Positions 1-64,000 of a stretch of DNA of 64,000 nucleotides are shown here, one piece after another. This DNA comes from a virus. The notes beneath the pieces are model-generated. The model was not told where the DNA came from. It was given only the letters and a program-made list of their open reading frames with translations, and searched no databases. How positions within the stretch are numbered: position 1 is the first letter of the stretch; each line of letters opens with the position of its first letter. The position numbers and the translations under genes were made by a program. Location of the stretch: the IMG/VR virus record IMGVR_UViG_3300035670_000075, positions 41,388 to 105,387 of that record. The stretch is one strand, 5' to 3'.

Positions 1-784
1 CAGACTGCAAATCTTTGGCGATTGGCGCTAACAGGTGCGGCATGTCATCGTAAAAACCAAGCTCTGCACCATTCTTCAGGTCGATGCCGACCATGCGGAA
101 AACGTTCGGTTTGTTATTACTGACCCATTGCACGATTGCACTGTTGAGGAAGTTTGACTTACCCCAACCCTTAGTTCCAGCAGCCAAATAAGATGCGTCA
201 CGACCGACGTAAATCTTTTTACCTTCAGCACTTTCGCCGAGGTAGATATTTAGCGGGTGTGGATCAGGATTTTGGTATTCAGCGTGGGCGGAAACTTCAT
301 TTGCTGCTGACTGCTCAACAACCTGCGCCACCTTTTCTTGTACAACCGCAACAGGCATCTGCTCACTTCTTTGTTGCATCTTCTTCAGTGCCGCCAAAGC
401 CTGCTGATACCTCGCGCTAACAGATTTGAGTTCGCCAGAAAGATGCTCGACTTGTGCGACGTACTTACGCTCAGCCTCGTTGCGCGCCGCTGCAATATCA
501 GCGGCGCGAGACTTCTTCAGCGCATCGAGTGCGCTTGAAGTCACCTTCAGTTGGCGCGTGACCGACTTGAAATCGGCTTCTAATTTATCGTAAGCCAGTC
601 TCAGGTCGGCAAAGCGGCTTTTAATCGCGTCAATCTTGCCTATCAGTTTGGTTTTCTCGCCATTCTTCCACTGACGCCACCGGGCGTCGTAGCGCTTCCA
701 TAGTTCTTTGTGAGCTATCAACGCTCCCCACATCGCCGTGGGGACGATAAAGAACGCTGCCAGTGTCCAGTTTGGATCAAGCAT
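1..784 (-). CDS. FtsK/SpoIIIE-family ATPase with N-terminal TM helix and coiled coil (runs off window edge)
   Basis: Not in the ORF track; translated by hand from ATG 784 (RBS GAAGGAG): MLDPNWTLAAFFIVPTAMWGAL...YLAAGTKGWGKSNFLNSAIVQW...FRMVGIDLKNGAELGFYDDMPHLL, matching the FtsK Walker A / IDPK / PHL motifs. Confidence 0.85.
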   Translation of the reverse strand, partial: MLDPNWTLAAFFIVPTAMWGALIAHKELWKRYDARWRQWKNGEKTKLIGKIDAIKSRFADLRLAYDKLEADFKSVTRQLKVTSSALDALKKSRAADIAAARNEAERKYVAQVEHLSGELKSVSARYQQALAALKKMQQRSEQMPVAVVQEKVAQVVEQSAANEVSAHAEYQNPDPHPLNIYLGESAEGKKIYVGRDASYLAAGTKGWGKSNFLNSAIVQWVSNNKPNVFRMVGIDLKNGAELGFYDDMPHLLAPIAKDLQS

Positions 785-2564
785 TTGCTGCTCCTTCGAG
801 TTTGAAATTAGCCCACATTCCTGAGTCTATTTCCGGTTGGATTTTTTTAGTTCCGTAGCGCGATATATGCCCGTCATTGCATTTGAATGCTTCTTGAGCA
901 GTTGACGCTTTTTCGCCCAACACAACCATCCGGTAACGAAACTTGCACGTCCAGTCATTACAATTTTCAATGACACGTCCATTTTCGTCTAAACCAGGAT
1001 GCCCAAACCCTTTTCCAGTCACTTCATCCCACGACTGACTTAGCTTGGCGATTTCATCAGAAACCGATGCGGTTTCATGTGCCGATTCAACAACGCCAGC
1101 AGGCATTGCAAAATCACGTTGCGATGCACGGCTTAAAAAATCAATCACGTCAGCTTTCTGCTGGACTGGTTCAACATCTCCAAAACTAACGGCAACAGCC
1201 GTAGCGCCCTGGACTGGGTATTGAACCACTGCGTCATGACTTCCACCGTAGGCTGTTACACCAGCACTGGCAACCACTGGTGAAGATGTGGCGCTGAATC
1301 CGCCGCCGAACACGCTGCCTTGTGCGCTTGGTTGCTCTTTGGCGGGTTCTTTTCTGGTGGTTGGGCGTGGCGGTACGGGGTCGTTATCGCCATCATCATC
1401 GCCAATACTTGCCAATTTGTCTCTGGCTTTTTCAATTTGCCGAGAGAAAAATCTTTTTGCCGCGCCAGGCAGAATAGATGCTTCATTATCTGCAACCTCG
1501 TCAATAATAGTGCCGTCATCATCTCGCAAAAATCTTAACTGCCCCTTATACATGACATGCAGCGCCCATAAAATAGCGAAACTCGCCGTCATAGCCAATA
1601 GCGTAGAGACTCTTTCAGGTGACGTTCCTACCAACTCGCCAATGCGATGTATCGCAGGCATATAAACATCGCCACCTGCGCTCCCGCTTTTAATTACAGA
1701 CTGGTCGTATTCTCTCTGCGCAATAACAACCGCCTGCTCTGCCGCGTTCAACTGCTGAGCATACTGATGGTACATTGAATACTTACCAAGTTCAGCCTGT
1801 AATTGAGCTATCAGCGGTGAGGTTGTTTCTGCTGGCTTTGATTGCTTAATTCTGTTCCAGTCGTCGCATACAGCCTTCGCTGCTGATTTCATCAACCCAT
1901 AGGACGTTGTTTTAGGCGTACATGATTGGTCGGTGATTTGTCCTCTGGTAAACTCGGCGTTGTATTGAGCATTCCAAAATTCGGCAACCTGCTTATTGTA
2001 AACGATCATCTTGCTTTCATTTGCAGCGTTAAGACGCTCGCGTTCAGCATCTATTTGAGCTTGTATGCTGCTGTACTTGGATACGTTTTCAGATAACTCA
2101 GATTCGCTGAATTTCCCGCCAGCACCAACTTTACTCAGTTCATTAACTGGAACTCCCGCTATTCTTGCCATTTGATTTTTTGCGGCATCCAAGTTTGAGC
2201 TTGAAGCGGTAACACCGGCAGAGCTTACGATGCTTTTAACCCTGTAGTCATTGAATACATCGGTGAAAAATGATGTCATCGAGAACATGGTAATAACAAG
2301 CGTAAGCCCATTCACAATGCGCGCGCTATTGGCAAGTCCATGATCCCCGATTTCAAGCGCAATAATTTCAGTTGCAATTAGCATTCTTCTGATGTAAACC
2401 AGCCCAATTGCAAAGCCAATGAGGATTGCTTGCGTGAGTTCATCATCTGACATGCGCGCCCATGTGTACGCTTCAGCAGCGAATACCAAGATCAGCATCC
2501 CCCATATGGCTGTGCTGTAGTTTGCGGCTATATCAGTTCTCTGTCTGTTGGTAACTGCCATCAC
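777..2564 (-). CDS. Multi-pass membrane protein with long coiled-coil region and low-complexity C-terminus
   Basis: About 3 N-terminal hydrophobic helices, Q/E/K/A-rich heptads, a further TM near residue 330; overlaps both neighbours. Confidence 0.7.
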   Translation of the reverse strand: MMAVTNRQRTDIAANYSTAIWGMLILVFAAEAYTWARMSDDELTQAILIGFAIGLVYIRRMLIATEIIALEIGDHGLANSARIVNGLTLVITMFSMTSFFTDVFNDYRVKSIVSSAGVTASSSNLDAAKNQMARIAGVPVNELSKVGAGGKFSESELSENVSKYSSIQAQIDAERERLNAANESKMIVYNKQVAEFWNAQYNAEFTRGQITDQSCTPKTTSYGLMKSAAKAVCDDWNRIKQSKPAETTSPLIAQLQAELGKYSMYHQYAQQLNAAEQAVVIAQREYDQSVIKSGSAGGDVYMPAIHRIGELVGTSPERVSTLLAMTASFAILWALHVMYKGQLRFLRDDDGTIIDEVADNEASILPGAAKRFFSRQIEKARDKLASIGDDDGDNDPVPPRPTTRKEPAKEQPSAQGSVFGGGFSATSSPVVASAGVTAYGGSHDAVVQYPVQGATAVAVSFGDVEPVQQKADVIDFLSRASQRDFAMPAGVVESAHETASVSDEIAKLSQSWDEVTGKGFGHPGLDENGRVIENCNDWTCKFRYRMVVLGEKASTAQEAFKCNDGHISRYGTKKIQPEIDSGMWANFKLEGAANA

Positions 2565-3661
2565 ACTTCTCCTGTTTTGATTAATGGTTCTATGTCAGCG
2601 TAAACTTGTTGTGACTTAATAAATGACGCAAACTTGTTTGCTGCGTTTACGGTATTAAACTCAACGTGAATATGACCTCCTGTTGAGCCTTTTGATGATT
2701 GCTTATACTCATCAATTACATCAAAATCTTTATCTTTCATCCCGGCAGATAACAGCCATCCATTAATTTTGCTTGCATAGTTGGCGCTCTTGTCGTGCTC
2801 AGAGATTATGAAATCCAAAGCCAATCCATCCGTATGCAGGCTTTCTGGTTTTTTATTTTTGTGCCACGCATCATTGAGCGACGTAAACCTAATAAAAGAG
2901 CTATCAACATCGGCTTTCTGAATCATTCCAGCTAAAATCCAGATAGCCTCATGGCTATCTCCGCCTTCAACAGCCTGCCCGTATCGACCTCCTTTGATCA
3001 CTAGCTCGCTTTTTTGATACTGCCTAAAATCTGAGGTTATATTTGCAACGTAGGCTCTTGTTTCTTTGAATGGAGGAATCGTGTTTTGGTACTTGCGCAC
3101 GTTACCTTGTCCGGCGTTATATGCCGCCAAAGCCAAATCAACAGAGCCAAACATTTTCAGTAACTTGGCGAGATAAGATGCTCCGCAATCTAAATTTTTA
3201 TCTATGTCGAAAATGTATTCTTGCTCAAGACCGCATTCACCGCTTGCAGTAGCAGGCATCAACTGAGTTAAGCCTGAAGCACCTTTTGGTGAGCTAATGT
3301 TTTCAATCCATACCGATTCCTTCGTTATAAGCGAACGAAACAAATACTTGTCAATGCCGTGGCTATCAGCATAGCAATCTGCTTTATTGCGCTTTCCTTC
3401 CACTTCGGCGCAATTGCCAGTAATGGGCTTGTTATTTAACAAAAAATCAAACGACAACTCCTGTTTGGCAATGCTTGCAGAAGCACTTCTAATATAAAAA
3501 TCAAAGCCTGGAATACTCGGCATCTTGAGGAAATCGAAAGCCACCATGACAGCTATGATGCATAGTGCTGGCGCAATGTTGTACCGTAACGGATACCTGT
3601 CATTCCAAAAAACCTTAACCACGATTAAGGTGATAATTACTCCAAATATAGACTCGTTCAT
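2561..3661 (-). CDS. Membrane-anchored lytic transglycosylase (SLT) fused to a C-terminal M15/LAS-like peptidase domain
   Basis: ES...SPKGASGLTQLMPATA...LALAAYNAG...ETRAYV (SLT); SLH..GLALDF...GGHIHVEF (LAS Zn ligands); N-terminal TM segments. Confidence 0.85.
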   Translation of the reverse strand: MNESIFGVIITLIVVKVFWNDRYPLRYNIAPALCIIAVMVAFDFLKMPSIPGFDFYIRSASASIAKQELSFDFLLNNKPITGNCAEVEGKRNKADCYADSHGIDKYLFRSLITKESVWIENISSPKGASGLTQLMPATASGECGLEQEYIFDIDKNLDCGASYLAKLLKMFGSVDLALAAYNAGQGNVRKYQNTIPPFKETRAYVANITSDFRQYQKSELVIKGGRYGQAVEGGDSHEAIWILAGMIQKADVDSSFIRFTSLNDAWHKNKKPESLHTDGLALDFIISEHDKSANYASKINGWLLSAGMKDKDFDVIDEYKQSSKGSTGGHIHVEFNTVNAANKFASFIKSQQVYADIEPLIKTGEV

Positions 3662-3791
3662 TGTTTGATTCTTCTATGTGATTGATATATGATTTGCACA
3701 TATACTCGTATACCAAATACTATATCATAACGATATATGATGCAAGCATATATGCGTCACATATCGCCAAACGCGACACAAAGGATATACA

Positions 3792-4166
3792 ATGGCTGCG
3801 CAAGCTAAACTTACTGATGAGTTAAATCGTGATGAATGCCTCGGTGATGAGGTATTCATGGGGAGAGTTATCGCTGTGGCGGAAGGAAAACCGAAAGTAA
3901 AGCAGCTATCAGTGCCGGGTGTTCTTTTTGATGAATGCCAAGAATCGTCGAGAGCGCTTGGACTGCCGTTTAATGAGTGGATCGTTCAAGCCATGCGTGA
4001 CAAGCTTGCGCGTGAGCGCGGCGTATCTTTATTGACGGAACCCGATATAAAACTGATAGAGGAAACGGCGCGCAGAATGGCTGAGCAAGTCGGTGATGTA
4101 GTTGCGGAAAGAACCGCTGGTCAGTACGGAATGCTGATCGAGCTATGCAGGAATGGAAAAGACTAA
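3792..4166 (+). CDS. Small ribbon-helix-helix-like regulator
   Basis: VKQLSVPGVLFDECQESSRALGLPFNEWIVQAMRDKL fits a beta-helix-helix pattern; divergent from the SLT operon. Confidence 0.5.
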   Translation: MAAQAKLTDELNRDECLGDEVFMGRVIAVAEGKPKVKQLSVPGVLFDECQESSRALGLPFNEWIVQAMRDKLARERGVSLLTEPDIKLIEETARRMAEQVGDVVAERTAGQYGMLIELCRNGKD

Positions 4167-4339
4167 AAAAAACGCCGCCATAAAAAAATCAGACGGCGCG
4201 AAGCGAGAAAAGAAAAGCAGTGCATAGCCTCCATGCCATGCACTGCTGATACCTATAAGAACTCCATTTGAGCGCCATTCAGCCAGCGCACATCTTCGCC
4301 TGAAATCCATTGGCTAGGGTTCATGCTGGCTGTATTGAT

Positions 4340-5902
4340 TCACTCAAAAACGCTGATTTGACCGCAGAAGCTTACGCTGTTGCCGTCGCTGTCAGTTCCC
4401 GTCCACTTTGCCGCCGTCCATTCAGCTTCGGCGGTACGCGGGCCGTCGTTTTCACCGGCAGTCGGGGCGAAGCTCATGGTTACTTCAGCCGCGCTGAAGA
4501 TCACCAGTTTGCCTGCGCCAGCGCAATCTTTCTCCTGCAACTTCAGGTCGATGCGCGACTTACAGTTGCGTTTCATCCGGTCGTAATACTTCACGGAGTT
4601 ACCCACGAACAAGAACGTCACGCTGCCAGTCAGGTTGACATGATTCAGGTGAAAGTTGGTGTTGTAGTAACCCGCCAAGCTATCAGGGTTGTGTGCGTCA
4701 ACACCGCATTTGGTGGTGCGAATGCCAGCGTAGCGTTCTTGCATGTTCCACGAACCGCTGGTGATGCAGAACGCGCCTGTCGTGCCTTCGGCACTGGAGT
4801 TGGTCGTGAATACCATATTCGCGCCTACCAACGGATCGGTGATGGACGAGGCGGTGACGGTGGTGTGGTACGGGGCAGAAACGGCATCGTCTTCTTTGGG
4901 GTTGTAATCCAAATCGGAAGTAACTACCGCCGTAAAGTTGCCGGTAGCGGTGCTTTCGATGTCGCAAGACATTTCAAAACCGCTGATGGCAACACCGTTG
5001 ATCCGGCGATAGAACGGAATACCGGAGTCGGACTCGTTGACTTGAAAGGTTTTGAAGGTGTTGCTGTCGCGGATGTACTTCGCCCGCACAAACGTCACCG
5101 CCACACCAGCTTCAGCCAGCAATGCGCGCGGGCCTTTGACGGTAATCTTGTGTGCGCCAGGGGTGCTGGTATCTTTGTCTTCGACCAAGAAAGGCTCATC
5201 GTTGGCGGAGGCGTTAATTACCAATCCGCTCATCTTGATGAACTGACCGATACCCACGTTAGCCAACCAGCCGTCGGTTGCGCACGCAATGTGGTAAGTG
5301 TCCGGCGTGCCAGCGGTAACGGTGATAGTGACGGTACGCGACGCGCTTTCTTGCGCAACCCAACCCGTATTATTGGTCATCACGGAGGGGATGAAATCGT
5401 CGAACTTGTCGTCGAGGCGCAGCGAATCTTCAACGGAGAAGCCAACGTCAAAGCCGTTGACGACGCGATGACCGTAACGCAAATCTTCAGAGATAACCGC
5501 ACCGGCTTCGTCATCGTAGCTCGCGCTGTCTTCAATGCCGCCGCCCTTGTAAACCAGTTCCTTCACGGTAGGCGGGACGGTAATACTGATCAACGTGTCG
5601 GTACTGAATGCCGCACCGTCAACCGTCAGCACATGGGGGTCGGCGCTAGTATCCACCGCTACCACATAACGGGTTTCGCCAGCCAGGGTGCCGCCATTGA
5701 TAAGTACGGGATGACCGGCTACCAAGCCGTCAAACTTGCTCGGCGATGCGGCGGCAACGGTAATGTCGTTGTCATTCAGCGCGCCATCGACTGCGGTGAA
5801 CGTGCCGGTGCGGGTTTCCAGTTCGTACTGACCGCGATTGGTTTCTTCTTTGTACACCAAACCAACGCGAGCAGCGGTAGGGGTAGAGACTTGGGTTGTC
5901 AT
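4340..5902 (-). CDS. Major tail (tube) protein-like with inserted beta-rich decoration domains
   Basis: T/G/S-rich beta protein in the tail region; likely start MTTQVSTP at 5902. Confidence 0.6.
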   Translation of the reverse strand: MTTQVSTPTAARVGLVYKEETNRGQYELETRTGTFTAVDGALNDNDITVAAASPSKFDGLVAGHPVLINGGTLAGETRYVVAVDTSADPHVLTVDGAAFSTDTLISITVPPTVKELVYKGGGIEDSASYDDEAGAVISEDLRYGHRVVNGFDVGFSVEDSLRLDDKFDDFIPSVMTNNTGWVAQESASRTVTITVTAGTPDTYHIACATDGWLANVGIGQFIKMSGLVINASANDEPFLVEDKDTSTPGAHKITVKGPRALLAEAGVAVTFVRAKYIRDSNTFKTFQVNESDSGIPFYRRINGVAISGFEMSCDIESTATGNFTAVVTSDLDYNPKEDDAVSAPYHTTVTASSITDPLVGANMVFTTNSSAEGTTGAFCITSGSWNMQERYAGIRTTKCGVDAHNPDSLAGYYNTNFHLNHVNLTGSVTFLFVGNSVKYYDRMKRNCKSRIDLKLQEKDCAGAGKLVIFSAAEVTMSFAPTAGENDGPRTAEAEWTAAKWTGTDSDGNSVSFCGQISVFE

Positions 5903-6049
5903 AGCAAAAATCCTCTGATAGTGAAATTGATTGTCAATCAATGAGTTGACACGCCTTTCACTATAGGGGAAGATGCGTGTATTTAATGTATTTTTTGTGT
6001 TAAATGTAGCGCTAAGCGTTGTTGCATGTCATAAAATCGGGTAAACTAA

Positions 6050-6340
6050 GTGTCAACAGAGAAAAACCACCAGTCCAACCCTGATGCGAAACTCAGGATG
6101 GAAAACTTGGGAGAGCCAATTAAAGAGTTTCGTATCCGTCCAGTGGCGGTCTATCTTTCTGACCGGCTTGGTATTTCGTACAAAGCCGCTTATATCAGGG
6201 TTTTGAGAGTGGTGCGTGAAAAGATGGTCGAGCACGATTATTTTGGCGCGCACGACAGGCTTATTCGCGCCGAATACAAAAAAATCGGCGGCACGATTTT
6301 GATCAGCCGCGAGGCTGTGGTGAAGTATTTTTTATCTTGA
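6050..6340 (+). CDS. Hypothetical protein, possibly DNA-binding
   Basis: First gene of a tightly packed plus-strand cluster. Confidence 0.45.
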   Translation: MSTEKNHQSNPDAKLRMENLGEPIKEFRIRPVAVYLSDRLGISYKAAYIRVLRVVREKMVEHDYFGAHDRLIRAEYKKIGGTILISREAVVKYFLS

Positions 6341-6344
6341 GGGC

Positions 6345-6665
6345 ATGAGAATGGAAAGAGGCACATTGATTCGTGAGTTGCAGAGAGTCATGCGTGATGA
6401 GAATGGCGACGAGGGTACGCCGACACAGGCGTTAATTGGCGATGTGTTTGATTCGCTGTGTACGTTTATGCATTCGCAATTGGCGGCTGGTGAAGACATT
6501 CGTTTCCCCGGCGTATGTCGCGTATTCGCCAAAGAGACGGTAAAGACATCACGCCAAAACCCGCGAACCAAAAAAAAGTTGCCAGGTCGCCGCAAGATGA
6601 TGCTGAAAGTTAAAGCTATCGGCGAACTTGCTGCCGAGTTTAATGAATCGGCGGTTGAGTTGTGA
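6345..6665 (+). CDS. HU/IHF-like DNA-binding protein
   Basis: LAAGEDIRFPGVCRVF...RQNPRT...KVKAIGEL matches the HU arm motif. Confidence 0.8.
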   Translation: MRMERGTLIRELQRVMRDENGDEGTPTQALIGDVFDSLCTFMHSQLAAGEDIRFPGVCRVFAKETVKTSRQNPRTKKKLPGRRKMMLKVKAIGELAAEFNESAVEL

Positions 6666-6922
6666 AGTGGGCGCAAAGATACCCTACGGTTGGTGCTGTC
6701 GCCAAGGCATCGCTTGAAACGTTGCGTCAGTACGATACAAACCTGCCAGAACCAACAACGGATGTTGAGCGAACTGTGCGTAAGCGCATTACGCGCAGAA
6801 TCGACGACATGACGGCTCAGCAAGTCAGGGAGCAATCGCCGGATGTTGCTGACGCTTTCAACCGAATATTTGATAAGTTGGCGGATAAGGGTGTTAAAGT
6901 TCCCGGCGCGAGAAGGTTTTGA
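6662..6922 (+). CDS. Hypothetical protein
   Basis: Coupled start/stop overlaps on both sides. Confidence 0.55.
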   Translation: MKWAQRYPTVGAVAKASLETLRQYDTNLPEPTTDVERTVRKRITRRIDDMTAQQVREQSPDVADAFNRIFDKLADKGVKVPGARRF

Positions 6923-7539
6923 TGGCGAGGCTTGATAAGCAGTTTGAATCTGCAACTGTCGAGTGGTCAACGCCGCCAGATATATTTAAGCCGCTTAATG
7001 ATGAATTCGGATTCACTCTTGATGTGGCGGCGAACAGCCAAAACACACAATGCAAGAATTTTATATCAAAAGAGCAAGATGGACTTGTTGCGGAGTGGAT
7101 CGGCGTCTGCTGGTGTAATCCGCCATACGGAAGAGACATAAAGAAGTGGGTTAAAAAAGCCGTAATCCACACATGGGATGGAGTTACAACGGTAATGCTT
7201 ATTCCTGTACGGTCTAATACCGTGTGGTGGCATCAGTTGTGTATCCCGTTTGGTGAAATAAGGTTTGTTAAAGGGCGACCGAAGTTTGGTGGCGCTGACA
7301 AAGGACTTCCGTGGCCGCTTGCGGTTGTTGTTTTTCGCGGTAAGCCTTCGATTATTGCTGAAGTCTTGACTTGCGATATTTGCGGAAAAGAAATCACCGA
7401 CTTTGACAACGACCTTTTCCATCACACCGGAAAACTGCACGGCGAGAAAAATTCACATATTCACCTGTGCGGCGGATGTCATAACCAGGCGCTAATGGAA
7501 ATTGACTTTGATTTGTTGATTCAGCAGGGGATTATTTGA
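6919..7539 (+). CDS. Phage DNA N6-adenine methyltransferase
   Basis: EWSTP..F..L..EFGFTLDVAA, QDGL..W, WCNPPY, LIPVRSNT.WW, RFVKGR.KF. Confidence 0.9.
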   Translation: MMARLDKQFESATVEWSTPPDIFKPLNDEFGFTLDVAANSQNTQCKNFISKEQDGLVAEWIGVCWCNPPYGRDIKKWVKKAVIHTWDGVTTVMLIPVRSNTVWWHQLCIPFGEIRFVKGRPKFGGADKGLPWPLAVVVFRGKPSIIAEVLTCDICGKEITDFDNDLFHHTGKLHGEKNSHIHLCGGCHNQALMEIDFDLLIQQGII

Positions 7540-7835
7540 ATACTCTAATTCCCGCGCGCTGCGCGGGCGACGAGAAAAAACCACGCGCCCCAAAGACCTC
7601 GCGTGCGTGCTTGCACACGATAAAATGCACGCTGGCATCGTAATGCAACGGGCTTTGCTTTTTTGCCGAAACAAAGTCAAGGGGTTGTGCTAACAGCCCC
7701 GCCTAAATTCAATCACTCTCATTCCAACGCGGAGCGTGGTGAAGAGAAAATAAGAACCCTCCAGTCCTTTCAGGGTATGGTTTGCGCCCATGATAGCCAC
7801 CAGTTACGGGAATAACTGGTGGCTATCGAAAACGC

Positions 7836-8507
7836 TCACCCCTTAACCAACTCCGCCCACCAGTTATACGAACAAATCCGCGTCCGATAACCGTCCTTGC
7901 GTTCATTGGTAGTTTCCACGCGGCGGCGCACGCCGTTACTAACGGTGAAATGCAATGAACCACATGTCCAGTCCTTGAAAATCGCATCGCAGCGGTCTTT
8001 GAAATCGAAACTGACAAACGCACTTTCAGGGACATGCAAGCGAATATCCAGCAAGCCTTCCAGCTTCCAACTCGGCGGCGAATAGCACAGATGCGATTCG
8101 CGCTCGCCGACCATCTCCAATTCCACATATGGCTTATCTTGCGGTAACTCGCCAACAATCCACTTGCCGCCTTCGTCCGTGGTGATGAAGTAAGCAGGCG
8201 TGTACCACATGAACAACTGCTCGTCACCATCGCCTGACGCGGATGTAACTGACTCTGCCACGGTGATGCTGAAGGGTGAAACTGACGTGTTGACAGCCGC
8301 GATGGTGAATAGCTTGCCGTTGTTCGCGCCAAGTCCGTCGCGCGACTCTAGCCAATGACCAGGCTCGAAGCCGTCGAACGCGCCGATGTCGCTTGACTGG
8401 AACTTGTTTGGCGCGACAGCATCGATGGTGCCGGATTGCAGCAGACCCCATCCGTCGATAAAACGCTGCTCTATATCGCCGACAATATCTGCGTGCTTAG
8501 TGTACAT
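7836..8507 (-). CDS. Tail completion/terminator-like protein with inserted decoration domain
   Basis: Position in tail region; PYVELE...G.LDIRLHVP pattern; likely start MYTKHAD. Confidence 0.5.
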   Translation of the reverse strand: MYTKHADIVGDIEQRFIDGWGLLQSGTIDAVAPNKFQSSDIGAFDGFEPGHWLESRDGLGANNGKLFTIAAVNTSVSPFSITVAESVTSASGDGDEQLFMWYTPAYFITTDEGGKWIVGELPQDKPYVELEMVGERESHLCYSPPSWKLEGLLDIRLHVPESAFVSFDFKDRCDAIFKDWTCGSLHFTVSNGVRRRVETTNERKDGYRTRICSYNWWAELVKG

Positions 8508-8562
8508 CGTGACTACCCCATACAGTAAAGCCGGGCAGGTATCTCTACCTGTCCGGCTTGGG

Positions 8563-8994
8563 TTAATGCTTCTTGCCGCGTGACGGCTTCGGCGCGCTCT
8601 TTGAACTCTTGCTTTTTGCCTTTTCCTTCTCGCTTTCGAGGCGGAGAAACGCGGCATCGACTGCGTGCATCACATCGGCAAATCCGGGGATCAAAACAGC
8701 GATGCTGATACTGAGTATCATATCGCTGAATAGCAGGTTAGCAAACTCCAGGTAAGCGCTAGGCGGTATCGGATTATGCCCAAAGCCGCCACCCGGATTT
8801 GAGTTGCGTAGCCAGTAATACGCTTTCAACAACTCCATGTCGATGAACGACATGTCAGGGCGCTTATCCTCGATTTCCTTGAGTTCGTCAGGGACAATGC
8901 CTGTCGCTTCGGCAATATCCCTGAGTGCCTTTAGATTACGCCCCTTGTTTGAGGCGTAATTTTCCTGCCACTCAAGAAACGCGATTACTTTTCC
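8563..8994 (-). CDS. Frameshifted C-terminal extension (gpT-like) of tail assembly chaperone
   Basis: The -1 frame is open from the slippery site GGAAAAG (8994-8988) through the 8853-8563 ORF; WLRNSNPGGGFGHNPIPPSAY resembles TAC-GT C-termini. Confidence 0.7.
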   Translation of the reverse strand, partial: GKVIAFLEWQENYASNKGRNLKALRDIAEATGIVPDELKEIEDKRPDMSFIDMELLKAYYWLRNSNPGGGFGHNPIPPSAYLEFANLLFSDMILSISIAVLIPGFADVMHAVDAAFLRLESEKEKAKSKSSKSAPKPSRGKKH

Positions 8995-9833
8995 GTGGCT
9001 GCGTCAGCCTCGGCTTCGGCAACTTTGCGGAAGTTCTCGTTCTCGTTGGCTTTGTCGATGACTTCGCCACGGAAGTTGATGGCATTCGCCGCCAACAAGC
9101 CGACATTCGCCGGGGTGAATTCAAACGGCGTGGTCTTGGCAGCAGCAATCGCTTCGTCGCTCATGAAGTTGGCTTTGACGAACAAAAGGTCATTACCGGC
9201 TTCATTCAAAATAGACGCAGCCAGTTCACGGTCTTCATGAAGCAAATCCATCATGCTTTCGCTGGTGATTGGCAGCTTTTCGTCACCGCTACCCAAATTC
9301 CAGTCAGCGACCACTGCCAAAAGTTTTTCAACGGTTGCCTTGTCTTCGTCAGCCTGCTTGGGCGCGTCACCGACCGCCGTGCCGGACATCATCCGACTAT
9401 TGGACTGGTAGAACTGCTTGTGAGTTTCGGGCAGAGAAGAACTCCGTAGGGTGACTTCGATTTCAACAGACACACCATGCGCTTTGAACTTATGCGTTGT
9501 AGGCACGCCGGATTTGGCTTTATCTTCGTCCAACGTGACCATTGCAGCATCGTATTCACTCATGCGCCAGCTTTGCAGCGCCAAGCCGAAATATTCACGG
9601 CTGGCTTTTTCGCTGTCATCGAATGAGTCTTGCAGCTTGCCGTAAGTTTGCTTGCCGCCGCCCTTCATCATTTTTTCGTATTGCCGACCCTTGGCTGTTT
9701 GGCGCAGCTTTTCGGCGCGCGGGTCTTTGTTTAAGTTACGCAGGGTAACAGGGACATCAATAGCATTGATGTTAATGGTTACTTCGGATTGACGTGCGCT
9801 TTTCAGCAAATTGAAATCGATCAGTTTACCCAT
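8985..9833 (-). CDS. Tail assembly chaperone (gpG-like)
   Basis: LLAVVADWNL...LPITSE..MDLL motif; ends ENFRK...EK* at a slippery sequence. Confidence 0.7.
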   Translation of the reverse strand: MGKLIDFNLLKSARQSEVTININAIDVPVTLRNLNKDPRAEKLRQTAKGRQYEKMMKGGGKQTYGKLQDSFDDSEKASREYFGLALQSWRMSEYDAAMVTLDEDKAKSGVPTTHKFKAHGVSVEIEVTLRSSSLPETHKQFYQSNSRMMSGTAVGDAPKQADEDKATVEKLLAVVADWNLGSGDEKLPITSESMMDLLHEDRELAASILNEAGNDLLFVKANFMSDEAIAAAKTTPFEFTPANVGLLAANAINFRGEVIDKANENENFRKVAEAEADAATEK

Positions 9834-9961
9834 TTTCTCACTCGCTTCTGTAATGTAAAAGTGTATTTTTAACCAAAAATTACGATGCGCGATGGCATCT
9901 TCAAAAAACAACCACGCCACCTCGCGCCAAATAACGCCTAGTGCGTGATAGGTTGTTACCA

Positions 9962-10432
9962 CTACTGTTCGGCGGCTTCTTCGCCTACCGCTTCCACCAC
10001 TTCTTCATGCTTTCTCACCAACGGCAAGATTGGGCCTTGCCAACCGCAATCTTCGTCTCCTTCGTAATTAACCAATGCGTATTGGATAACGCCAAGCTCG
10101 ACTGCGCTGCCTTTATTGGGGAACGCAACCGCGCCGTCGCCCTTGGTTTTTACGGTGACAGCGGTAATACCTGATGGCAGACCTTCGAGTACGCCTTTAG
10201 CGACATCCGTTGGCAGCGCCAAGAAATAAGTTCCAGGTTTAGTTGGGCGGTGAGTATCGAAGCAAATCACCTCGACGCCCATTGCCGACTGCATGATTGC
10301 CAACGAGTCGCGCATGACTTCATGCGCCTCTTCAGGCGTAAGTGCTTTTCCGCCTGGCGAGTTGTCGCTTAACGCAATCGCGATGTCTTTGCCATTTAAG
10401 AAAACGTCTTTAAGCGTGTTGATGATGCCCAT
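9962..10432 (-). CDS. Hypothetical protein
   Basis: ORF co-oriented with the late genes. Confidence 0.55.
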   Translation of the reverse strand: MGIINTLKDVFLNGKDIAIALSDNSPGGKALTPEEAHEVMRDSLAIMQSAMGVEVICFDTHRPTKPGTYFLALPTDVAKGVLEGLPSGITAVTVKTKGDGAVAFPNKGSAVELGVIQYALVNYEGDEDCGWQGPILPLVRKHEEVVEAVGEEAAEQ

Positions 10433-10541
10433 ATAACCACCGAATTATCCTGTGTATATTGATGAATTTTATGTGTTTTTCCAAGTAAAATCAACACATT
10501 GTTACCTATAGTCGATTTAATGCGCTAGAGCTTACGTTAAC

Positions 10542-11057
10542 CTATCTATCATCCATCAGGCGATTGATTTTATCTTCGCTTTCTTGCTTTTTACGCATGT
10601 ACTCAGCACGCATTTGTTGTAACTCTTCGAGCGTCCAATCGCTGCTGCTGAAAAGATCGCGTGTTTTTTGGCTAAAATCGCTTTCGCTTATTTCGCTGTT
10701 TTTCTCGTCGCTGTTGCCATTGCTTTTGTCGCTAGGCTTGTCATCTTCTATGATCTTACCAAACCTAGACTCAAATAATTTTTTCAGCGCCCCGAATATG
10801 TAGGGGAGTCCAACATAACCAGCAAAAACAGACATGCCAGTAGTGAACACAGTGTCGTTTTTGAGTTCAGGGAAAACCACTACCGTAACCGCAGCAAAAG
10901 CAATTGCAGCAAAGCCACCGCCCAAAACTTTACCGATAATATTCCTGGTAGTTAGATTGCCCTCAGCATTGAATACTGCCCCCAATGCAGATAGTGCGCC
11001 GACCAGCCAAATCAAACCTACTCTTGTGATCTCGGCATAGATATTTGGCTCCTGCAT
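10542..11057 (-). CDS. Holin-like membrane protein
   Basis: Three TM segments followed by a charged C-terminal tail. Confidence 0.65.
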   Translation of the reverse strand: MQEPNIYAEITRVGLIWLVGALSALGAVFNAEGNLTTRNIIGKVLGGGFAAIAFAAVTVVVFPELKNDTVFTTGMSVFAGYVGLPYIFGALKKLFESRFGKIIEDDKPSDKSNGNSDEKNSEISESDFSQKTRDLFSSSDWTLEELQQMRAEYMRKKQESEDKINRLMDDR

Positions 11058-11371
11058 TGGTTTTCATCGCCCTGTGCTATTCTGTGTTCATGACTTCTTA
11101 ATTCTTGTTGAATAATCGATCTAGTTTCACGACCTGATGAAATATAATAGTCATTGGCTATGAAGCCTACCCATGCTGATATGCCTATCGAAACAATCAT
11201 CACAGCAATCATTACAACCCGGAAAAGCCGATTAAAACCACGCTCTATGTTGTAGTCTGAGTGCAACTGTGAAATTTCAAATTCCAGTCGCTCCATTCGC
11301 TCTTTGTTTAATTTGCTGTCTGCTTCGATGCGAGCCAAGCGACCCTCAATGCTTTCGGCAAAGTCACCCAT
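11018..11371 (-). CDS. Coiled-coil single-TM protein (lysis-module-like)
   Basis: IEGRLARIE coiled coil followed by a TM helix. Confidence 0.55.
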   Translation of the reverse strand: MGDFAESIEGRLARIEADSKLNKERMERLEFEISQLHSDYNIERGFNRLFRVVMIAVMIVSIGISAWVGFIANDYYISSGRETRSIIQQELRSHEHRIAQGDENQCRSQISMPRSQE

Positions 11372-11933
11372 TCAATATCTCCACAAAACCGCCGTTTCCG
11401 TCTTCCATGTAATGCCACTGGTAATCTAAAGAGTCCCATCGCCATACATGTTGCCAACGGTTATCAACTACATAATCACCTTCGTAGGTGTGAACGACTA
11501 GCACCATATGGTATTCGGTACGTTCTCTATCTGCCCAACAGGTAGCTAATCGTAACTGGCTACGGTCAATACCTTCTAACATCAATAACAGTAATGCGAA
11601 TACTGCGTGTCCATCACAGTCATCAGCTATTTTGCCAGCAGGTGTTAAGTTTGGTACTTCCCAGTTGTCTATTTCACCATCAGGTGTGTAGATAAAGTTA
11701 CGAAATAGAAAACTTCTGACATCTTGAAGTATCGTTAAGATACTGGCGTTGTCGGAATGTAATTGATAACCCTCAATTCCGTTAAGACTGTATTTAAGGT
11801 AGGCAACGCGTAAACTTCGCTGGAAAGCTTTGTAGCGTTGATAATGTGAATCAGAAAGCCAATGCTTTTCGCCGGTTTGAATAAACGGTTCTACAGCGAA
11901 AAACTCTTTTAGCTTTCTAAACAGCCATTTCAT
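11364..11933 (-). CDS. Transglutaminase-like cysteine peptidase (BTLCP/C93, LapG-like)
   Basis: Y..D...DNW..P, DDCDGHA, HMVLVV, YVVDNR give a Cys-His-Asp triad. Confidence 0.85.
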   Translation of the reverse strand: MKWLFRKLKEFFAVEPFIQTGEKHWLSDSHYQRYKAFQRSLRVAYLKYSLNGIEGYQLHSDNASILTILQDVRSFLFRNFIYTPDGEIDNWEVPNLTPAGKIADDCDGHAVFALLLLMLEGIDRSQLRLATCWADRERTEYHMVLVVHTYEGDYVVDNRWQHVWRWDSLDYQWHYMEDGNGGFVEILNG

Positions 11934-12469
11934 TATGCAGTTCCGTCCATATCGTAAACTGGCATCATGGTGCGAATTTGGAAGTTATTAATCACTTCAC
12001 ATTCGGTTGTAAGATTAGCCAGGACGCTACCCAGCATGTAACCATGACATTCACAAGGGATTGCATAACGCCCGTCTGCTAAAGGGACTGGATAGAAGTT
12101 ACCGTAAGTAGAAGTTTCTACCCATTGCTTCCAGGTACGTTGCATATTGTCAGCATCAAATGAACCGTTAAATCCAAGTGGTACTAATGCTGTTTCATAG
12201 TCTTCAGCGGCAATTACAAAGAAGCATTTGAAGTTTTCCACTTCGCCACCGGATGCTACCACCGCTTGTACATGCGCGAAGTTAGGGGCAGATGTTTCTA
12301 ACGCTCTGTCCGGTAAATGGTAGGTTGTAGTGCCGGATGGTGATGAGTCTTTCAACACATCAAAAGTTACATTCACCCATAAGGCTAAATTGAATAACGC
12401 ACCACCAGGCTCTAAAGTAGCTGAAGGGGCGATGATTTTGAAATCACGTTGATAGTTGTCGATGTTCAT
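11933..12469 (-). CDS. Hypothetical virion-associated protein
   Basis: Coupled to the LamG gene. Confidence 0.55.
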   Translation of the reverse strand: MNIDNYQRDFKIIAPSATLEPGGALFNLALWVNVTFDVLKDSSPSGTTTYHLPDRALETSAPNFAHVQAVVASGGEVENFKCFFVIAAEDYETALVPLGFNGSFDADNMQRTWKQWVETSTYGNFYPVPLADGRYAIPCECHGYMLGSVLANLTTECEVINNFQIRTMMPVYDMDGTA

Positions 12470-14385
12470 GATACTTTGTAGTTCCTTTCGCCGTCAGTGT
12501 TTACGTCTTTGGTGACGCCTGTGGTTGGTGACCCGAATGTAATTAAGGTGTCTTTAGGAATGCTTTTGTTTATTAGCTGTGCAGCACCTACTGAATTAAT
12601 CGCTAACTTAGTTTCAGCACCATTATGCCCGTTAATAGCCGGATTTGTTAGTGGATTACCGTCAGCAGCGGAAACACCGCTTAACAGCGCTGGAATTTTG
12701 ACTGCACCGCTTTGCCGGAATCCTTTAGTTAAATTCCAATGAAATGAACCTTGAGTAGTCCAAACAGGAGCGTTTACTAAAGTGGCGTGGTTACTGTTGT
12801 TGGTAACATTATATACAGTAGAACCAGAACCTTCTGACAATGTATAGCGTGTACCATCGCTTAACTGTAAGTCCCAGCAAGTACCGGCTGTGAAATCGAT
12901 TCTACCGGCTGAGATTGAAGGTGTTGCAGTGCCACCTTTTAATACAACAGTTTCAGTACCGATTAAATGTGGTGCTGAAATATATTGACTAACACCATCA
13001 AACTGCAAACAATTCGATTGCACCAACAATGCGTTGTAGGGTACTTTTCCGGTAAATTGCAGCGCATTGCCATAAGCATCCAGCGTGGCATTACGCGCCG
13101 GAATGAACGCGCCGACGTTGTTTGTTGAGAGCGTTTGTTGGTAGGCGGTTGCGACTGTACCCGCCTGAAATTGGATGTTTTCAATTTGAATTGTTGCTGT
13201 ACTGGATGCCGTGTCACCTCTCAACGACGCCAGAGAATCAACAAGGCAAATATAATTTACAGAGCTTTCCAAGCCTGTATTCAATCCAACAACAACGACG
13301 CGCCAATACGCCCCGGCGTCAGTGACGGAAACAGTAGGAAACGGTGTGGCGCTTTGTGTTGCGCCAGTCGCAACGTCTATATTTAGGTATGATGCGACGC
13401 CCCAGCCTGTATTGCTAAATATCTGTAAAATTCCAGATCCCTTTACTACGTTGCACGATAGAACGTAACTAGCTCCAATCGTAGGCAGTGGATTAACGCC
13501 AATAGAGATATATTTTTGCACTCCGCTCCCGGCATTGCCGGTTATCGTGTTTGCTGTTGCGGTGACGTTTAGTTTTATCCAGTTAGCCTGTGTAAAATCG
13601 CCTGAATTAGCGTAATAGTTCACGCCAACAGAATAGCCCAGTTGGTTGTTCGTGTCGTTCCCCGCGCCATCCGTAAACGTGGTATGTGTGACGCCGCCTA
13701 CGTGCGTACCGTGGTAGCCATTGCCGCTAATGTCGTAGGCTGTTGTTCCGCTGCCTGCTGCCATCGGGTAATTAGCACGTAAAACGCCATCGGTTTTTAT
13801 GCTGATGCTGTGAAGCGAGCCGTTAAAATACAGAAGCGGTGTTGAAAACGCGCGGAGACCAATTCTTGCGTTTGTCGTCGTGCTTATAGCGCCAGTATTG
13901 ACAATAGATTTAGTTTCTGAATCTACGGTTATAGTCAATAATCCTGATGCCCAAATAACGCTAAAACGATGCCATAAATTATCATTGTAGTTTGCGTCGG
14001 TTTGAATTGTTGGATTGATGTTGTTGTGATATACCGCCAATCTCCCCCCGTTAATCGCAACTAGCAGACCATCACCGCCGACATCCCTGCAATCGACAAT
14101 TACCCCCAAAACGCCTAACAATGTTCTAAAATGGCCTGTGATTTCATAGCTGGATGTCGCGTTTATTGCGAGCGGTAAATTAACATAACCAGTTGAGCCA
14201 TCAAACGTCAACGCCCGCCCAGGCTGCACCGCCCGCGCCGAGCCTTTCAATGCTGATTGGTCATAAACCGTACTATCAATTATATTCTGTCCGACTGTAC
14301 GCTTATGACTCAACAAACATTGAACAGCATTAGTTTCGGCTGAATAATTGACTGCAAGCCCTTGACGAATAACAGGCAATGTCAT
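12466..14385 (-). CDS. LamG/ConA-like domain protein (tail fibre / receptor binding)
   Basis: LTFDG..GYV, NDNLWH, YFNGSL, GSGTTAYDISGNGYHGT motifs. Confidence 0.8.
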   Translation of the reverse strand: MTLPVIRQGLAVNYSAETNAVQCLLSHKRTVGQNIIDSTVYDQSALKGSARAVQPGRALTFDGSTGYVNLPLAINATSSYEITGHFRTLLGVLGVIVDCRDVGGDGLLVAINGGRLAVYHNNINPTIQTDANYNDNLWHRFSVIWASGLLTITVDSETKSIVNTGAISTTTNARIGLRAFSTPLLYFNGSLHSISIKTDGVLRANYPMAAGSGTTAYDISGNGYHGTHVGGVTHTTFTDGAGNDTNNQLGYSVGVNYYANSGDFTQANWIKLNVTATANTITGNAGSGVQKYISIGVNPLPTIGASYVLSCNVVKGSGILQIFSNTGWGVASYLNIDVATGATQSATPFPTVSVTDAGAYWRVVVVGLNTGLESSVNYICLVDSLASLRGDTASSTATIQIENIQFQAGTVATAYQQTLSTNNVGAFIPARNATLDAYGNALQFTGKVPYNALLVQSNCLQFDGVSQYISAPHLIGTETVVLKGGTATPSISAGRIDFTAGTCWDLQLSDGTRYTLSEGSGSTVYNVTNNSNHATLVNAPVWTTQGSFHWNLTKGFRQSGAVKIPALLSGVSAADGNPLTNPAINGHNGAETKLAINSVGAAQLINKSIPKDTLITFGSPTTGVTKDVNTDGERNYKVS

Positions 14386-14828
14386 GACGTTAATTCCCCA
14401 AATACATCCCAAGTGTCAGTACGTACTTTAACCATACTAAACCTGGAATACTGTCGCAACGTCTTCTTATCAGCGTTACGAATAGTAACACCACCAGCAC
14501 CAGAAACGGTTACTTGACCGGCACCAATCTGAATACCACCGATAGCAGTACCGATTGGGAAAGCGACGGTAGCGTTCAACGGAATCTGTACAGCAATAGC
14601 AGCGGCGTTGTTAAATTCGATGGTCTTATTTGCATCAGTTAGAGCTAACGTGTAACTAACACCGGTTTCTTCTCGAATACTTTCCAGCATTAACTTAGAA
14701 GCAACGGTAGTGATCGCAGCAGCACCTTCACCGGTGCCACCGGAATTATGAACCAGTAAACGCCAACTGGTATCGAAGTCACCAGTGTTTAACGGCGTAG
14801 GGTATTGTTGATAGGCTGCTGTTCCCAT
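14382..14828 (-). CDS. Tail fibre-associated structural protein
   Basis: SYTLALTDA...VAFPIGT...QIGAGQVT...W.VFGEL phage tail module. Confidence 0.65.
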   Translation of the reverse strand: MGTAAYQQYPTPLNTGDFDTSWRLLVHNSGGTGEGAAAITTVASKLMLESIREETGVSYTLALTDANKTIEFNNAAAIAVQIPLNATVAFPIGTAIGGIQIGAGQVTVSGAGGVTIRNADKKTLRQYSRFSMVKVRTDTWDVFGELTS

Positions 14829-14832
14829 GATT

Positions 14833-16131
14833 CTAAATCTCCGCTCCGAATGCTGCACTGATAATCACATTGTCAGTGCCGGAAGTGCTATGTGTACAAA
14901 TCACAATGTCACCAGGGGTTAACATGTATTTACCTAATCCATCTAACGGATTAGTGAAATTCATTGTGGAATTGATCGGTACAATGGCTGACAAAAGCCG
15001 AAAACAACCAGCGCTGGTGAAATCGAAAGTAGTAGCACCACCTTCATTATTGACGATGTACTCTACTGCACCAGTTAATGAATCCGGTGTCCAAGACTGT
15101 CCTACGATGTTTGAAATCTTTGTGCTGTCTCTGGTAATCCACACTTCAAAACTGGATTCATCAACAGCAGTAGCACTGATCTGTGCCAGCATCACATCAA
15201 TCGTGTTTACCCAACTATTACCGTTATCATTAGTGCGGGTAGACGGAATACGGAAAGCCATTGCAGGCTCATTAACTGAAGTGCTGGCGATTAAGCCAGT
15301 AGTAATTGAAGTGTAGGTTAAGCCTTCTGCTTGCCCACCTTGAGAAGTGACATCCCAACAACCAACGTGAATAGTGGGGTTAGAAGTGTCTGCGTATTCA
15401 AATTCCCAGAACACGCCATTCTGTGAAGTACCTAATCCCCATCTTACTGCGCTACCAGTTCTGGCTAGACCACCTAAAGTGTGCGCCCCTTGTACCGCTT
15501 CATAGAACACCGGCATAGCAGGATTAGTAATGGTCAAAGCAGTGGTATTACCAAGCTTTTCAGCATGTGCAATTTCAGTTAAGTTACCGAAACCCCAGAA
15601 ATCGCCAGCACCACGCCACTGAAACACGCCATCAGTGACATTACCTTTAGAAAGGTCTAAGCCATGTCCGACAACTTCAGTTCTGGTATCAGTGACAGTA
15701 GTACCGACAATAGTGCGAAGTACCATATACAACTTACCAGTACCAGGACTGGTAATCCAGACTGAATCAGAATAACGATGTCCACGATTAGGTTGGTAAC
15801 GGTAATGCCGTTTAGTTTGACAGCGGTACAGATTACCGCCGGAAGCAGTCACTTTCAAACGTCCATTGTCGGAATAGATGAAAGCATCAGCAGAAGTGTC
15901 ATAAACTTCAGTGCCATTGATCATCTTCTTCCAATCAGCTTTAGGAACGGTGAAAGTGAATACACCAGCACCGAGGCTATGTGGTTGCACGAAAACTGGT
16001 TCACCCCAAGCAGAAGTTGCAAGGTCGTTTTTACCTAGCACACGTCTAGGGATGTATGGATCGTCAGTTGCACCAGTACCGAGAGCATCGAAATACTTGA
16101 CGACATCGTTTTCAGTTGCGGTAAATGTCAT
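14833..16131 (-). CDS. Beta-rich virion structural protein
   Basis: QTKRHYRYQP motif, T/G-rich composition, late-gene context. Confidence 0.6.
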   Translation of the reverse strand: MTFTATENDVVKYFDALGTGATDDPYIPRRVLGKNDLATSAWGEPVFVQPHSLGAGVFTFTVPKADWKKMINGTEVYDTSADAFIYSDNGRLKVTASGGNLYRCQTKRHYRYQPNRGHRYSDSVWITSPGTGKLYMVLRTIVGTTVTDTRTEVVGHGLDLSKGNVTDGVFQWRGAGDFWGFGNLTEIAHAEKLGNTTALTITNPAMPVFYEAVQGAHTLGGLARTGSAVRWGLGTSQNGVFWEFEYADTSNPTIHVGCWDVTSQGGQAEGLTYTSITTGLIASTSVNEPAMAFRIPSTRTNDNGNSWVNTIDVMLAQISATAVDESSFEVWITRDSTKISNIVGQSWTPDSLTGAVEYIVNNEGGATTFDFTSAGCFRLLSAIVPINSTMNFTNPLDGLGKYMLTPGDIVICTHSTSGTDNVIISAAFGAEI

Positions 16132-16139
16132 AGTTACCT

Positions 16140-16367
16140 CTACGTGACCGTGTTAAGCAGCCCATTTACCGTGCCGCTGTAAGTATCCATTGAGTAGCGC
16201 TGAGAAACATCATTCCACGCTACCGAAAGCCCACCCAACCATTCCATTCCCCATCCATCAATCCATAGCGCAGCAGCATTATCTACAGGCGGATTGACTA
16301 TGCTTATGCCGGGCTGAGAAGCCGTTACATATGGATACGGGTAGCCGGGCGACACCGATAGCTGCAT
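16140..16367 (-). CDS. Hypothetical protein
   Basis: Fills gap in the late operon. Confidence 0.45.
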   Translation of the reverse strand: MQLSVSPGYPYPYVTASQPGISIVNPPVDNAAALWIDGWGMEWLGGLSVAWNDVSQRYSMDTYSGTVNGLLNTVT

Positions 16368-16370
16368 GGA

Positions 16371-16721
16371 CTATTCTCGGCATGGATGAACGTATACGTT
16401 GCCGTTATCAGCGCCATCAAGCTTGATAAAAGCAAGTTTATGATTTTTGGGAATCCGCATTTGCCGTGTCAGCCCGCCCGTCAACACAGGCTGGCTTGTG
16501 GTGGCTGTAGGCGTGACGCCGTGAGTCCAGTGAACACTGGTCGTTGGCGTAATTTCTACTACCACATCGTCGCTGTGCAAATTTGCGTCAAGCCCATTGT
16601 CCGTCAAAAGTCCGGCAATGGTTTTGTTGCTCGGATGTGATGCCGTGTCAGCAAGACCAACAACTTCGCCCAGCGGGTACGGGGTGAGTAAATCCGATCT
16701 CATGCGTTTGTCCTCTGTCAT
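16371..16721 (-). CDS. Hypothetical structural protein
   Basis: Late operon context; start approximate. Confidence 0.5.
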   Translation of the reverse strand: MTEDKRMRSDLLTPYPLGEVVGLADTASHPSNKTIAGLLTDNGLDANLHSDDVVVEITPTTSVHWTHGVTPTATTSQPVLTGGLTRQMRIPKNHKLAFIKLDGADNGNVYVHPCRE

Positions 16722-16924
16722 CTGACTGCGGAGTGTTAATTTTACGTGCCGCAACCAAGACTTTTACATTGCTGTGCGCTTTATCAGTCACAGCCCATCC
16801 GCCTCGTTCGACGCTGAATACCAGGTCGCCTGGATTGCAACCGCCTGATTTAATAATCTCCCACCCTGGAGGCGGATTGGTCGAACTGGCTACCAGTTCT
16901 GGCGGCAATGGATCGCCGGGTAAA

Positions 16925-17959
16925 TCACCACCAGTCATCTCCACCATCACCAGCCTCGATTAATGAAGATTCAGCACACGCACTGGTGCCGTAACCGCGC
17001 ACTTCAGCGCACAGGTACGGCGATAGCAGGTGCAGAACCTCATCTGGAATATAAGAAAAACGGCTCAAGTCGGTGCTGTTAGATGTCTCGAACTCGACTT
17101 TTACCGCCTCGAATACATCGACTTTCTTGACGGGCAAATCTTTGCCAGCCGGTTGCGCTTCTTGTTCGGAGAACATATCGCCGCGCAGAAAATTAATTGC
17201 CAGTAATGCGTTGGCATCGCTAAAAGCTTTTGGCGTTACGCTACTGGCTGGCATCGTCGCGGCGCGGTCTTCGCAAATCGTGCTGCCGCGATATAACGAC
17301 CACTCACGCGGAAATGATAGTCCTGGCTCGTAATACATGGTTAGCGTGGCATTGGCTGTCTCGTCCACTGACGGCGCATTCACCACTGTCAACACATGTG
17401 GGTCGGCGCTGGTATTCAGGTCAACAACGGTAAACTTGCCGTTGTTACCATCATTACTGAAGCCAGTTAAATTCAGCGTGCCGTCTTGAGTGTAATCAGC
17501 CCAAGTAAAAGCATTGTCCGCTGCTGGCGCGGTAAAGCACGAATTGAGATTGTCCGCCGTCACGCTGCCGGTATAACTACGCGCACGAAGAGTCGGCGGC
17601 GTACCGCATATCGCCTCAAGCCCACTCAGGATTGATGCCGCGCGATTCAGTGATTGCTGAATTAATACGTTTTCCGCTGCTGCTTTTGCGTTTGCGCCAT
17701 CATTGATCGGCGCTGCCGTCCACGTCGCAAAATCTTTGAAATACCATGCGCCATCAGTACCGCCGTGAATCGCGGCGCGATTACTGGCTGACACTTGCGT
17801 TGTACCGAATACTCCGGCGACGTAATCGCCATTCGCATCAATCGCCCACGTCAGATACGAATAGCCGCCCCTGCGGGCGGCGTACATTCTGAAGTAATCG
17901 ACTGTCACCAGCGATGTTTGCGTGGGTGATAGTGCGGTTGCATCGAAGTAGACGGTCAT
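16925..17959 (-). CDS. Head-tail adaptor-like protein with insertions
   Basis: TSLVTVDYFRMYAARRG N-terminus, GLSFPR, VLHLLSPYL; follows the capsid genes. Confidence 0.6.
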   Translation of the reverse strand: MTVYFDATALSPTQTSLVTVDYFRMYAARRGGYSYLTWAIDANGDYVAGVFGTTQVSASNRAAIHGGTDGAWYFKDFATWTAAPINDGANAKAAAENVLIQQSLNRAASILSGLEAICGTPPTLRARSYTGSVTADNLNSCFTAPAADNAFTWADYTQDGTLNLTGFSNDGNNGKFTVVDLNTSADPHVLTVVNAPSVDETANATLTMYYEPGLSFPREWSLYRGSTICEDRAATMPASSVTPKAFSDANALLAINFLRGDMFSEQEAQPAGKDLPVKKVDVFEAVKVEFETSNSTDLSRFSYIPDEVLHLLSPYLCAEVRGYGTSACAESSLIEAGDGGDDWW

Positions 17960-17966
17960 ATCAACC

Positions 17967-18251
17967 TTAAGTCACCCGCAGCTTGGGGTCTGCTTTCAAT
18001 TCTGCCAACATACTTTCAGTCAGGTCGGCAAGTTGCAAAACCGTTGGTTTGCGTCCGAAGTTCATTCCGCAGCGCCAACGACTGTCTTGCATCGCGACCA
18101 CCGTGATTTCGGTTTGGCTTGATTGCGGTGATGGCTCTTTAGTTTCCGATGCTACTGACTGAAGCGCATCGACTTGATCTGGCTCGCCTGCTTGCGCGCT
18201 TTTGCGTCCACGGCGTTTTGCCGGTTCTTCAGTGAGTTCTTCGCTCATCAT
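17967..18251 (-). CDS. HI1506 / Mu gp35-like protein
   Basis: RWRCGMNF...LT...LAELKADPKLRV. Confidence 0.75.
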   Translation of the reverse strand: MMSEELTEEPAKRRGRKSAQAGEPDQVDALQSVASETKEPSPQSSQTEITVVAMQDSRWRCGMNFGRKPTVLQLADLTESMLAELKADPKLRVT

Positions 18252-18299
18252 CGTCTCCAGTTTGTGACGCGGCGCAAACCTCGCGCCGCGTCATTCAGC

Positions 18300-19190
18300 T
18301 TAATCCAGGTACTCGGATACCAGGACTTCGACGTTGTTCCAGTCGGGGTTGGTTGCGCCACTTGCCAAACGCTCGACCTTGATGACCTCGTTCGCGGCAG
18401 ACTCGTTGCTCGGACCGCACACCAACAAGGTTGGGCGGATACCCAGCGGACGGCCTTTGTCGCTCTTCAGGGTTTTCATCGCGGCGCGCGCTGCGCGGTA
18501 GTTGGTGGCGTCTAAGGTAGCATTGCTACGATACGCCATTTGCCAAAAACCGTAACCGCCATTGACGCGAGCATCGACGCCGTACAGGTATTCGTTGCGA
18601 TGGAAAACGTTTTCATCGGTTTCGTCTACTTTGCTGACGAAGTTATAGCCCTTGCGCACCTGGAAGATAAACGGCTTCAACGGGCGACGGGTATCCAGCA
18701 AGAACCACGGCTTACCGGCACCGGATTGATAGTTGGAAGTGGCGACAATACTGCCTGCCTCACCAACCGGATGATCAGTATCGAAGAATGCCTGACCGTC
18801 GTAGCAGTTATTGGTCGTGCCGTTCACCAGCAAATCGAAAACGATTTGGTCTGGATGCGTTGCGGCGGCGTAACCCATTTCCTGCATCATCGGCGAGTAG
18901 ATGCCGTAGTTGTCATCTTCGATGTCGTCGCGCGACACACCAACTGTGGCTTCATGGCGCTTGTTGCTGATGGTGTAGTCATGTGCTGCCATGCTTTGAA
19001 TTTGGCGGTCGCCAATCCATTCGCGCATTTGCGGGAACTGACCCAGCCAGGCATAACGGTTTTGCGAGCTAGTGCTAGGCACCATCGTCGCCAGCATGTT
19101 CCAGCGCGATTCCGCCATGCGGAACCCCATGTTGAACGCGGCGTTGTAAGCGATAAACAGATCGCTCAGGTTACTGCGATTGATGATCAT
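18300..19190 (-). CDS. Mu gpT-like major capsid protein
   Basis: YAWLGQFPQMREWIGDR, CYDGQAFFDTDHPV, WFLLDT.RPLKP.IFQ, YGFWQMAY. Confidence 0.95.
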   Translation of the reverse strand: MIINRSNLSDLFIAYNAAFNMGFRMAESRWNMLATMVPSTSSQNRYAWLGQFPQMREWIGDRQIQSMAAHDYTISNKRHEATVGVSRDDIEDDNYGIYSPMMQEMGYAAATHPDQIVFDLLVNGTTNNCYDGQAFFDTDHPVGEAGSIVATSNYQSGAGKPWFLLDTRRPLKPFIFQVRKGYNFVSKVDETDENVFHRNEYLYGVDARVNGGYGFWQMAYRSNATLDATNYRAARAAMKTLKSDKGRPLGIRPTLLVCGPSNESAANEVIKVERLASGATNPDWNNVEVLVSEYLD

Positions 19191-19200
19191 GTCTATCTCC

Positions 19201-19611
19201 TTACTTGATTTCGACCCAGACACCCGTGGTGTCTAAATCGACAATTTTGCCAGCGGCGGATCGCGTGCCAGTGCCGTCGGTTTTCGCAACGGTTTGGTCA
19301 TCGACGATATAGCAAGTGTCGCCAATTTGCGCTGCGGTGATTTCGTCAGCCGCCGCCGAGTTACCAAAGCGGAACACGCCTTTGCGTACCAGCACGTTGA
19401 CGGCACCATCAGCGCCAGCCGAGTTATCGACCGTTGCTTGGTAAACGCCATCTGCAATCAAGCCGGTTGCGGTGCTGCCGGGCGCGGAATAACCCGTCGC
19501 ATTCAACACGGCGATACCGCCTGCGTAGCAAGTGGTGGTCGCGGCAACCGGACGGTTGAACTCGTCGCCTTTGCGCTCAGGGGTGGCGCGGTCTGCGGTT
19601 AAAGCTGCCAT
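19201..19611 (-). CDS. Mu-like head decoration/cement protein
   Basis: MAALTADR.TP, CYIVDDQTVAKT...RSAAG; lies directly before the capsid gene. Confidence 0.75.
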   Translation of the reverse strand: MAALTADRATPERKGDEFNRPVAATTTCYAGGIAVLNATGYSAPGSTATGLIADGVYQATVDNSAGADGAVNVLVRKGVFRFGNSAAADEITAAQIGDTCYIVDDQTVAKTDGTGTRSAAGKIVDLDTTGVWVEIK

Positions 19612-19614
19612 GTG

Positions 19615-20235
19615 TTAGCCCCCCATCAGCAGGTTGTTTTTGGAGCGCACTTGCTGTGCGGATTTTTTGAACGCATCAGCATCCAAGCCCATTTGACGCG
19701 CGATGGTAGACTGCGCGATGGTCAAGCCGCTGTCTTCGTCGTATTCGTGGACGCCGCCGGTTTGAGAAGCTGCAAACGCACGCATCGGCGTACATGCCGC
19801 CAAATACTCTTTCAGTCCGTCGATGTTTTGCGCACCCATGCGCTTAGCCCAGGTGACTTCGGCTTGGCTGACCAGCTTGCCGCTGGCTTGAGCTTCGGCA
19901 ATCAGGGATTCCAACTCGCGGGCTTTCGCGTCGCGCTCTTGGGCTTCCAGTTTTTCCGTCAGCTTGGCGATGATTTCTTTCTGCTCCATCAGCACACTCT
20001 GATCGGGCAGAACATCATTACCTTTGGTAGTTGCGGCGGGGGCAGCAGTGGATTGTTTATCGGCAAGAATTGCCGCGATTTTTTCGTCTTGCGCTTTCAA
20101 GTTGGCTTGCATCGTTTCGATAGCGGAGGATGCTTTGGCGGACTTGGCGATCAGATTACCGACCGCCTCAGCCACCGCGTCATCGCCAGCATCTTCCGGC
20201 AGGCCAAGCGCAGTTTTCATTGCTTGATAGTCCAT
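19615..20235 (-). CDS. Nested in-frame scaffolding protein (lambda Nu3-like)
   Basis: Internal AGGAG 7 nt upstream of in-frame ATG (MDYQAMK) right after the protease domain. Confidence 0.65.
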   Translation of the reverse strand: MDYQAMKTALGLPEDAGDDAVAEAVGNLIAKSAKASSAIETMQANLKAQDEKIAAILADKQSTAAPAATTKGNDVLPDQSVLMEQKEIIAKLTEKLEAQERDAKARELESLIAEAQASGKLVSQAEVTWAKRMGAQNIDGLKEYLAACTPMRAFAASQTGGVHEYDEDSGLTIAQSTIARQMGLDADAFKKSAQQVRSKNNLLMGG

Positions 20236-21084
20236 TGAATGACTCCTGTTTTGAGTTTGCTTGGATTGACTGGGTGATAACTCGCTGATCACGGATTCCA
20301 GGCTACCCAACCTGTCCGCCAGCCCTGCTTCAACAGCCTTGGCTCCCGTCAGGATGCCGCCGCCACCGAATCTATTAAGAACTGTGTCGATTGATACGCC
20401 ACGGTTTCGCGCCACATCACGCACGAACACATCGGCTAAATCGTCCACGTTTTGTTGAATTTGCGAGCGCCCGTCTTCCGTCGCCGGATCGGGGCGTTTA
20501 TTCGGGGATTGCGATGACACGATTTCGTGCTCAACAACGCCAAGCCCCTCTTTCATCTTCCGGCTGTCAACATAAGTAGCAACAACACCGATAGAACCCA
20601 GTTGCGCGGTTTTATCAACCACGATGTCGCCCTTCTTGACTGCGCTGGACAGCCAGTACGCAGCACTTGCCGCCATGCCACCAACGTAGGCTATGATTCG
20701 CTTCTGCTTGGCGTAGGCGCGAATGTGGGACGCCAACTCGCTAATCCCGGTGACATGCCCGCCTGGGCTGTCAACCAATAACACGATGCCGTTGACTTCC
20801 GGGTTATCGACCGCAGCGGAGATGTCTTTTGCCAACACTTCGACCGACGTTGCGCCGCTGATTTCCGTCATTAAATTGGCTTTGGGGAAAATCGCGCCTT
20901 CAATTGGAATGATTGCAACGCCATCCCGATAGGTGACAGTGCGTGTATATTGCAGCGGCTCGCCACCACGCATCAGAACTGAGTGGTACTCGTTCTCGCG
21001 CTGCGCAATCGTGCGAATCATCTCCAGCCATTCGGCTGTAATCAGCCACGGCGCGGAGTCGATGAGGTGAATTAACGGTTTCAT
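19615..21084 (-). CDS. S49 head maturation protease fused to scaffold
   Basis: VDSPGG, MAASAAYWL, GSIGVV, A..AGLADRLGS; coiled-coil C-terminus. Confidence 0.92.
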   Translation of the reverse strand: MKPLIHLIDSAPWLITAEWLEMIRTIAQRENEYHSVLMRGGEPLQYTRTVTYRDGVAIIPIEGAIFPKANLMTEISGATSVEVLAKDISAAVDNPEVNGIVLLVDSPGGHVTGISELASHIRAYAKQKRIIAYVGGMAASAAYWLSSAVKKGDIVVDKTAQLGSIGVVATYVDSRKMKEGLGVVEHEIVSSQSPNKRPDPATEDGRSQIQQNVDDLADVFVRDVARNRGVSIDTVLNRFGGGGILTGAKAVEAGLADRLGSLESVISELSPSQSKQTQNRSHSMDYQAMKTALGLPEDAGDDAVAEAVGNLIAKSAKASSAIETMQANLKAQDEKIAAILADKQSTAAPAATTKGNDVLPDQSVLMEQKEIIAKLTEKLEAQERDAKARELESLIAEAQASGKLVSQAEVTWAKRMGAQNIDGLKEYLAACTPMRAFAASQTGGVHEYDEDSGLTIAQSTIARQMGLDADAFKKSAQQVRSKNNLLMGG

Positions 21085-21180
21085 GTATCGGATAATAACC
21101 TGTTTATTTTTGCAAGTCATTGTTATAATGGTAAAAATAGCCTGCTAGGTAGCTATGTATAAACTATAGAGGATTATGCG

Positions 21181-21402
21181 ATGACAGATTTGCCAGTAAA
21201 CGAAGATAAACCAGCGAAGCCAGTGACAGCAGAACAGCAGGTGGTGCAGCTTAATGTGCGCGTGCCGCTGCACATGAGAATAAAGCTGTCTGCGCTGTCA
21301 GAAATAAATGGCGTTGACATGCAGGAACTTGTGCAGCAGTGGATTGCAGAGAAGTTGATTGAAAGCGAGGACGAGGTGCGGAAGTTTTTAAGTTTTCGTT
21401 GA
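21181..21402 (+). CDS. Ribbon-helix-helix regulator
   Basis: VQLNVRVPLHMRIKLSALS...MQELVQQWI. Confidence 0.75.
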   Translation: MTDLPVNEDKPAKPVTAEQQVVQLNVRVPLHMRIKLSALSEINGVDMQELVQQWIAEKLIESEDEVRKFLSFR

Positions 21403-21480
21403 TTTTTGTTGTGTTTATTTGTGTTAACGTGTAAACTATTGCTACTTGTTGCTTGATACAAAAAACAGGAGTGATCTGAT

Positions 21481-21849
21481 ATGGCAATGAACAAAACAGA
21501 AAAAGCTAAAATGCAAGAGCTTGAAGAGCAGATTCAGATTGCGCTGGCGCTACGCTGGACGGAAAAAGTGCTGCCTGACGTGGAAAAGCCCGAATCGTTT
21601 TCAAATAAAATAGCGAGAGGCTTTCTTTTCAACGCTTATACAGGTCAAGTAGATGAGATGTGGTCAGAATCTATACGCCACGGATATGCTACATCGCCTC
21701 AGCGCGGCTCTCAGGGCGGCATCAGCATGTACAGCACAAGGCTGTTGGCGTTAAAAGCGCTGCGCCACGCGGTAGAAGTGCGCAGTGCTGAGGCTCTGCG
21801 CGGCATTGATAAGAGAATTGCTGCTGAGTTGGCAGCGGATAATAAGTAA
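21481..21849 (+). CDS. Phage hypothetical protein
   Basis: Good RBS (AGGAG); clean ORF. Confidence 0.65.
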   Translation: MAMNKTEKAKMQELEEQIQIALALRWTEKVLPDVEKPESFSNKIARGFLFNAYTGQVDEMWSESIRHGYATSPQRGSQGGISMYSTRLLALKALRHAVEVRSAEALRGIDKRIAAELAADNK

Positions 21850-21920
21850 AATATTTCTACTGGAGTCTAGGTTGCAATGGATACCATTCTTGTGTTGTGC
21901 ATCTTTATTTGTGGAACGGT

Positions 21921-21944
21921 GTCGGCTGTACCGCTAAGTTAGGG
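21921..21944 (-). mobile_element. Truncated attC (R'' and L'' half only)
   Basis: Minus strand CCCTAAC-TTAGC-GGTACAGC-CGAC; no matching second half. Confidence 0.6.
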
Positions 21945-21950
21945 GTTATT

Positions 21951-22133
21951 ATGAATGAGAAAGAGTTGCTTGAGATAATCAACGCATACAAAAACGATAT
22001 TTTATCCAACGATGGAGATAAAGCAGATCGTTTTTTAATGATGCTTGCAAAAGAAGTTGAACGTCAAACACGCCATAAAGCAGTGAAAATTGCTTACGAT
22101 ATGGCAGAGAAAATTAGCGATCTGAACTCCTAA
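21951..22133 (+). CDS. Cassette-borne hypothetical protein
   Basis: Starts just after GTTAGGG; stop TAA lies in the TCCTAAC box. Confidence 0.7.
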   Translation: MNEKELLEIINAYKNDILSNDGDKADRFLMMLAKEVERQTRHKAVKIAYDMAEKISDLNS

Positions 22134-22226
22134 CGCCGAGCTAAGCCTACCGGTGCTGCCGGTCAACTTGAACCAAAACCGAAAAATCTCGGCGGCACCG
22201 GGTCGGCCTTGAGCGATAAGTTATGG
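22128..22226 (-). mobile_element. attC site
   Basis: Minus: CCATAAC-5-GCTCAAGG-CCGA...stem...GCTTAGC-TCGGC-GTTAGGA. Confidence 0.85.
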
Positions 22227-22420
22227 CAGATATTACAATGTGCATCAATCAAGCATGTGATATGCGTGAAGACTGCTATAGAGCAAAAGCGACACCTGCT
22301 GTTTTCCAAAGTTTGTGTTTTTTTGCTCCGATAAACGGTAATTGCGAGAATTATATTGAGTATAAGCAGCACACTAAAAAAGCAAAAAATACTGGTATTT
22401 GTAGCCATAACGCTTTATAG
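22223..22420 (+). CDS. Cassette-borne small Cys-rich phage protein
   Basis: MADITMC....C.....CYR; cassette ends GTTATGGC / GCCATAAC are complementary. Confidence 0.7.
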   Translation: MADITMCINQACDMREDCYRAKATPAVFQSLCFFAPINGNCENYIEYKQHTKKAKNTGICSHNAL

Positions 22421-22430
22421 CCAGAAAAAC
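22404..22430 (-). mobile_element. attI-like array-proximal site
   Basis: Minus: TTTTTCTGGCTATAAAGCG|TTATGGC; resembles the other two array ends. Confidence 0.5.
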
Positions 22431-22658
22431 TTCCGCCATATTAGATAATAGCCATTAAATACGGAGACAATGAATATTTTTTAGCTTGGTATGAAGCGCT
22501 ATGATTTACCTACAACAACAAGCTCACTCCACGCAACCCAATCAGCATCAAACACCATTCCATTGCCATCAACAACACCGACCAACGCCGACGTATTGAT
22601 ATTATCAACATCCTGCACATGCAGGATGTTACCGTTTCGCATGACATCCATGCCAATC

Positions 22659-22898
22659 TTAACCACCACTCGCAAACCCCGCGTAATTTCTAGCCTTCTC
22701 AGCCGCAAGCCTTTCAATCTGCTTGCGCCTACGCTCTGCTTCCAACTCCGCTGTCCCATCTGGCACAACCAAATAAGCTTGCTGCTTTACGTCATCCCAC
22801 ATCATCCTTGCGGGGTCGAATGCCGCTGGACTGATGGGGATTATCTTCTCGTTCTGCTTTGGTTGTCTGCCGATAACATCAGGAAAATCACTCGCCAT
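22659..22898 (-). CDS. Hypothetical protein
   Basis: Overlaps the portal stop; RBS GAGG. Confidence 0.5.
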   Translation of the reverse strand: MASDFPDVIGRQPKQNEKIIPISPAAFDPARMMWDDVKQQAYLVVPDGTAELEAERRRKQIERLAAEKARNYAGFASGG

Positions 22899-24303
22899 TC
22901 AAATCTTCCTCTTCCACGTCGCTTTCGTTGTCATCGTCACTTACCGGATCGATTGAGTCATCCGTCATGTCATCTTCAGGCTGACTATCAACTGACGGAT
23001 CTTGTGGCGGCATTTCCACATCGCTTTCGCCACCGCCAATATCCTCGTAATCATCGCCGTAACGCTCGGCCACTGATTCCGGCTTCAACCTGTACCCCAT
23101 AGCGAACAACTCTTTATCGCGGGCAACGCGCTTGTCCTCGTCTTCAGTAGCAGAAATATCGAAGAAGATTTGCGGCACGCGGCGCAGGTCGCTGGTTCCG
23201 GTATTGAGCAACATCAGCATCGTCAACAATTGATGCCGAGTGGTTGGCTCGTATTGACGGAAATCTGAAACTGCCAAGTCCCACATTTCCGTGTTGCGCA
23301 TATCGCCACCGGAGAATACCCCAGTACGCTCCGCAAAAGCCTTTTCAGAACCAGTCAGCAGGCGGCGAGCCAGTGACCCAAACATATTGTACCAATTGAT
23401 GAAGCTTGCCGTTTGACCTTTTACCGCATCAAGCTCTTTGATGTTCATGCGCTCAGGCATAATGCCGTAAGCCTTTTCGATCATCATTGCCATTGCCGAC
23501 TTGAGTTTGCGCTGGTCGGTTTTCGATGTGCCTTCAGGGAATGTGGCGAACAGTTTTGGTATACCGTAATTGTGTAGGAACGCTTGTCCGTCGCCATGGG
23601 TTTCCATGCGCGATAACCACGCCCAAATCAGCGCCATGAACAAGCCTGACTCATGCGGATAGCCTGGCACTGCTTGGTGCTTATGCACGACCCATCCAAA
23701 CGGCCAAAATGGTTCGTCACCGCCAAGCCGTGTTTTGTAGCGCAACACGTTTTTGTTTTTACGCCACGGCGTCGCGACAGAGATATTGCGCTGCTGAAAT
23801 TCAGGAACCCACACGCCGTCGATTTTCTTCCACCCGCTGCCGCCTTCCTCGTCGGCAATTTCCATCAGCGAAAACCCGGCACCGATACCGGCAGACAAGC
23901 CAAGCAGATAGTCGTCGAAGTTTTTGATTTGCGCCAGGATGTCGCGCAAGATTTTTACGTTCTTTTTGTCTTCGCGCTTCGCCAGTCCACGGTCTACCAC
24001 AAATCCGTTTTCATCGCGGTAGCTGTCCCAGGTGTAAATGTCGAACGACACTGACAGCGGTGCGGTCGCCCGCATGTTAAAGCCCCACATGATGTCGGGG
24101 TCAAAGCGCAGCATCATCCACCACAGGCGGGATAATCTTGTCAGGTCGCCGTCATTGGCTTCGCCGATGATGTTGTAGATGTCGGTTGGGCGTAGATTAC
24201 GGTAAATCTCGCTGTAATCATTCTGCGCCAAACCGAATGAGATGGCTTCGCCGTCGCTTTCGGTTTGCGATTCTTTCAGTGCTTTAATCGCCATTGCTAC
24301 CAA
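22888..24303 (-). CDS. Portal protein, DUF935 / Mu gp29 family
   Basis: A..GDL, G...GFSLMEI, GWVVHKH...GYP..SGL..L.W, F...YGIP; follows terL. Confidence 0.88.
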   Translation of the reverse strand: MVAMAIKALKESQTESDGEAISFGLAQNDYSEIYRNLRPTDIYNIIGEANDGDLTRLSRLWWMMLRFDPDIMWGFNMRATAPLSVSFDIYTWDSYRDENGFVVDRGLAKREDKKNVKILRDILAQIKNFDDYLLGLSAGIGAGFSLMEIADEEGGSGWKKIDGVWVPEFQQRNISVATPWRKNKNVLRYKTRLGGDEPFWPFGWVVHKHQAVPGYPHESGLFMALIWAWLSRMETHGDGQAFLHNYGIPKLFATFPEGTSKTDQRKLKSAMAMMIEKAYGIMPERMNIKELDAVKGQTASFINWYNMFGSLARRLLTGSEKAFAERTGVFSGGDMRNTEMWDLAVSDFRQYEPTTRHQLLTMLMLLNTGTSDLRRVPQIFFDISATEDEDKRVARDKELFAMGYRLKPESVAERYGDDYEDIGGGESDVEMPPQDPSVDSQPEDDMTDDSIDPVSDDDNESDVEEEDLNGE

Positions 24304-25919
24304 TCCTCTTCTTCATATTCATCACCACCGACACCGCCAGTTACAGGTTCAAAGCCGTAATCTTCAAAACCAAGCCCAAGTTCCGACATGTACTTTAGCG
24401 CTTGCGTCATCGAATCAACTTGGTCTTTGAATTGACTCGACGGGAAATTCATCATTTCTTCCTCGAACAACGCCAGCCAAGGCGCATTTTCAGGCAGGAA
24501 AACATTTCCCGCGACGAACTGTGCGGAGATTGATTCTGCGCGCGCCAATTTATCTCCCTGCACATAAAACACGTTACCGCGTTCAACGCGGTTGTCGCTC
24601 GCCTTCTTTGCCACCGGCATCACCGGGACAATATTGAGTGACGGTCGCCGGTCTACACCGAGTTCGTTCAACATCAATCTCCATTCAGCCTCGCGCATTG
24701 AGCGCAGTTGCGAGATAAGTTCCGTCCCGTTTGCCTTGTCCTCAATTAAGATGGCGTCTGGCTTGAACGCATCGGCGCGGGTAATCACCGCCCGCAGCAA
24801 ATCAGAGAACTCGACGCGCTGCCGGTAAACGTCCAGTAGGTAATAGCCGTTGCGCGTTTTTGCCCACTCGGTACACACCGAATATGCGTTACCATCTTTT
24901 TTGCTTTTCGCCGTATCCCACGATGCAACACGCTGGATAATATCACCTATAGAGGATTGATTTCTATATCGCTTGATGTTTACCGCCTTAAATAATCCGC
25001 CACCACGCGGCACTGGACGCTGTTGATGCTGTGCGGCGTAGTTGTATGAACCGAGTTTTAGCTTCTGCCCGTCGATAAACTTGCGGTCGAAGCCGCGCTC
25101 CGGCCACAACAACTCGCCTTCCTGCGTGCGTGGGTCAATAAAGCCGAGCGGGTTGTGGATCATCACCTGCGGTTCGTACTCGGAGGGGATTTTTAGCACT
25201 ACCCAGTTATCCGGCGAGTTGTCCATGAGATATTGCGCAATATCGCGGGTATCGAGGCGCTGCATGATAAGTATTTTGGCGTGTTTTTGCGGGTTGTTGA
25301 TACTTGCTTCCCACGAATTGCGCCACCATTCCACGACATTATCAAAGTCGGCATTGCTGAGTTGACCGATTTTGCGCGAGTCCATGAGGTCGTCGGCAAC
25401 GTTGTAATCACCGCCGTTGCCAAGGATGCCAGAGCCTACCGAAGTGGCGTAGCGGAATCCGCTGTTGTCGTTTTCGTATTTTGACTTGGTATTCTGATCG
25501 CCTGTCAACACGAATTTGTCACCCCAGTAGCGTTGATACAGAGGTGACTGGATGATACGCCGCGAGTCAACGCTATCGCGCAAAGACAGACTGGCGCTGT
25601 GGCTGGCGTAGAGAAACTTGGAGGACGGTACTTTCGTCCACCACCAGGGCGTGAGGCACGCGGATGCCAGCAAAGACTTGGTGTGGCGGCGCGGGATGTT
25701 GATCATGAGGTTGGTAATCTCGAATCGCAGTGCGGCTTCGAGATGCTCACCCACAGCGTAGTGGTGCCAGTTCAACTGCAAGTCCTCGCCACGTACCGCT
25801 TGCCACATCACCCGCATGAACTCGACAAGACTGCGCTCAGCCAGTTCGCGAACGAGGATGTCGCGGTCGGTGCTGAGTAGTTTTTTGGCGAGCGGAGATA
25901 GTCTTGGTTGTTTTTGCAT
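24297..25919 (-). CDS. terL: Terminase large subunit
   Basis: LMINIPRRHTKS, DD, IMQRL, Y.AQHQQRP, SWDTA, IEDKANG, DQVDSMTQAL. Confidence 0.95.
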   Translation of the reverse strand: MQKQPRLSPLAKKLLSTDRDILVRELAERSLVEFMRVMWQAVRGEDLQLNWHHYAVGEHLEAALRFEITNLMINIPRRHTKSLLASACLTPWWWTKVPSSKFLYASHSASLSLRDSVDSRRIIQSPLYQRYWGDKFVLTGDQNTKSKYENDNSGFRYATSVGSGILGNGGDYNVADDLMDSRKIGQLSNADFDNVVEWWRNSWEASINNPQKHAKILIMQRLDTRDIAQYLMDNSPDNWVVLKIPSEYEPQVMIHNPLGFIDPRTQEGELLWPERGFDRKFIDGQKLKLGSYNYAAQHQQRPVPRGGGLFKAVNIKRYRNQSSIGDIIQRVASWDTAKSKKDGNAYSVCTEWAKTRNGYYLLDVYRQRVEFSDLLRAVITRADAFKPDAILIEDKANGTELISQLRSMREAEWRLMLNELGVDRRPSLNIVPVMPVAKKASDNRVERGNVFYVQGDKLARAESISAQFVAGNVFLPENAPWLALFEEEMMNFPSSQFKDQVDSMTQALKYMSELGLGFEDYGFEPVTGGVGGDEYEEEDW

Positions 25920-25991
25920 TGCTGTAGTTTACATTATTCGTGTAAACGTATACTATTAACATACTCTTTGGCGATAAAAGAGCCTCCAATT

Positions 25992-26019
25992 AAGCCTGCC
26001 TCGCGGCGGGCTTTTTTTT
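25992..26019 (+). terminator. Rho-independent terminator
   Basis: GCCTGCC-TCGC-GGCGGGC followed by T8. Confidence 0.65.
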
Positions 26020-26127
26020 GCCTGTTGGTTGGTGATTTTTTGTTAACGAGGTATTTATTTCCTATAGGGAATGGTGTAAACTTGCTGTATACACAATCAA
26101 AAAGACAACTGCGAGGCTCTATATTCC

Positions 26128-26988
26128 ATGAGTTTTATAACTCCACCCATCAAAATCCAAGGACGCAAAACAGCCCTGCTTGGCGAGATAGCCAAGTCAA
26201 TGCCGCAGCGCATCGACGGCATCTACTACGAGCCTTTTCTTGGCTCCGCTGCGGTGGCGGTTAATTTTGCCAATCGCGCCAAACAGGGGGCGAGACTGTC
26301 TGATGCAAATATTTGCATTGCGGAGTTCTATCAAAGTCTAGTTTACGGGCGCGTGTCGCCAATGCACTTCGGTCAACACTTGCTGCACGAAGGCAAGGAG
26401 TTGGCAAGAATTGGCGAGAGGCATTACTACAGTGTACGCGAGCGGTTCAATAGCAACTGCAACGTCAACGAACTTGCGCTTGATTTGCTGTTCCTGAATC
26501 GCACCTGCTACAACGGATTGATGCGCTTCAATCGTAGTGGCGACTTCAATGTGCCGTTCTGCAAAAATCAAAACAGATTGTCAGCTAAGTTTTGCGCCAG
26601 CGTAGAACATTCTGCCGAACAAACGATGGCGGCTTTATCTGGAGGCGAGATTGAGCATTGCGACTGGGAGAATTCAATAAATACCGCTGGCAACGGCGAT
26701 TTTATATTCCTAGACCCACCGTATCTTGGGCTTGAGGCAAATTACATTGCGTCAGGCTGGAGCGAAAAAGACGAAAACGACTTGTACGCCTTCTGTCTCA
26801 ATACGCCAGCGAAATTCATGCTGACAACCTGGGCGGAAAAGCATGGCGGCAAGCCTGCGCGTAATGAGTTCTTCTACTCGCGGTGGGCGAAGAATTTCAA
26901 TGTTCGCGAAGTCGAGCACCAATATATCGTCGGCCCGAAAGCGATTAATCGCGGACGGGTTGTTGAGGCGATTGTTACTAACTACTAA
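26128..26988 (+). CDS. dam: Dam-family (D12 class) DNA adenine methyltransferase
   Basis: K.QGRK, YYEPFLGSAAV, LNRTCYNGLMRFN..G.FNVPF, FLDPPY. Confidence 0.92.
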   Translation: MSFITPPIKIQGRKTALLGEIAKSMPQRIDGIYYEPFLGSAAVAVNFANRAKQGARLSDANICIAEFYQSLVYGRVSPMHFGQHLLHEGKELARIGERHYYSVRERFNSNCNVNELALDLLFLNRTCYNGLMRFNRSGDFNVPFCKNQNRLSAKFCASVEHSAEQTMAALSGGEIEHCDWENSINTAGNGDFIFLDPPYLGLEANYIASGWSEKDENDLYAFCLNTPAKFMLTTWAEKHGGKPARNEFFYSRWAKNFNVREVEHQYIVGPKAINRGRVVEAIVTNY

Positions 26989-26998
26989 CGAGTCAAAC

Positions 26999-28090
26999 AT
27001 GAAATTTACAATCGAAAATCACCTGTTACAAAAAGCCGTCCAAAGCGCAATGAGCGCGATTGAGCGCAAAACAACACTGCCAATTCTCGGCAATATCCTG
27101 CTCAAACTTGAAGGCGGCAAACTTACGTTATTCACCAGTAATAGCGAGCAAGAAGCATCGGTACTTATCGATGATGTTTACGGTGAAGATGGTGAAATCA
27201 CTGTTCCAGCAGAAAAGCTATTCAGCATTTTACGGAGCACAGACAAGCAATCTCATGTCGAGTTTAATCTGAGCGGCGTAAAAGCCAACCTGAAGATTGG
27301 ACGCAGCAAGTTTGTGTTGGCAACGCTGCCAGCGGATGATTACCCATCTGCCGATAGCGGTATTAAATGGCTGGCTGAGTTCGTAATTTCATCCGAGGCG
27401 TTGAAAGCTTGTATGAGCAGAGCGTCTTTCGCAATGGCGCAGCAAGACGTGCGGTACTATCTGAATGGGATGCTGTTTGAGTTGCGCGACAATTTGATGA
27501 CGTGCGTTGCCACGGACGGGCATCGCTTAGCGCTCGCTGGCGCTGATGTAGATAGTACGGCAGAAGTCAGTGTTATCATCCCGCGTAAGATGGTCACTGA
27601 ATTTGTCCGAGTAATTACTGGTGATACTGTGACCGTTCGCGTTTCCAGTAACCATATTCAATTCTCTGTCGGCAACACCACGTTCACCAGCAAGCTGATT
27701 GACGGCAACTTTCCTGATTATCATGGCGTTATTCAAGTTCCTCAGTCACGACCGCTAGTATGTGGTACGGATGCAATCAAATCAGCGCTGAGCCGGGTAA
27801 GCATCCTGTCCAGCGACAAATACAAAGGCGTGCGCTTTAACTTGACGGACGACTCAATCCAGCTTAGCTCCAACAATATTGAGCAAGAAGAAGCAGAAGA
27901 ATTTGTTGTGGTTGAGTACCGTGGCGATGAGATTGAGGTCGGCTTTAACGTCGGCTATCTGCTTGATGCACTCAATGCCGTCGAAACTGAAAAAGTGGAA
28001 ATGCACTTCGGCGACAGCAATAGTTCCATGCTGCTGATGCCTGAAGGTGATTACAGCGTTAAGTATGTCATTATGCCGATGCGGTTATGA
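26999..28090 (+). CDS. dnaN: DNA polymerase III beta sliding clamp
   Basis: TLPILGNILL, FAMAQQDVRYYLNGM, VATDGHRLA, SKLIDGNFPDY, YVIMPMRL. Confidence 0.97.
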   Translation: MKFTIENHLLQKAVQSAMSAIERKTTLPILGNILLKLEGGKLTLFTSNSEQEASVLIDDVYGEDGEITVPAEKLFSILRSTDKQSHVEFNLSGVKANLKIGRSKFVLATLPADDYPSADSGIKWLAEFVISSEALKACMSRASFAMAQQDVRYYLNGMLFELRDNLMTCVATDGHRLALAGADVDSTAEVSVIIPRKMVTEFVRVITGDTVTVRVSSNHIQFSVGNTTFTSKLIDGNFPDYHGVIQVPQSRPLVCGTDAIKSALSRVSILSSDKYKGVRFNLTDDSIQLSSNNIEQEEAEEFVVVEYRGDEIEVGFNVGYLLDALNAVETEKVEMHFGDSNSSMLLMPEGDYSVKYVIMPMRL

Positions 28091-28091
28091 C

Positions 28092-29237
28092 ATGGTTTAT
28101 TACAATGAATTTGACCCCGAAGCTGCGCAATGGCTGCGTAATTTAATCGTCGCAGGGGTGATTCCGTGCGGCGATGTGGACGAGAGGAGTATTGTTGATG
28201 TCAGCCCAAATGACCTTGCCGGGTATGAGCAGTGTCACTTCTTTGCCGGAATTGGCGGATGGGCTTACGCGCTTAGGCTTGCAGGATGGGGAGATTCTAA
28301 CGTATGGACAGGAAGCCCGCCGTGCCAGCCTTTTAGCGCAGCAGGAAAAGGACTTGGCGCGCAAGACGAGCGCAACCTGTGGTACGCATTCTACCGCCTC
28401 ATCCGCGAGTGTAAACCTGCAACGCTCTTTGGAGAGCAGGTTGCGCAAGCAATTGGCTACGACTGGCTCGACACTGTATCGACTGACTTGGAACAAGAAG
28501 GTTACGCGGTCGGGGCGGCAGTATTGCCAGCTTGCAGCGTCGGCGCACCGCACAAACGCGAAAGACTGTGGTTCGTGGCCGACAACCAAAGTGCAGAATC
28601 AGAATGCACCTGGCGAGCACGGCAACGGTGGACAAGACCTTCAGACGGTGGCGGAATATACGAACTGGAGCACGCCGATAGTCAACGACGAGAAGATGAG
28701 TACGCATTGCAACGGCGGCACTCGCAAGGATGGAAGCAAGGCTATATTTCTGAAGCTTCCGGGAATGGCTTAACTCACGACTTGGCCGATAGCGGCAACC
28801 AGAGATTACAAGGGGGGGTATCAAAACGGCAGAATTCGCAACGACAAGTTATCGACAGACGCATTGGATATAACTGCTCAACTCACAATATGGCCGACAG
28901 CCAGATCGACGGATTACAAGATGGGCAAGACCGGAACTGGAGACGGGAGGGAGTTTGCGGACAATCTATGTCAGGCATCCTTGAAGACGGGTCTGACGGA
29001 CTCACTCGCGGATTCTGGAGTAATGCCGATTGGGTGTACTGCCGAGACGAAAAGTACCGCCCAATTGAACCCGGACTTAAGCCGTTGGCTCATGGGGTAT
29101 CCGGTAGAGTGGCTATTGGCAGCGCCGGTAAAACTTATTGGTACACGCGAAAATCAGCGCTCAAAGGATTCGGCAATGCCATCGTACCGCAAGTGGCTGC
29201 GGAATTTATTAAAGCATTCATGACGAGAGACGAATAA
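28092..29237 (+). CDS. DNA cytosine-5 methyltransferase, catalytic (alpha) subunit
   Basis: HFFAGIGG (I), GSPPCQPFS (IV), GEQV (VI), PHKRERLW (VIII), GFGNAIVP (X); motif IX absent from this frame. Confidence 0.9.
   Translation: MVYYNEFDPEAAQWLRNLIVAGVIPCGDVDERSIVDVSPNDLAGYEQCHFFAGIGGWAYALRLAGWGDSNVWTGSPPCQPFSAAGKGLGAQDERNLWYAFYRLIRECKPATLFGEQVAQAIGYDWLDTVSTDLEQEGYAVGAAVLPACSVGAPHKRERLWFVADNQSAESECTWRARQRWTRPSDGGGIYELEHADSQRREDEYALQRRHSQGWKQGYISEASGNGLTHDLADSGNQRLQGGVSKRQNSQRQVIDRRIGYNCSTHNMADSQIDGLQDGQDRNWRREGVCGQSMSGILEDGSDGLTRGFWSNADWVYCRDEKYRPIEPGLKPLAHGVSGRVAIGSAGKTYWYTRKSALKGFGNAIVPQVAAEFIKAFMTRDE
28198..29223 (+). pseudogene. Overlapping-frame beta subunit of the C5 MTase (TRD-like repeats + motif IX), interrupted by TAA at 28771-28773
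   Basis: ORFs 28174-28773 and 28864-29223 share one frame; four W(P/S)(T/I) repeats, then LNPDLSRWLMGYPVEW; start uncertain. Confidence 0.75.
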
Positions 29238-29749
29238 TGAAAGAATCCCCAATCATCTTCTCACCCGCAATGATCGCCGCGCTGCTACGCGGCGACAAAC
29301 ACCAGACTCGCCGCCTGCGCAATATCAATGGCGATATTTTATGGGTGCGTGAATCGGTTTGGATTTACGGAAAGTGGGTAAGAAACGGTGTATCTCCAGA
29401 AGGTAGATATAAATTTAGCTTTAAGGTACACGAAAGCAAACAAGTCAGTTACGACACGCCGACAGGCGCACTGGCTGACAAGATGCTTGGTAATCTCGGC
29501 TGGAAGCATGTGCCGTCGATTCATATTCCGCGATGGGCTTCGCGGATTACATTGCACGTTTCAGAAAGAAGGATTGAACGCTTAAAAGAAATATCCGTTG
29601 CCGACGCTATTGCGGAAGGCATCGATAAAAACGCGGTAGACCCACGCCGCGAATTTGCGCATTTATGGGAACAAATTCACGGACTTGGCGCTTGGGCTGA
29701 AAACCCCGTGGTTCAAGTCATCACTTTCACTGTTAAAAAAGGAAATTAG
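29237..29749 (+). CDS. ASCH-domain protein
   Basis: PIIFS..MI.ALL.G.K.QTRR, LWVRE, PSIHIPRWASRITL, ERL..IS..DA.AEG, W..NP.V. Confidence 0.85.
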   Translation: MKESPIIFSPAMIAALLRGDKHQTRRLRNINGDILWVRESVWIYGKWVRNGVSPEGRYKFSFKVHESKQVSYDTPTGALADKMLGNLGWKHVPSIHIPRWASRITLHVSERRIERLKEISVADAIAEGIDKNAVDPRREFAHLWEQIHGLGAWAENPVVQVITFTVKKGN

Positions 29750-29750
29750 T

Positions 29751-30209
29751 ATGGCGCGCGGATTAAACAAAGTCATGCTCATCGGCAACTTGGGCGGCGA
29801 CCCTGATGTTCGCTCTAGCGCTGGCGGCATGACTATCGCCAAGTTTAGCTTGGCAACAAGCAGTTCACGCAAAGACCAGCAAACAGGTAATTGGATTGAA
29901 GAAACCGAATGGCACCGCGTCGCGCTGTTCGGCAGGCTAGCCGAGGTAGCACAGCAATACCTGCGCAAAGGCTCAAAAGTTTACATCGAAGGACGCATAA
30001 AAACGAATAAGTGGCAGGATCAGGACGGAAATGACCGCTATACCACTGAAGTTATCGGCAATGAAATGCAAATGCTTGATGGTCGTGGCAGTGGTGGCAG
30101 CAGTAGTCATCATGACGACCAAGCATATGAATCGCCGCAGCAACCAGAGCTGCAATCTCAGCAACCGCCTCCAGCGCCTAACGACTTCGACGACGACATT
30201 CCATTTTAA
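29751..30209 (+). CDS. ssb: Single-stranded DNA-binding protein
   Basis: MARGLNKVMLIGNLG.DP...TEWHRV...DFDDDIPF. Confidence 0.97.
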   Translation: MARGLNKVMLIGNLGGDPDVRSSAGGMTIAKFSLATSSSRKDQQTGNWIEETEWHRVALFGRLAEVAQQYLRKGSKVYIEGRIKTNKWQDQDGNDRYTTEVIGNEMQMLDGRGSGGSSSHHDDQAYESPQQPELQSQQPPPAPNDFDDDIPF

Positions 30210-30225
30210 GTTTAAGGAAACACCA

Positions 30226-30711
30226 ATGATCAAGCTTGATGTGAAGATAACCAACAAAGAGTTTTTCGCTGGACGAGACTTGCCAAACTACGCCACACCA
30301 GGCGCAGCGGCAATCGACCTGGTTGCGGCGATTGACAATAAGGTAGTCGTTCGCGGCGGAGCAGTTGAGATTATTCCAACTGGTATTGCCGTTGATATGA
30401 GTAAGCAAGGAACTGCTGACGAGGTTATGTCATTAGCCGCACTGATACTGCCGCGCTCAGGTATTGCCGTCAATCACGGTATCGTGCTCGGCAACTCGGT
30501 TGGGCTGGTTGATTCTGATTACCAAGGCGAAATCAAGGTGGCGGTATGGAACCGCAATATTCCAGGCAGCGGTGATTTTACGATCAACCCCGGCGACCGC
30601 ATCGCGCAAATGACATTTGTGCCAGTTGTGAGTGTGGCACTGAACGTGGTGGACGAGTTCGACTCACAGACGCTTCGCGGTGGCGGTGGGTTTGGGCATA
30701 CAGGGGTTTGA
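30226..30711 (+). CDS. dut: dUTPase
   Basis: PRSG, GLVDSDYQGE, GDRIAQ, RG.GGFGHTG. Confidence 0.96.
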   Translation: MIKLDVKITNKEFFAGRDLPNYATPGAAAIDLVAAIDNKVVVRGGAVEIIPTGIAVDMSKQGTADEVMSLAALILPRSGIAVNHGIVLGNSVGLVDSDYQGEIKVAVWNRNIPGSGDFTINPGDRIAQMTFVPVVSVALNVVDEFDSQTLRGGGGFGHTGV

Positions 30712-30712
30712 T

Positions 30713-31126
30713 ATGACACAAAAACTCACTCTCGGTGATGTAACCGTACCTAAAGACTGGATGCTGACAACAGACAAGAAATGCCTATCAAGTGGTCTGT
30801 CAGCATATTACTCAGCAATGAGCCACTTGTACGATGCTGAAAATGATGACAACAAGGAAAGAAGCCAATACAAGTACGCGATGGCATTGTCGAGCTTTAG
30901 CCGCTGCTTTGGTTATCTATCAAGATTCGAGGTGAACGTCATACCTGAAGAGCTTGATGCCAGCGACGAAAACCCGTTTTCTTATCTTAAAGTTGGCGAA
31001 ATGAAAACATTATGCGAACAATTTGATGCTGTGCTGTCAACGTACATTGCACCGGCATCGAAAGCGGTAATGCGCAAAAAATCCACAACCCAAAAAGGAA
31101 AGCACAATGCAAAGACCGGAAATTGA
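30713..31126 (+). CDS. Hypothetical protein
   Basis: Fills operon between dut and nrdJ. Confidence 0.55.
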   Translation: MTQKLTLGDVTVPKDWMLTTDKKCLSSGLSAYYSAMSHLYDAENDDNKERSQYKYAMALSSFSRCFGYLSRFEVNVIPEELDASDENPFSYLKVGEMKTLCEQFDAVLSTYIAPASKAVMRKKSTTQKGKHNAKTGN

Positions 31127-33755
31127 TTTCCAAAACACTCATGCTACGGCGGTAAAAGTCCTTGAGCGCCGTTACTTGAAAAAAGATGCCGACGGCAAGC
31201 CGGTAGAGAAACCTGAGGATATGTTCTGGCGTGTGGCGCAGAATATCGCACAGGCTGAATCAAGCTTTGAAAGCATCGAACAGTGGGCTGATACATTCTA
31301 CAAAATGATGGTACGCTGCGAATTTATGCCAAATTCACCGACTTTGATGAATGCCGGGCGCGACCTGCAACAACTGTCAGCCTGCTTCGTCCTGCCGGTT
31401 GGCGATTCGATGGAAGAAATCTTTGAAACACTGAAGCACACCGCGCTTATCCATAAGTCAGGCGGCGGCACCGGGTTTTCCTTTACGCGCCTGCGCCCGA
31501 AGAATGACCGCGTGCAATCTACCCACGGCGTATCCAGCGGCCCGGTATCGTTCATGAAGATTTTTGACGCCGCCACCGAGCACGTCAAGCAGGGCGGCAC
31601 GCGGCGCGGCGCGAACATGGGTATTTTGCGTGTTGACCACCCGGATATTTTGGAGTTCGTCGAATGCAAAGCCAATGGCGGCATTCAGAATTTCAATATT
31701 TCCGTCGCCATTACCGATAAATTCATGACCGCGATTGATAACGGCGGTGAATACGCACTGATCAATCCCCGCGACGGTAGCGAGCATAGCAAACTGAACG
31801 CCCGCGAAGTGTTCGGCAAAATCATCGACTTGGCGTGGAAAACCGGCGACCCTGGCTTGGTGTTCATCGACCGCATCAATGCCGCCGCGCCGACTCCGGC
31901 GCACGGCTTCATTGAAGCCACCAATCCGTGCGTGACTGGCGATACGCTGGTGATGACCGTTGATGGCGCGGTAACGGTGCGCTCTATCGTCGGCAAGCAG
32001 GTTACGCTACTGGTCAACGGGGACGAGCACCGCACTACGCAAATCGGGTTCTATGAAACTGGGGTAAAGAAGGTTTTTCGACTCGCTCTGGAAGACGGCA
32101 AGACGGTTAAGCTGACCGAGAACCACATGGTTATGGTGTACCGCGCTAACAAGCAGTTGTGGGTGGAAGCCAAAGACATCAAGACTGGCGATAAAGTCCG
32201 CGTACACGACCACGAAGAAGGCAAACTGCGCTACTCGCGCTTCCTCAGTTTGATCCCATGCGGTGAGGAAATGGTGTACGACGTACAGGTTCCTGGCGTC
32301 AACGCATTCGATGCCAACGGCATTTACGTCCACAACTGCGGTGAGTTGCCGCTGCAACCCAACGACGCTTGTACACTCGGCAGCATCAATGTCGCCAAGT
32401 TTGTTGACGAGAATGGTGATATTGATTGGGTACAGTTGAAAATCTGCGTGCAACACTCAGTACGCTTTCTCGATAACGTGCTGGACATGAACCACTACCC
32501 GCTGCCGCAAATCGCCGACATGACCCGTGGCAACCGCAAAATTGGCTTGGGCGTGATGGGCTTCGCTGACCTGCTGATTGAGATGGGCATTCCCTACGAC
32601 AGCAAAGAAGCCGTCAAAGTAGCTCACAACGTTATGGGCTGCATCAATGACACCGCTGACGCCTACAGCCGCGTACTCGGCGCTGAGCGTGGCGAGTATC
32701 CGTTCTGCGAAAAACCTGAGCACCGAGGTCGCCGCAATGCCACTGTCACCACCATCGCGCCGACGGGTACGATTTCCATGATTGCGGGGTGCTCCAGTGG
32801 TATTGAGCCGCTGTTCGCGCTTGCTTACGTCAAAAATGTGATGGACAACACGCCGCTTGTCGAAACTAATGCGGCATTTGAAGCCACAGCAAAAGCATTT
32901 GGTTTCTATAGCGACGAGTTGATGCGCAAGGTCGCCGAACATGGTGGTGTTCATGATATGGACGAAGTGCCGGAAGATGTGCGCAAGGTATTTGTGACTT
33001 CTCATGACATCGTTCCGCATTGGCACGTTGCCATTCAAGCGGCGTTTCAAGCGCATACCGAAAACAGCGTGTCGAAAACCATCAACTTAGCCAACAGTGC
33101 CACCAGAACTGACGTGCGCGAAGCGTATGAAATGGCGTGGAAAACTGGATGCAAAGGCATCACCATTTACCGTGACGGCTGCAAGGATACGCAAGTGCTG
33201 TACACTGGCACCAAAGACCCGAACAAGAAGCCTGAAGCGGTTGCCGGTACACCGGAAGTGACGGCGCACATCCATCCACGCAAGCGTCCTGGTGTTTTGT
33301 CTGGTGAAACACAAAAAGTCGGTACAGGTTGCGGTAGCCTGTATGTAACGGTCAACCAGGAAGAAGGTCAGCCAGTGGAAGTGTTTGCGCAAATGGGCAA
33401 AAGTGGTGGTTGCGCCACTGCACAAACACAGGCGATTACCCGCCTGGCGTCAATCGCGCTGCGTGCCGGTGTTGACAGCAAGGAAATCGCGGAACAGTTG
33501 ACAGGCATTCGTTGCCCTGCGCCGCAGTGGGGTGTTGGCGGCATGATTCTGTCTTGCCCTGATGGTATCGGCAAGGTGTTGTCTGGTTTAAGTTTGACCG
33601 CAGAGTTGCCTATGGGTGACAAAGCTGATAAACTGGTTAACAACAGTCTGAGCGGTGACATTGTTGGCATGTGTCCAGATTGCGGTCATGTGCTGGAGTT
33701 CGTCGAAGGCTGTTCGGTGTGCAAGTCGTGCGGGTTTTCTAAGTGCGGCGGGTAA
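31107..33755 (+). CDS. nrdJ: Class II (B12-dependent) ribonucleotide reductase with intein; C-terminal TSCPD-like domain and Zn ribbon
   Basis: PNSPTLMNAG, QLSACF, GGTRRGANM, ATNP|CGE, TIAPTGTIS, ILSCPD, CPDC..CKSCGFSKC. Confidence 0.95.
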   Translation: MQRPEIDFQNTHATAVKVLERRYLKKDADGKPVEKPEDMFWRVAQNIAQAESSFESIEQWADTFYKMMVRCEFMPNSPTLMNAGRDLQQLSACFVLPVGDSMEEIFETLKHTALIHKSGGGTGFSFTRLRPKNDRVQSTHGVSSGPVSFMKIFDAATEHVKQGGTRRGANMGILRVDHPDILEFVECKANGGIQNFNISVAITDKFMTAIDNGGEYALINPRDGSEHSKLNAREVFGKIIDLAWKTGDPGLVFIDRINAAAPTPAHGFIEATNPCVTGDTLVMTVDGAVTVRSIVGKQVTLLVNGDEHRTTQIGFYETGVKKVFRLALEDGKTVKLTENHMVMVYRANKQLWVEAKDIKTGDKVRVHDHEEGKLRYSRFLSLIPCGEEMVYDVQVPGVNAFDANGIYVHNCGELPLQPNDACTLGSINVAKFVDENGDIDWVQLKICVQHSVRFLDNVLDMNHYPLPQIADMTRGNRKIGLGVMGFADLLIEMGIPYDSKEAVKVAHNVMGCINDTADAYSRVLGAERGEYPFCEKPEHRGRRNATVTTIAPTGTISMIAGCSSGIEPLFALAYVKNVMDNTPLVETNAAFEATAKAFGFYSDELMRKVAEHGGVHDMDEVPEDVRKVFVTSHDIVPHWHVAIQAAFQAHTENSVSKTINLANSATRTDVREAYEMAWKTGCKGITIYRDGCKDTQVLYTGTKDPNKKPEAVAGTPEVTAHIHPRKRPGVLSGETQKVGTGCGSLYVTVNQEEGQPVEVFAQMGKSGGCATAQTQAITRLASIALRAGVDSKEIAEQLTGIRCPAPQWGVGGMILSCPDGIGKVLSGLSLTAELPMGDKADKLVNNSLSGDIVGMCPDCGHVLEFVEGCSVCKSCGFSKCGG
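31929..32336 (+). mobile_element. Mini-intein (136 aa, no homing endonuclease)
   Basis: Starts CVTGDT, block B LTENH, ends VYDVQV...IYVHN followed by Cys. Confidence 0.93.
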
Positions 33756-33784
33756 TACCTTAAACATACATCACATAATTAACC

Positions 33785-33807
33785 ACTCCCGCTTCGGCGG
33801 GAGTTTT
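33785..33807 (+). terminator. Rho-independent terminator
   Basis: ACTCCCGC-TTCG-GCGGGAGT-TTT after nrdJ. Confidence 0.65.
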
Positions 33808-34090
33808 GCGAGGCTATATGCGGATTGTTCACCAAGGCGATGAGATCGTTGGCTATGTTAATTACGATGGCAGAGGCAAAAAAGAAGTTGTAAGAATCTT
33901 GATTCAAGGCAAAGACATGAGCATTACAACCCCTGAGTTGTTGCCGAATAATCCTGACGAAGAAAACCTTATCGCTGCATGTTTTAACTCCGCTTTCTTA
34001 AAAGCATCTGAAGTTATACTCAACAAAAGCGTTATAAGACTTTAGACCAATCAACATACCGCGCTTCTGCGGTATTTTAGCGAGAACACA

Positions 34091-34396
34091 ATGGAACTTT
34101 CACATAAAGAAGCAGTAATCGTAACCGATTACCAAAACGTAATAGAGTGGCTTCGCCGACAAGGAGTTACGGCTGAAGTTGTTCCTGAAACTCCAGACAA
34201 GATTCGTGGTAAACACGTCATCGGCGATTTACCACCTCATCTGGCGACGGAGTGCTTTACGATTACAGCAATCGCTTTCGATAAGCCACCTATTAAGCGC
34301 CTCTCATACCTCAGCGCGGATGAGATGGAAGCGCACGGCGCACGACTGGAAACGTTTGTGGTGCGGCGCGTGGCTACGCCGGTTTTTTCGTCATGA
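34091..34396 (+). CDS. Csx16-like protein
   Basis: IEWL..QG, VIG.LP.HLA.EC, LSADEM...GARLE.F.V as in Csx16 (VVA1548 family). Confidence 0.7.
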   Translation: MELSHKEAVIVTDYQNVIEWLRRQGVTAEVVPETPDKIRGKHVIGDLPPHLATECFTITAIAFDKPPIKRLSYLSADEMEAHGARLETFVVRRVATPVFSS

Positions 34397-34704
34397 AAAT
34401 ACCCGACGACACATGGGATTTTATCTCGCAAACACTGCTCAAACTCAAAGAAGAGCGAGACAGGTTCGATGAAGCCAACGATGGCTTATTAATAGCGCCT
34501 GAATCTCCGCTGATAGAGCCGCTGAGCAACATCGAAGCACTGCTGGTTGATGCGCTGGACAGGATGATTGGCAATGGCGATAGTGATATAGAGTATTTTG
34601 TGTACGAGTGCAAGTTTGGCAGTAGCCCGCATAAAGCTGGCAAAGACCACGACATGAGAGAAATCAAAACGCTTGACGACTTGCGTTGGTTGATTGAGTT
34701 ATAA
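34393..34704 (+). CDS. Phage hypothetical protein
   Basis: ATGA coupling; IEYFVYEC.FG...IKTLDDL. Confidence 0.6.
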   Translation: MKIPDDTWDFISQTLLKLKEERDRFDEANDGLLIAPESPLIEPLSNIEALLVDALDRMIGNGDSDIEYFVYECKFGSSPHKAGKDHDMREIKTLDDLRWLIEL

Positions 34705-34743
34705 AGTTAATCTAACACCAAATAAATAAACGAGGACTTTTTT

Positions 34744-34977
34744 ATGATTGCAGATTTTATTGACCAGACAAAATTACCGTGGGTAATTGTTTGGCTTGAC
34801 TGGAATTTATTTAACTACTACTTGTCACTTATTGTTTTTATATTACTGGCAATGTCGCACTATTGGTACAAGATGCCATTTCATACTATTCATGGATTAT
34901 TAACTCTTCCTGTATTCGTGGGTTTTTGCGCTTGGGTAGTGTATTGCGCATTTACCGAAGGGTACTCTGTCGGTTAA
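34744..34977 (+). CDS. Small membrane protein
   Basis: Two hydrophobic segments; RBS GAGG. Confidence 0.55.
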   Translation: MIADFIDQTKLPWVIVWLDWNLFNYYLSLIVFILLAMSHYWYKMPFHTIHGLLTLPVFVGFCAWVVYCAFTEGYSVG

Positions 34978-35011
34978 TTTTATTAGTCAAATATAAATAT
35001 CAGGGGAAATC

Positions 35012-35575
35012 ATGGGGATTAAAAACGACAGATGGATTATCGACCAAGCAGCGCAAGGCATGATCAGACCTTTCGAGCAAAAGCAAGTCTCCAGATCGGC
35101 AGACAGCAGCAGACTGATCAGCTATGGCACATCAAGCTACGGTTATGACGTGCGCTGTGGCGACCATTTTAAGGTATTCACCAACATCAACACGACAATA
35201 GTTGATCCCAAAGCATTCGACCATGACTGTTTTGTTGAGCGTGTTGGCAATATCTGCATTATCCCGCCAAACTCATTTGCGCTGGCGCACACCGTAGAAT
35301 GGTTTCGCATTCCGCGCGACGTGCTGGTAGTTTGCCTCGGCAAATCAACATACGCCCGCGCAGGCATTATTGTAAACGTAACGCCGCTTGAACCAGAATG
35401 GGAAGGGCAAGTCACCTTGGAATTTTCCAACACCACACCATTGCCAGCCAAGATTTACGCCAACGAAGGCGTGGCGCAAATGATATTCATCGGTGCCGAT
35501 GAGGTTTGCGAAACATCGTACAAAGACCGATTGGGGAAATACATGGGTCAGCGTGGCGTGACCCTGCCAAGATAA
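35012..35575 (+). CDS. dcd: dCTP deaminase
   Basis: [42 protein letters not shown]. Confidence 0.97.
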
Positions 35576-35580
35576 ATGCT

Positions 35581-35763
35581 ATGACACACCAACCAAAAGG
35601 CGGTATGTGCGCAAGCTGCATACGCGCCATGAATGATTGCTCGCAACTTATCTTTTACGCCATGCCGGTTATAGGCATTGCCGATAAAGTTAAGATTGTC
35701 AGATGCACCAGTTATCAACGCAAGAAGGATTTGAAGCGTGAACCAACCAACCAGAGCAATTGA
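35581..35763 (+). CDS. Small Cys-rich phage protein
   Basis: MTHQPKGGMC..C....DCS...F..MPVI...IVRC. Confidence 0.55.
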   Translation: MTHQPKGGMCASCIRAMNDCSQLIFYAMPVIGIADKVKIVRCTSYQRKKDLKREPTNQSN

Positions 35764-35966
35764 AGTTCCAATTTACACCGACCCGTTCGGTTGTCCACGA
35801 TGTCAAGGAATTGATCAAGGCATCAAGCAAGGTGATTGCCTGTTTGTCATGCAAGCCAATACGCAAAATGCGTATTGCAGGCTGACTAATGTACATCTTG
35901 AAAGAGATGATGCCGGTGGGCTTGTTGCGCCAATGAATTGTCCGTTGTGGATTGTGGGGGCTTGAT

Positions 35967-36680
35967 ATGGACAGGTATAAAAGAAAAGAGATTATAGGAG
36001 ACGCAACGCTGTATTTAGCTGATTGTCTTGACGTTCTCCCTGCGATGAAAAAAGGTGATGCTGATATGCTTCTGGCAGACCCCCCATATGGAATTGAGTT
36101 TGTAGGAAGGGGCGGAGTCCACGAAATGATAAAAAACGATCATCGTGGATTTGACGTTTCTCCATATATAGAAGCTGCTCTCAAAGTATTAAAAAGAGGT
36201 CGTCACGTTTATATTTTTGGTGAATTAGATATTGATAATCTTCAGCTTTGCTCGAAAGCAGAGTTAATATGGGATAAAGAGATTTTTGGACTTGGAAATT
36301 TAGAAATACCGTGGGGAAAGCAGCACGAACGCATAACCTTTGCTGTTCATGAAATAAGCAAAAAAAACCGTGATAAAGGTTTTGGCGCTCTATCAGCACG
36401 AATCAGGCGTGGAAGCATACTAAGAAGCTTACGCCCGCACAGCGGAGGGGCGGTAAACCACCCAACAGAAAAACCAATTGATATTTTATGCCAAATGATC
36501 GAAAGCAGTTCAATGATTGGTGAAACCATATTAGACCCTTTTATGGGTAGCGGAAGCAGTATTGTAGCTGCCATTTGCGAAGGTCGCAAAGCTATAGGCA
36601 TTGAAATTGACGAAAAACACTTTGATACTGCGTGCCGCCGTGTTGATGATGCCACAAAGCAGAAGTCTCTTTTTTACTGA
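35967..36680 (+). CDS. N4/N6 (beta-class) DNA methyltransferase
   Basis: ADPPYG, HPTEKP, LDPFMGSGS, GIEID. Confidence 0.92.
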   Translation: MDRYKRKEIIGDATLYLADCLDVLPAMKKGDADMLLADPPYGIEFVGRGGVHEMIKNDHRGFDVSPYIEAALKVLKRGRHVYIFGELDIDNLQLCSKAELIWDKEIFGLGNLEIPWGKQHERITFAVHEISKKNRDKGFGALSARIRRGSILRSLRPHSGGAVNHPTEKPIDILCQMIESSSMIGETILDPFMGSGSSIVAAICEGRKAIGIEIDEKHFDTACRRVDDATKQKSLFY

Positions 36681-36897
36681 TTTTAGCTTTATAACTACTT
36701 ACTTAAAAGGTCGGTTAGGCATGAGAAAGCTACTGTTTTTATGGGCTGTTATTGCTTCAGTATGGGGATGGTGGAATCACGATGCCTACAACAACTTACG
36801 TAACAAAATGATTGCACAGGAAGATAAGTGCGGAATCGCTGACGTTGCTGCGAGTAAGTTTCGCCAGGTTAAATCTTGGTTTAATGGAGAGTAAACA

Positions 36898-37689
36898 ATG
36901 CACCAATACCTCGACTTCCTCCGCCACATCAGAAACAATGGCGTAACCAAAGCTGACCGCACCGGAACCGGAACCACCAGCGTATTCGGCTACCAGATGC
37001 GATTCAACTTGCGCCACGGCTTCCCCCTGGTGACAACGAAGCATGTCCACTTACGCAGCATTATTTATGAATTGCTGTGGTTTTTGCGCGGTGATACCAA
37101 CGTCAATTACCTACGCGACAACGGCGTGACGATTTGGGACGAATGGGCTGACGCCGACGGCAATTTAGGCCCGGTGTACGGTGCGCAATGGCGTAGCTGG
37201 CCGTCAGAGCATGGCGAGCATATCGACCAACTCGCCGAAGTTCTACACGACATCAAAAAGAATCCAGATTCCCGCCGTCTCATCGTCAGCGCATGGAACG
37301 TCGCGGAACTGAAACACATGGCGCTACCGCCGTGTCACATGCTGTTTCAGTTCTATGTCGCCAACGGCGCGCTGAGTTGCCAAGTTTACCAGCGATCAGC
37401 CGATGCGTTCCTGGGCGTTCCGTTCAACATCGCGTCTTATGCGCTGCTAACACACATGGTAGCGCAGCAATGCAACTTGCGCGTTGGCGAACTCATTTGG
37501 ACAGGTGGTGACTGCCATATTTACAGTAACCACACAGACCAAGTTGAATTACAACTATCTCGCCAACCACTAGAGCTTCCTCGGCTTGAACTGCGTAAAG
37601 CGCGTGATTTATTTTCCTATGACTACAGTGATGTGGTTATACACGACTACAGACCGCATCCACGGATATTTGCTGAGGTGGCAGTATGA
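36898..37689 (+). CDS. thyA: Thymidylate synthase
   Basis: DRTGTGT, ELLWFL.G, SRR...[25 protein letters not shown]. Confidence 0.98.
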
Positions 37690-38408
37690 GTATGAGTACG
37701 AGTATCGGGCTATGCGGCGCACACCGAACTGGCAAGACCACGCTGGCTCGGCGCTATGCCGAGATAAATAATATTCCGTTCGTGCAAATCAGTACCAGCG
37801 ACGTGTTCGAGCGTCATGGCTTAGACCCGGCAAAGCCCATGAGCTTTTCGATGCGCCTGTGGATTCAGGGCTTGATTCTCGCCGAGGCGAAAGCCGTGTG
37901 GGAAGGTACTCAACATTTCATCACCGACCGCACGCCAATCGACTTCATGGCGTACACGCTTGCTGACATACAGGGTGACACCGAAGTTGACGCGCCAGCA
38001 CTGAAAGAATACATGGCGCAATGCTTCGATGCATTGAGCAAATACTTCAGTCACCTGGTTGTCATCCAACCAGGTATTCCGCTGGTATTTGAGCAGGGCA
38101 AAGCGGCACTCAACAGCGCCTATATCGAACACCTCAATACGCTGACGCTTGGGCTATGTCACGACAGCAGAAATCTGGCTGGAGTCAGCGTCATGAGACG
38201 CGGTATGACAGATATTCAAAGCCGCGAGATGTGGCTTTCTAATGTCGTAGCATTCGGTGTGCGGAATGGTGACGGTAGACAACCTTCATTGATTGACAGG
38301 CTTGTTGCGGCAGAAGAAAAGCTGCGGCACTTGCAGTCAATTGTGACCACGGAGCATGAATCAAAAGGTGAGTTCATTGCTCGCGTAAGAGGCGTGTTGA
38401 AAAATTAG
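37686..38408 (+). CDS. P-loop nucleotide kinase-like (AAA_28) protein
   Basis: [25 protein letters not shown]; coupled to thyA. Confidence 0.75.
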
Positions 38409-38640
38409 TGTTTACAAATTGGTTTTAATTTTGTTAACATATGTCTATGCGTATTTATTTCTGATTACATTTTTAGATAGTGTATATAAAAAAGAGTGGC
38501 CGCGACTGAAAAACTCTGTACCTCAAATTGGGAACTCAATTTGGAAATGCGGGAGACGGAATCATGAATTCACCACCGATTGCCGGGTACGCTCACTCTT
38601 TTTTATGTGCATTAACTGAGATATTTGCATCGAGGATGAA

Positions 38641-39477
38641 ATGTCTAACATCGCATGGACACAAAAAACACTAAACTCAGCGACAGGCTGCACCGAAACA
38701 TCGCCTGGTTGCAAATGGTGTTACGCTAAGCTTCTGATGGAGCAGAGACTTGCTAAAATGCCGCACTTGGAAAAGTACGCCGGACGAAAGTTTCATGACG
38801 TGCAGTTTCACGAAGAAGAACTGCAAACGCTTTACAAAACACGCAAGCCGACTGTGTTCTTCCTGAACAGCATGTCAGACACTCTTCATGAGCGATTTGG
38901 CGAGCACGAAATATTAAAGACGCTGATCGCAATAGCAGATAACCCGCGCCATACTGTACAAGTTCTTACGAAGCGCGCTGAGCGCATAGAGCTTCTTGAG
39001 TCTGTATGGAGAAACCACGCTGGCGACAAATTGCCACGCAACATATGGCTTGGTGTAACCGTTGAAAATGCTGATTACATTGGCAGGATAGAGCATCTTC
39101 GCAACTCTAGCGCTGCCGTGAAATTTATATCGCTTGAGCCGCTGCTTAGCGATATACCGAACGTCGATTTAAGCGGGATTGATTGGGCGATTGTCGGCGG
39201 AGAGTCTGGACGCAAAGCCCGTGCAATGCATCCGAATTGGGTGCGCAATATCTTGCGCCAGTGCCGCGAGAATAACGTAGCATTCTTCTTCAAACAATGG
39301 GGAACTTACGCGCCAATAATCGGTGATCATATCAATCCTGGTGCGTGTAAAAAAACGCCTATCCATCTCGCACACGGTCATGCGTTTGAGAAAATGCGGA
39401 CGCCGAGATATGCTGTTTTGGATGGTGTTGTTTTGCAGGAGTATCCAAGGCATAGTGAGGAAAAGTTATCATGCTGA
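38641..39477 (+). CDS. DUF5131 (phage Gp37/Gp68, radical-SAM-like)
   Basis: I.WT, GCTETSPGCKWCYA, NSMSD, LTKR, EPLL, GGESG, FFFKQWG. Confidence 0.93.
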   Translation: MSNIAWTQKTLNSATGCTETSPGCKWCYAKLLMEQRLAKMPHLEKYAGRKFHDVQFHEEELQTLYKTRKPTVFFLNSMSDTLHERFGEHEILKTLIAIADNPRHTVQVLTKRAERIELLESVWRNHAGDKLPRNIWLGVTVENADYIGRIEHLRNSSAAVKFISLEPLLSDIPNVDLSGIDWAIVGGESGRKARAMHPNWVRNILRQCRENNVAFFFKQWGTYAPIIGDHINPGACKKTPIHLAHGHAFEKMRTPRYAVLDGVVLQEYPRHSEEKLSC

Positions 39478-39936
39478 ATTTGGATGACATGACCATAAGA
39501 TGAATCAGTAACAGAAATTCTTGAATATCGCTCACCGTGGAAAACAAAGCGAGCGGTAAAAAAAAAAGGCAAGTGGCTAAGCCGTCATGAGAAGCGCCCG
39601 CCGAGCGCTTGAAATTGCCACATCGGTACGAAGCATCACTGGCTCCAATAGGCAAAGGCGTCTTGAAATGCCGGTGTGTTGCGGTTCGATTCCGTGACTG
39701 TGCTTTTTTTATAGCTATAAGAAGTCAGCAAAATGCATCTCTATTACTGTGGACGTAAAAAATGGCGCGGTTATATGAATCGCGTAACTGAAGCTAGTAT
39801 GCTTGATGCTTTACCATTCGGGAAATTAATTGCGCGGGTAAAAAAGCATCAGGTTTATTTTGTATGTCGTGATGTTTCAAGAAGTCAGCAGGCAATTAAA
39901 TTGAAAAGATTTTGGCGGGCTTCGCGCAGTGAATAA

Positions 39937-40034
39937 AGATAACGCCCGAACTCAGGCGACCATTGCCGCCTATGAGCTTTAATTAACCAATTTAAACCGG
40001 CGGCAATGGGTCGGCCTTGACCGCCAAGTTAGGC
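39937..40034 (-). mobile_element. attC site
   Basis: Minus: GCCTAAC-5-GGTCAAGG-CCGA-CCCATTGCCGCC...GGCGGCAATGG...CCTGAGT-6-GTTATCT. Confidence 0.85.
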
Positions 40035-40053
40035 TTTTGCCTTTAGGATACAT

Positions 40054-40299
40054 ATGAACACAGACGATATAATGAATGAATCTGAGAAGCTTACAGAGGA
40101 ACTTGTAAAATATCTAGCAAAACGTAAAACAAACCGCGCAGTTGCGATCACGTCATTAGTAGATTGCTGCGTTTTTATCGCTACCGAGTCGAAAGATGAA
40201 AAAGTCATTTTCACAATACTTGATATGATTCATAAAAGAGTAGACTCAATTGCCAATGAGCTTTTTGCAGAGCGTAGCATATGGAAAGTTAAAGCCTAA
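40054..40299 (+). CDS. Cassette-borne hypothetical protein
   Basis: Cassette ends GTTAGGCTTT / AAAGCCTAAC are 10-bp complementary; stop lies in TAAC. Confidence 0.75.
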   Translation: MNTDDIMNESEKLTEELVKYLAKRKTNRAVAITSLVDCCVFIATESKDEKVIFTILDMIHKRVDSIANELFAERSIWKVKA

Positions 40300-40349
40300 C
40301 TTGTAGATAGGCAGAATGTTGAATAACTGTTATTTAACATTCTGCCTAT
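40294..40349 (-). mobile_element. attI-like site with 21-bp-arm palindrome
   Basis: Minus: ...CATTCTGCCTATCTACAAG|TTAGGC; palindrome 40307-40349; near-identical copy at 45816-45868. Confidence 0.65.
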
Positions 40350-40354
40350 TACCA

Positions 40355-40915
40355 TCACTGCAACGTCACATCATCAGCACCAAGTCTATCTTGGATGCCT
40401 ATTAACAAAGCCAATTCATCCTGGCTCAACTGCTTCACAAGCTCGCGTTCGTCTTTGACTTTCAACTCACCACTAACTTCAGACCTGCTATCTACGCTAA
40501 GCCTGTCGAAGCGCCCAAACTCATCGCGGTAACGTCGCTCCAACAGCCATGCAATCGGTTGCCACGGTGGAGGCGCGGCTTTCTGAATGACCTCGCGGCT
40601 GAGTAGGTTGCCGTCTGCGTCGTAGCGGCGCTTTTCTTCTATAATCACTTGCTTCTGCGTTGAAGCGTCTAGCATCTTTCTAAGCAGGCTTTTCTTGTAC
40701 TCAAGCTTTGCTTTTTTTATAGTCTCTGAAAACTCCGAAAACACAGGAGACTTTCTTTCATCTCCGCTTTTCATCCAATCATAAAAAGCAGCTTCACTAA
40801 CGCCAGCAGCAGTGCAAGCATCTGCATTTGAAAGCCCTGCCTTAAAAGCCTCCACCAGTATCGCTATAATGTCAGGCGTGAATACCCTCTTCCGCCCGGT
40901 CTTACTCTTCGCCAC
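40355..40915 (-). CDS. Terminase small subunit-like protein
   Basis: GRK..FTP, HTH (AC.AAGVS..AFYDW), WQ..AWLLERRY..EFG. Confidence 0.75.
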   Translation of the reverse strand: MAKSKTGRKRVFTPDIIAILVEAFKAGLSNADACTAAGVSEAAFYDWMKSGDERKSPVFSEFSETIKKAKLEYKKSLLRKMLDASTQKQVIIEEKRRYDADGNLLSREVIQKAAPPPWQPIAWLLERRYRDEFGRFDRLSVDSRSEVSGELKVKDERELVKQLSQDELALLIGIQDRLGADDVTLQ

Positions 40916-41579
40916 TTTGTCTCACCACCTTCTTTCTCTTCTGCACATCGGGGTAGCGCAGAATAATTCCATCTAATTCAGTTTCAAATGCCAGCAAGTC
41001 ATCCATTGGTACACTGACTGTTATCTTAGCAACTTGCTCCATATTGTCGCCGCCACCATCGCCACCGAAGTCATTGCCATCACCGCCGAAGCCATCACCA
41101 AATCCGCTGTTTTGCAAACTCGCAAACAACGCGCCAGTGTCAACTTCAAGTGCCTTCAGTGCATCGGAAAAGCCAGCCTCCAACGCACTCAAGTCCCACT
41201 CGCCACTCACACCTGGTAGTGGGTTGTCGAGCAGTAAGATTTGCTCCTCTTGCGCCGGGGTCAGCCCGCTGCACACAACGGCTGGAGCGTGAGTAACACC
41301 CATGTACAGCACAGCATCGACACGCAAATGCCCGGCGCACGACATCAACTTGCCAGTCCTATCTGACAATATCGGCAATCGATTCATAAACAACTCAGGA
41401 GACTGTTTAATCCCCTCTGCGAGATTATGAATCTCTACCTTGCCGTACTTGCGCGGATTGGCGCTGCCATTGACAGATGTATAGGGGACTATCTCTCTGT
41501 AATCAACCGTCAGCAACTCGCACTTGGCGGAAGCGGTTATTACGTCCAAAAGCTGTTTTTCTGTTTTTTGCTGCGACAT
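40902..41579 (-). CDS. ParB/Srx-like protein
   Basis: NPRK, AGHLRV.A, DN....GEWD...L; sits upstream of terS. Confidence 0.7.
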   Translation of the reverse strand: MSQQKTEKQLLDVITASAKCELLTVDYREIVPYTSVNGSANPRKYGKVEIHNLAEGIKQSPELFMNRLPILSDRTGKLMSCAGHLRVDAVLYMGVTHAPAVVCSGLTPAQEEQILLLDNPLPGVSGEWDLSALEAGFSDALKALEVDTGALFASLQNSGFGDGFGGDGNDFGGDGGGDNMEQVAKITVSVPMDDLLAFETELDGIILRYPDVQKRKKVVRQSGEE

Positions 41580-41667
41580 CTTGCGTTAACGCCGTTGTTT
41601 GTTTACAATATGTTTACATAATCTAATATAGATAGATTATACACAGAATTCACACAGGATAACAAAG

Positions 41668-43173
41668 ATGGGCGGCAGCATAATCACCAAAACCATGTTC
41701 ATGTCAGGCGTGCAATGCACGCTAAAACTATGGCACGAACAGCATGCCGACAGCAGAGAACCGCCGTCAGAAAGCACGCTGCGCGCAATGGCAGAAGGCA
41801 ATGAAGTCGGCGCACTGGCGCGTGCGCAATATCCTGGCGGCGTATTTATCGCCGAAACAAACTACGAAGCCGCTGCCGCTGCGACGCGCGAGGCATACGA
41901 AAACGGCGCGTCGGTAATCTACGAAGCGGCATTTTTGGTAGATGATATGTACGCCAAAGTCGATATTTTGCATATCGACGAGGAAGGCAACGCAACCATC
42001 ATTGAAGTAAAAGCCACTACGTCGGTAAAACCTGAGCATCTTCCAGACGTAGGCTTCCAATGGCACGTTGTCGTAGCGTCTGGTATCAACGTGACTAACG
42101 TATACCTGATGATTCTCGACGACACCAAGCTGTGTCCGTCTGATAACTACTTCAAACTGGAAGATGTCGCAGAGAAAGCGCAAATCTGGAAAGACGCTGC
42201 ACAGTCAAAATCGGTTGCGCTGATGAAAACAGCCAATCAAGCAACACAGCCAACACAACAAATAGGATCACACTGCAACACGCCGTATGACTGCCAATTC
42301 ACCGATAAATGTTGGGCGCATGTACCTGATGAGAATAGCATATTTACAATCCCATTCCTGCGTGGGAGAAAAAAACAAGACCTGATCGACGCAGGAATAT
42401 TCCATATCAACCACTTGCCAACTGAATTTGAGGCAACTGCGGCGCAACAGGTGTGGATTGATGTGGCAACCAGTGGCAAGCCAATCGTCAACATTGCCGG
42501 AATCAAAGACGAGCTATCGCAACTGGAATACCCGCTGGCTCACTTCGATTTTGAGACAATGGCATACGCCATCCCAAGATTTGCCGGGATGAAGCCGTAT
42601 CAGCAGTTCCCATTCCAATTTTCACTGCATGTGCAGAGAAAAAATGGGAAAATAACCCATCAAGAATATTTACATGTCACTCGCGACGACCCGCGAAAAC
42701 ACATTGCAGAAGCCATGCTTGCTTCTATTCCAGACGGCGGACATATCATCACCTGGAACAAACATTTCGAGTCTGGACGCATCATGGAAATGGCAGCGTG
42801 GCTGGAGTCAACCGGAGAAATCTCAAAAGCCAACCAGATGCGCAAGTTCAACGACCGCCTGTGGGACTTGGCTGAGATATTCCGCATCAAAGGCACTGGC
42901 GAAGTGCTGTGGCTGCACCCCGACATGCAGGGGCGCTACAGTATCAAATATGTTCTTCCAGTGATTGCGCCGCACTTGAGCTACAAGGGCATGAAAGTCG
43001 CCAAGGGCGATGAAGCAATGAACGCCTGGGCAAAGCTGATCATGCTTCCAGACGGCAGCGCCGAGAAGCAGGAATTGACATCGGCATTGCTTGCATACTG
43101 CAAGCAGGACACATACGCGATGGTGGTTATTTTGGATTATCTGTGGAGTCTTGTATGGAAAAGCGGTTTGTAG
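41668..43173 (+). CDS. DUF2779 protein (RecB/Cas4-like nuclease + RNase H-like domain)
   Basis: K..F..G.QC...LW, VDIL...IEVKA, C..PY.C.F...CW, DFET, FQFSLH, SIKYVLP, YC..DT. Confidence 0.88.
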   Translation: MGGSIITKTMFMSGVQCTLKLWHEQHADSREPPSESTLRAMAEGNEVGALARAQYPGGVFIAETNYEAAAAATREAYENGASVIYEAAFLVDDMYAKVDILHIDEEGNATIIEVKATTSVKPEHLPDVGFQWHVVVASGINVTNVYLMILDDTKLCPSDNYFKLEDVAEKAQIWKDAAQSKSVALMKTANQATQPTQQIGSHCNTPYDCQFTDKCWAHVPDENSIFTIPFLRGRKKQDLIDAGIFHINHLPTEFEATAAQQVWIDVATSGKPIVNIAGIKDELSQLEYPLAHFDFETMAYAIPRFAGMKPYQQFPFQFSLHVQRKNGKITHQEYLHVTRDDPRKHIAEAMLASIPDGGHIITWNKHFESGRIMEMAAWLESTGEISKANQMRKFNDRLWDLAEIFRIKGTGEVLWLHPDMQGRYSIKYVLPVIAPHLSYKGMKVAKGDEAMNAWAKLIMLPDGSAEKQELTSALLAYCKQDTYAMVVILDYLWSLVWKSGL

Positions 43174-43397
43174 TAACTAAAGGCAACGGGACATTCAAAG
43201 CTGGCGATAGAATAGTCTTTTACAAAAATGGGGACATAGGTTGCGCACAGGCTGGTGGATGGGTTGATAATAAGGACGCAGAAGAAGCTACAAAAGGTAT
43301 GGAATACAGACCTGATGTTGAGTTTGCGAAAAAGAAGATTAAACGCCTATCGGAAGAGATTGCAGAGTTGCGCAGAGAATATGGTGTTACTGAATAA
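43143..43397 (+). CDS. Phage hypothetical protein
   Basis: Overlaps the end of the DUF2779 gene. Confidence 0.55.
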   Translation: MESCMEKRFVVTKGNGTFKAGDRIVFYKNGDIGCAQAGGWVDNKDAEEATKGMEYRPDVEFAKKKIKRLSEEIAELRREYGVTE

Positions 43398-43611
43398 TGT
43401 TATTTTCCTTTGGAGTGAAAAACATGCTTACGACTGTTAGGGCTAGAGTTTGCAGAGTTGGTGAATGGGCAGTGTTCCGCACAAAACAGCATGGATTGGT
43501 CATGCAAATGGGCGACGGTTATATGAAAGCGCCTCTGCAAAAAAAGAATATGTTTAAGTTAAATATCAGCGGTAATACGCCATGCCTGGTAAGGTCGCGA
43601 TGCGATATTAA

Positions 43612-43708
43612 AACTAACGCCAAAGCTCAGGCGACAACCGCCGTCTGTGAACCATAAACAACCAAAAAGCCTAACGGCAGCGGGTCGCGCTCAAGTGTGA
43701 AGTTAGGC
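43612..43708 (-). mobile_element. attC site (more degenerate, array-distal)
   Basis: Plus: AACTAAC-GCCAAA-GCTCAGG-CGAC...GTCG...GTGAA-GTTAGGC. Confidence 0.7.
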
Positions 43709-43722
43709 TGTGGAGATAAGCC

Positions 43723-44010
43723 ATGACTGAGATTGTAAAAGGAATGAAAATTACGCCTTGGGGTACTAAAGATAACCCTCTTATGCAGGGAATGTTTGTT
43801 GGTTGCGTACAATGGGCGATTGGTGATAAAGATATAGTTGAATCGTTCAAGAAAGATACAGGTAATGACCTGAACTCGTTAAGATTTTCAGGTATTGATG
43901 GAATGATTGATGAAGCTACAGGAAGGGCTGGAGAGATGTTTGCAGCCTTTGCGGATTATGTGGCTGAAAATATCTGGGGTGATGAAAACTCGGATATTGA
44001 TGCAGCCTAA
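43723..44010 (+). CDS. Cassette-borne hypothetical protein
   Basis: GTTAGGCTG / CAGCCTAAC ends; RBS GGAG; stop in TAAC. Confidence 0.75.
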   Translation: MTEIVKGMKITPWGTKDNPLMQGMFVGCVQWAIGDKDIVESFKKDTGNDLNSLRFSGIDGMIDEATGRAGEMFAAFADYVAENIWGDENSDIDAA

Positions 44011-44103
44011 CGCCAGAATTAACCCGACATGCGCCGCCAATTAACTAAAACCAAGTCATAAAAGCCCGACGGCGCATGGTCGGACTTGATGGCAAAGTTA
44101 TAC
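44005..44103 (-). mobile_element. attC site
   Basis: Plus: GCCTAAC...CCGACATGCGCCG...CGGCGCATGGTCGG...GCAAA-GTTATAC. Confidence 0.85.
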
Positions 44104-44112
44104 GGAGACTAT

Positions 44113-44418
44113 ATGAGCAAGCAACAATGGGGACATGGATACCACCGTGGTTTTAATAAAGGATACGCAAAGGCGAAGCGCGAAGAGGAAACAAAGCGCG
44201 CTTTCAAAGAAAATAAACATGCTCATTGGGTTGAGATTACTCATTACGGAAGCGAAGGCGTTGAGCCAAAAGACCGCATGTTATGCGGTGATGTTGGTGG
44301 TAGCTGTATAAGCGGAAGCGGTGAAAGCATATGTGCTGGCTATCGCGGTGAAAATGAAACAGGTACACATGTGATATGCGCTGAAAAACCAAGAGCGTAT
44401 AAGCATGATTCCGTATAA
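44113..44418 (+). CDS. Cassette-borne hypothetical protein
   Basis: GTTATACGGA / TCCGTATAAC ends; stop in TAAC. Confidence 0.75.
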   Translation: MSKQQWGHGYHRGFNKGYAKAKREEETKRAFKENKHAHWVEITHYGSEGVEPKDRMLCGDVGGSCISGSGESICAGYRGENETGTHVICAEKPRAYKHDSV

Positions 44419-44511
44419 CGCCAGAACTCAGGCGACCATTGCCGCCTGCAAACTTAAACTTTAGCCAGTTCACTCCGGCGGCAATGGGTCGCCTGGAGTG
44501 ACAAGTTATAT
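44413..44511 (-). mobile_element. attC site
   Basis: Arms nearly identical to the 39937-40034 site. Confidence 0.88.
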
Positions 44512-44524
44512 TGAGGTAACAAAT

Positions 44525-44794
44525 ATGATTAAAAATCTCAGAAATGATTTTATTGAACTGATGTCAGAGTCATATGTAAAAATGCCAAGGCACGACAGAA
44601 TATGTCTGCTCCATGCAATGGACGCACCTGACAATAACCCAGCGACAGGGCTGCCATTTCAAACAGTAGGCGAACTGTTTGGTTCAATGAGTGACGAATC
44701 TTTGGCAACAGTCTATCGCGATATGCGTGATAACGAATTATTAGCAAGTCGGGACAGCTACAGAAAATATGAAGAAGCCATTAAAAATTTGTGA
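44525..44794 (+). CDS. Cassette-borne hypothetical protein
   Basis: GTTATATT / AATATAAC ends; RBS GAGG. Confidence 0.75.
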   Translation: MIKNLRNDFIELMSESYVKMPRHDRICLLHAMDAPDNNPATGLPFQTVGELFGSMSDESLATVYRDMRDNELLASRDSYRKYEEAIKNL

Positions 44795-44898
44795 ATATAA
44801 CGCCAAAGCTCACGCGACCAATACCGCCCGCGATGAGCTTTAATCCGGCACTAAATTTTGTGGGCGGTATTGGGTCGCCGTGGAGCGTAAAGTTAGGT
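44795..44898 (-). mobile_element. attC site
   Basis: Plus: ATATAAC...CGACCAATACCGCCC...GGGCGGTATTGGGTCG...GTAAA-GTTAGGT. Confidence 0.88.
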
Positions 44899-44903
44899 GC
44901 TTA

Positions 44904-45059
44904 ATGAATAAGAATATGAGAGCGGTAGCAAGGAAATCATGCTGGATGGCTAATGGTTTTTTCGGTTCAAACCGCAAAGAAGCCGTTCAAAAAGCAATAG
45001 AAAACGGAGTTAAACCCGAAAACATAAAAGCTAAAAAAGTATATCCATCTGGCAAATGA
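44904..45059 (+). CDS. Cassette-borne 51-aa basic protein (below ORF-track cutoff)
   Basis: MNKNMRAVARKSCWMANGFFG...YPSGK*; GTTAGGTG / CACCTAAC ends. Confidence 0.6.
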   Translation: MNKNMRAVARKSCWMANGFFGSNRKEAVQKAIENGVKPENIKAKKVYPSGK

Positions 45060-45066
45060 ATTTTAC

Positions 45067-45164
45067 ACCTAACGCCTGAGCTAAGCCGCGCTGCGCCGCG
45101 ATGAACTTTATATTAACCTGCTCAAGCCCGACGGCGCAGCGTCGGCTTGAGCGCAAAGTTAGAG
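45067..45164 (-). mobile_element. attC site (textbook layout)
   Basis: Minus: CTCTAAC-TTTGC-GCTCAAGC-CGACGCTGCGCCG...CGGCGCAGCGCG-GCTTAGC-TCAGGC-GTTAGGT. Confidence 0.92.
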
Positions 45165-45241
45165 GTTGACATGGATAGAATCAAGGTAACAAAAGATTGC
45201 ATTAAAGTATATGAGCAGCAAAAAGGTTCAAAAGAATCTTC

Positions 45242-45811
45242 TTACTTATCAAGAAGAAGACTTCTAATTTCTTTGAAATCGTCATCATCAAGAAAGAAAA
45301 ACTGACATGATTTTGATTTCTTTTTATTTGACATAATCGTTAATCCTTTATATATGCTTAACGATTGTGTCTTTTTGGCATCTGCACTTGATAATATGCT
45401 AACTTTATTAAATCCGTTTTTTTCAAAAAAATGTTCTTTACCAATTGAAGATATGAAACATATAGGAGAGAATCTTTCTTTCACTGTGCTAAGCACAAGA
45501 CTACCAATACCTTCCATTCTGTATTTTTCTTCAACATATATGCGATGTAGATAGAATTTATCTCCAGGAAAATGAATAACCATAGCATAAGATATTGGGT
45601 TTCCTTCATAAAGGTAAGCTATGATTTTCAAATTACCAACACGAAATAACTCTTTAAATATATTTGATATATAATTTAAAGCATTATCATAATTTATGTT
45701 TTTATCAATTGATAGCCCAATAATCATTGGAGTTATAAGAGCATCCTGAAGCATTATCTCCGATTCTATTTTTATTATCTGGTTTATATCTGATTGACTA
45801 AGCTCACTCAT
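45242..45811 (-). CDS. GNAT-family acetyltransferase (AT-rich cassette)
   Basis: YLHRIYVEEKYRMEGIGSLVL, FFEKNGF; begins GTTAGAGGTAAATATG. Confidence 0.85.
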   Translation of the reverse strand: MSELSQSDINQIIKIESEIMLQDALITPMIIGLSIDKNINYDNALNYISNIFKELFRVGNLKIIAYLYEGNPISYAMVIHFPGDKFYLHRIYVEEKYRMEGIGSLVLSTVKERFSPICFISSIGKEHFFEKNGFNKVSILSSADAKKTQSLSIYKGLTIMSNKKKSKSCQFFFLDDDDFKEIRSLLLDK

Positions 45812-45815
45812 ATTT

Positions 45816-45868
45816 ACCTCTAACTTGTAACTAGGCAGAATGTTAAATAACTGTTATTCAACATTCTG
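45816..45868 (-). mobile_element. attI-like site with 16-bp-arm palindrome
   Basis: Minus: ...CATTCTGCCTAGTTACAAG|TTAGAGGT; palindrome 45836-45868. Confidence 0.65.
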
Positions 45869-45880
45869 TATAATACAACC

Positions 45881-46207
45881 ATGTCACAATCATTCCTATC
45901 AGCCAACGCCAGGGCGCAGCGCAGGCACAAAGCCAAACGCGCTGCGCTAGGCTTCTCTCAGCTTAATTTCTGGATTCACGAAAAAGACCGTGACATTCTG
46001 GCTTCGGCACTGAAAAAATACAACGCTGACAAGCTTGAAACGCTGGAGCGGCGCATGAGCTTAATCATTCGTGTCGCCAACGACGAAACTGAAATAACAC
46101 TGCACGAAGCATCAGAAATACAACAAAAGATGTTTCCAGAAAATAAACCGCTACCAATAAAAAAAACATGGTGGCAGAAAACCAAAGCATGGCTTGGCGT
46201 TAACTAA
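45881..46207 (+). CDS. Small RHH-like protein with amphipathic C-terminus
   Basis: RAQRRHKAKRAALGFSQLNFWIH; KKTWWQKTKAWLG. Confidence 0.6.
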   Translation: MSQSFLSANARAQRRHKAKRAALGFSQLNFWIHEKDRDILASALKKYNADKLETLERRMSLIIRVANDETEITLHEASEIQQKMFPENKPLPIKKTWWQKTKAWLGVN

Positions 46208-46258
46208 CAATTTTAACGCGCAAGTCATTGATTAAGATAGTATATTACTAGACATAGC

Positions 46259-46286
46259 ACGCAAAATAATTTACATTATTTTATAT
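46259..46286 (+). other. dif-like 11-6-11 recombination site
   Basis: ACGCAAAATAA-TTTACA-TTATTTTATAT; right arm has 2 mismatches to the XerD arm TTATGTTAAAT; IHF consensus at 46221-46233 (minus). Confidence 0.55.
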
Positions 46287-46310
46287 GTATTATTTTTATA
46301 GTTGACACAG

Positions 46311-47387
46311 ATGGAAACTGAAGATTTAGAAGAAAATCATGAATCGGATACGCGCGAAAGACTTCTCAAGAAATACGCCGCAAAATCCATACGGAAAAAG
46401 ACGCGGCAAGACTACGAATCAAGACTTAGGCTTTATCAAGCGTCAGGTAGAAAACTTCCAGCAACTGACGTTGAAATCGTAGAATACATCGAATCGGCAA
46501 AAGTCATGTCGCGTAAGAAAAACGGCGAATACATTACCAAAGACAGCTTGCTTGCTGTGTCATCAGTCCAATCAATAGTTGCTGCTTTGTCGTGGTGGCA
46601 TCAAGAAAATAACCACCAAGACCACACAAATAGCGCGCTGGTTAAAAAAGCCATTGCAGCAATCAAGCGCGAACGCGCAAAACCGCAAGCGCAAGCGCGA
46701 GCAATAAAAACTGAAGAAATTGCAGCAATCACTGAAACGCTACTCGAACTACAAACAACCCAAAATGCCGCAGACAATCTCCGCGCAATCCGCGATCTGG
46801 CTTTTATCCTCGCGCTGTTTTACACCGGGTGCAGAGAAAGCGAAATCCGTCACCTCAGAGTTGATGATCTGGAGTTTACAGATGACGGTCTAATCGTAAA
46901 AATCAGAAAGTCAAAAACAGACGACGGAACTGGAAGAAACACGCCAATCCCATACCGCGATGCTAACGGACAAAAAATACTCGCGGCATACGCGATCTCT
47001 GATTGGATTGAAAAGGCTGGAATAAAGTCTGGCTTCGTATTCAGAACAGTAGACCAATACGCTGTCGTCGGTCGTGGGAAAAAGCCGCTAGACTATGGGT
47101 TTTCTTCACGGACACTACTCAAATACGCAGAGATGTCAGGCGTATCAATAGACGGAATCAGCACACACTCATTCAGAGCCGGGTGCGCAACAGCACTAAA
47201 TTTAAGCGGCGCAGGTATTGCCGAGATAGCGCAGCACTTAGGTCATCGCTCAACGGCGTCAACGATGAAATACTTACGCGCCGACGCATCAACCAGACTT
47301 AAAGACGCACCAACACGGAAAATTGCGCAGCCAAAGAAAACTTTTACGCAGATAGTTTTCACGTTTATTGCACGTTTATTTTCGTGA
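46311..47387 (+). CDS. Cre/TnpS-like tyrosine recombinase
   Basis: RD.A......TGCRESE, KSKTD, HSFRAG.AT, GH.S...MKY; no IntI-specific insertion. Confidence 0.9.
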   Translation: METEDLEENHESDTRERLLKKYAAKSIRKKTRQDYESRLRLYQASGRKLPATDVEIVEYIESAKVMSRKKNGEYITKDSLLAVSSVQSIVAALSWWHQENNHQDHTNSALVKKAIAAIKRERAKPQAQARAIKTEEIAAITETLLELQTTQNAADNLRAIRDLAFILALFYTGCRESEIRHLRVDDLEFTDDGLIVKIRKSKTDDGTGRNTPIPYRDANGQKILAAYAISDWIEKAGIKSGFVFRTVDQYAVVGRGKKPLDYGFSSRTLLKYAEMSGVSIDGISTHSFRAGCATALNLSGAGIAEIAQHLGHRSTASTMKYLRADASTRLKDAPTRKIAQPKKTFTQIVFTFIARLFS

Positions 47388-47434
47388 TGTTGTTTTGCAA
47401 TTAAAAAACAATAACTTATGAAATAAAGCCAAGT

Positions 47435-47458
47435 GTTCGATTCCCGCCGCCTCCACCA
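47435..47458 (+). other. attP core = 3' end of tmRNA (ssrA)
   Basis: GTTCGATTCCCGCCGCCTCCACCA (T-loop plus tmRNA-type 3' acceptor strand, CTCCACCA) just downstream of the integrase; remainder of the RNA gene absent. Confidence 0.85.
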
Positions 47459-47531
47459 ATAACCCTGCGCTATCCGGCGTTATGACGGCAATTTAACACC
47501 TCATAACGCCGCATATCCCCTCGTAAACATT

Positions 47532-48668
47532 TCACGATTTTTGCACGTCGAGTGATTCCAGCATGGCTTTGAATTTGTCTCCGGCGTTGGGTGCTGCGGT
47601 TGGCATCCAGCGCGCGTAGAATTTGCGGATCATTGCCCAGTCAGAGTGTCCCATCACGCTTGCGATCCATGCCGGGTTTTCGCCAGCGGTGAGCATCATG
47701 CAGGCGAATGTGTGGCGGGTTTGATAGGGGTAGCGGTAGCGTACTCCGGCGCGCTTCAGAGTTGGACGCCAGACGAATTCCCGTATAGTTTTGTCGTTGC
47801 TGTACGGTTTGTTGGTTTTGGGGTCGAAGAAGATTTGTGCGGCGTGGTGGTAGGTGTGTGATTTTTGTGCAATCACGGCTTCTAACGCGGGGTCGAACAA
47901 GGGGACTTCGCGGCGGCCTGATTTGGTTTTTGGTTCTTTGGTGATTTTGCGTGATTGACTGAGGCGGATGAATACGCGGCGGTTGGGTTCGTCAAAGTCT
48001 TCCCACCGTAGCGCTAGGAGTTCGCCTGTGCGTAGTCCGGTGAAGAAGGCGAAGCGGATGAGGTTGCGGTGTTGTTCGTACTCGCAGGCGGCGAGGATTT
48101 GTTGAATCTCTTGCGGGGTGAATGGATCGGGTTCTTGCGTGGTGGTTTTGAGGTTTTTGATTTTGTCGGCTGGATTGCGTTCAATGGTGCCGTCAATGTA
48201 GGCGTCTTCGAGCATTCCGCGCAGCGGGATCATGATGTTGTTGATGCGCTTGTTGCTGATGACCAGTCCGGCGATCCAGTCTTTGATGTGGGCTGTTTTG
48301 AGGTCTTTGAGCTTGATATGACCGAACTGAGTTTTCAGGTGGTGATCAATCGCGCTTTGGTAATCGCGGATCGTGGTGTGTGATTTGCCGTGGCTGTTGT
48401 TTCGCAGCCAGGCGTCCAGCGCCTCGGCAATGGTTATTGCGGTAGGCGCGTAGTCGTCGAATAGGGTTGCGCGTTTTGAGTTGGGGAAATGTTTGCGGTA
48501 GCTGAATGTGCCTACTGCTATTTCATGCTCGATGGCAGCGGCAAGACGCTCGCCGTGTTTTCTATTGGTCAGCGTGTCTTTCAGGCGCAGGCTCTCGCGG
48601 CATTGCACGCCGTTGAGGACGAACCCGATCCACAGCCTGTCGCCGTCTCTTGTGTAGATTTTCGCCAT
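47532..48668 (-). CDS. Phage integrase with N-terminal arm-binding domain
   Basis: F...G..CRESL, F.Y..HFPNS, TGLR.GE, KT..G.R, YQTRHTFA, MGH, FY..W. Confidence 0.95.
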   Translation of the reverse strand: MAKIYTRDGDRLWIGFVLNGVQCRESLRLKDTLTNRKHGERLAAAIEHEIAVGTFSYRKHFPNSKRATLFDDYAPTAITIAEALDAWLRNNSHGKSHTTIRDYQSAIDHHLKTQFGHIKLKDLKTAHIKDWIAGLVISNKRINNIMIPLRGMLEDAYIDGTIERNPADKIKNLKTTTQEPDPFTPQEIQQILAACEYEQHRNLIRFAFFTGLRTGELLALRWEDFDEPNRRVFIRLSQSRKITKEPKTKSGRREVPLFDPALEAVIAQKSHTYHHAAQIFFDPKTNKPYSNDKTIREFVWRPTLKRAGVRYRYPYQTRHTFACMMLTAGENPAWIASVMGHSDWAMIRKFYARWMPTAAPNAGDKFKAMLESLDVQKS

Positions 48669-48852
48669 GTGCGCTGGTATTTCCCCACATCCAGTTACGA
48701 ATCGCATCTAAATCATACACGATTCGTTTGCCGTCAGGGGCTTTTTTCCAATGCACGCCTTCCAGCCAATGCCCAAGTCGGCGATGAGACTCTTGGGATT
48801 TTTGGCTGTAGCCTGTTTCGCGCGCCAATACGTCACCGAGTACCGGCGTCAT
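48562..48852 (-). CDS. Excisionase-like protein
   Basis: ETGYS...G.WLEGVHWKKAPDG.RI.YDL.AI..W; directly upstream of int. Confidence 0.8.
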   Translation of the reverse strand: MTPVLGDVLARETGYSQKSQESHRRLGHWLEGVHWKKAPDGKRIVYDLDAIRNWMWGNTSAHGENLHKRRRQAVDRVRPQRRAMPREPAPERHADQ

Positions 48853-49061
48853 ACTTTCTTCTCCAGCCAGTTTGCGTCCAGGCGCAACGTTTTGCCGACT
48901 GCATCGGAAACCGTAATCATCCACCCGCTCTCGCAATTAACAACTTGCTCTGCATTGGTAACGACACAAGGTTCTTTTAGTTTTTTAGCCGGTTTCTCAT
49001 GCTGATTCCAGCGTGCAGGTGAAACGCTATCCCCGATGCTGTATGGTTGCTGATTACTCAT
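48849..49061 (-). CDS. Hypothetical protein
   Basis: ATGA-type coupling on both sides. Confidence 0.55.
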   Translation of the reverse strand: MSNQQPYSIGDSVSPARWNQHEKPAKKLKEPCVVTNAEQVVNCESGWMITVSDAVGKTLRLDANWLEKKV

Positions 49062-49462
49062 ACCATCTCCACATAACATTCGCCGCTGGCGGGCGGTTTT
49101 GCGTAGGTGACGCGGATTTTCCCCGCCGCTTCAAGTTGCGCCAGCGCGCCACACACGTCGGTATCTTTCCATGAGTTATAGCTTGCTACCAACTCGTCGT
49201 AAGTAGCTTTGCCTCTGGAGATGAAACACATCAAGCGCCGTTGCAGTTCGGCGAATTCCTGCCTGGTAATTCGCTGCGGACGCTCAGCTTTGAGTCCGTA
49301 GACAATGGCTGCTTTATTTTCTTTCACCCAACAGAGAAATTGTTCTGACGGCGGATTATCCACACTGTAATCAATCCGTATGCCGTCGTCTCCAATCAGG
49401 ACGAGGGTGAATCCCTTGTCACGGATTTGTTTCAATGCCGCTGCAATTGAACCTGACATCAC
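49058..49462 (-). CDS. TubC-N-like domain protein
   Basis: L......GFTL....D.IRI.....PP......VKENKAAIV. Confidence 0.55.
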   Translation of the reverse strand: MMSGSIAAALKQIRDKGFTLVLIGDDGIRIDYSVDNPPSEQFLCWVKENKAAIVYGLKAERPQRITRQEFAELQRRLMCFISRGKATYDELVASYNSWKDTDVCGALAQLEAAGKIRVTYAKPPASGECYVEMV

Positions 49463-51642
49463 TCACCTCCATGCAGCAAATAACCCAACATCGTCGTCCG
49501 CATCGCTGGTCGGTTGTTTTTCACCGCCCTCTCGATCAGCGTCGTGTCGCCAACGCAATAGCAGCGAACTTTTGGGCGCGTAACCCCGGTGTAGAACAGT
49601 TGCCGGTATAGCATGTTGGTGTGTGAACGACTCAGCACAAAAATCCCGGTGTTGTACTCTCCGCCCTGGACTTTGTGGATGGTTTTGCACCAGGCGTGAG
49701 TTAACTGGTCAAACTTGTCGCTACCGTAGTTAGACACGCGACCATCTTCCCACTGCACTTGGATTTGCTGGTAGTGCCGTCCGTCGTCGCCCTGCACGGC
49801 ACCGGCTGAGACGATAATGCCAGTATCGCCGTTTAGCGCGTCGATCTCCGGATCATTCTTGAGATTCATTACTTTATCGCCAACGCTCATCAGTGACCCA
49901 TTGGCAAAAACGCCGGAATCGCTTGGGTTGATCGCGTTTTTAATAAGTTTGTTGATGGCATGAACGCCGCACTCGCCATCGTACATCGGCGCAAGCACTT
50001 GGATTTGGCTGATGTCGATGCCGCTTGCCAGCGCCTTCTGCACAATCGCCAGCACGTAGCGCGCGGCGTTGCTATCAATGGGCTGATGCAGCATGAAAAA
50101 ATCGCCGCCTACTTGCGGCATCTCGCCGCGTTTGATTGCCGCCGCGTTGACGGCGATCATCGAATCTTCGGCTTGGCGGTGGATGGTTTCGAGTCGCGTT
50201 GTCGGTATACCTGAATCAATCAGGTCTTTGAGCACATTGCCTGCGCCTACCGATGGCAGTTGATCAACGTCGCCAACCAGAACAATTCGGCACTCGCTCG
50301 GTACAACATCGAGCATGTCAGCACACAGTTTGGCATCGATCATTGATGCCTCGTCAATACAGATTACGTCTGCGCCACCAAGTTCTTCTAGTAGCGCCTC
50401 GGTGTAAATGCGCCGATGGATGGTCGTTGCCTCGCGGCGGGTACTCTCGGTCATGCGCAACGCGGCCTTGCCAGTCGGAGCAGCAAGGATGATGTTTGCG
50501 CCAGGCATTGCCTGTTCAATGGCGTTGAGCGCGGCATTGGTTGTATAGGTTTTGCCCACACCAGGCCCGCCAGTCAGTATGCATATCCGGTGATTCAGCA
50601 CCATTTCGACGCCACGGCGTTGATCGTCGTCGAGGTCGGCGGGGATGTCGGCACGCAGAACTTCAGGAGTCGCCGCTAAGCGGCGCTTGATGTCGTCGGC
50701 AATGCGGGTTTCCGCTGCGTACAGAGACTCTAGCGCGAATAAAACCTGCCCGCCAATATCTACCCGCACCACATGCTCTAAAAACGCCTTAGAAGCCGTT
50801 TTAGGCGCTATTTTGGTTTTGTCGATACAAAGCACCTTCTTGGCGCAGTAATCAATCAGTTCGATTTCCGTTGCGGCTGTATGCCCATTTTGAGCAAACA
50901 GCGACAAAGCGTATTCCAGCCCAGCAATGATGCGATGCTCGCTTTCTTTCTCGATCCCGCAGTCCAGCGCCACTTCGTCAGCCTTGGCAAAGCCGATGCC
51001 GTAAACCTGTGTCAACAGGTATGGGTTGGCTTTAATCTCGGCAAAGGTAAATGCCGCACGTTCATCGGTTTTATCCAGTAGCTCCAAGCATTTGTGCGAG
51101 TCTTTTCCGCCCATACCGTGCGCTTGCAGGAATACCAGCAGCTTGTCTGCATCATCTTCGCTGGTGACAGCACGGTGGATGTCATCAACCATCTGCTGCG
51201 TCACGCCGTCAACTTCCAGTAAACGCTCTGGATGACTTTTCGCTATAGGGAATATCCCGCGCCCGAATTTAGCGGCAATGGCATTGGCTTTCACCTCACC
51301 AATTCCGGCGATGTTGCGTTTCAGCCAACCGATAATGCCAGCGTTGTCGAGCGGGGTTTTCTTGCGCACGGAGAAGGCTTTGAACTGACGCCCAAATTTA
51401 TCGCTATTGACCCAGTTGCCAAGCGCAGTGATTTTGTCACCTTCTTCAAGGTCTTGGGGCAGGTTTGAACAGGCGACTTTGTGCTTGCTGGTCAGGGCGA
51501 TGACGCCCCAGGTGTCTTTGCGGGTAAGGATTTTCTGTACAGTCCCAAGCAGTGTTTCTTGTTCTGGTGCAGGGGATTTTCTTGCGTTGACTGGTGTTTT
51601 TTCTTGTGCGACTGCTGGCATGATGCCTCCGTTTTGCTTCAA
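49459..51642 (-). CDS. recD2: RecD2-like SF1B helicase
   Basis: G.W....FGRQF, NPY.L..V.GIGF..AD, TGGPGVGKT, APTGKAA, DEASM, GDVDQLPSVG.G, TIHKVQG.EY. Confidence 0.95.
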   Translation of the reverse strand: MKQNGGIMPAVAQEKTPVNARKSPAPEQETLLGTVQKILTRKDTWGVIALTSKHKVACSNLPQDLEEGDKITALGNWVNSDKFGRQFKAFSVRKKTPLDNAGIIGWLKRNIAGIGEVKANAIAAKFGRGIFPIAKSHPERLLEVDGVTQQMVDDIHRAVTSEDDADKLLVFLQAHGMGGKDSHKCLELLDKTDERAAFTFAEIKANPYLLTQVYGIGFAKADEVALDCGIEKESEHRIIAGLEYALSLFAQNGHTAATEIELIDYCAKKVLCIDKTKIAPKTASKAFLEHVVRVDIGGQVLFALESLYAAETRIADDIKRRLAATPEVLRADIPADLDDDQRRGVEMVLNHRICILTGGPGVGKTYTTNAALNAIEQAMPGANIILAAPTGKAALRMTESTRREATTIHRRIYTEALLEELGGADVICIDEASMIDAKLCADMLDVVPSECRIVLVGDVDQLPSVGAGNVLKDLIDSGIPTTRLETIHRQAEDSMIAVNAAAIKRGEMPQVGGDFFMLHQPIDSNAARYVLAIVQKALASGIDISQIQVLAPMYDGECGVHAINKLIKNAINPSDSGVFANGSLMSVGDKVMNLKNDPEIDALNGDTGIIVSAGAVQGDDGRHYQQIQVQWEDGRVSNYGSDKFDQLTHAWCKTIHKVQGGEYNTGIFVLSRSHTNMLYRQLFYTGVTRPKVRCYCVGDTTLIERAVKNNRPAMRTTMLGYLLHGGE

Positions 51643-51721
51643 GTTATTGAAAGTTAAAATTTATTTATTTATTTAATTTATTATTATTTTTATAAGTATA
51701 TGATTGATGTAATGTTTATGC

Positions 51722-51944
51722 TTTTGTCGCAGACTTGATGCAGAGTTGTGCAACTAAGTCATTGAATGTAGTAATGATGCAAATATTCACGCATTTTTTC
51801 TCGCGTATGAGTTTATTTTTTTTTGATGCGCCAAGCGTCGTGTTTTCACATGTACGCGCACGGGAGGTTTTTACATCAAAAAACTGCTTCATTACTACAA
51901 TCAATAACTTAGTTGCACGGCTTTGCGACATCTTTGCGACAAAA
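51722..51944. repeat. 59-bp imperfect inverted repeat with IHF-like sites (candidate replication origin)
   Basis: Arms 51722-51780 and 51886-51944 (48/59 match by hand); AT-rich flank; downstream of the primase-helicase. Confidence 0.65.
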
Positions 51945-52006
51945 CCACTTTTATTACTTCTTTCAATCAGTTGCGATTTCATTTTTAGGCTTTGTTTACG
52001 GTGAGG

Positions 52007-53857
52007 CTATTCAACATAGCAGGATAAAACTCTGTTTACATTATCGGCTTGGTTATTTTCATTGTCAACTAACCCAAAGCTGTAAGCTATAGGGGATATT
52101 GAATCGCCGTTTTCAGTAATCCTGACACCAAAAATCTTACTCCTGCCGCGAACTCTATCAAAGCACACGCCTTTCAATCCGCGCACATCGCGTAACAATG
52201 TGACAAGTTTGCGGCTAAAGTTCTGGACGTTGTATCGCTTGATTTCAAACTCTGACTCATTGCTTTCGTGCGCCCATTGCAGGAAACTTGGCAGCAAGTG
52301 CGTATCATAAAATTCGTAAGTAACACTGCGGTCATCCGCCGACATCAGCTTTTTAACACCAACTTGAACGCCGTCACCGTATTCTGTTCTATTCCAGTCG
52401 TTGTCAGGATACCCTTTCGGCGGCTCTACATACGCCAGCTTGTCATGCGCCCACCGCGCTAAAATGTTGCCGGACAATAGGCTTTCCATTTCATCCTGTT
52501 TAATTTCGTCTGATTTATCGTTGGCAGCATCGGTCAAAATATCCATTGCTTGTTGCTCGGATATTTTCAATACCTTGTTAATCAGCCCAGGTAACTCAGG
52601 TCTTAAGATGGGCTTGAGGTCTTTTTGGGTTTCTGAAACGTGATGAAAATACAGCACAATTAGGCGTCGCAACAAGCCAACATCGTCGGTATTTAGCACG
52701 CTATTTCCGGCGCAGGCCATAATTCCTTTGTGCCTAATCATTGCGTCGCGTGCCAGTGAGTTGATGTGCTTCAACTTGAACGGCATATCCTCGCCTGAAG
52801 ACAATAGTTTGAGCATTGGCAATGATCCAGCAACCTTATCGTAATCGGCTTCGTCAATGATGATTGCCCGCATATCCTTGAAATTAGTCGCCTCATGCTT
52901 ATCATTCTCAAGCCCTCTTAGCGTTGTACCCATATAATTACCAACGCCAACGAGGTCTTTGAAAATACCCATCACCGTACCCTTGCCTGCTCTTGGCGGG
53001 CCTGCCATGTACAATATTTTCTGATAGCGGTTCAAGTCACCAGACAGCATTAAGCGCATAAACGCCAAAAGAATCATTACCTTGCCTGGGACTGGACGCT
53101 TCTTCAAATCGGCAGTTGCTTCACTTAAAAATTTATCAATTGTTGGGCATGTCGCGTCCGGATCGTAATCAAACCCTAATTGCCAAGTGAAAAAATAATT
53201 CGGGTCATGCGGGCCGAGCTTGCCTGTGCTAAGACTGTAAACACCATTGGCAAATGGCACTAAGTCAGGATCGCTATTCCATTTATCACGCCATAACTTA
53301 CCAGCAAGAAATCTGGCTACGCCGTCAGGCGTTGACGCGCCATAACCGCTGCCGTAACCAGGGTTTGATGCGCAGAATTCCTTTATTTTTTCATCTACCA
53401 AATTAAACACCATAGGCTGTTTAATTTTTCCAACGACTTCCCATACACCGCTACCGTTGTAGCGCATAAACGTGTCAGTCACCGGATCAACGGCAATCTC
53501 ATTATCACACCTGTCGGCGATGGCTTCCGCGATTTGGCTTTGGCTATACGTCAAACTAGCCTGAAATTCTAACTGTTGCTGGCTATTGGTATCATCGTTA
53601 CCTAATTCATGCCGCACCTTTTTCAGAAAAGCATTGAGGTCGCGCGCCGTCACGCCATTGAGCTTAGCCGCCATCTTAGGGGTCAGCGTTTTTACGTCAA
53701 GGTCATCAATGGTGCTGTCAGCCGCCATTTCAGCGATAATCTGACGCGCAAAAGCGAGATCGTCTTGTTGTAATTCCTCATCTACCATCACCTGATAGCG
53801 ACTTTTGCGCTGAGACTTGGTTTCCAGTGATGCGATACTTAATGTTCCATTACTCAT
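52007..53857 (-). CDS. P4/D5-type SF3 replicative helicase
   Basis: D5_N (FANGV..L.TG.L.PHDP), GPPRAGKGT, IIDE, RRL. Confidence 0.9.
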   Translation of the reverse strand: MSNGTLSIASLETKSQRKSRYQVMVDEELQQDDLAFARQIIAEMAADSTIDDLDVKTLTPKMAAKLNGVTARDLNAFLKKVRHELGNDDTNSQQQLEFQASLTYSQSQIAEAIADRCDNEIAVDPVTDTFMRYNGSGVWEVVGKIKQPMVFNLVDEKIKEFCASNPGYGSGYGASTPDGVARFLAGKLWRDKWNSDPDLVPFANGVYSLSTGKLGPHDPNYFFTWQLGFDYDPDATCPTIDKFLSEATADLKKRPVPGKVMILLAFMRLMLSGDLNRYQKILYMAGPPRAGKGTVMGIFKDLVGVGNYMGTTLRGLENDKHEATNFKDMRAIIIDEADYDKVAGSLPMLKLLSSGEDMPFKLKHINSLARDAMIRHKGIMACAGNSVLNTDDVGLLRRLIVLYFHHVSETQKDLKPILRPELPGLINKVLKISEQQAMDILTDAANDKSDEIKQDEMESLLSGNILARWAHDKLAYVEPPKGYPDNDWNRTEYGDGVQVGVKKLMSADDRSVTYEFYDTHLLPSFLQWAHESNESEFEIKRYNVQNFSRKLVTLLRDVRGLKGVCFDRVRGRSKIFGVRITENGDSISPIAYSFGLVDNENNQADNVNRVLSCYVE

Positions 53858-54987
53858 GCTGCTTTCCGCTTGTTATATTGATGCCACTCCGCAATATCGG
53901 CAAAGTCGCATTTACGTGGGTTTCCGCCCGTGGCTTTAGACCACATATGCACGTCAGTCGGTGACGGTTGCACGATTTCCACGGCAATTTTAGGGCGCTC
54001 CTCGGTAATGACGCGATACAAAGCTCTTGCTGCGAACATTCCAGCGCCCTCCGGTTTGCTTTCTGTAGGTTGGTCGGTATCCGCCAAAATAAACAGTTTG
54101 CGGATATTGATTAACCCTATATCAATCAGCTTAAAAATTAATAGATAGGACAAGCTTAATTGCCTATCGTTATAACACGCCCACACCGGCAACTGTGGGT
54201 AATCCTTGTGTACCGCCAACGCCGATTCGATACCTTCTGCAACGCCCAGTATGTCAGTCGCCGGATAGAGTTGACAGGCAATGCCGTCACCCCACTGGTC
54301 ATCTTGTCCGAGGATTTTCTTGGCGGACGACACAGGCGCTTTGCCGCGCCCGTCAGCCTGCAAAAACGTTCTATGCAGCGCCGACCAACCGTGCGGGTTC
54401 TCGAACCACGCCGTCATGACGGGGAAAAATTCGCCGCTATCGGAATGCTTCAGATGTTCATGCAATCTGAGATTATCCGGCAATCTATCTGGCGGCAGCA
54501 CGCCGCGTGACTTCAAATAGTTGATCAGGAGTTGATGACCAGGCTTTGACTCGCCCCACAGCCTTTTAATGTAGGTGGCGCGACTTTTGGTTTTTTTTTC
54601 CGCCGTCACAGGTGGTGGAGGCGTGGGAAGAATTCTGCGTGGGCGAGGGTTTAGTTTATCCGCAAACGGATTGGTAATACCAAAATAATCAGCGAAGAAG
54701 TCGTTGGCTTCTTTGTTACTGCCAAGGTAATCGGAAATAAATTTTGATGTATTGAGATAAAAAGTTTTAGGGTTGCATCCGCGACAGCCGAATGCACCAA
54801 CGTTGCCTTTATGTTTGTTGAAATGAAAACGATCTTTGCCACCACATATCGGGCATGGAATAGGCTTGCCGTCCCATTGCGAATCTACCGCGCCAACAGC
54901 AACCAGTAAATCAAGCGGGCTAGTTTGCTCGACGCGCTGATTTATCGCGGCGTAAAAATCTCTGACCTCGTTTTCGCGGTCATTCAT
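53854..54987 (-). CDS. Primase: P4-alpha Zn finger + Toprim
   Basis: PCPICGGKDRF..CRGC, YL.SRG, LHRTFL..DG.GKA, VAEGIESAL, ADTD. Confidence 0.92.
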   Translation of the reverse strand: MNDRENEVRDFYAAINQRVEQTSPLDLLVAVGAVDSQWDGKPIPCPICGGKDRFHFNKHKGNVGAFGCRGCNPKTFYLNTSKFISDYLGSNKEANDFFADYFGITNPFADKLNPRPRRILPTPPPPVTAEKKTKSRATYIKRLWGESKPGHQLLINYLKSRGVLPPDRLPDNLRLHEHLKHSDSGEFFPVMTAWFENPHGWSALHRTFLQADGRGKAPVSSAKKILGQDDQWGDGIACQLYPATDILGVAEGIESALAVHKDYPQLPVWACYNDRQLSLSYLLIFKLIDIGLINIRKLFILADTDQPTESKPEGAGMFAARALYRVITEERPKIAVEIVQPSPTDVHMWSKATGGNPRKCDFADIAEWHQYNKRKAA

Positions 54988-55124
54988 AAAAGCCTCCAAC
55001 TAGCTATCGCAGTTCGTTGTACTGCACGGTTTTATTATGGGTTGTGGTAACGCTGGTGTTGGCAGTATCACCAACAGTCCGGGCTTTTCTTTGGCATGTA
55101 AAGGCACTTGAAGCGCTGTCAGTA

Positions 55125-55478
55125 TCAGAGCAATAGTGCAGAAGCATTTAATTTCTGTAAGAAATCCCATATCGCTCTAACCTTCTGCTCCGGCATATTT
55201 GACAACAGCAAAACCAGCTTATCCAAAAAACCGCCTGTTTGCGCTTGACTCAAATTTTGAGTTATGCAAACAGGTTGTTTTTGGTTATCATCAATATACG
55301 TTGATGTTAACCCTGCGCTCATGCCTTGTTTTTCGACAAGGTATTGCTCAATCACAAAGCGCAGATAATCTGACCTGGACATGCCCGACATGGATACTAC
55401 ATTGGCAAGAAAATCATCTACCGGCTCAGACAGGTACACTTGCTGTCTGATGCTGGTTGATTTTCCTGCCCGGTGCAT
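55125..55478 (-). CDS. RHH/CopG-like protein
   Basis: RQQVYLS...DDFL......GMSRSDYLR..I. Confidence 0.65.
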   Translation of the reverse strand: MHRAGKSTSIRQQVYLSEPVDDFLANVVSMSGMSRSDYLRFVIEQYLVEKQGMSAGLTSTYIDDNQKQPVCITQNLSQAQTGGFLDKLVLLLSNMPEQKVRAIWDFLQKLNASALLL

Positions 55479-55486
55479 TACGCCGC

Positions 55487-55726
55487 CTACGACTCTGGCA
55501 GTTGAACAGACTCAGCCTTCTCCTTGGCTTGCGCGACAATCGCTTTCATCGTGTCGTGAATTGACTCGGTCAGCGGGCTGTTTTTACCGCTTCGAGGAAT
55601 TTCCAAGACAGCACATGCCATCACATATTCGAGTTCTGTTTCAGGGTCAATGCGCGTGCCGTAATGACCCTTCGGCACGTAGTCCAATTTCTTGCCCATG
55701 TGGGCAATCAGTTTATCTAAATTCAT
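55487..55726 (-). CDS. Small Cro-position protein
   Basis: Divergent from the HTH repressor candidate. Confidence 0.45.
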   Translation of the reverse strand: MNLDKLIAHMGKKLDYVPKGHYGTRIDPETELEYVMACAVLEIPRSGKNSPLTESIHDTMKAIVAQAKEKAESVQLPES

Positions 55727-55738
55727 CACTCGCTCCAT

Positions 55739-55768
55739 GCGTTAACAATTTAAGCTTAATGTTAACGC
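55739..55768. promoter_or_regulatory. Palindromic operator in the genetic-switch region
   Basis: GCGTTAACA-ATTTAAGCTTAA-TGTTAACGC between divergent genes. Confidence 0.65.
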
Positions 55769-55817
55769 ATTTCCCCTGTAATTGCAAACACATTTCACAT
55801 GATAAAGAGGTGTCAAC

Positions 55818-56435
55818 ATGAGTGTCAACGACGAAACCGACGACGAAAGAAAACGTCCGCCAAATCAAAAAGTTGTCGAGATAGGTAAAAAGATGGTGCG
55901 CTTTCTCAAGCACACCAGCCACAACCAATCCGATCTTGCACGCACCAGTGGGCTATCACGAACCTATATTTCCAATGCGCTGCGCTGGCCGAACATGAAT
56001 ACCAGCCGCAAGCCGAATATCGAAATGATTCACGGCATTATCGAGTTGGTGAAGCAGGACGGCGGCAATCCAGAACGTTGGCTGAACTGGCTGATCCTGG
56101 GCGGCGTGGATGCGCAAATGCCTGACCTGGTGCTGGAGAAGTCAGGTAACTACAAGGTTGAAACTAAACAGGCGCAAGGCGCTGGCGAACTGCTCGCCTG
56201 TCAACACGGCGTCGAATGCGAGTTCACCGCGTTCTGCGACAAGAAGCCGCCAACCTGCGCCAAGCTTAAAGACCTGCCCATGCCGCCAGTCGATAATGCC
56301 GAACTGGTAGCACAGGTGGAGGAACTGGAAAATCAAATTGCCGCCCTGCGTGATGAGTTGAGCGGCAAGTATGCGGAATTGAAAAAGCGCGTTGACACAA
56401 TGGAGGTTGTCGTCAAGCGCGGTATGGGGTTGTGA
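55818..56435 (+). CDS. XRE-type HTH repressor-like protein
   Basis: NQSDLARTSGLSRTYISNAL, WLILG; C-terminal coiled coil. Confidence 0.75.
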   Translation: MSVNDETDDERKRPPNQKVVEIGKKMVRFLKHTSHNQSDLARTSGLSRTYISNALRWPNMNTSRKPNIEMIHGIIELVKQDGGNPERWLNWLILGGVDAQMPDLVLEKSGNYKVETKQAQGAGELLACQHGVECEFTAFCDKKPPTCAKLKDLPMPPVDNAELVAQVEELENQIAALRDELSGKYAELKKRVDTMEVVVKRGMGL

Positions 56436-56441
56436 AACAAC

Positions 56442-56512
56442 TCTCGTTCCCACGCCACTATTCTCGTTCCCACGCGCCGAGTGGGAACGAGAAGTGATCG
56501 GCGCGTGGGAAC
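56442..56512. repeat. REP-like TCGTTCCCAC/GTGGGAACGA repeat cluster
   Basis: Nested inverted copies between convergent genes. Confidence 0.75.
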
Positions 56513-56517
56513 TAGAT

Positions 56518-56979
56518 TTATCGTGGCATCGCGCCCTGCACCGCCTTAATACCATCCAGCGCCGAAGCAATATCCGCTTGCAAATGCTGGATCGCCTCCA
56601 GCAACGCGCCTTTGGCTGACTTCGGCAGTTTTTCGCCAAGCGCCGTTGCCGAGCCGCTCAGATTACCAAGGTCGTCGCTCAACTCGCCCAGCGTCAACTT
56701 AAATTCTGTATTGGCGTTGCAATACGCCAAATAGAATTTAACATGCGTTGACACCTCGCCCTGGATATACGGATTCATCAATATGAATCCCGCAATGTTG
56801 ATGTAGTAGCCGTCATTGCCCGGCGTAATGGCGACGTGCTGTAGGTCTTGCGGCGACAGTTTTGCCAGCAGCTTGCCGACCGAGGCATTGACGTTGCCGA
56901 GGTCGCGCTTGAATTCGCACGCAATGGTGCGGGTGTGGGTGACGGCAACGCCGTCTTTTAGTTCAACTAACTCTCGCAT
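56518..56979 (-). CDS. Rha-family regulator-like protein
   Basis: LVELKDGVAVT....IA.EF.R...NV...V.KL. Confidence 0.7.
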   Translation of the reverse strand: MRELVELKDGVAVTHTRTIACEFKRDLGNVNASVGKLLAKLSPQDLQHVAITPGNDGYYINIAGFILMNPYIQGEVSTHVKFYLAYCNANTEFKLTLGELSDDLGNLSGSATALGEKLPKSAKGALLEAIQHLQADIASALDGIKAVQGAMPR

Positions 56980-57123
56980 GTTTACACCTGTTGTTACTGT
57001 GATTTTCCTTTAGTGTATGTCATTTTTTGCGTGTATTCAACATGTGATAAATATGTGGTTTACTCATATATTGACATATCATCAACCATCGTTCCCGCTC
57101 GGCGCGTGGGAACGCGGAAAAAC

Positions 57124-57224
57124 ATTGTCTGAATCAGGATTTTCAGGATTAAAAGATTCACAGGATAAACAATGCGCTTTAATCCTGAAAATCTTAAAAT
57201 CCGGTAAATCCTGATTCAGACAAT
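57124..57224. repeat. MITE-like palindromic element with 19-bp terminal IR
   Basis: ATTGTCTGAATCAGGATTT...AAATCCTGATTCAGACAAT with internal AGGATT sub-repeats. Confidence 0.8.
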
Positions 57225-57307
57225 AAGTATTTTCGCAGCCTCCCCGCATGGCAACAAAAATAAAAAATGCTGTATCATGACAACTCCAATCACAACAGGA
57301 GTTATCC

Positions 57308-57706
57308 ATGAACAAGCTATTTGCACTACTCATTGCAGCCACCCTGTCAGGCTGTGTCACCGTGCCGTCCGGTGCGCCGGTTAAACAACTGCTCGGCAAA
57401 CTGAAAGTAACCAAGTCCACCAACGGCGTCGCCTGCAAAATCGACGCGACGGTGGAAAATCTCAATCAACACCAACTTAAGCCAGTGTTGGAGTGGGTGA
57501 TTTATGACGTGGACGGCAATACCATGACCAGCGGCACGACCCCGTATGATCTGATTGACGCCGGGAAGAACCAGCAGAAAATGCTAACGCTGGTCATGGG
57601 CAGTTGCGACAGGCTCGGCAAGCTGGCGGTGAATAGTGCGCGAATGCGCGGGCTTGACGGTATCCCGATTGCTGGCGTAGAGGGCATGAATGCGGTGTGG
57701 AAGTAG
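57308..57706 (+). CDS. Lipoprotein (moron)
   Basis: Signal peptide with lipobox LSGC; RBS AGGAG. Confidence 0.8.
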   Translation: MNKLFALLIAATLSGCVTVPSGAPVKQLLGKLKVTKSTNGVACKIDATVENLNQHQLKPVLEWVIYDVDGNTMTSGTTPYDLIDAGKNQQKMLTLVMGSCDRLGKLAVNSARMRGLDGIPIAGVEGMNAVWK

Positions 57707-57726
57707 GTATTTTTTTCGTTCCCAAT

Positions 57727-57842
57727 CATCTCGTTCCCACGCGCCGCGTGGGAATGCCGAAGCACCGCGCTGCGGTGCGTACCGTAAGCCGCTCCGCAGC
57801 GCGGAGATTCCGCGTTCCCACGCAGCGCGTGGGAACGAGATG
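57727..57842. repeat. REP/MITE-like element with 17-bp terminal IR and internal hairpins
   Basis: CATCTCGTTCCCACGCG...CGCGTGGGAACGAGATG. Confidence 0.8.
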
Positions 57843-57963
57843 TGATGCTATATAAATACGTCATCTCACCATATATCCATATCATACATAAAATCTTCTT
57901 GAAATCACCTCGTAAATTGCGTAAAATTTTCAGCATCAAATGGCAACAAGCACAGGTGCAAAT

Positions 57964-58704
57964 ATGCAAAATTTTCCGCAAATCAATTTCGCCGATGTGG
58001 TCGGCGAACTCCTAGAAAAATACAAAACCCCCTACGCAGTCGGCGTGGAGATGCAGCGCCTAAACTCCGCAGTCGGCGGGCGTAGCTACGGCTCGGCGGT
58101 CAAGCGACTGCACAGTGGCGAGGTAAAAGAACCCGGCTTCACGGCGGGCGTTACGTTGCTGCTGTTGGCGGGAAGGCAGGTTGAAATCAGTCGGCGGGGC
58201 GGCGACAGCACTGCCAGTCCTCAAAGGACTGGCAGTGCTGGTGGTGATGAAATCACCCGTCGGTGGGACGGCGACGCCATGCGGCGGTTGCGGGAGTCGT
58301 GTTCGGTGGATGGTTGGTGGAACTTGAGCGGCGGCGAGTTCGCGGCGTTGATTGCCGAGAAGGGCGGGCGTGACATTTACCGCGCCACTAGCGTATGGCA
58401 AATAGAATCTGGTATTGCACCAGTGCCGCAATGGGTTAGCGCGGCGCTAGATAAGATACAAGCCGATGTCGATAGCGGGAAAATACCGCGTTCGACACGG
58501 GTACGCAGTTCGCTGCACAAGTCCAGCGAACCAACCAATTTAGTGCAGCAAGTTTTGCAGGCAACCGGCATGAGTATGGAAGCACTCGGCGGGAAAATGA
58601 ACCCACCCATCACGCGGGCGGCGATTTCGACAATGGCAAGAAGCGGGAAAATCCCTAAGCGGCATATTGAGGTATTGCAAAGCCTATTAACTAAGTCGGC
58701 GTAG
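57964..58704 (+). CDS. Multi-HTH-like DNA-binding protein
   Basis: Three HTH-like segments (RLHSGEVKEP.F..G; LS..EFAALI...SVWQIESG; MSMEALG...ITRAAISTM). Confidence 0.6.
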   Translation: MQNFPQINFADVVGELLEKYKTPYAVGVEMQRLNSAVGGRSYGSAVKRLHSGEVKEPGFTAGVTLLLLAGRQVEISRRGGDSTASPQRTGSAGGDEITRRWDGDAMRRLRESCSVDGWWNLSGGEFAALIAEKGGRDIYRATSVWQIESGIAPVPQWVSAALDKIQADVDSGKIPRSTRVRSSLHKSSEPTNLVQQVLQATGMSMEALGGKMNPPITRAAISTMARSGKIPKRHIEVLQSLLTKSA

Positions 58705-58737
58705 TCTTGTAACACCAACTGTATAGGCGGCGTGAGT

Positions 58738-58779
58738 AGCGCCAGTCTGATGACTTGTTATCAGACTGGCGCTTTTTTT
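58738..58779 (+). terminator. Rho-independent terminator
   Basis: GCGCCAGTCTGAT...ATCAGACTGGCGC followed by T7. Confidence 0.75.
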
Positions 58780-58966
58780 GTGTGCGCGAAATCACCCGGC
58801 GGCTACCCTGGTAGTGCGCGGAAGCGCTGCAAAGATGGCAAAATATAGCGTAAATACCTAGTATTTTAGTCAAGAAAAAAAATCCCGAAAAACCCTAGTA
58901 TATAGGCATTTTTTTTAATGTTATCAAATACTTATAAAAATGCGTCTTTTTTAGTGTTTTGTGACA

Positions 58967-58995
58967 TAGACAAATATCTTGACACTATATATAGT
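58967..58995 (+). promoter_or_regulatory. Sigma70-type early promoter overlapped by palindromes
   Basis: TAGACA-17-TATAGT; CACTATATATAGTG and GAGCACACTAT-6-ATAGTGTGCTC. Confidence 0.6.
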
Positions 58996-59169
58996 GAGCA
59001 CACTATTTAATTATAGTGTGCTCTATAAAAGTTTGATGTAGTCGCTAGCGCGTGGCTTTTGTCGCGTGGCTTGGGTGCGATTACTTCTTTTATGCCTTAG
59101 TGCTCAAACTTAATAGCGCAGTGCTCTATAAAAATTTGATTTTGCTTGATTGCTTGCGATTTTTCCCAA

Positions 59170-59920
59170 ACTGAAAATTCCGACTATATGCGTTTATCGC
59201 ATGGTGACGGCTTGGCAGATCGAACAAGTGAAGGTGAGCAGTATACATAGCTGTTTAAGGGTATAGGCCATACCCTTAATATTCCGCAAGTGCCTAGCCT
59301 GAATTAACAGGGAGTAGGGATAAAACAGCGTTGAAACATAGCAAACCAGACCGGGAATAGTGAAAAAAACGACAGATCAGGCAGATGAAAAACATTATAG
59401 ATTGCTATTTAACAATTTGCATATACAGTACAACGAACCGAGACGGAACGTAGCGGGGCGTGTGCCTGTAGGTTAGCGCGGCTTTCGCCCGTGGCGTTTT
59501 GCGCCCTGGCGATTGCGTTTACGTGCCTACCTTTGGTGGTATGGGTTGGGGCTATTGCCTGTCGTCCAGCTTTATACCTACAGGATAACGGATTGCGTGA
59601 TGTTGTGCAAGTCACGCAAAGACACACGCCTTATGATACCCGGCGATAGTCGCGCCCATACTTCACTTTAGATCAGCGCGGAGTCGGGGAAGTCTTGTCA
59701 GAAATGGCAAGCGTCCATGATGTCTCAGTGAAGGGATATTCGTTGCCCGCTTATATTCCTTGCCTGTGAAGGTCAATCGTAAATATAAGTAACCGACTGA
59801 TAATCGGATAATCCGGCTATGTGAAACACCATAGCGGCGGGGGCTGTTTGCGTCTAGCAACAGCTTACTTAGGGTACGGATTTTTCTCTACAACCCCGTG
59901 ATGTTTTGCGGGGTTGTTTC
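59170..59920 (+). ncRNA. Candidate large structured RNA (boundaries approximate)
   Basis: No credible ORF; nested long-range helices and GNRA-capped hairpins; terminator-like hairpin at 59890-59920. Confidence 0.6.
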
Positions 59921-59980
59921 TCAATAGCATTCTACAGAGTGTTATTGAGTAAACAATCCCACCACACAGAGAGAAATCCC

Positions 59981-60184
59981 ATGAAAAAATCCTATTCCAG
60001 CGTAGGCGATCTTGCGCCTGAAGTGTTGGCAATCTATGCCACGCCGAAAGGCAAAAAAGACTCACTCCAAGAAATTCACCGCCGTCGCCGCAATGCGCCT
60101 GCTTGGGCGCGGCGTGAGTTTGACAAGGCTTTTCCCAAACTTGCGCCGCAAATTAAGCGCACGCAAGGCTATGTAAGGAGTTAA
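59981..60184 (+). CDS. Early hypothetical protein
   Basis: First ORF after the structured region. Confidence 0.55.
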   Translation: MKKSYSSVGDLAPEVLAIYATPKGKKDSLQEIHRRRRNAPAWARREFDKAFPKLAPQIKRTQGYVRS

Positions 60185-60188
60185 TGCC

Positions 60189-60398
60189 ATGAATCGCTTA
60201 TATGTTCGCCTTTGGATGTTAAGCCGTCGCTATAAAATCGAATGGGTAAAAAGCATTGGGTGGGCTGTTACGCATAAGCCTAAATTAGGTGGCGTATACA
60301 CCATTCATGCCTTGCCTGAACAATTTGCTGACGCTTGGCAAAGCATTGATGATGATGAAGATTTGCAGTTAGCATTATCATGTTTTTGCCCACGATAA
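60189..60398 (+). CDS. Early hypothetical protein
   Basis: RBS AAGGAG. Confidence 0.55.
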   Translation: MNRLYVRLWMLSRRYKIEWVKSIGWAVTHKPKLGGVYTIHALPEQFADAWQSIDDDEDLQLALSCFCPR

Positions 60399-60459
60399 AC
60401 CGTATGCTATAGCGAGTTTCCAAAAGCTCGCTATGTCATGCGCTTTGCGCAGTAGTCCG

Positions 60460-60493
60460 TACCCGCTTGGACAATCCAAGCGGGTATTTTTTT
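60460..60493 (+). terminator. Rho-independent terminator
   Basis: TACCCGCTTGGA-CAA-TCCAAGCGGGTA followed by T7. Confidence 0.7.
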
Positions 60494-60516
60494 GTCCGTA
60501 AAAAAAGGAGTTCACC

Positions 60517-61941
60517 ATGAACAAACGTCCCGTACCCAACACCGCAGATCAAGCCATGACCGCAATTGCATCGTGGGAAACCACGATCAAAAGCTTGCAT
60601 GAAGGCACCGCTAAAGCGTTAGCTATGGAAAGCGGCAAGCCGCGTAAAAACGCGCTTATCGCCCAACAGAAAAAGCTCGGCGAAATAGCTGAACTGAAGC
60701 GCAAAGCACGCGCTTTGTGCAGCAAGGCTATCAAAGCCGATCCGACGTTGATCGATCTGGTGGCGAACGACAAACAGCCCGGCAGTATTTGGGCGGATGT
60801 TTTGAAGCTGTCGAAAGCAAAATGCGGCAAAGTGAACTATGCCACGGCAATCAAAAATGCCTTGTCAGAACAGCGCAAGCCGCAGGAAGAAAAAGCCAGT
60901 AATGAAGCGGCGGATTATGCCGTGATGAAAATGGAACTGCGCCAAGTAACGGTTGCAGAATTCGCGGGCGAACTTCACAGCAGTATCGTGATCCCGCCAT
61001 ATCAGCGCCGCTATATCGTCAAAGAAGATTGGCAACGCAACTTGGTTGAAAGCGCCGTCAATCAACATCCGATTGGCGTTTTGACCGTGTTTAAGGACAA
61101 GCACGACAAAAAGCTTGGTGATGGTCAACAGCGCGCGACCACTTTGGTTAATCGCTATAACCTGCCGGGCAATATGTCGGGTGAAGACTTCGCCAAACTG
61201 TCGGCGTATCGCCTGATGATTGTCGAATACAGCATGGCGGACGGTTCCGCCGTGCCGCTGAACTTACAGCAAAAAATATTCGACGACATGCAGCGCGGCA
61301 ATCCGTTATCGCTCGGCGAACGCTTACCGGGCATGAAAGGACTGGAATGGAACAGCCGCGCCGAGATTGTTGTGGGCGGCGACGCTTACAAAGACCACTG
61401 CTTGACGCTGAAATCTGACCGTAAGCAGGACATCCAGCTTTACGGTTTAGTCCAGGCGGTTGGCTACGGTCAATGGCTTTCCTTTGAAAATGAGGAAAGC
61501 TTTATCCGTGATAACGTCGCCACCAGTGAAGACATGGACGCCGTGCAAGAGCAATTCGCCGCGACGGAAATGGCGTGGTTGATCGCCAACGAACTCGGCA
61601 GTATTGCCTTCCAAACCAAAGGCAAAAACGACAAGCCGACGTTTAACCGTTGGTTAGCCTCTGCGGTGATTGGGTCTATCGTAAAGGCAATTACCGAAAA
61701 TACCGACGGCAAAGTATTTTGTGATGAAATATTCGTAACCAAAGCTAAAGAAGGGCTGCGGACGTTGCTTGGCAATGATCGCTTCCGTATGACCATTGAA
61801 AAATACGACGGCGAAGAAATCCAGCCCGGCAACCCTGCTGGCTTCAAGCGCCGTATGAGCATGGTTAGCGAAGTTATCAATGCCGCATTCAGCGCCCAAA
61901 TGGATGCCGTTATCAAGCAAGAAGAAGCGGTTGCCGCCTAA
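60517..61941 (+). CDS. DUF262 (GmrS / ParB-Srx-like) domain protein
   Basis: IPPYQRRY, LVES....PIG, DGQQR.TTL, IF...Q.G.PLS..E. Confidence 0.85.
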   Translation: MNKRPVPNTADQAMTAIASWETTIKSLHEGTAKALAMESGKPRKNALIAQQKKLGEIAELKRKARALCSKAIKADPTLIDLVANDKQPGSIWADVLKLSKAKCGKVNYATAIKNALSEQRKPQEEKASNEAADYAVMKMELRQVTVAEFAGELHSSIVIPPYQRRYIVKEDWQRNLVESAVNQHPIGVLTVFKDKHDKKLGDGQQRATTLVNRYNLPGNMSGEDFAKLSAYRLMIVEYSMADGSAVPLNLQQKIFDDMQRGNPLSLGERLPGMKGLEWNSRAEIVVGGDAYKDHCLTLKSDRKQDIQLYGLVQAVGYGQWLSFENEESFIRDNVATSEDMDAVQEQFAATEMAWLIANELGSIAFQTKGKNDKPTFNRWLASAVIGSIVKAITENTDGKVFCDEIFVTKAKEGLRTLLGNDRFRMTIEKYDGEEIQPGNPAGFKRRMSMVSEVINAAFSAQMDAVIKQEEAVAA

Positions 61942-62059
61942 CCCAACCAAGATTGCCCGCCACGGCGGGCAATCATCCGCCAGCGCATTTACGAGTGCGT
62001 TGGCGGATGATTTTATCAACGCCGCCTTATGGCGGTTTTTTTATGCCTGGGAGAGTATC

Positions 62060-62392
62060 ATGCCCAAGAAAAACGTAATACAGGAAGTCGAATATCTGCC
62101 TGACGCACTGAAAATCATTGGCGGCGGTAAATCCATCGTGATCGGCGAGGCAGGCGGTATCAACTGGCCGTTTACCACCGAGATCGATGCCGCCGACATA
62201 GACGCCGCTTGGCGTACTGAGCTTAGCCGCGTCACCGGCATTCCCGCCGACCGGATTGAATGCGTAACCCCCGCAAGCGGTTGGGGCGCGCGCTATTTTG
62301 ATCTGCGCCACAATGGGCGGGAACGCCCGTGGCGACTGTTTGAAACAAAAGCCGCCGCCCGCAATTGGTTGCGGGATCACAAAGAGAATTAA
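62060..62392 (+). CDS. Early hypothetical protein
   Basis: RBS GGAG; flanked by terminator-like hairpins. Confidence 0.55.
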   Translation: MPKKNVIQEVEYLPDALKIIGGGKSIVIGEAGGINWPFTTEIDAADIDAAWRTELSRVTGIPADRIECVTPASGWGARYFDLRHNGRERPWRLFETKAAARNWLRDHKEN

Positions 62393-62609
62393 GCCACCCG
62401 CCACGCCGCAAGGTATGGCGGGTTTTTTATTGTCTGGAGGAAAAACATGCAGCCTTACGGCGTTAGTGCGGAGTGGTGTCGCCGCCGGAATAATCGTGAA
62501 TTGTGGAAAGGCACCAACGAATTAAACCGATCATCGATACCTAAGTTCCAAAGGCAACCCTCTCGCGCAAGGCAAGAGGCAAAGAGCTTTATCAGAAAAG
62601 AGTTAAATT

Positions 62610-62798
62610 ATGATCAAGACCACGAAACAGCAACGCCAAGCGTTGCTTAAAATCTATCGCCGCCATAACAGCGGCGAATCATACCTAGCCTTCCGCCGCA
62701 AAGTTCAGCCGACAATCGGCTGCAATGATGCGGTCGCCGTGCCGATAGGCGGTGTTATGTGGGTGTGCGTAGAGAAAGACGGTTACGCGCACTCATGA
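62610..62798 (+). CDS. Phage hypothetical protein
   Basis: T..QR.AL..IY.R, SYLAFRR, MW...E.DGY.HS. Confidence 0.6.
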   Translation: MIKTTKQQRQALLKIYRRHNSGESYLAFRRKVQPTIGCNDAVAVPIGGVMWVCVEKDGYAHS

Positions 62799-63136
62799 GA
62801 ATGTGGATGCTCCCGCCCGCTTGCCTGTGCCGCAAGCACCTGCTTGGCGAACACGGCGAAATCCACAAGCACCGCCACAACTTCGAGAAGCGTCACCGCA
62901 TGGACGGGCGCTTCTCGCCGGTTGTGCAAATCGAACCCGCCGCAATGCTCCGCCGCCATGACGAACTGGCGGCAGAGATGCTGCGGCGCGGCTACAATCA
63001 CCAATCGACGTTCACCATGCCGGATATTTCATATCTTCCGGCATGGCAACAATTCGCACTGGTTGACACCGCCGAATCACGCCGCGACTTGGCGCAGCGG
63101 TGTCCTGAATGCGCTCGTCTGTTGACAAGCGGTTAA
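62795..63136 (+). CDS. Pyrimidine-dimer DNA glycosylase (DenV-like)
   Basis: MRMW...P..LCRKHLLGEH.E.H, RHDEL..EM..RGYNH.S. Confidence 0.8.
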   Translation: MRMWMLPPACLCRKHLLGEHGEIHKHRHNFEKRHRMDGRFSPVVQIEPAAMLRRHDELAAEMLRRGYNHQSTFTMPDISYLPAWQQFALVDTAESRRDLAQRCPECARLLTSG

Positions 63137-63202
63137 CGCACTTGCATACACGGCTTTTGCTAGTGTATGCTGGTGTTTACGGTTTTTTTGTTGGAGGATG
63201 TT

Positions 63203-63580
63203 ATGCTGGTTATCAATGGGTGCAACTTCAAAGAAGCTCTGAGGAATAGCCAAGATCAATCGGAAGTAGATGCGATCCTGGAATATTTCAAAGGGTGCAA
63301 AATTGGCGGAAAATCGCCGCGTGCGCTGTATATTTACGACAACGAAGGCGAAACCGCCGACCGCTATACAGCGGTATACAAGGGCGCACCTGGGACACGC
63401 GAGCCTAACGTATGGGATGCACGGGGAATGAATGCCTCGCCGTATCACCCTCAAGGCATTGGCATGTTTTGCTCAGCCATGCTTGGCAATCATCTTGGGC
63501 GCAAGATTGGGTTTCTGGATTTACCAGAAGACTGCCGCCTGTTGGTCGCATCGGACATTAAGGACTACAGCCATGAGTGA
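63203..63580 (+). CDS. Phage hypothetical protein
   Basis: RBS GGAGG; YDN.GET.DRYT, HLGRKI.F.DLP. Confidence 0.6.
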   Translation: MLVINGCNFKEALRNSQDQSEVDAILEYFKGCKIGGKSPRALYIYDNEGETADRYTAVYKGAPGTREPNVWDARGMNASPYHPQGIGMFCSAMLGNHLGRKIGFLDLPEDCRLLVASDIKDYSHE

Positions 63581-63863
63581 TCATGGAATTGAAGCCTATT
63601 TTAAGAAAAACCGCATTGCCCACGAAGGCGGGCTGATGGGTATTGACTCAGCGGTGTTTGTCGCCGCTGAGCATATTGATCGTGGCATCAATCCTGATGA
63701 CGTGATTAAGATTTTGCGCGAAGAACACGCGCAGGCGCTCGACGGTAGTGATACCGTCGAGTTTGAAATTGTAAGCATGGCGCAAGATATTGTCTGCGCC
63801 TACCGGGATGGGGGATTGTGGAATGGGCCGACAAGCTTTGAGTGCTTGTTGGTGGCGAACTAA
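63573..63863 (+). CDS. Phage hypothetical protein
   Basis: Coupled to the previous gene. Confidence 0.55.
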   Translation: MSDHGIEAYFKKNRIAHEGGLMGIDSAVFVAAEHIDRGINPDDVIKILREEHAQALDGSDTVEFEIVSMAQDIVCAYRDGGLWNGPTSFECLLVAN

Positions 63864-63912
63864 TCACCGCAGGCGCGGTGATTCCGCATTAAATTTTTGC
63901 GCCGCGTAAAGC

Positions 63913-63938
63913 GGTCGGACTGAAGCGCCAAGTTAGGT
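63913..63938 (-). mobile_element. Truncated attC half, distal end of a probable fourth array
   Basis: Minus: ACCTAAC-TTGGC-GCTTCAGT-CCGAC; followed on plus by GGAGG and ATG 63958. Confidence 0.6.
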
Positions 63939-64000
63939 TTGGCGCTTGGAGGTTATTATGAGGGTAAGGACGGCTGGAAAGCCACAGTTTGCCGGGGATA

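Follow-up and report, generated by a model that had tools for sequence, protein, structure and literature searches.

The genome of an uncultured 105-kb phage, sampled from the subsurface, contains a five-cassette integron array along with further cassettes elsewhere. The reading favoured here, with a probability of roughly 0.8, is that these are five genuine integron cassettes, arranged as a CALIN (at least two close attC sites and no intI), which were inserted into the phage by a host IntI acting in trans. All coordinates refer to the window, the 64,000-nucleotide stretch that was analysed (positions 41,388 to 105,387 of IMG/VR record IMGVR_UViG_3300035670_000075). The example is unusually clean, in that the five sites are homogeneous, the joints are exact, the empty site can be reconstructed, and extra loci occur in the same genome.

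The five attC sites that an earlier note on this DNA had proposed were recovered at the same places as covariance-model (CM) matches of 101-108 nt. A repeat search returned a single five-copy family with starts at 43613, 44006, 44414, 44796, and 45068 (spacing 393/408/382/272). The sites are:

43610-43710, minus strand: attC1, CM score 90.6 bits, repeat family D1
44003-44105, minus strand: attC2, 97 bits
44411-44513, minus strand: attC3, 100.7 bits (34.8 bits when read on the plus strand)
44793-44900, minus strand: attC4, 89 bits
45065-45166, minus strand: attC5, 94.9 bits

The CM was trained on only the five array sites, and it finds two extra sites in the same phage that were unused in training, at 83.8 and 75.6 bits (E 6e-23 and 2e-20). 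In the consensus fold the R box spans 5 bp, the spacer is unpaired, the L stem carries two bulges, and the loop measures about 34 nt. Over the seven sites, 88.5% of cells are paired and compensatory changes are present in 11 of the 26 pairs; none of 500 shuffled controls showed pairing as high, and slid controls were 28-51% paired. The inverted core boxes, TAAC and GTTA, show no variation across the seven sites, and the top-strand bulges are A and C in every one, which places extrahelical T and G on the bottom strand. The five array sites are homogeneous, with a mean column identity of 70%. Judged by sequence and fold, the five repeats appear to be true attC sites. A weak CM match at 56450-56531 was rejected, as it is without the TAAC and GTTA ends and is a separate hairpin of CTCGTTCCCACGC repeats.

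The CM also recognises attC sites beyond the phage. It matches the blaGES-5 and blaBEL-1 attC sites of class 1 integrons on the gene strand (38 and 27 bits), as well as attC sites of Thiotrichales/Chromatiales-type genomes in which a true IntI is encoded, including sites beside the IntI genes. A pattern scan of genome contigs was expected to return about 280 chance matches for the size of the collection, and therefore only CM-confirmed loci were used. The phage sites resemble those of sedentary chromosomal and class 1 integrons (aadA7, blaGES-5) in their R''/R' boxes, spacer, L boxes, extrahelical T and G bases on the bottom strand, and variable loop. Of the array sites, attC5 is nearest in sequence to the aadA7 and blaGES-5 attC sites, with which it shares long identical runs, and its extrahelical T and G lie on the plus strand. 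The attC family of the array points to the likely host group: since the same family is found in these bacteria, the host is likely to belong to the sulfur-oxidising Gammaproteobacteria of the Thiotrichales/Chromatiales type, which encode IntI.

CM scores are 76-101 bits on the minus strand versus 10-35 bits on the plus strand, and the plus-strand layout ...CG[T]CGGCTT[G]AGC-GCAAA-GTTA is that of the GES-5 bottom strand and of the published aadA7 bottom strand. The plus strand of the window is the recombinogenic bottom strand of the attC sites. With the attC top strand on the minus strand of the window, each cassette therefore reads attC then gene in plus coordinates. The polarity assumed in the earlier note has to be reversed accordingly, each attC belonging to the gene on its right; the GNAT gene therefore has an attC, and ORF 43424-43657 is a gene of the phage and not a cassette. 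The R' box of attC1, G|TTAGTTTT, forms the distal end of the array, with the crossover at 43617|43618 and the attC1 top strand on the minus strand. The cassettes are:

43618-44010: cassette E, gene 43723-44010, plus strand, 95 aa, Shine-Dalgarno (SD) sequence GGAG, on the attC bottom strand; end pair GTTAGGCTG at 43702 and CAGCCTAAC at 44003
44011-44418: cassette D, gene 44113-44418, plus strand, 101 aa from an ATG with an SD, Cys-rich; end pair GTTATACGGA at 44097 and TCCGTATAAC at 44410
44419-44800: cassette C, gene 44525-44794, plus strand, 89 aa; end pair GTTATATT at 44505 and AATATAAC at 44794
44801-45072: cassette B, gene 44904-45059, plus strand, 51 aa; end pair GTTAGGTG at 44892 and CACCTAAC at 45066
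45073-45823: cassette A, gene 45242-45811, minus strand, GNAT acetyltransferase, 189 aa; end pair GTTAGAGGT at 45158 and ACCTCTAAC at 45816

All five complementary end pairs that had been claimed are present at exact positions, each of 8-10 nt. In the five array pairs, and in three more at other loci, the cassette begins with bases that can pair with the R'' box of its attC, as in bacterial integrons, and this complementarity is as expected of cassettes that once existed as circles, in agreement with the earlier proposal. The composition of the cassettes is foreign: their GC content is 29-45%, that of the flanks 48%, and that of the genome 49%. Cassette A has a GC content of 29%, adjoins the entry point, and carries the sole canonically oriented gene, which matches PF13508/PF00583 and phrog_10454 (E 1.6e-22). 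Cassette E (41% GC versus 48% in the flanks) carries a gene that matches phrog_5692 (E 3e-5); its protein, ORF95, has no homologue but itself in a set of 5.8 billion proteins, and in the Atlas it gives weak leads to viral hypothetical proteins, with scores below 0.9. No family was matched by the cassette D gene.

The single point of entry of the five cassettes is 45823|45824, where the minus strand reads TACAAG|TTA. Removal of the array rebuilds the end of a phage gene (...KTNL, stop) followed by a 33-bp palindrome. This palindrome is the stretch 45836-45868 that closed the interval in the earlier note, and it is not an attC site. The docking element is found twice, with both copies occupied at an identical base:

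45824-45868, no strand assigned: docking element, CTTGTAACTAGG then the 33-bp palindrome; minus-strand junction ...CCTAGTTACAAG|TTAGAGG
40300-40346, no strand assigned: docking element, second copy, CTTGTAGATAGG with the palindrome

The two occupied elements may descend from one duplication and not from two independent insertions. The docking site shows a weak likeness to the attI1 core (11 of 20 bases). A search of Rfam gave no attC match, and its single match was a spurious mir-31 on the palindrome.

Further cassettes lie at other loci in the window:

39935-40036, minus strand: attC of the second locus, CM score 83.8 bits, with a single cassette at 39943-40299
40054-40299, plus strand: gene of the second-locus cassette, 81 aa; end pair GTTAGGCTTT at 40028 and AAAGCCTAAC at 40291
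22126-22228, minus strand: attC of the third locus, 75.6 bits, with a cassette at 22134-22410
22223-22420, plus strand: gene of this third-locus cassette, 65 aa
21951-22133: gene of a further third-locus cassette, 60 aa, with a shortened attC arm at about 21905-21947
63895-63940, minus strand: possible fourth locus, an attC arm ending AAGTTAGG, then an SD and ATG, cut by the contig end

The third locus also gives a match to phrog_20586 (E 5e-6). The possible fourth locus was identified by direct reading of the sequence.

The earlier observation that no intI is present in the window holds, and it extends to the entire 105-kb record. A TIGR02249 search of the record gave a best score of 20 bits against a cut-off of 265, and a Cre-like neighbour of the array scores 28 bits on this model; the IntI of bacteria carrying the same attC family score 288-434 bits. 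IntI was also sought in five other viral records with this attC family and none was found, two of these records being complete with terminal repeats. Given five attC sites in 1.6 kb and a record without IntI, the array is therefore a CALIN. Because the phage is without an integron integrase, the strand exchanges at G|TT would have been made in trans by the IntI of the host cell, which could have acted on the phage DNA during lysogeny, SOS induction, or infection. The docking site would be an attI-like or attG-type double-stranded target, the cassette genes would be accessory genes of the phage, and by integron rules the newest cassette would be the one adjacent to the docking site, with its acetyltransferase gene of 29% GC.

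The earlier note had further proposed that the phage shuffles its genes as cassettes. Shuffling itself is weakly indicated by contigs that break at R boxes. Any enzyme that carries it out would have to be supplied from elsewhere than the phage. In metagenome contigs of this study, the sequence parts from that of the window precisely at R boxes, namely at 45820, 45070, and 44100 (a single short contig each, with 30 letters compared). This divergence is a weak sign of cassette turnover, and the variant junctions could come instead from other elements with related attC sites.

The alternative that survives best, although improbable, is that part of a host chromosomal array entered the phage as one block in a single step, by imprecise prophage excision, illegitimate recombination, or a multi-cassette circle, and has been static since. 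Prophages of Vibrio anguillarum contain pieces of the host chromosomal integron (PMC9892861), and the homogeneity of the attC sites is as in sedentary arrays. However, the array ends exactly at G|TT and its removal restores the gene end and the docking element, and illegitimate capture is therefore excluded, whereas an IntI-inserted multi-cassette circle is not. Capture of a single block is also at odds with the presence of cassettes at three or four separate loci, with the spread in cassette GC content, and with same-study contigs that have other sequence beside the docking element.

Two tyrosine recombinases adjoin the array and neither is IntI. One of them, a Cre-like protein of 361 aa encoded at 46302-47387, has its closest PDB matches in Cre/Tre (E 1e-6, residues 84-327), with no IntI structure among the PDB matches listed; it matches phrog_1 and has low identity to Cre, and a 93% identical relative carries PF00589. 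Its gene occupies the position next to the entry point that intI has in bacterial integrons, and shares its orientation. It is conceivable, though less probable still than block capture, that the phage has an integron-like system of its own, in which this recombinase integrates the cassettes, with the palindrome plus TACAAG|TTA as its attI. The gene is divergent from the attC top strand, which is the intI geometry of bacterial loci L004 and L175, and the docking element is repeated with both copies occupied. Yet the enzyme is Cre-like and falls far below the TIGR02249 cut-off, a 108-aa gene separates it from the entry site, and its metagenome relatives, of only 29-37% identity, have no attC of the phage's family nearby. 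Moreover, a complete phage of 38 kb whose methyltransferase cassette is reversed lacks both this recombinase and IntI, a 131-kb phage has the homologue (29% identical) 68 kb away from attC, and the attC family is common to IntI-bearing bacteria.

A reading of the repeats as intergenic hairpins of the phage (terminators or REP-like elements) that merely resemble attC is very improbable: strong hairpins do lie between co-directional small genes, but this reading is contradicted by the cross-recognition by the CM of class 1 attC sites and of attC sites beside IntI genes, by the canonical extrahelical bases and R box, and by the complementary flanks of each unit, and terminator-like sites in the region are few, with none found that spans a whole attC hairpin.

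There are two lines of precedent for the reading favoured here. Phage cassette arrays without IntI are rare but described, and phage CALINs with sites recombined by IntI1 have already been published (Qi, Rajabal, Ghaly, Tetu and Gillings 2023, Front Microbiol, PMC9892861). The present array resembles those in its attC-bounded small-gene cassettes, lack of intI, and cargo of unknown function or methyltransferases; as in phage TJE1, the array lies beside a palindrome with GTTRRRY-like motifs, and in phage H101, too, the published bottom strand is the gene strand (PMC9892861). Most of the published phage cases have 2-4 predicted sites, whereas here there are five homogeneous attC sites plus cassettes at two or three further loci, and the docking element, unlike in those CALINs, is repeated and occupied twice. 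IntI is also known to insert cassettes at 5'-GWT-3' genome sites outside integrons, termed attG (Loot et al., bioRxiv 10.1101/2022.09.11.507474). The phage shares with attG insertion the use of several non-integron places, the G|TT joints, and the retention of attC on one side, but at two of its places one 45-bp element serves as the target, with an identical joint base, and this resembles a preferred attI-like site more than a random GWT. A likeness to Cre/loxP of phage P1 is seen in the Cre-like recombinase and in the 33-bp palindrome upstream of its operon, which can be read as 13+7+13; unlike in Cre/loxP, the joints of the cassettes fall 11 nt beyond the palindrome, and their G|TT ends are of the IntI type. 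Integron cassettes in phages would have an infection route between cells and would offer phages a ready-made system of gene exchange.

Relatives of the phage are distant. The array region gave no megablast match among phages and plasmids, a search of viral contigs with the flanking 501-aa protein found no relatives, pattern scans of viral contigs with the docking palindrome and with one attC pattern found no other record, and the large terminase has at most 37% identity to that of any isolated phage. The phage is probably temperate.

Unlike bacterial integrons, the phage array has no intI, recognised attI, or Pc, and most of its genes point the other way. The bottom strand encodes four of the five cassette genes, which are thus antisense relative to the bacterial layout and co-directional with the flanking phage genes, whereas at bacterial sites of the same attC family the genes are on the top strand in 17 of the 20 callable sites. 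The same reversed orientation is shared by four to five further viral contigs and by the published phage H101; the orientation in TJE1 is canonical, and the reversal is not remarked on in PMC9892861, nor was any discussion of it found in the searchable literature. Simple insertion in trans does not predict it. A tentative reading, less likely than not, is that several unrelated phage lineages keep their own mirror-image cassette pool, with attC placed first and the gene encoded by the recombinogenic strand, which docks here at a dedicated, repeated attI-like element and exchanges accessory genes through borrowed host IntI. If so, the phages would be using the integron system on their own side and not capturing cassettes by accident, and if the reversal is general, phage cassettes would constitute a selected or separately evolving population. 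GC skew in the phage tracks the gene strand and does not reveal the direction of replication. Placement of the attC bottom strand on the lagging-strand template has been shown to raise cassette excision by orders of magnitude (PMC13108822).

The array is a true CALIN (a cluster of attC sites lacking an integron integrase) carried by a phage, an unusually clear case of a kind published in 2023. It is notable for the reversed orientation of its genes, for further cassettes spread over several loci, and for a docking element that is repeated. The five repeats described in the earlier note form one repeat family (starts 43613, 44006, 44414, 44796 and 45068), and the five claimed pairs of cassette ends were all located where they had been placed. 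The consensus fold comprises a 5-bp R box (TAAC/GTTA), an unpaired spacer of 5-6 nt, a 21-bp stem with two bulges, and a loop of ~34 nt. Across seven phage sites, 88.5% of cells are paired and changes occur on both sides in 11 of the 26 pairs; this pairing level was matched by 0/500 shuffles, and slid controls were 28-51% paired. A covariance model trained on the five array sites recovered two untrained sites in the same phage, at 39935-40036 (83.8 bits) and 22126-22228 (75.6 bits), and zero sites in the record's initial 41 kb. An identical 24-nt run, covering stem and R-proximal arm, is common to attC3 (44411-44513) and the second-locus attC (39935-40036), which differ in the other arm and loop; this run suggests possible gene conversion or homologous exchange between loci.

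In a reciprocal form of the attC covariance-model check proposed earlier, the model built from the phage sites recognized both class 1 and bacterial attC sites. It matched the blaGES-5 attC (38 bits, E = 6e-10) and the blaBEL-1 attC (27 bits) in two class 1 integrons from a plasmid collection. A wider search, in which candidates with the 3' arm motif were passed to the covariance model, returned strong sites scoring 46-92 bits. These lie in metagenome-assembled genomes with the labels Thiotrichales, Chromatiales, Thiomargarita and Beggiatoa, in one from a sulfidic cave with the label Dichelobacter, and in five further IMG/VR records. Of five bacterial genomes examined for IntI, three score above the curated cut-off (288-434 bits), and two of these carry an IntI gene and an attC-family site on one contig in the usual divergent geometry. 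Given these matches and the presence of IntI in some of the genomes, the phage repeats belong to an attC family of real integrons, and this family suggests a candidate host group for the phage.

With the covariance model, which was derived from the window - strand, phage sites score 76-101 bits on that strand versus 10-35 bits on the + strand; at class 1 loci, the match falls on the canonical top strand, where the resistance genes lie. The window + strand of attC5 terminates in ...CAGCG[T]CGGCTT[G]AGC GCAAA GTTAGAGG, a layout shared with the bottom strands of the GES-5 attC (...CAACG[T]CGGCTT[G]AAC GAATT GTTAGAC) and of aadA7 (Qi et al., Table S3), and two bulged bases lie at matching places in all seven phage sites. 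Together, these features identify the window + strand as the recombinogenic bottom strand. On this polarity each attC pairs with the gene to its right, which removes the problem of an earlier reading whose last cassette had no attC and gives five sites and five genes:

Cassettes of the array and the single gene in canonical orientation
43618-44010, attC and gene
44011-44418, attC and gene
44419-44800, attC and gene
44801-45072, attC and gene
45073-45823, attC and gene
45242-45811, - strand, GNAT acetyltransferase (PF13508; phrog_10454, E = 1.6e-22)

The other four of the five cassette genes lie on the + strand, and thus on the bottom strand, opposite to the gene orientation of bacterial integrons. 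Their ATG codons lie 11-20 nt past the GTT, with a scored SD in three; these ORFs were taken as genes because of their ATG/SD start signals, and ORF95 also matches phrog_5692 (E = 3e-5). A further + strand ORF of 44 aa (45171-45305), also bearing an SD, starts 12 nt past attC5 and overlaps the GNAT 3' end on the opposite strand; if this predicted ORF is counted, all five cassettes have a + strand start just past the attC.

Orientation elsewhere was scored by the strand bearing an ORF that starts just past, or ends at, an attC site. Viral sites were bottom in 10 cases, top in 2 and unclear in 2 (4, 2 and 1 without this phage), bacterial sites of the same attC family were top in 17, bottom in 3 and unclear in 3, and class 1 sites were top in 3/3. 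Viral and bacterial orientations differ by Fisher's exact test (p = 0.0002 for all sites, 0.03 without this phage), with sites that are non-independent and gene calls that are crude. In phage H101 (Qi et al.), the gene strand of attC1 is the bottom strand, as here, whereas TJE1 (Qi et al.) shows the canonical orientation, unlike the four cassettes here. Reversed genes are therefore frequent in phages, not universal; the paper of Qi et al. (PMC9892861) contains no discussion of gene reversal in phage cassettes. Excision is strongly raised when the attC bottom strand is on the lagging-strand template (PMC13108822). In a 38-kb IMG/VR record with terminal repeats (L168), a DNA methyltransferase cassette (938-1486, minus strand; phrog_799, E = 3.7e-52) is bounded by attC sites of 109 nt and 60 nt, and its gene lies on their bottom strand; it is an independent reversed example with a likely counter-defence gene.

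The genome bearing the array is that of a tailed phage, and the 105,387-bp record, of which the window covers bases 41388-105387, is 95% complete by CheckV estimate. The following genes were confirmed in the window:

19615-21120, head protease
24297-25919, large terminase
31107-33755, ribonucleotide reductase
47532-48707, phrog_1 integrase, 391 aa
49459-51642, ExoV/Dda-type helicase
52007-53857, primase

The array has phage genes to either side and hence is not host flank. The terminase has at most 37% identity to any isolated-phage terminase, and DNA of this phage was found in a single study's metagenomes from subsurface and soil. Immediately upstream of the array, a 501-aa protein (41668-43173) combines a RecB-like nuclease N-terminal part with a UU173-family C-terminal part (NCBIfam, below cut-offs); no close relatives of it were found in viral contigs. 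Repeats of CTCGTTCCCACGC form a hairpin at 56450-56531, and the motif is found again where the contig begins (G000:C1, about 45-70); this is a repeated phage motif not related to attC.

The corrected polarity places the start of the array between 45823 and 45824, where the - strand reads ...CATTCTGCCTAGTTACAAG/TTAGAGGTAAATATG at the GNAT start, and the array ends within the attC1 R' box (G/TTAGTTTT), between 43617 and 43618. Removal of the array in silico joins the flanks as ...AAAACTAA/CTTGTAACTAGG; the phage ORF beginning at 43424, which at present reads 12 codons into attC1, then closes KTNL-stop, with a 33-bp palindrome (45836-45868) directly after. CTTGTA(NN)TAGG plus the palindrome occurs in exactly two copies in the genome, and the second (40300-40346) holds a single cassette (39943-40299), whose junction is at the base used in the array; the far sides of the two loci are alike as well (ATTAAAACTAA/C versus AATAAAGATAA/C). 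This docking element, which bears a weak likeness to the attI1 core (GCCCTAAAACAAAG/TTAG), may be a preferred attI-like target. Its double occupancy may instead reflect one old insertion followed by duplication. A third locus (22134-22410, with a decayed neighbour) has a flank unlike the docking element, compatible with the loose 5'-GWT-3' attG targets used by IntI (bioRxiv 10.1101/2022.09.11.507474). Where the contig ends (63895-64000), an attC-like arm (…GGTCGGACTGAAGCGCCAAGTTAGG) is followed by an SD and ATG; it may be a fourth cassette locus, inside which the assembly may have broken. The two 33-bp palindromes (about 45834-45868 and 40310-40346) lie 5.5 kb apart, share the centre AACTGTT on the + strand, and have their single arm mismatch swapped, which makes them nearly reverse complements of each other; the ORF108/Cre-like operon lies immediately downstream of one of them. 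The pair could be lox-like sites, with the array inside the 5.5-kb segment between them.

The claimed absence of intI extends to the whole 105-kb record, in which TIGR02249 detected no encoded IntI (best score 20 bits). Two tyrosine recombinase genes, tail to tail with each other, adjoin the array at 46302-47387 (361 aa) and 47532-48707 (391 aa), the latter an ordinary phage integrase (phrog_1). The 361-aa protein occupies the position where intI would be, and movement of cassettes by this enzyme of the phage itself is a low-probability alternative: it resembles Cre (PDB Cre/Tre, E = 1e-6), matched no IntI structure, and reaches 28 bits with the IntI model; a gene of 108 aa lies between it and the docking site; no such attC is found near its distant relatives; and the complete 38-kb phage with the methyltransferase cassette lacks both this protein and IntI. 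From the lack of IntI in this phage, the nature of its two neighbouring recombinases and the other phage without either, we infer that the cassettes would be recombined by a host IntI acting in trans. A 93% identical copy of the Cre-like recombinase is present on a 3.5-kb ENA contig (P0002).

Cassette contents have a GC of 29-45% versus 48% in the flanks. Among the contigs assembled in that study, those of one run contain the entire array unchanged (42903-45946), and this run is probably the source. The comparison of contigs for G/TT breakpoints that the earlier note had proposed did find divergence at R boxes (45820, 45070 and 44100), which weakly suggests exchange at G/TT points and is no proof of it. 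A single short contig from run X2, with 30 letters shown, leaves the window left of 45820 at the R box (...AACAGC/CTAACTTGTAAC), and its sequence there would be a different cassette at the docking site; a single short X3 contig, likewise with 30 letters shown, leaves left of 45070 at the R box. Short contigs from X1 and X2 (30 letters shown) leave the window after 44100 with GTTA, followed by GGCTTTTAG, an SD and ATG, and X2 also carries neighbouring phage genes at 93-97% identity. Contigs from X1 and X2 also diverge from the window directly after 45869, beside the palindrome.

Follow-up and report, generated by a model that had tools for sequence, protein, structure and literature searches.

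The locus described here raises the question of how one very AT-rich gene, read from the opposite strand to its four neighbors, came to stand at the head of a phage-borne array of gene cassettes. A first-pass annotation answered it with a recent capture from a host integron, in support of active exchange. The window covers the right-hand 64 kb of a linear IMG/VR virus record of 105,387 bp, which comes from a subsurface metagenome and is estimated to be 95% complete. We observe the anatomy, polarity, position and foreign composition of the cassette, as well as its absence from one relative, and we favor a capture by integron-type recombination as its origin.

Array Layout and Polarity of the attC Sites

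43612-43706, 44005-44103, 44413-44511 and 44795-44898 (region 43609..44903), minus strand: the four other attCs of array A, 89-105 bits with covariance model R1, one shared polarity
Between the array A attCs and between attC4 and attC5, plus strand: four mirror-image cassette genes, from the ORF list; the last is orf59, which ends at 45059
45067..45166, minus strand (recombinogenic bottom strand = plus): attC5, the attC of the GNAT cassette; R1 95 bits, fold -45 kcal/mol
39937-40034, minus strand: attC of array B, a single cassette headed by the platform copy at 40297-40349; palindrome and R1 evidence

Array A comprises five attCs inside 43612-45166 and the phage genome encodes no IntI anywhere, an arrangement that corresponds to a CALIN (at least two attCs close together, no IntI nearby). 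The four neighbors of the GNAT cassette contain long, tightly fitted ORFs on the plus strand, and one of these four genes has a PHROG match. A PADLOC defense-system search gave no match for any cassette protein of the array, the GNAT included. The covariance model, R1, was built from six imperfect palindromes of the window and detects seven attC sites across the genome, all on the plus strand and scoring 73-105 bits. The seventh site (22125-22231, 73 bits) lies 3′ of a plus-strand ORF (region 21915-22231), which begins after what appears to be the lone 3′ arm of another attC (...GGTGTCGGCTGTACCGCTAAGTTAGGGG, ~21915-21942).

On the minus strand, the boxes of attC5 are ACCTCTAAC for R'' (45166-45158) and GTTAGGT for R' (45073-45067), in agreement with the RYYYAAC (R'') and GTTRRRY (R') boxes that define an attC when placed in an imperfect palindrome. 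Folding leaves T45142 and G45149 extrahelical, as single-base bulges in the 3′ arm of the plus strand. BLAST of attC5 against plasmids leads to the attCs of class 1 integron cassettes, and two class 1 integrons (pHCG11 and pSL264), oriented like the plus strand of the window, serve as the polarity reference. In both, the resistance cassettes are on the minus strand; in pSL264, the one reference locus that reaches intI1, this gene lies to the right, on the plus strand. On class 1 integrons R1 detects the true attCs only on the plus strand (23-40 bits), with 8 bits or less on the minus strand. Because of the class 1 orientation, the strand detected by R1 and the bulged T and G, the plus strand of the window is the attC bottom strand; canonical cassette genes therefore belong on the minus strand, so that the array has its head on the right-hand side. 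The GNAT gene, on the minus strand, is co-oriented with the attC polarity and shows the strand asymmetry of a canonical cassette gene. As the first-pass annotation had noted, it is the only such gene in array A, the four other ORFs being on the plus strand.

Is the GNAT cassette a stranger among the others by its recombination site? attC5 is 66-75% identical to the six other phage attCs and shares their length of ~98 nt and their AT-rich loop; among the seven it is also the nearest to class 1 attCs, its arms being 81-82% identical to those of qacL and aac(6'). Within a given source taxon, attC types are reportedly conserved (Ghaly et al., 2021, PMC8352920). As an ordinary member of the phage attC family, attC5 argues that the GNAT cassette derives from the same pool as its neighbors, not from an exotic AT-rich donor. 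Among 151 sampled Pseudomonadota, R1 finds attC-like sites in 11, often several clustered per genome. None belongs to the ~100-nt family of the phage: the sites measure 65-78 nt with a best score of 52 bits, and no donor lineage emerged from this sample. The model works as a general attC detector, and all sites in the sampled genomes are shorter and lower-scoring than the phage family.

The GNAT Cassette and Its Ends

45073..45823, minus strand: GNAT gene cassette, 751 bp; crossover points AA|C on plus (= G|TT on minus), from the attC polarity test and the junction sequences
45242..45811, minus strand: GNAT N-acetyltransferase gene, 189 aa, phrog_10454 member; Pfam, PHROG, HMMER and AF2
45812..45824, minus strand: cassette 5′ end and leader G|TTAGAGGT-AAAT ahead of the GNAT ATG, read from the sequence
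45171..45305, plus strand: 44-codon ORF, a doubtful gene antisense to the GNAT 3′ end; translation only, starts 4 nt past the plus-strand GTTAGAGGT
45824..45868, minus strand: attI-like platform, consisting of the core ...GCCTAGTTACAAG| and a 16-1-16 palindrome (45836-45868); palindrome search and attI1 core likeness

The GNAT unit had been placed first after an attI-like site, and it is indeed the first unit to the left of the junction at 45824 (minus strand). There the minus strand reads ...GCCTAGTTACAAG|TTAGAGGTAAATATG (...TTACAAG|TTAGAGG), and the attI1 core of pSL264 reads ...GCCCTAAAACAAAG|TTAGAAAA; the likeness of the platform to attI1 is short (GCC(C)TA..ACAA(A)G|TTAG). The GNAT stop is at 45242 and its own attC comes 75 nt further on. 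With regard to the promoterless ORF typical of cassettes, the unit contains a single ORF, and no sigma-70 consensus promoter, which may not be the type used by the host, is present upstream of the GNAT on the minus strand.

The sequence GTTAGAGGT occurs at 45158-45166 on the plus strand and, inverted, at 45816-45824 on the minus strand; these are its sole two copies in the genome on either strand. The ends of the GNAT cassette (GTTAGAGGT / ACCTCTAAC) are thus complementary at 9/9 nt and unique within 105 kb. All other cassettes of the arrays also have complementary ends, of 8-13 nt. The presence of GTTAGAGGT at both ends is therefore explained as the R'/R'' pair of the cassette and is not a matter of chance. 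It had also been noted that an ATG follows GTTAGAGGT at both ends, and it does so 4 nt on, at 45171 (plus) and at 45811 (minus, the GNAT start). The ATG at 45171 is given no meaning in itself: an ATG followed by a short ORF, with nothing independent to support it, is not above chance. Its 44-codon ORF shows neither family nor homology evidence; it could have arisen by chance or be what is left of the 5′ part of an older cassette gene of mirror-image orientation. The leader at 45812..45824, in turn, as read from the sequence, serves both as the remainder of the R' box and as a Shine-Dalgarno sequence. In sum, the predicted layout, with an apparently promoterless ORF followed by its own attC, 9-nt complementary ends and an attI-proximal position, supports a genuine, canonically organized cassette.

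The GNAT Protein and Its Family

The GNAT ORF is intact, scores above the Pfam gathering thresholds for PF13508, PF00583 and PF13673 and matches phrog_10454 over its full length (E 1.6e-22). Its AlphaFold (AF2) model (pLDDT 92.5) has a GNAT fold, many GNAT structures match it in Foldseek with probability 1.00 and TM ~0.5, and every aligned family member has the acetyl-CoA motif R98-x-x-G101-x-G103. Judged by this modeled fold and by motif A (R/Q-x-x-G-x-G/A), the ORF at 45242-45811 is assigned to the GNAT superfamily (PF00583 clan). Fold searches with the model give generic GNAT matches only, with no specific structural neighbor that points to a substrate. A named resistance acetyltransferase, for aminoglycosides or other substrates, is rejected since all NCBIfam models score far below their cut-offs (best 21.5 bits vs. 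194); likewise, identity as AAC(6') is not adopted, 1b87 being one among many GNAT structure matches (TM 0.49).

The GNAT ORF has a GC content of 0.282 (GC3 0.21), against a genome mean of 0.49 (sd 0.045 in 570-nt windows). It is the lowest-GC 570-nt window in the entire 105,387-bp record, with 0.1% of windows equally low, which bears out the earlier remark that the gene is much more AT-rich than the phage (28% vs. 49% GC). The other cassette genes have a GC content of 0.37-0.44. The low-GC block starts at 45160, directly past the attC stem, and continues through the cassette end and the platform to ~45879. The GNAT cassette is thereby the compositionally most foreign DNA of the phage. GC is 0.31-0.40 in all but two homologues, in contexts of 0.35-0.53; because the homologues are AT-rich whatever their context, a low GC content characterizes the family as such and cannot serve to date the capture. 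Its use to argue for recency is rejected.

The family is rare: HMMER finds 38 relatives among 1.84 billion representative proteins, the best being 43% identical and the remainder ~30%. Among Atlas clusters, an enterobacterial GNAT of 201 aa comes nearest (TM 0.89). A word-based homologue search returned the GNAT protein itself alone, tblastn of the GNAT and megablast of the region against the phage collection gave no match, and a literature search found no paper that names the accessions of the family. Eighteen homologue loci were examined, and they show the family at non-cassette positions, for the most part in prophages, plasmids and P1-like phage-plasmids. In the P1-like phage-plasmids the gene (e.g., WP_000072647, a phrog_10454 GNAT) lies between mat and darB, in a variable region near cre. 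In the locus examined from the E. coli P1-like plasmid NZ_CP122833 (L017), for instance, it is found at 5956-6564 between a maturation control gene and the gene for a DarB-type methylase, with cre and c1 at a distance of a few kb. We take this slot to be the one where P1 itself carries res and mod on the P1 map. On IMG/VR prophage contigs the homologue stands alone as an AT-rich gene, with a hairpin (terminator) after it; on an Aeromonas conjugative plasmid its neighbors are small uncharacterized genes, and further homologues are found on marine and other metagenome contigs.

None of the 18 loci has a detectable attC flanking the homologue itself, even with the model filters off. One locus (L020, region 1690-3940, on a contig of a Winogradskyella MAG) is the only one next to an attC array: a small canonical array, with at least three attCs (31, 25 and 18 bits) and plus-strand cassettes, lies ~1.5 kb downstream of the homologue on the same strand. 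In this locus a ~250-bp repeat that begins with a hairpin stands behind the homologue and again behind the next small ORF. The closest homologue (L019, alphaproteobacterial MAG CALNYU010000011, 43% amino acid identity) has an identical GTTAGAGGT-N4-ATG leader (7960-7979). It has a GC content of 0.32 within a mosaic island whose flanks reach 0.63, is followed by a Fic/DOC gene and has no attC, and no IntI scores above the cut-off in the L019 or the L020 genome. The proposal of a capture from a host integron, as judged by homologues in bacterial cassette arrays, is therefore only partly borne out: one homologue lies beside an attC array, but none is flanked by an attC and no donor appeared. The GNAT is best explained as an acetyl-CoA-dependent N-acetyltransferase of the stand-alone type, from a rare family of AT-rich genes carried by mobile elements. 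The gene neighborhoods allow a guess at a role in phage-host or phage-phage conflict.

An alternative regards the GNAT as a resident moron, that is, an ordinary accessory gene of mobile elements (phrog_10454) held for long in the phage lineage, with cassette-like borders that merely reflect the neighboring attC and platform. Its reverse orientation would then permit expression apart from the plus-strand operon, e.g., during lysogeny. The family does occur at non-cassette positions in P1-like phage-plasmids, IMG/VR prophages and the Aeromonas conjugative plasmid, its members are AT-rich in GC-richer contexts, and the GNAT adjoins a recombination module, the usual place of a moron. However, the gene is followed by an attC of its own, with the expected spacing and polarity, its 9-nt R'/R'' complement is unique in the genome, the sole phage relative lacks the GNAT, and identity to the phage-plasmid members is just ~32%. 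We consider a resident moron unlikely and retain the captured cassette as the preferred reading.

The Region in Related Phages and Metagenome Contigs

Contigs of four metagenome runs, which drop rare variants, were compared over 39500-47500. In the probable source sample, the contigs span 42903-45946 with zero differences, and in a second sample of the same study the GNAT-platform junction (45387-45902) is identical. A run from another study (X3) contains a ~90% identical phage, with sequence common to both over 41683-43391 and 45812-47290. It retains the flanks of the array (42886-43391 and 45812-46675) but not the array content: between 43391 and 45812 it has different DNA, with nothing but attC-like fragments in common, and the GNAT and the neighboring cassettes are all absent. 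Small matches of X3 and X4 within 45400-45450 were rejected as a sign of GNAT presence, being low-complexity matches of ~35 nt. The stretch 43392-45811 has thus turned over in its entirety, and not the GNAT unit alone. The X3 relative diverges at 43391/43392, at the very end of an 84-aa ORF (43143-43397) and ~220 nt before the last attC; the 86-aa ORF at 43397-43657, which overlaps the last attC, is therefore also in the variable segment.

Relatives that lack exactly the GNAT unit were not found: X3 differs over the whole of 43392-45811 and no contig skips 45073-45823. Neither the joint 45072|45824 of an empty site nor a circular junction is present in the contigs of the four runs, in which rare forms are invisible. 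Searches of IMG/VR by the recombinase, a DUF2779 protein, the palindrome and the attC-family pattern gave no relatives, so that the sole relative comes from metagenome contigs.

On the right, homology to X3 sets in at 45812. This point is immediately next to the GNAT start codon and falls 12 nt within the predicted cassette. It could reflect another cassette that shares the R' leader, a piece that stayed behind when the GNAT was lost, or a GNAT that replaced the interior of an older mirror-image cassette. The last possibility has been developed into a full alternative, in which a plus-strand cassette gene ran from the ATG at 45171, behind the R box GAGG, to the TAA in CTCTAAC (45821-45823), and its interior was exchanged for the GNAT by a process that is not site-specific. 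The plus-strand GTTAGAGGT-N4-ATG exactly matches the starts of the other mirror-image cassettes, the sequence common to X3 extends up to 45812, the base that adjoins the GNAT start codon, and the unrelated DNA upstream of it in X3 is a plus-strand frame ending ...ATT TAC CTC TAA. However, in an unrelated bacterium the closest homologue starts behind the very same GTTAGAGGT-N4-ATG leader, which would thus travel with the gene. The identical leader of this distant L019 homologue favors a leader that belongs to the GNAT gene itself. Furthermore, the AT-rich block fills all space up to the attC stem, and the 12 nt common to X3 are known as a matched interval, not base by base. A replaced interior therefore appears decidedly unlikely, and capture of a complete cassette is again preferred.

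The attI-Like Platform and the Adjoining Recombinase

40297..40349, minus strand: second platform copy, which heads array B; palindrome at 40312-40344
45881..46207, plus strand: 108-aa ORF between platform and recombinase, conserved in the X3 relative
46302..47387, plus strand: Cre-like tyrosine recombinase, 361 aa (PF00589), at the position and in the orientation expected of intI

The platform occurs twice in the phage, and a third context (50 bp, window 45820-45869) is found on metagenome contigs of X1 and X2. There, a different cassette end (...ACAGCCTAA|C, with a CTAA|C junction) abuts the core on the left of the platform, and the DNA immediately beyond the palindrome is unrelated (CTAGCATGGTGAGCC...); the 105-kb phage contains neither of these flanks. 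Three different cassette ends, two in the phage and one in the X2 contig, therefore meet one core at the canonical AA|C point. This is the best evidence that the attI-like core may act as a cassette insertion site.

The two phage palindromes (45836-45868 and 40312-40344) have a single arm difference, A or G at position 10, swapped from one copy to the other; the central T is direct in both, as is the left flank CTAACTTGTA. A swapped mismatch of this type would be expected if two perfect lox-like (13-7-13) sites had undergone a reciprocal crossover within the spacer. If such a crossover took place, 40328-45852 would be an integrated module. The 108-aa ORF (45881..46207) that follows the platform has no match in Pfam, NCBIfam, PHROG or PADLOC. 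The nearest solved structures to the 361-aa recombinase are Cre/Tre (E ~1e-6). It was considered as an IntI and rejected: it scores 28 bits with TIGR02249 (cut-off 265) and IntI-specific features are absent. Throughout the phage (95% complete) no integron integrase was found, the best TIGR02249 scores being 20-28 bits against the cut-off of 265, and the locus is thus not a complete integron.

Insertion of cassettes by this recombinase in the absence of IntI, at the lox-like palindrome, the attI-like core or both, would accord with the enzyme's occupation of the intI place in the same divergent orientation, with a platform repeated in the phage and in another context, and with a swapped arm mismatch that looks like a past reciprocal crossover, but is very unlikely given the absence of IntI-specific features from the enzyme and junctions that coincide with the canonical IntI crossover point, which lies outside the palindrome at a distance of 12 nt. 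We know of no tyrosine recombinase other than IntI that processes folded, single-stranded attCs. Equally improbable, in our estimate, is the broader speculation that attI-like core, lox-like palindrome and Cre-like recombinase together form a phage-encoded, IntI-free capture platform, which would take canonical cassettes from bacterial integrons and replace or remodel them into phage-oriented ones.

Origin of the Cassette

The GNAT unit is most probably a genuine, canonically oriented cassette, integrated at the attI-like core by IntI-type recombination with IntI provided by the host in trans. Recombination of the G|TT type, as catalyzed by IntI, would have taken place between the attC of the GNAT cassette and the attI-like core, the catalyst being the integron integrase of the bacterial host. 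The cassette would have been drawn from the same pool as the other phage cassettes. The GNAT would still keep the gene orientation selected in bacterial integrons, while its older neighbors are aligned with phage transcription. The reasons for proposing IntI-type capture are the attC polarity set by the class 1 integrons, the likeness of the core to attI1, the canonical junctions at the core, the complementary ends, the low-GC block that starts where the attC stem ends, the X3 relative with its retained flanks and different array content, the leader common to the nearest homologue and the array beside the Winogradskyella homologue. Phage-borne attCs have been recombined by IntI1 in published assays (PMC9892861). 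Counted against it are the lack of IntI in the phage, the 0/18 homologues flanked by attCs, the association of the family with mobile elements, the start of X3 homology 12 nt inside the cassette, the lack of a contig with an empty site or a circular junction (contigs only) and the lack of a sigma-70 promoter.

We infer the event, its agent and its date, as well as the function of the GNAT. With regard to the date, IntI is established to insert preferentially at attI (summarized in PMC9892861), and the attI-proximal position and the absence from one relative are the two observations that suggest a recent arrival. The original proposal of a recent capture and of active exchange goes further than the evidence collected here: AT-richness is family-wide, no donor integron and no IntI were found, and attC5 is of the same family as the other six attCs. 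The GNAT cassette fits gene traffic with bacterial integrons, for which no donor and no sign of ongoing movement were found. Assays have led to the proposal that phages and bacterial integrons exchange cassettes; to our knowledge, natural examples that show the direction of this traffic are scarce. In this respect the locus provides an internal contrast, with one canonical cassette of foreign composition at the insertion-proximal slot beside phage-oriented ones. Furthermore, a rare acetyltransferase family of mobile elements is now seen in a third type of vehicle, besides phage-plasmids and conjugative plasmids, and is marked as a candidate for conflict genes.

Comparison with Known Systems

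Formally, array A is a CALIN with an attI-like head, a type of object already known in phages (Qi et al., 2023, PMC9892861). The published phage CALINs, such as that of the Shewanella prophage M16-3, in which attI heads both an integron and a CALIN, are likewise attC clusters without their own IntI at the array, and exchange of cassettes with bacterial integrons has been proposed for them (PMC9892861). As in those phages, an attI-type site heads two separate arrays and the attCs are structurally genuine (Qi et al., 2023, PMC9892861). In contrast to them, the phage described here has no IntI anywhere, carries a 33-bp palindrome on the platform and an adjoining Cre-like recombinase, contains one canonical cassette only and is known from sequence alone.

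The GNAT cassette also resembles class 1 integron cassettes with aadA/qac-type attCs, with which it shares an ORF followed by an attC, R''/R' boxes, an extrahelical T and G on the bottom strand and G|TTAG at an attI1-like core. The attCs of aadA7 and qacI/qacF have been called Xanthomonadales-type (Ghaly et al., 2021, PMC8352920). Unlike class 1 cassettes, it has an attC of ~98 nt with an AT-rich loop, and its GNAT cargo is not a known resistance gene.

The phrog_10454 GNAT of the P1-like phage-plasmids is of the same family, with a full-length match, and is similarly an AT-rich accessory gene of a temperate phage of ~90-105 kb, near a Cre-type recombinase region. However, identity is ~32%, and the genes of the P1-like elements have no attC and end in a hairpin terminator. 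The GNAT cassette is a solid addition to an already known kind of element and does not define a new one. More unusual at this locus are the cassettes with mirror-image genes, the palindrome-bearing platform that occurs more than once, and the recombinase related to Cre.

Follow-up and report, generated by a model that had tools for sequence, protein, structure and literature searches.

Among the untranslated leaders described in phages, the P4/P1-type leader immunity RNAs and the HK022 put RNAs control their own termination through internal complementary segments or hairpins. The locus analysed here has no sequence or family match to these RNAs and its complementary boxes were not above chance, so that the likeness is an analogy only. 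Its layout (repeated boxA-type elements, ~0.8 kb of gene-free DNA, then a gene) is like that of the phiEco32-like coliphages (Kuravirus/Suseptimavirus), and it resembles GOLLD, ROOL and other large ncRNAs of Rfam in size class (0.5-0.9 kb) and phage location. As in the BoxA leaders of rrn operons and the lambda nut sites (PMC5725501, PMC2800207, PMC4807359), BoxA-like 11-13-mers were found on the transcribed strand soon after a promoter-like site, with a long untranslated RNA and a terminator-like hairpin on their 3' side. The differences are that no copy here fits the gamma-proteobacterial consensus perfectly (C4A or T6A) and that a boxB-like hairpin was absent; the leader is also longer, ~0.9 kb, the lambda N leader measuring roughly 0.2 kb.

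The window, i.e. the whole stretch of DNA analysed, takes in 64 kb at the right-hand end of an IMG/VR virus record of 105,387 bp with an estimated completeness of 95%, and the gene-free stretch lies ~4 kb short of the contig end. The phage encodes an integrase; it is temperate and uncultivated, it comes from metagenomes of subsurface or wetland sites, and relatives are almost absent. Minus-strand primase and helicase genes (4-9 kb away), followed by small + strand genes, lie on the 5' side of the gap. On the 3' side + strand genes follow: a 67-aa ORF, a 69-aa ORF, a gene whose 474-aa product has a GmrSD_N-type domain, and one for a pyrimidine-dimer glycosylase. The 254-aa ORF bordering the gap on its 5' side gave a weak HTH_31 match (E 0.017, below the cutoff) and Atlas clusters HTH_3/HTH_31 at scores below 0.9, which are leads only. 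In the host search, a REP-like palindrome was present across many phyla, and an att-like 25-mer had matches in several gamma-proteobacteria.

The 254-aa, 474-aa and primase proteins had no relatives in scans of IMG/VR, a metagenome scan with the 67-aa alignment likewise found none, and blastn of the window against all GenBank phages gave no match. A search of 5.8 billion proteins recovered one near relative of the 474-aa protein and one of the 67-aa protein, on contigs 1.1-1.2 kb long. A metagenome match to a 20-mer from the GAAA hairpin described below came from one unrelated contig and was set aside as chance. Judged by these sequence searches, the phage is nearly an orphan.

The gap at 58705-59980 (~1.27 kb) was the largest in the 105-kb genome, which is ~92% coding by a crude gene call and in which the runner-up measures 381 nt. 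Its longest stop-to-stop frame was 78 codons. In-frame hexamer coding potential, from a model trained on the 33 longest ORFs of the phage, was below zero in all six frames across ~58630-59900 and above zero in both flanking genes. The small ORFs of the gap matched no Pfam family, genetic code 4 yielded no credible ORF in it, and a 65-aa minus-strand ORF was absent from protein records everywhere. Natural variants carried an indel of +2 at 59516 and others of 1 nt at 59105, 59113 and 59184, so that every small ORF spanning these positions would be frame-shifted; the +2 indel disrupts ORFs of 52 and 72 aa. The stretch 58705-59980 is non-coding, and the original prediction of ~1.27 kb without a gene in a dense genome was borne out by frames, hexamers, Pfam, indels and gap sizes alike. 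The features of the gap and its borders were the following.

57940-58704, + strand: 254-aa ORF with positive coding potential, possibly encoding a multi-HTH (Cro/C1-like) DNA-binding protein
58738-58773, + strand: intrinsic terminator closing the 254-aa gene, a 16-bp stem with 8 GC pairs, then TTTTTTT (inverted repeat I2)
58967-58995, + strand: sigma-70-like promoter sequence TAGACA-17-TATAGT, 10/12 consensus matches
58996-59023, unstranded: operator-like perfect palindrome GAGCACACTAT-N6-ATAGTGTGCTC with 11-nt arms, 100% complementary (inverted repeat I11)
59018-59035, + strand: repeat copy 1, GTGCTCTATAAAAGTTTG, which includes the boxA-like GCTCTATAAAA (repeat search)
59121-59138, + strand: repeat copy 2, GTGCTCTATAAAAATTTG, which includes the boxA-like GCTCTATAAAA (repeat search)
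59403-59415, + strand: copy 3, boxA-like TGCTATTTAACAA, 12/13 to rrn boxA; consensus position 4 is A
59890-59917, + strand: terminator-like GC-rich hairpin of 12 pairs, then TTCTC (minimum-energy helix; z -5.4 in a 200-nt window)
59917-59952, unstranded: imperfect inverted repeat with 17-nt arms, 82% complementary (I5), just 5' of the ribosome-binding site of the 67-aa ORF
59981-60184, + strand: 67-aa ORF with the arginine-rich stretch HRRRRNAPAWARRE, where coding potential rises

The 5' part of the gap contained an AT-rich block (58800-59200, GC 0.33-0.39). Promoter-like sites were no commoner in this region than in shuffles, so that the one at 58967-58995 counts as nothing more than a match to the consensus; TTGACA occurs also at 58979-58984. 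An 11-6-11 palindrome such as that at 58996-59023 is expected by chance ~0.007 times in 1.5 kb by our own estimate, and its sequence was not found in IMG/VR. The motif GTGCTC/GAGCAC formed a cluster of four (58996, 59018, 59100 and 59121). The 18-nt repeat GTGCTCTATAAAARTTTG was present in exactly two copies in the window (59018 and 59121), against 0.09 expected, and a 26-nt version of the repeat had a looser third copy at 59394.

The BoxA consensus used, GYTCTTTAANA, is that of gamma-proteobacteria (PMC5725501). The three copies (GCTCTATAAAA, GCTCTATAAAA and GCTATTTAACA) each matched 10 of the 11 positions of this gamma-proteobacterial consensus, which may not be that of the host. Copies 1 and 2 retained C4 and had the mismatch T6A; copy 3 had C4A and was overall the closest to rrn boxA. 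No perfect match to GYTCTTTAANA was found in the whole genome, and 3 of the 12 genome-wide matches with one mismatch or fewer were the leader copies, which lie within 400 nt. The degenerate motif TGCT[AC]T[AT]TAA[AC]A[AG] occurred three times in the 105-kb genome (both strands), always on the + strand of the leader. All three copies are located on the + strand at 59019-59415, in ORF-free DNA and 3' of the promoter-like site (58967-58995, a consensus match only). The working lambda boxA itself differs from the consensus at two positions. The lambda boxA departs from consensus, and weaker, tuned binding belongs to its mechanism (PMC2800207); the imperfection of the leader copies is therefore not disqualifying. 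In E. coli, C4A is a null boxA mutation, and position 6 was altered jointly with C4 in a non-binding boxA double mutant (PMC5725501).

With its flanking bases (TGCTATTTAACAATTT), copy 3 was identical at 15 of 16 bases to TGCTCTTTAACAATTT, the boxA plus TTT that a Thiotrichaceae genome carries in its 16S-23S spacer. On thin evidence from the REP-like palindrome and the att-like 25-mer, this genome is a possible host lineage. No boxB-like hairpin (GNRA-like loop) was found within ~20 nt of any of the three copies, and the GAAA hairpin at 59694 is 280 nt from the nearest of them. Assignment as a lambda-type nut site was rejected, no boxB hairpin lying 3' of any copy. Copies 1 and 2 share bases with operator-like GTGCTC half-sites and could simply be places where a protein binds DNA, and the likeness of copy 3 to the 26-nt repeat may be due to chance. 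From their sequence, the three boxA-like motifs may recruit NusB/NusE.

At the other end of the leader, the hairpin at 59890-59917 was missed by the terminator scan because of its short T tract. The promoter scan found no promoter-like site between this hairpin and the 67-aa gene, which is thus probably reliant on read-through. G exceeded C in 34 of 36 78-nt windows of the leader RNA, making it poor Rho-loading material; the positive GC skew extends into the flanking genes, so this bias is not specific to the leader. The 67-aa protein had no family match and a single relative (91% identity) in which the arginine-rich stretch was kept. An arginine-rich first downstream protein recalls lambda N in position and arginine-rich motif, although this protein has no detectable relation to lambda N; that it might be an N-like antiterminator is an idea drawn from the arginine-rich stretch and the position alone.

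The best reading of the locus, held tentatively, is an operator-controlled leader, possibly with Nus-type antitermination. The palindrome, repeats, boxA-like motifs and hairpins are present in the DNA, and how they might work together can be outlined as follows. Positions 58705-59140 would provide control at the DNA level, with the terminator of the upstream HTH-like gene followed by the AT-rich region, and the palindrome overlapping the promoter-like site and the further GTGCTC half-sites would be bound by a repressor-type protein. From ~59000 to 59980 the DNA would encode the long untranslated 5' leader of a + strand operon, whose first gene would be the 67-aa ORF. We infer a promoter and transcription of the leader: RNA polymerase starting from the controlled promoter would cross ~0.85-0.9 kb of untranslated RNA, and then the hairpin at 59890-59917 as a putative terminator, before reaching the genes. 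The boxA-like motifs may recruit host factors of the NusB/NusE type, and this recruitment would let RNA polymerase withstand both Rho and the hairpin, in the manner of rRNA operons and lambda nut sites. In short, the proposal is of a control region followed by a long untranslated leader that has an attenuator-type hairpin at its end and is possibly guarded by boxA-like signals; it is tentative and falls a little short of an even chance. Its placing as a leader, already part of the original prediction, is reasonable, given a position 3' of the promoter-like site and operator and 5' of + strand genes; the structured RNA that this leader was said to contain was unsupported.

Some of the data would also suit a largely non-functional spacer, made of decayed gene remnants or horizontally acquired filler and possibly encoding an unrecognised small protein, for example in a 38-aa GTG ORF at 59360 or a 52-aa hydrophobic ORF at 59491. 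Public runs (subsurface, soil and other metagenomes) contain a variant of the locus, X2, and a relative with ~92% identity, X4. Divergence of X4 was 7-9% in the gap and 5-8% (locally 16%) in the flanking genes, and just 5' of 59552 its sequence was replaced or strongly diverged; the 5' strand of the predicted helix B1 (59538-46 with 59654-62) reads GGUAUCCAGGA in X4 and GGUAUGGGUUGGGG in the window. Divergence like that of the flanking DNA, tolerated indels, the replaced or strongly diverged sequence before 59552 and a folding and repeat content equal to the genome background (see below) are all in keeping with a spacer. However, 1.27 kb of filler would be unusual in a phage that is ~92% coding and has no other gap above 381 nt. 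Residual coding signal was absent in every frame, with no family match, the indel of +2 at 59516 breaks the 52-aa and 72-aa ORFs, and no protein record anywhere corresponds to the 65-aa minus-strand ORF. We regard a spacer as unlikely.

The stretch might otherwise encode a discrete functional large structured ncRNA of a new family, ~0.5-0.9 kb long, starting near 59000-59420 and ending at 59890-59917. In favour, this is the largest gene-free stretch of the genome, with a promoter-like site at one end and a terminator-like hairpin at the other, and boxA-like motifs typically precede long untranslated RNAs. None of the 4227 Rfam models matched the window at gathering score; at E values up to 10, only noise was found in 58600-60100, the best hit being cow-rumen-2 on the opposite strand with 20 bits against a cutoff of 66, which counts against a large ncRNA. 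Known large ncRNAs (GOLLD, ROOL, HEARO, OLE, raiA, group I/II introns, RNase P, tmRNA and 6S) were all below the Rfam threshold and were rejected, and ARAGORN detected neither a tRNA nor a tmRNA. The earlier statement that the RNA could not be assigned to a family stands, now that the Rfam check has been run and has given nothing usable. The sequences of the helices and hairpins proposed before were all found at the positions given for them; with the core and its tetraloop hairpin, they were as follows.

59226: AAGTGAAG, listed alternative partner (sequence read)
59255-59279, + strand: local hairpin TTAAGGGTAT-aggcc-ATACCCTTAA, 10 bp, perfect (I14), present in the minimum-energy fold
59431-59745, + strand: core with two mutually exclusive helix sets, A and B (constrained folding)
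59431 / 59739, + strand: outer helix CAACGAA / TTCGTTG (sequence read)
59457 / 59623, + strand: helix GGCGTGTG / CACACGCC (sequence read)
59465 / 59576, + strand: helix CCTGTAGGT / ACCTACAGG (sequence read)
59593 / 59612, + strand: helix TTGCGTGA / TCACGCAA (sequence read)
59661 / 59727, + strand: helix CTTCACT / AGTGAAG (sequence read)
59694-59711, + strand: GAAA-tetraloop hairpin, whose pairs had a mean probability of 0.98 in each of the two contexts folded
no coordinates given: arms CTTATATT / AATATAAG (sequence read)

Perfect inverted 7-9-mers were 2-3 times as frequent as expected from dinucleotide shuffles (p 0.02-0.04), and 21-29% of genome windows of equal length hold as many. The fold of 59170-59920 had a z score of -4.0 on the + strand and -2.2 on the minus strand, so that the + strand folds better over the whole stretch, in favour of an RNA; without the terminator-like hairpin the + strand value was -2.9. 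Random 751-nt windows of the genome (n=26) gave -1.89 +/- 1.93, with 4 of the 26 at or below -4.0. For the core (59420-59750), z was -2.05 (+) and -2.07 (-), i.e. strand asymmetry was absent, against a 331-nt genome background of -1.42 +/- 1.75 in which 24% of windows were below -2. The z scores of both the 751-nt stretch and the core were thus ~1 sd or less from the genome background, and the only outliers among 200-nt fold windows were the two terminator-type hairpins and the operator palindrome. Folding that would exceed shuffled controls, as had been proposed, was found to a modest degree, but it was ordinary when set against the genome.

Local hairpins of the leader were predicted at 59187, 59255, 59694 and 59841. 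In the core, helix set A, which contains the helices proposed originally, pairs 59457-73 with 59576-84 and 59623-30, and set B pairs 59538-59 with 59642-62 and prevails in the minimum-energy fold of the larger context. The two sets are incompatible in a nested structure and differ little in energy (-127.6 vs -124.0 kcal/mol). The pair probability of set A was ~0.75 in 59420-59750 and ~0.003 in 59400-59800, after boundaries had been moved by 20-50 nt. The CTTCACT/AGTGAAG helix failed, with a pairing probability of 0.01 or less, and the GAAA hairpin at 59694-59711 (0.98) was the sole robust element of the core.

The X2 contig covers 59403-59675 (273 nt), with 10 substitutions and a 2-nt insertion with respect to the window. 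Helix B has four G.U pairs, hence is specific to the + strand, and two of these become Watson-Crick pairs through 59546 U>C and 59551 G>A in this one variant, which is in favour of an RNA. Two other changes (59509 G>U and 59573 U>G) break predicted pairs, the remaining ones are unpaired, and set A is untouched. When refolded, X2 lost 5.7 kcal/mol overall and 7.8 in the 59474-59537 hairpin, with a gain of 2.5 in helix B. In these folding models the X2 changes form a chance-level pattern, and the structure appears neither preserved nor clearly broken.

A large, specially folded RNA is therefore not supported by the folding predictions: stability and inverted-repeat content were ordinary for the genome, the core z scores were near-equal on both strands, the two incompatible folds switched with the boundaries, X2 lost pairs and stability, and the ~92% relative diverged alike in the gap and the flanking genes. 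These results go part of the way to refuting the large multi-domain structured RNA of the original prediction. The many helices are best read, tentatively, as ordinary, partly competing local structure that would have no defined multi-domain fold, and a discrete large ncRNA is, in our judgement, rather improbable.

About equally improbable is a DNA-level element near the replication module, for instance an origin of replication or some other platform on which proteins bind iteron-like repeats. The AT-rich block at 58800-59200, the 18-26-nt repeats, CGCGTGGCTT and CCTAGTAT (two copies each), several palindromes, an IHF-consensus-like ATCAAATACTTA at 58924 (read by eye) and the primase and helicase genes 4-9 kb 5' would fit such an element. 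The cumulative GC-skew minimum, however, was near 57000-57500, outside the gap, a DnaA-box-like motif was not seen in the stretch, and a palindrome that overlaps a promoter-like site would more typically be an operator. The repeats are also confined to 58840-59140, which leaves ~0.8 kb (59140-59980) unexplained by a DNA element.

The phiEco32 gap and seven diverse relatives were used for comparison with the coliphages. The best local similarity was between window copy 2 and the phiEco32 boxA cassettes (84% over 25 nt), and the 16-mer ATTGCTATTTAACAAT of window copy 3 was identical to a nearly invariant hairpin arm in the coliphage RNA. This 16-mer had 45 matches in IMG/VR, mostly in unrelated coding DNA and at about chance frequency. 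An nhmmer profile of 8 coliphage copies (74-100% identity) found nothing significant here, its best match in the leader having an E value of 34 over 17 nt. phiEco32 has four boxA copies, all of perfect consensus, whereas the window copies are imperfect, and this phage is unlike the phiEco32-like coliphages in host, lifestyle (integrase here) and gene content. Homology to the phiEco32 leader RNA was rejected, with short boxA-type words only in common; the layout is analogous, and the word in common serves only as a lead. Very unlikely is the bolder proposal that the leader is an independent, sequence-unrelated case of a phage design also found in phiEco32-like coliphages, in which a variant boxA would guard a ~0.8-kb folded RNA, made first from a controlled promoter and having its own function (decoy, scaffold or regulator), with the shared word AUUGCUAUUUAACAAU as a common functional motif, e.g. 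a variant binding site for a Nus factor or a phage protein.

The present outcome is a testable regulatory map of the locus in place of an over-strong structural claim. Should the RNA prove to have an action of its own, it would count as a large phage RNA not described before. If the operator-controlled leader is the true reading, this would be another phage with host-type antitermination signals before a very long untranslated leader, and it would strengthen the case that boxA-type control of long untranslated phage transcripts extends past lambdoid phages and T7.

The 16-mer ATTGCTATTTAACAAT, in the proposed leader within the gene-free stretch at 58705-59980, is identical to a hairpin arm in the phiEco32-type leader RNA, the RNA of the early gene-free region in phiEco32-like coliphages. 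The hairpin is conserved there, and its 3' arm (columns 46-61 of the coliphage alignment) hardly varies. In the window, the 16-mer can pair with GTTGAAACATAGCAA (59330-59344), enclosing a loop of 57 nt. Its occurrence in IMG/VR was close to chance frequency. The features of the leader and its surroundings were:

57850-57935, putative near-consensus sigma-70 promoter, TTGAAA-(~17 nt)-TAAAAT, read from the sequence only, directly upstream of the 254-aa gene with weak helix-turn-helix signals
59401-59416, the 16-mer, a boxA-like motif with A instead of C at consensus position 4 (C4A)
59487-59506, 59594-59618 and 59893-59912, three hairpin regions with the common word CGTG(R)(Y)GTT(K)TGC, found by repeat search
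59981-60184, + strand, 67-aa ORF with the arginine-rich stretch HRRRRNAPAWARRE, first gene past the leader

Pairwise matches among the three hairpin regions did not exceed the chance expectation for 1.5 kb. The arginine-rich stretch of the 67-aa protein was retained in the sole relative found (91% identity). In gene position and composition, this protein is reminiscent of small antiterminator proteins that bind RNA, lambda N being one; homology or fold evidence linking it to these proteins was not found.

Two other features had counterparts in bacterial genomes:

57090-57116, 57733-57759 and 57815-57841, three REP-like palindromes that follow the pattern CGTTCCC(A/G)C(G/T)C-N4-GCGTGGGAA(C/T)G
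47435-47459, 25-nt stretch adjoining the integrase, matching gamma-proteobacterial genomes

The palindromes bracket a 132-aa ORF (57308-57706) in the phage interior. A search of bacterial genomes gave over 120 stretches with their exact pattern, distributed over many phyla, with Desulfobacterales, Planctomycetota, Methylobacter, Pseudomonas and Thiotrichaceae among the carriers, a spread too wide for the host to be identified from them. The integrase-side 25-mer, too short a match to name a host, was found in a Thiotrichaceae genome (100%) and in Methylobacter genomes (96%), and these matches are consistent with a putative attachment core within the end of a conserved RNA gene.
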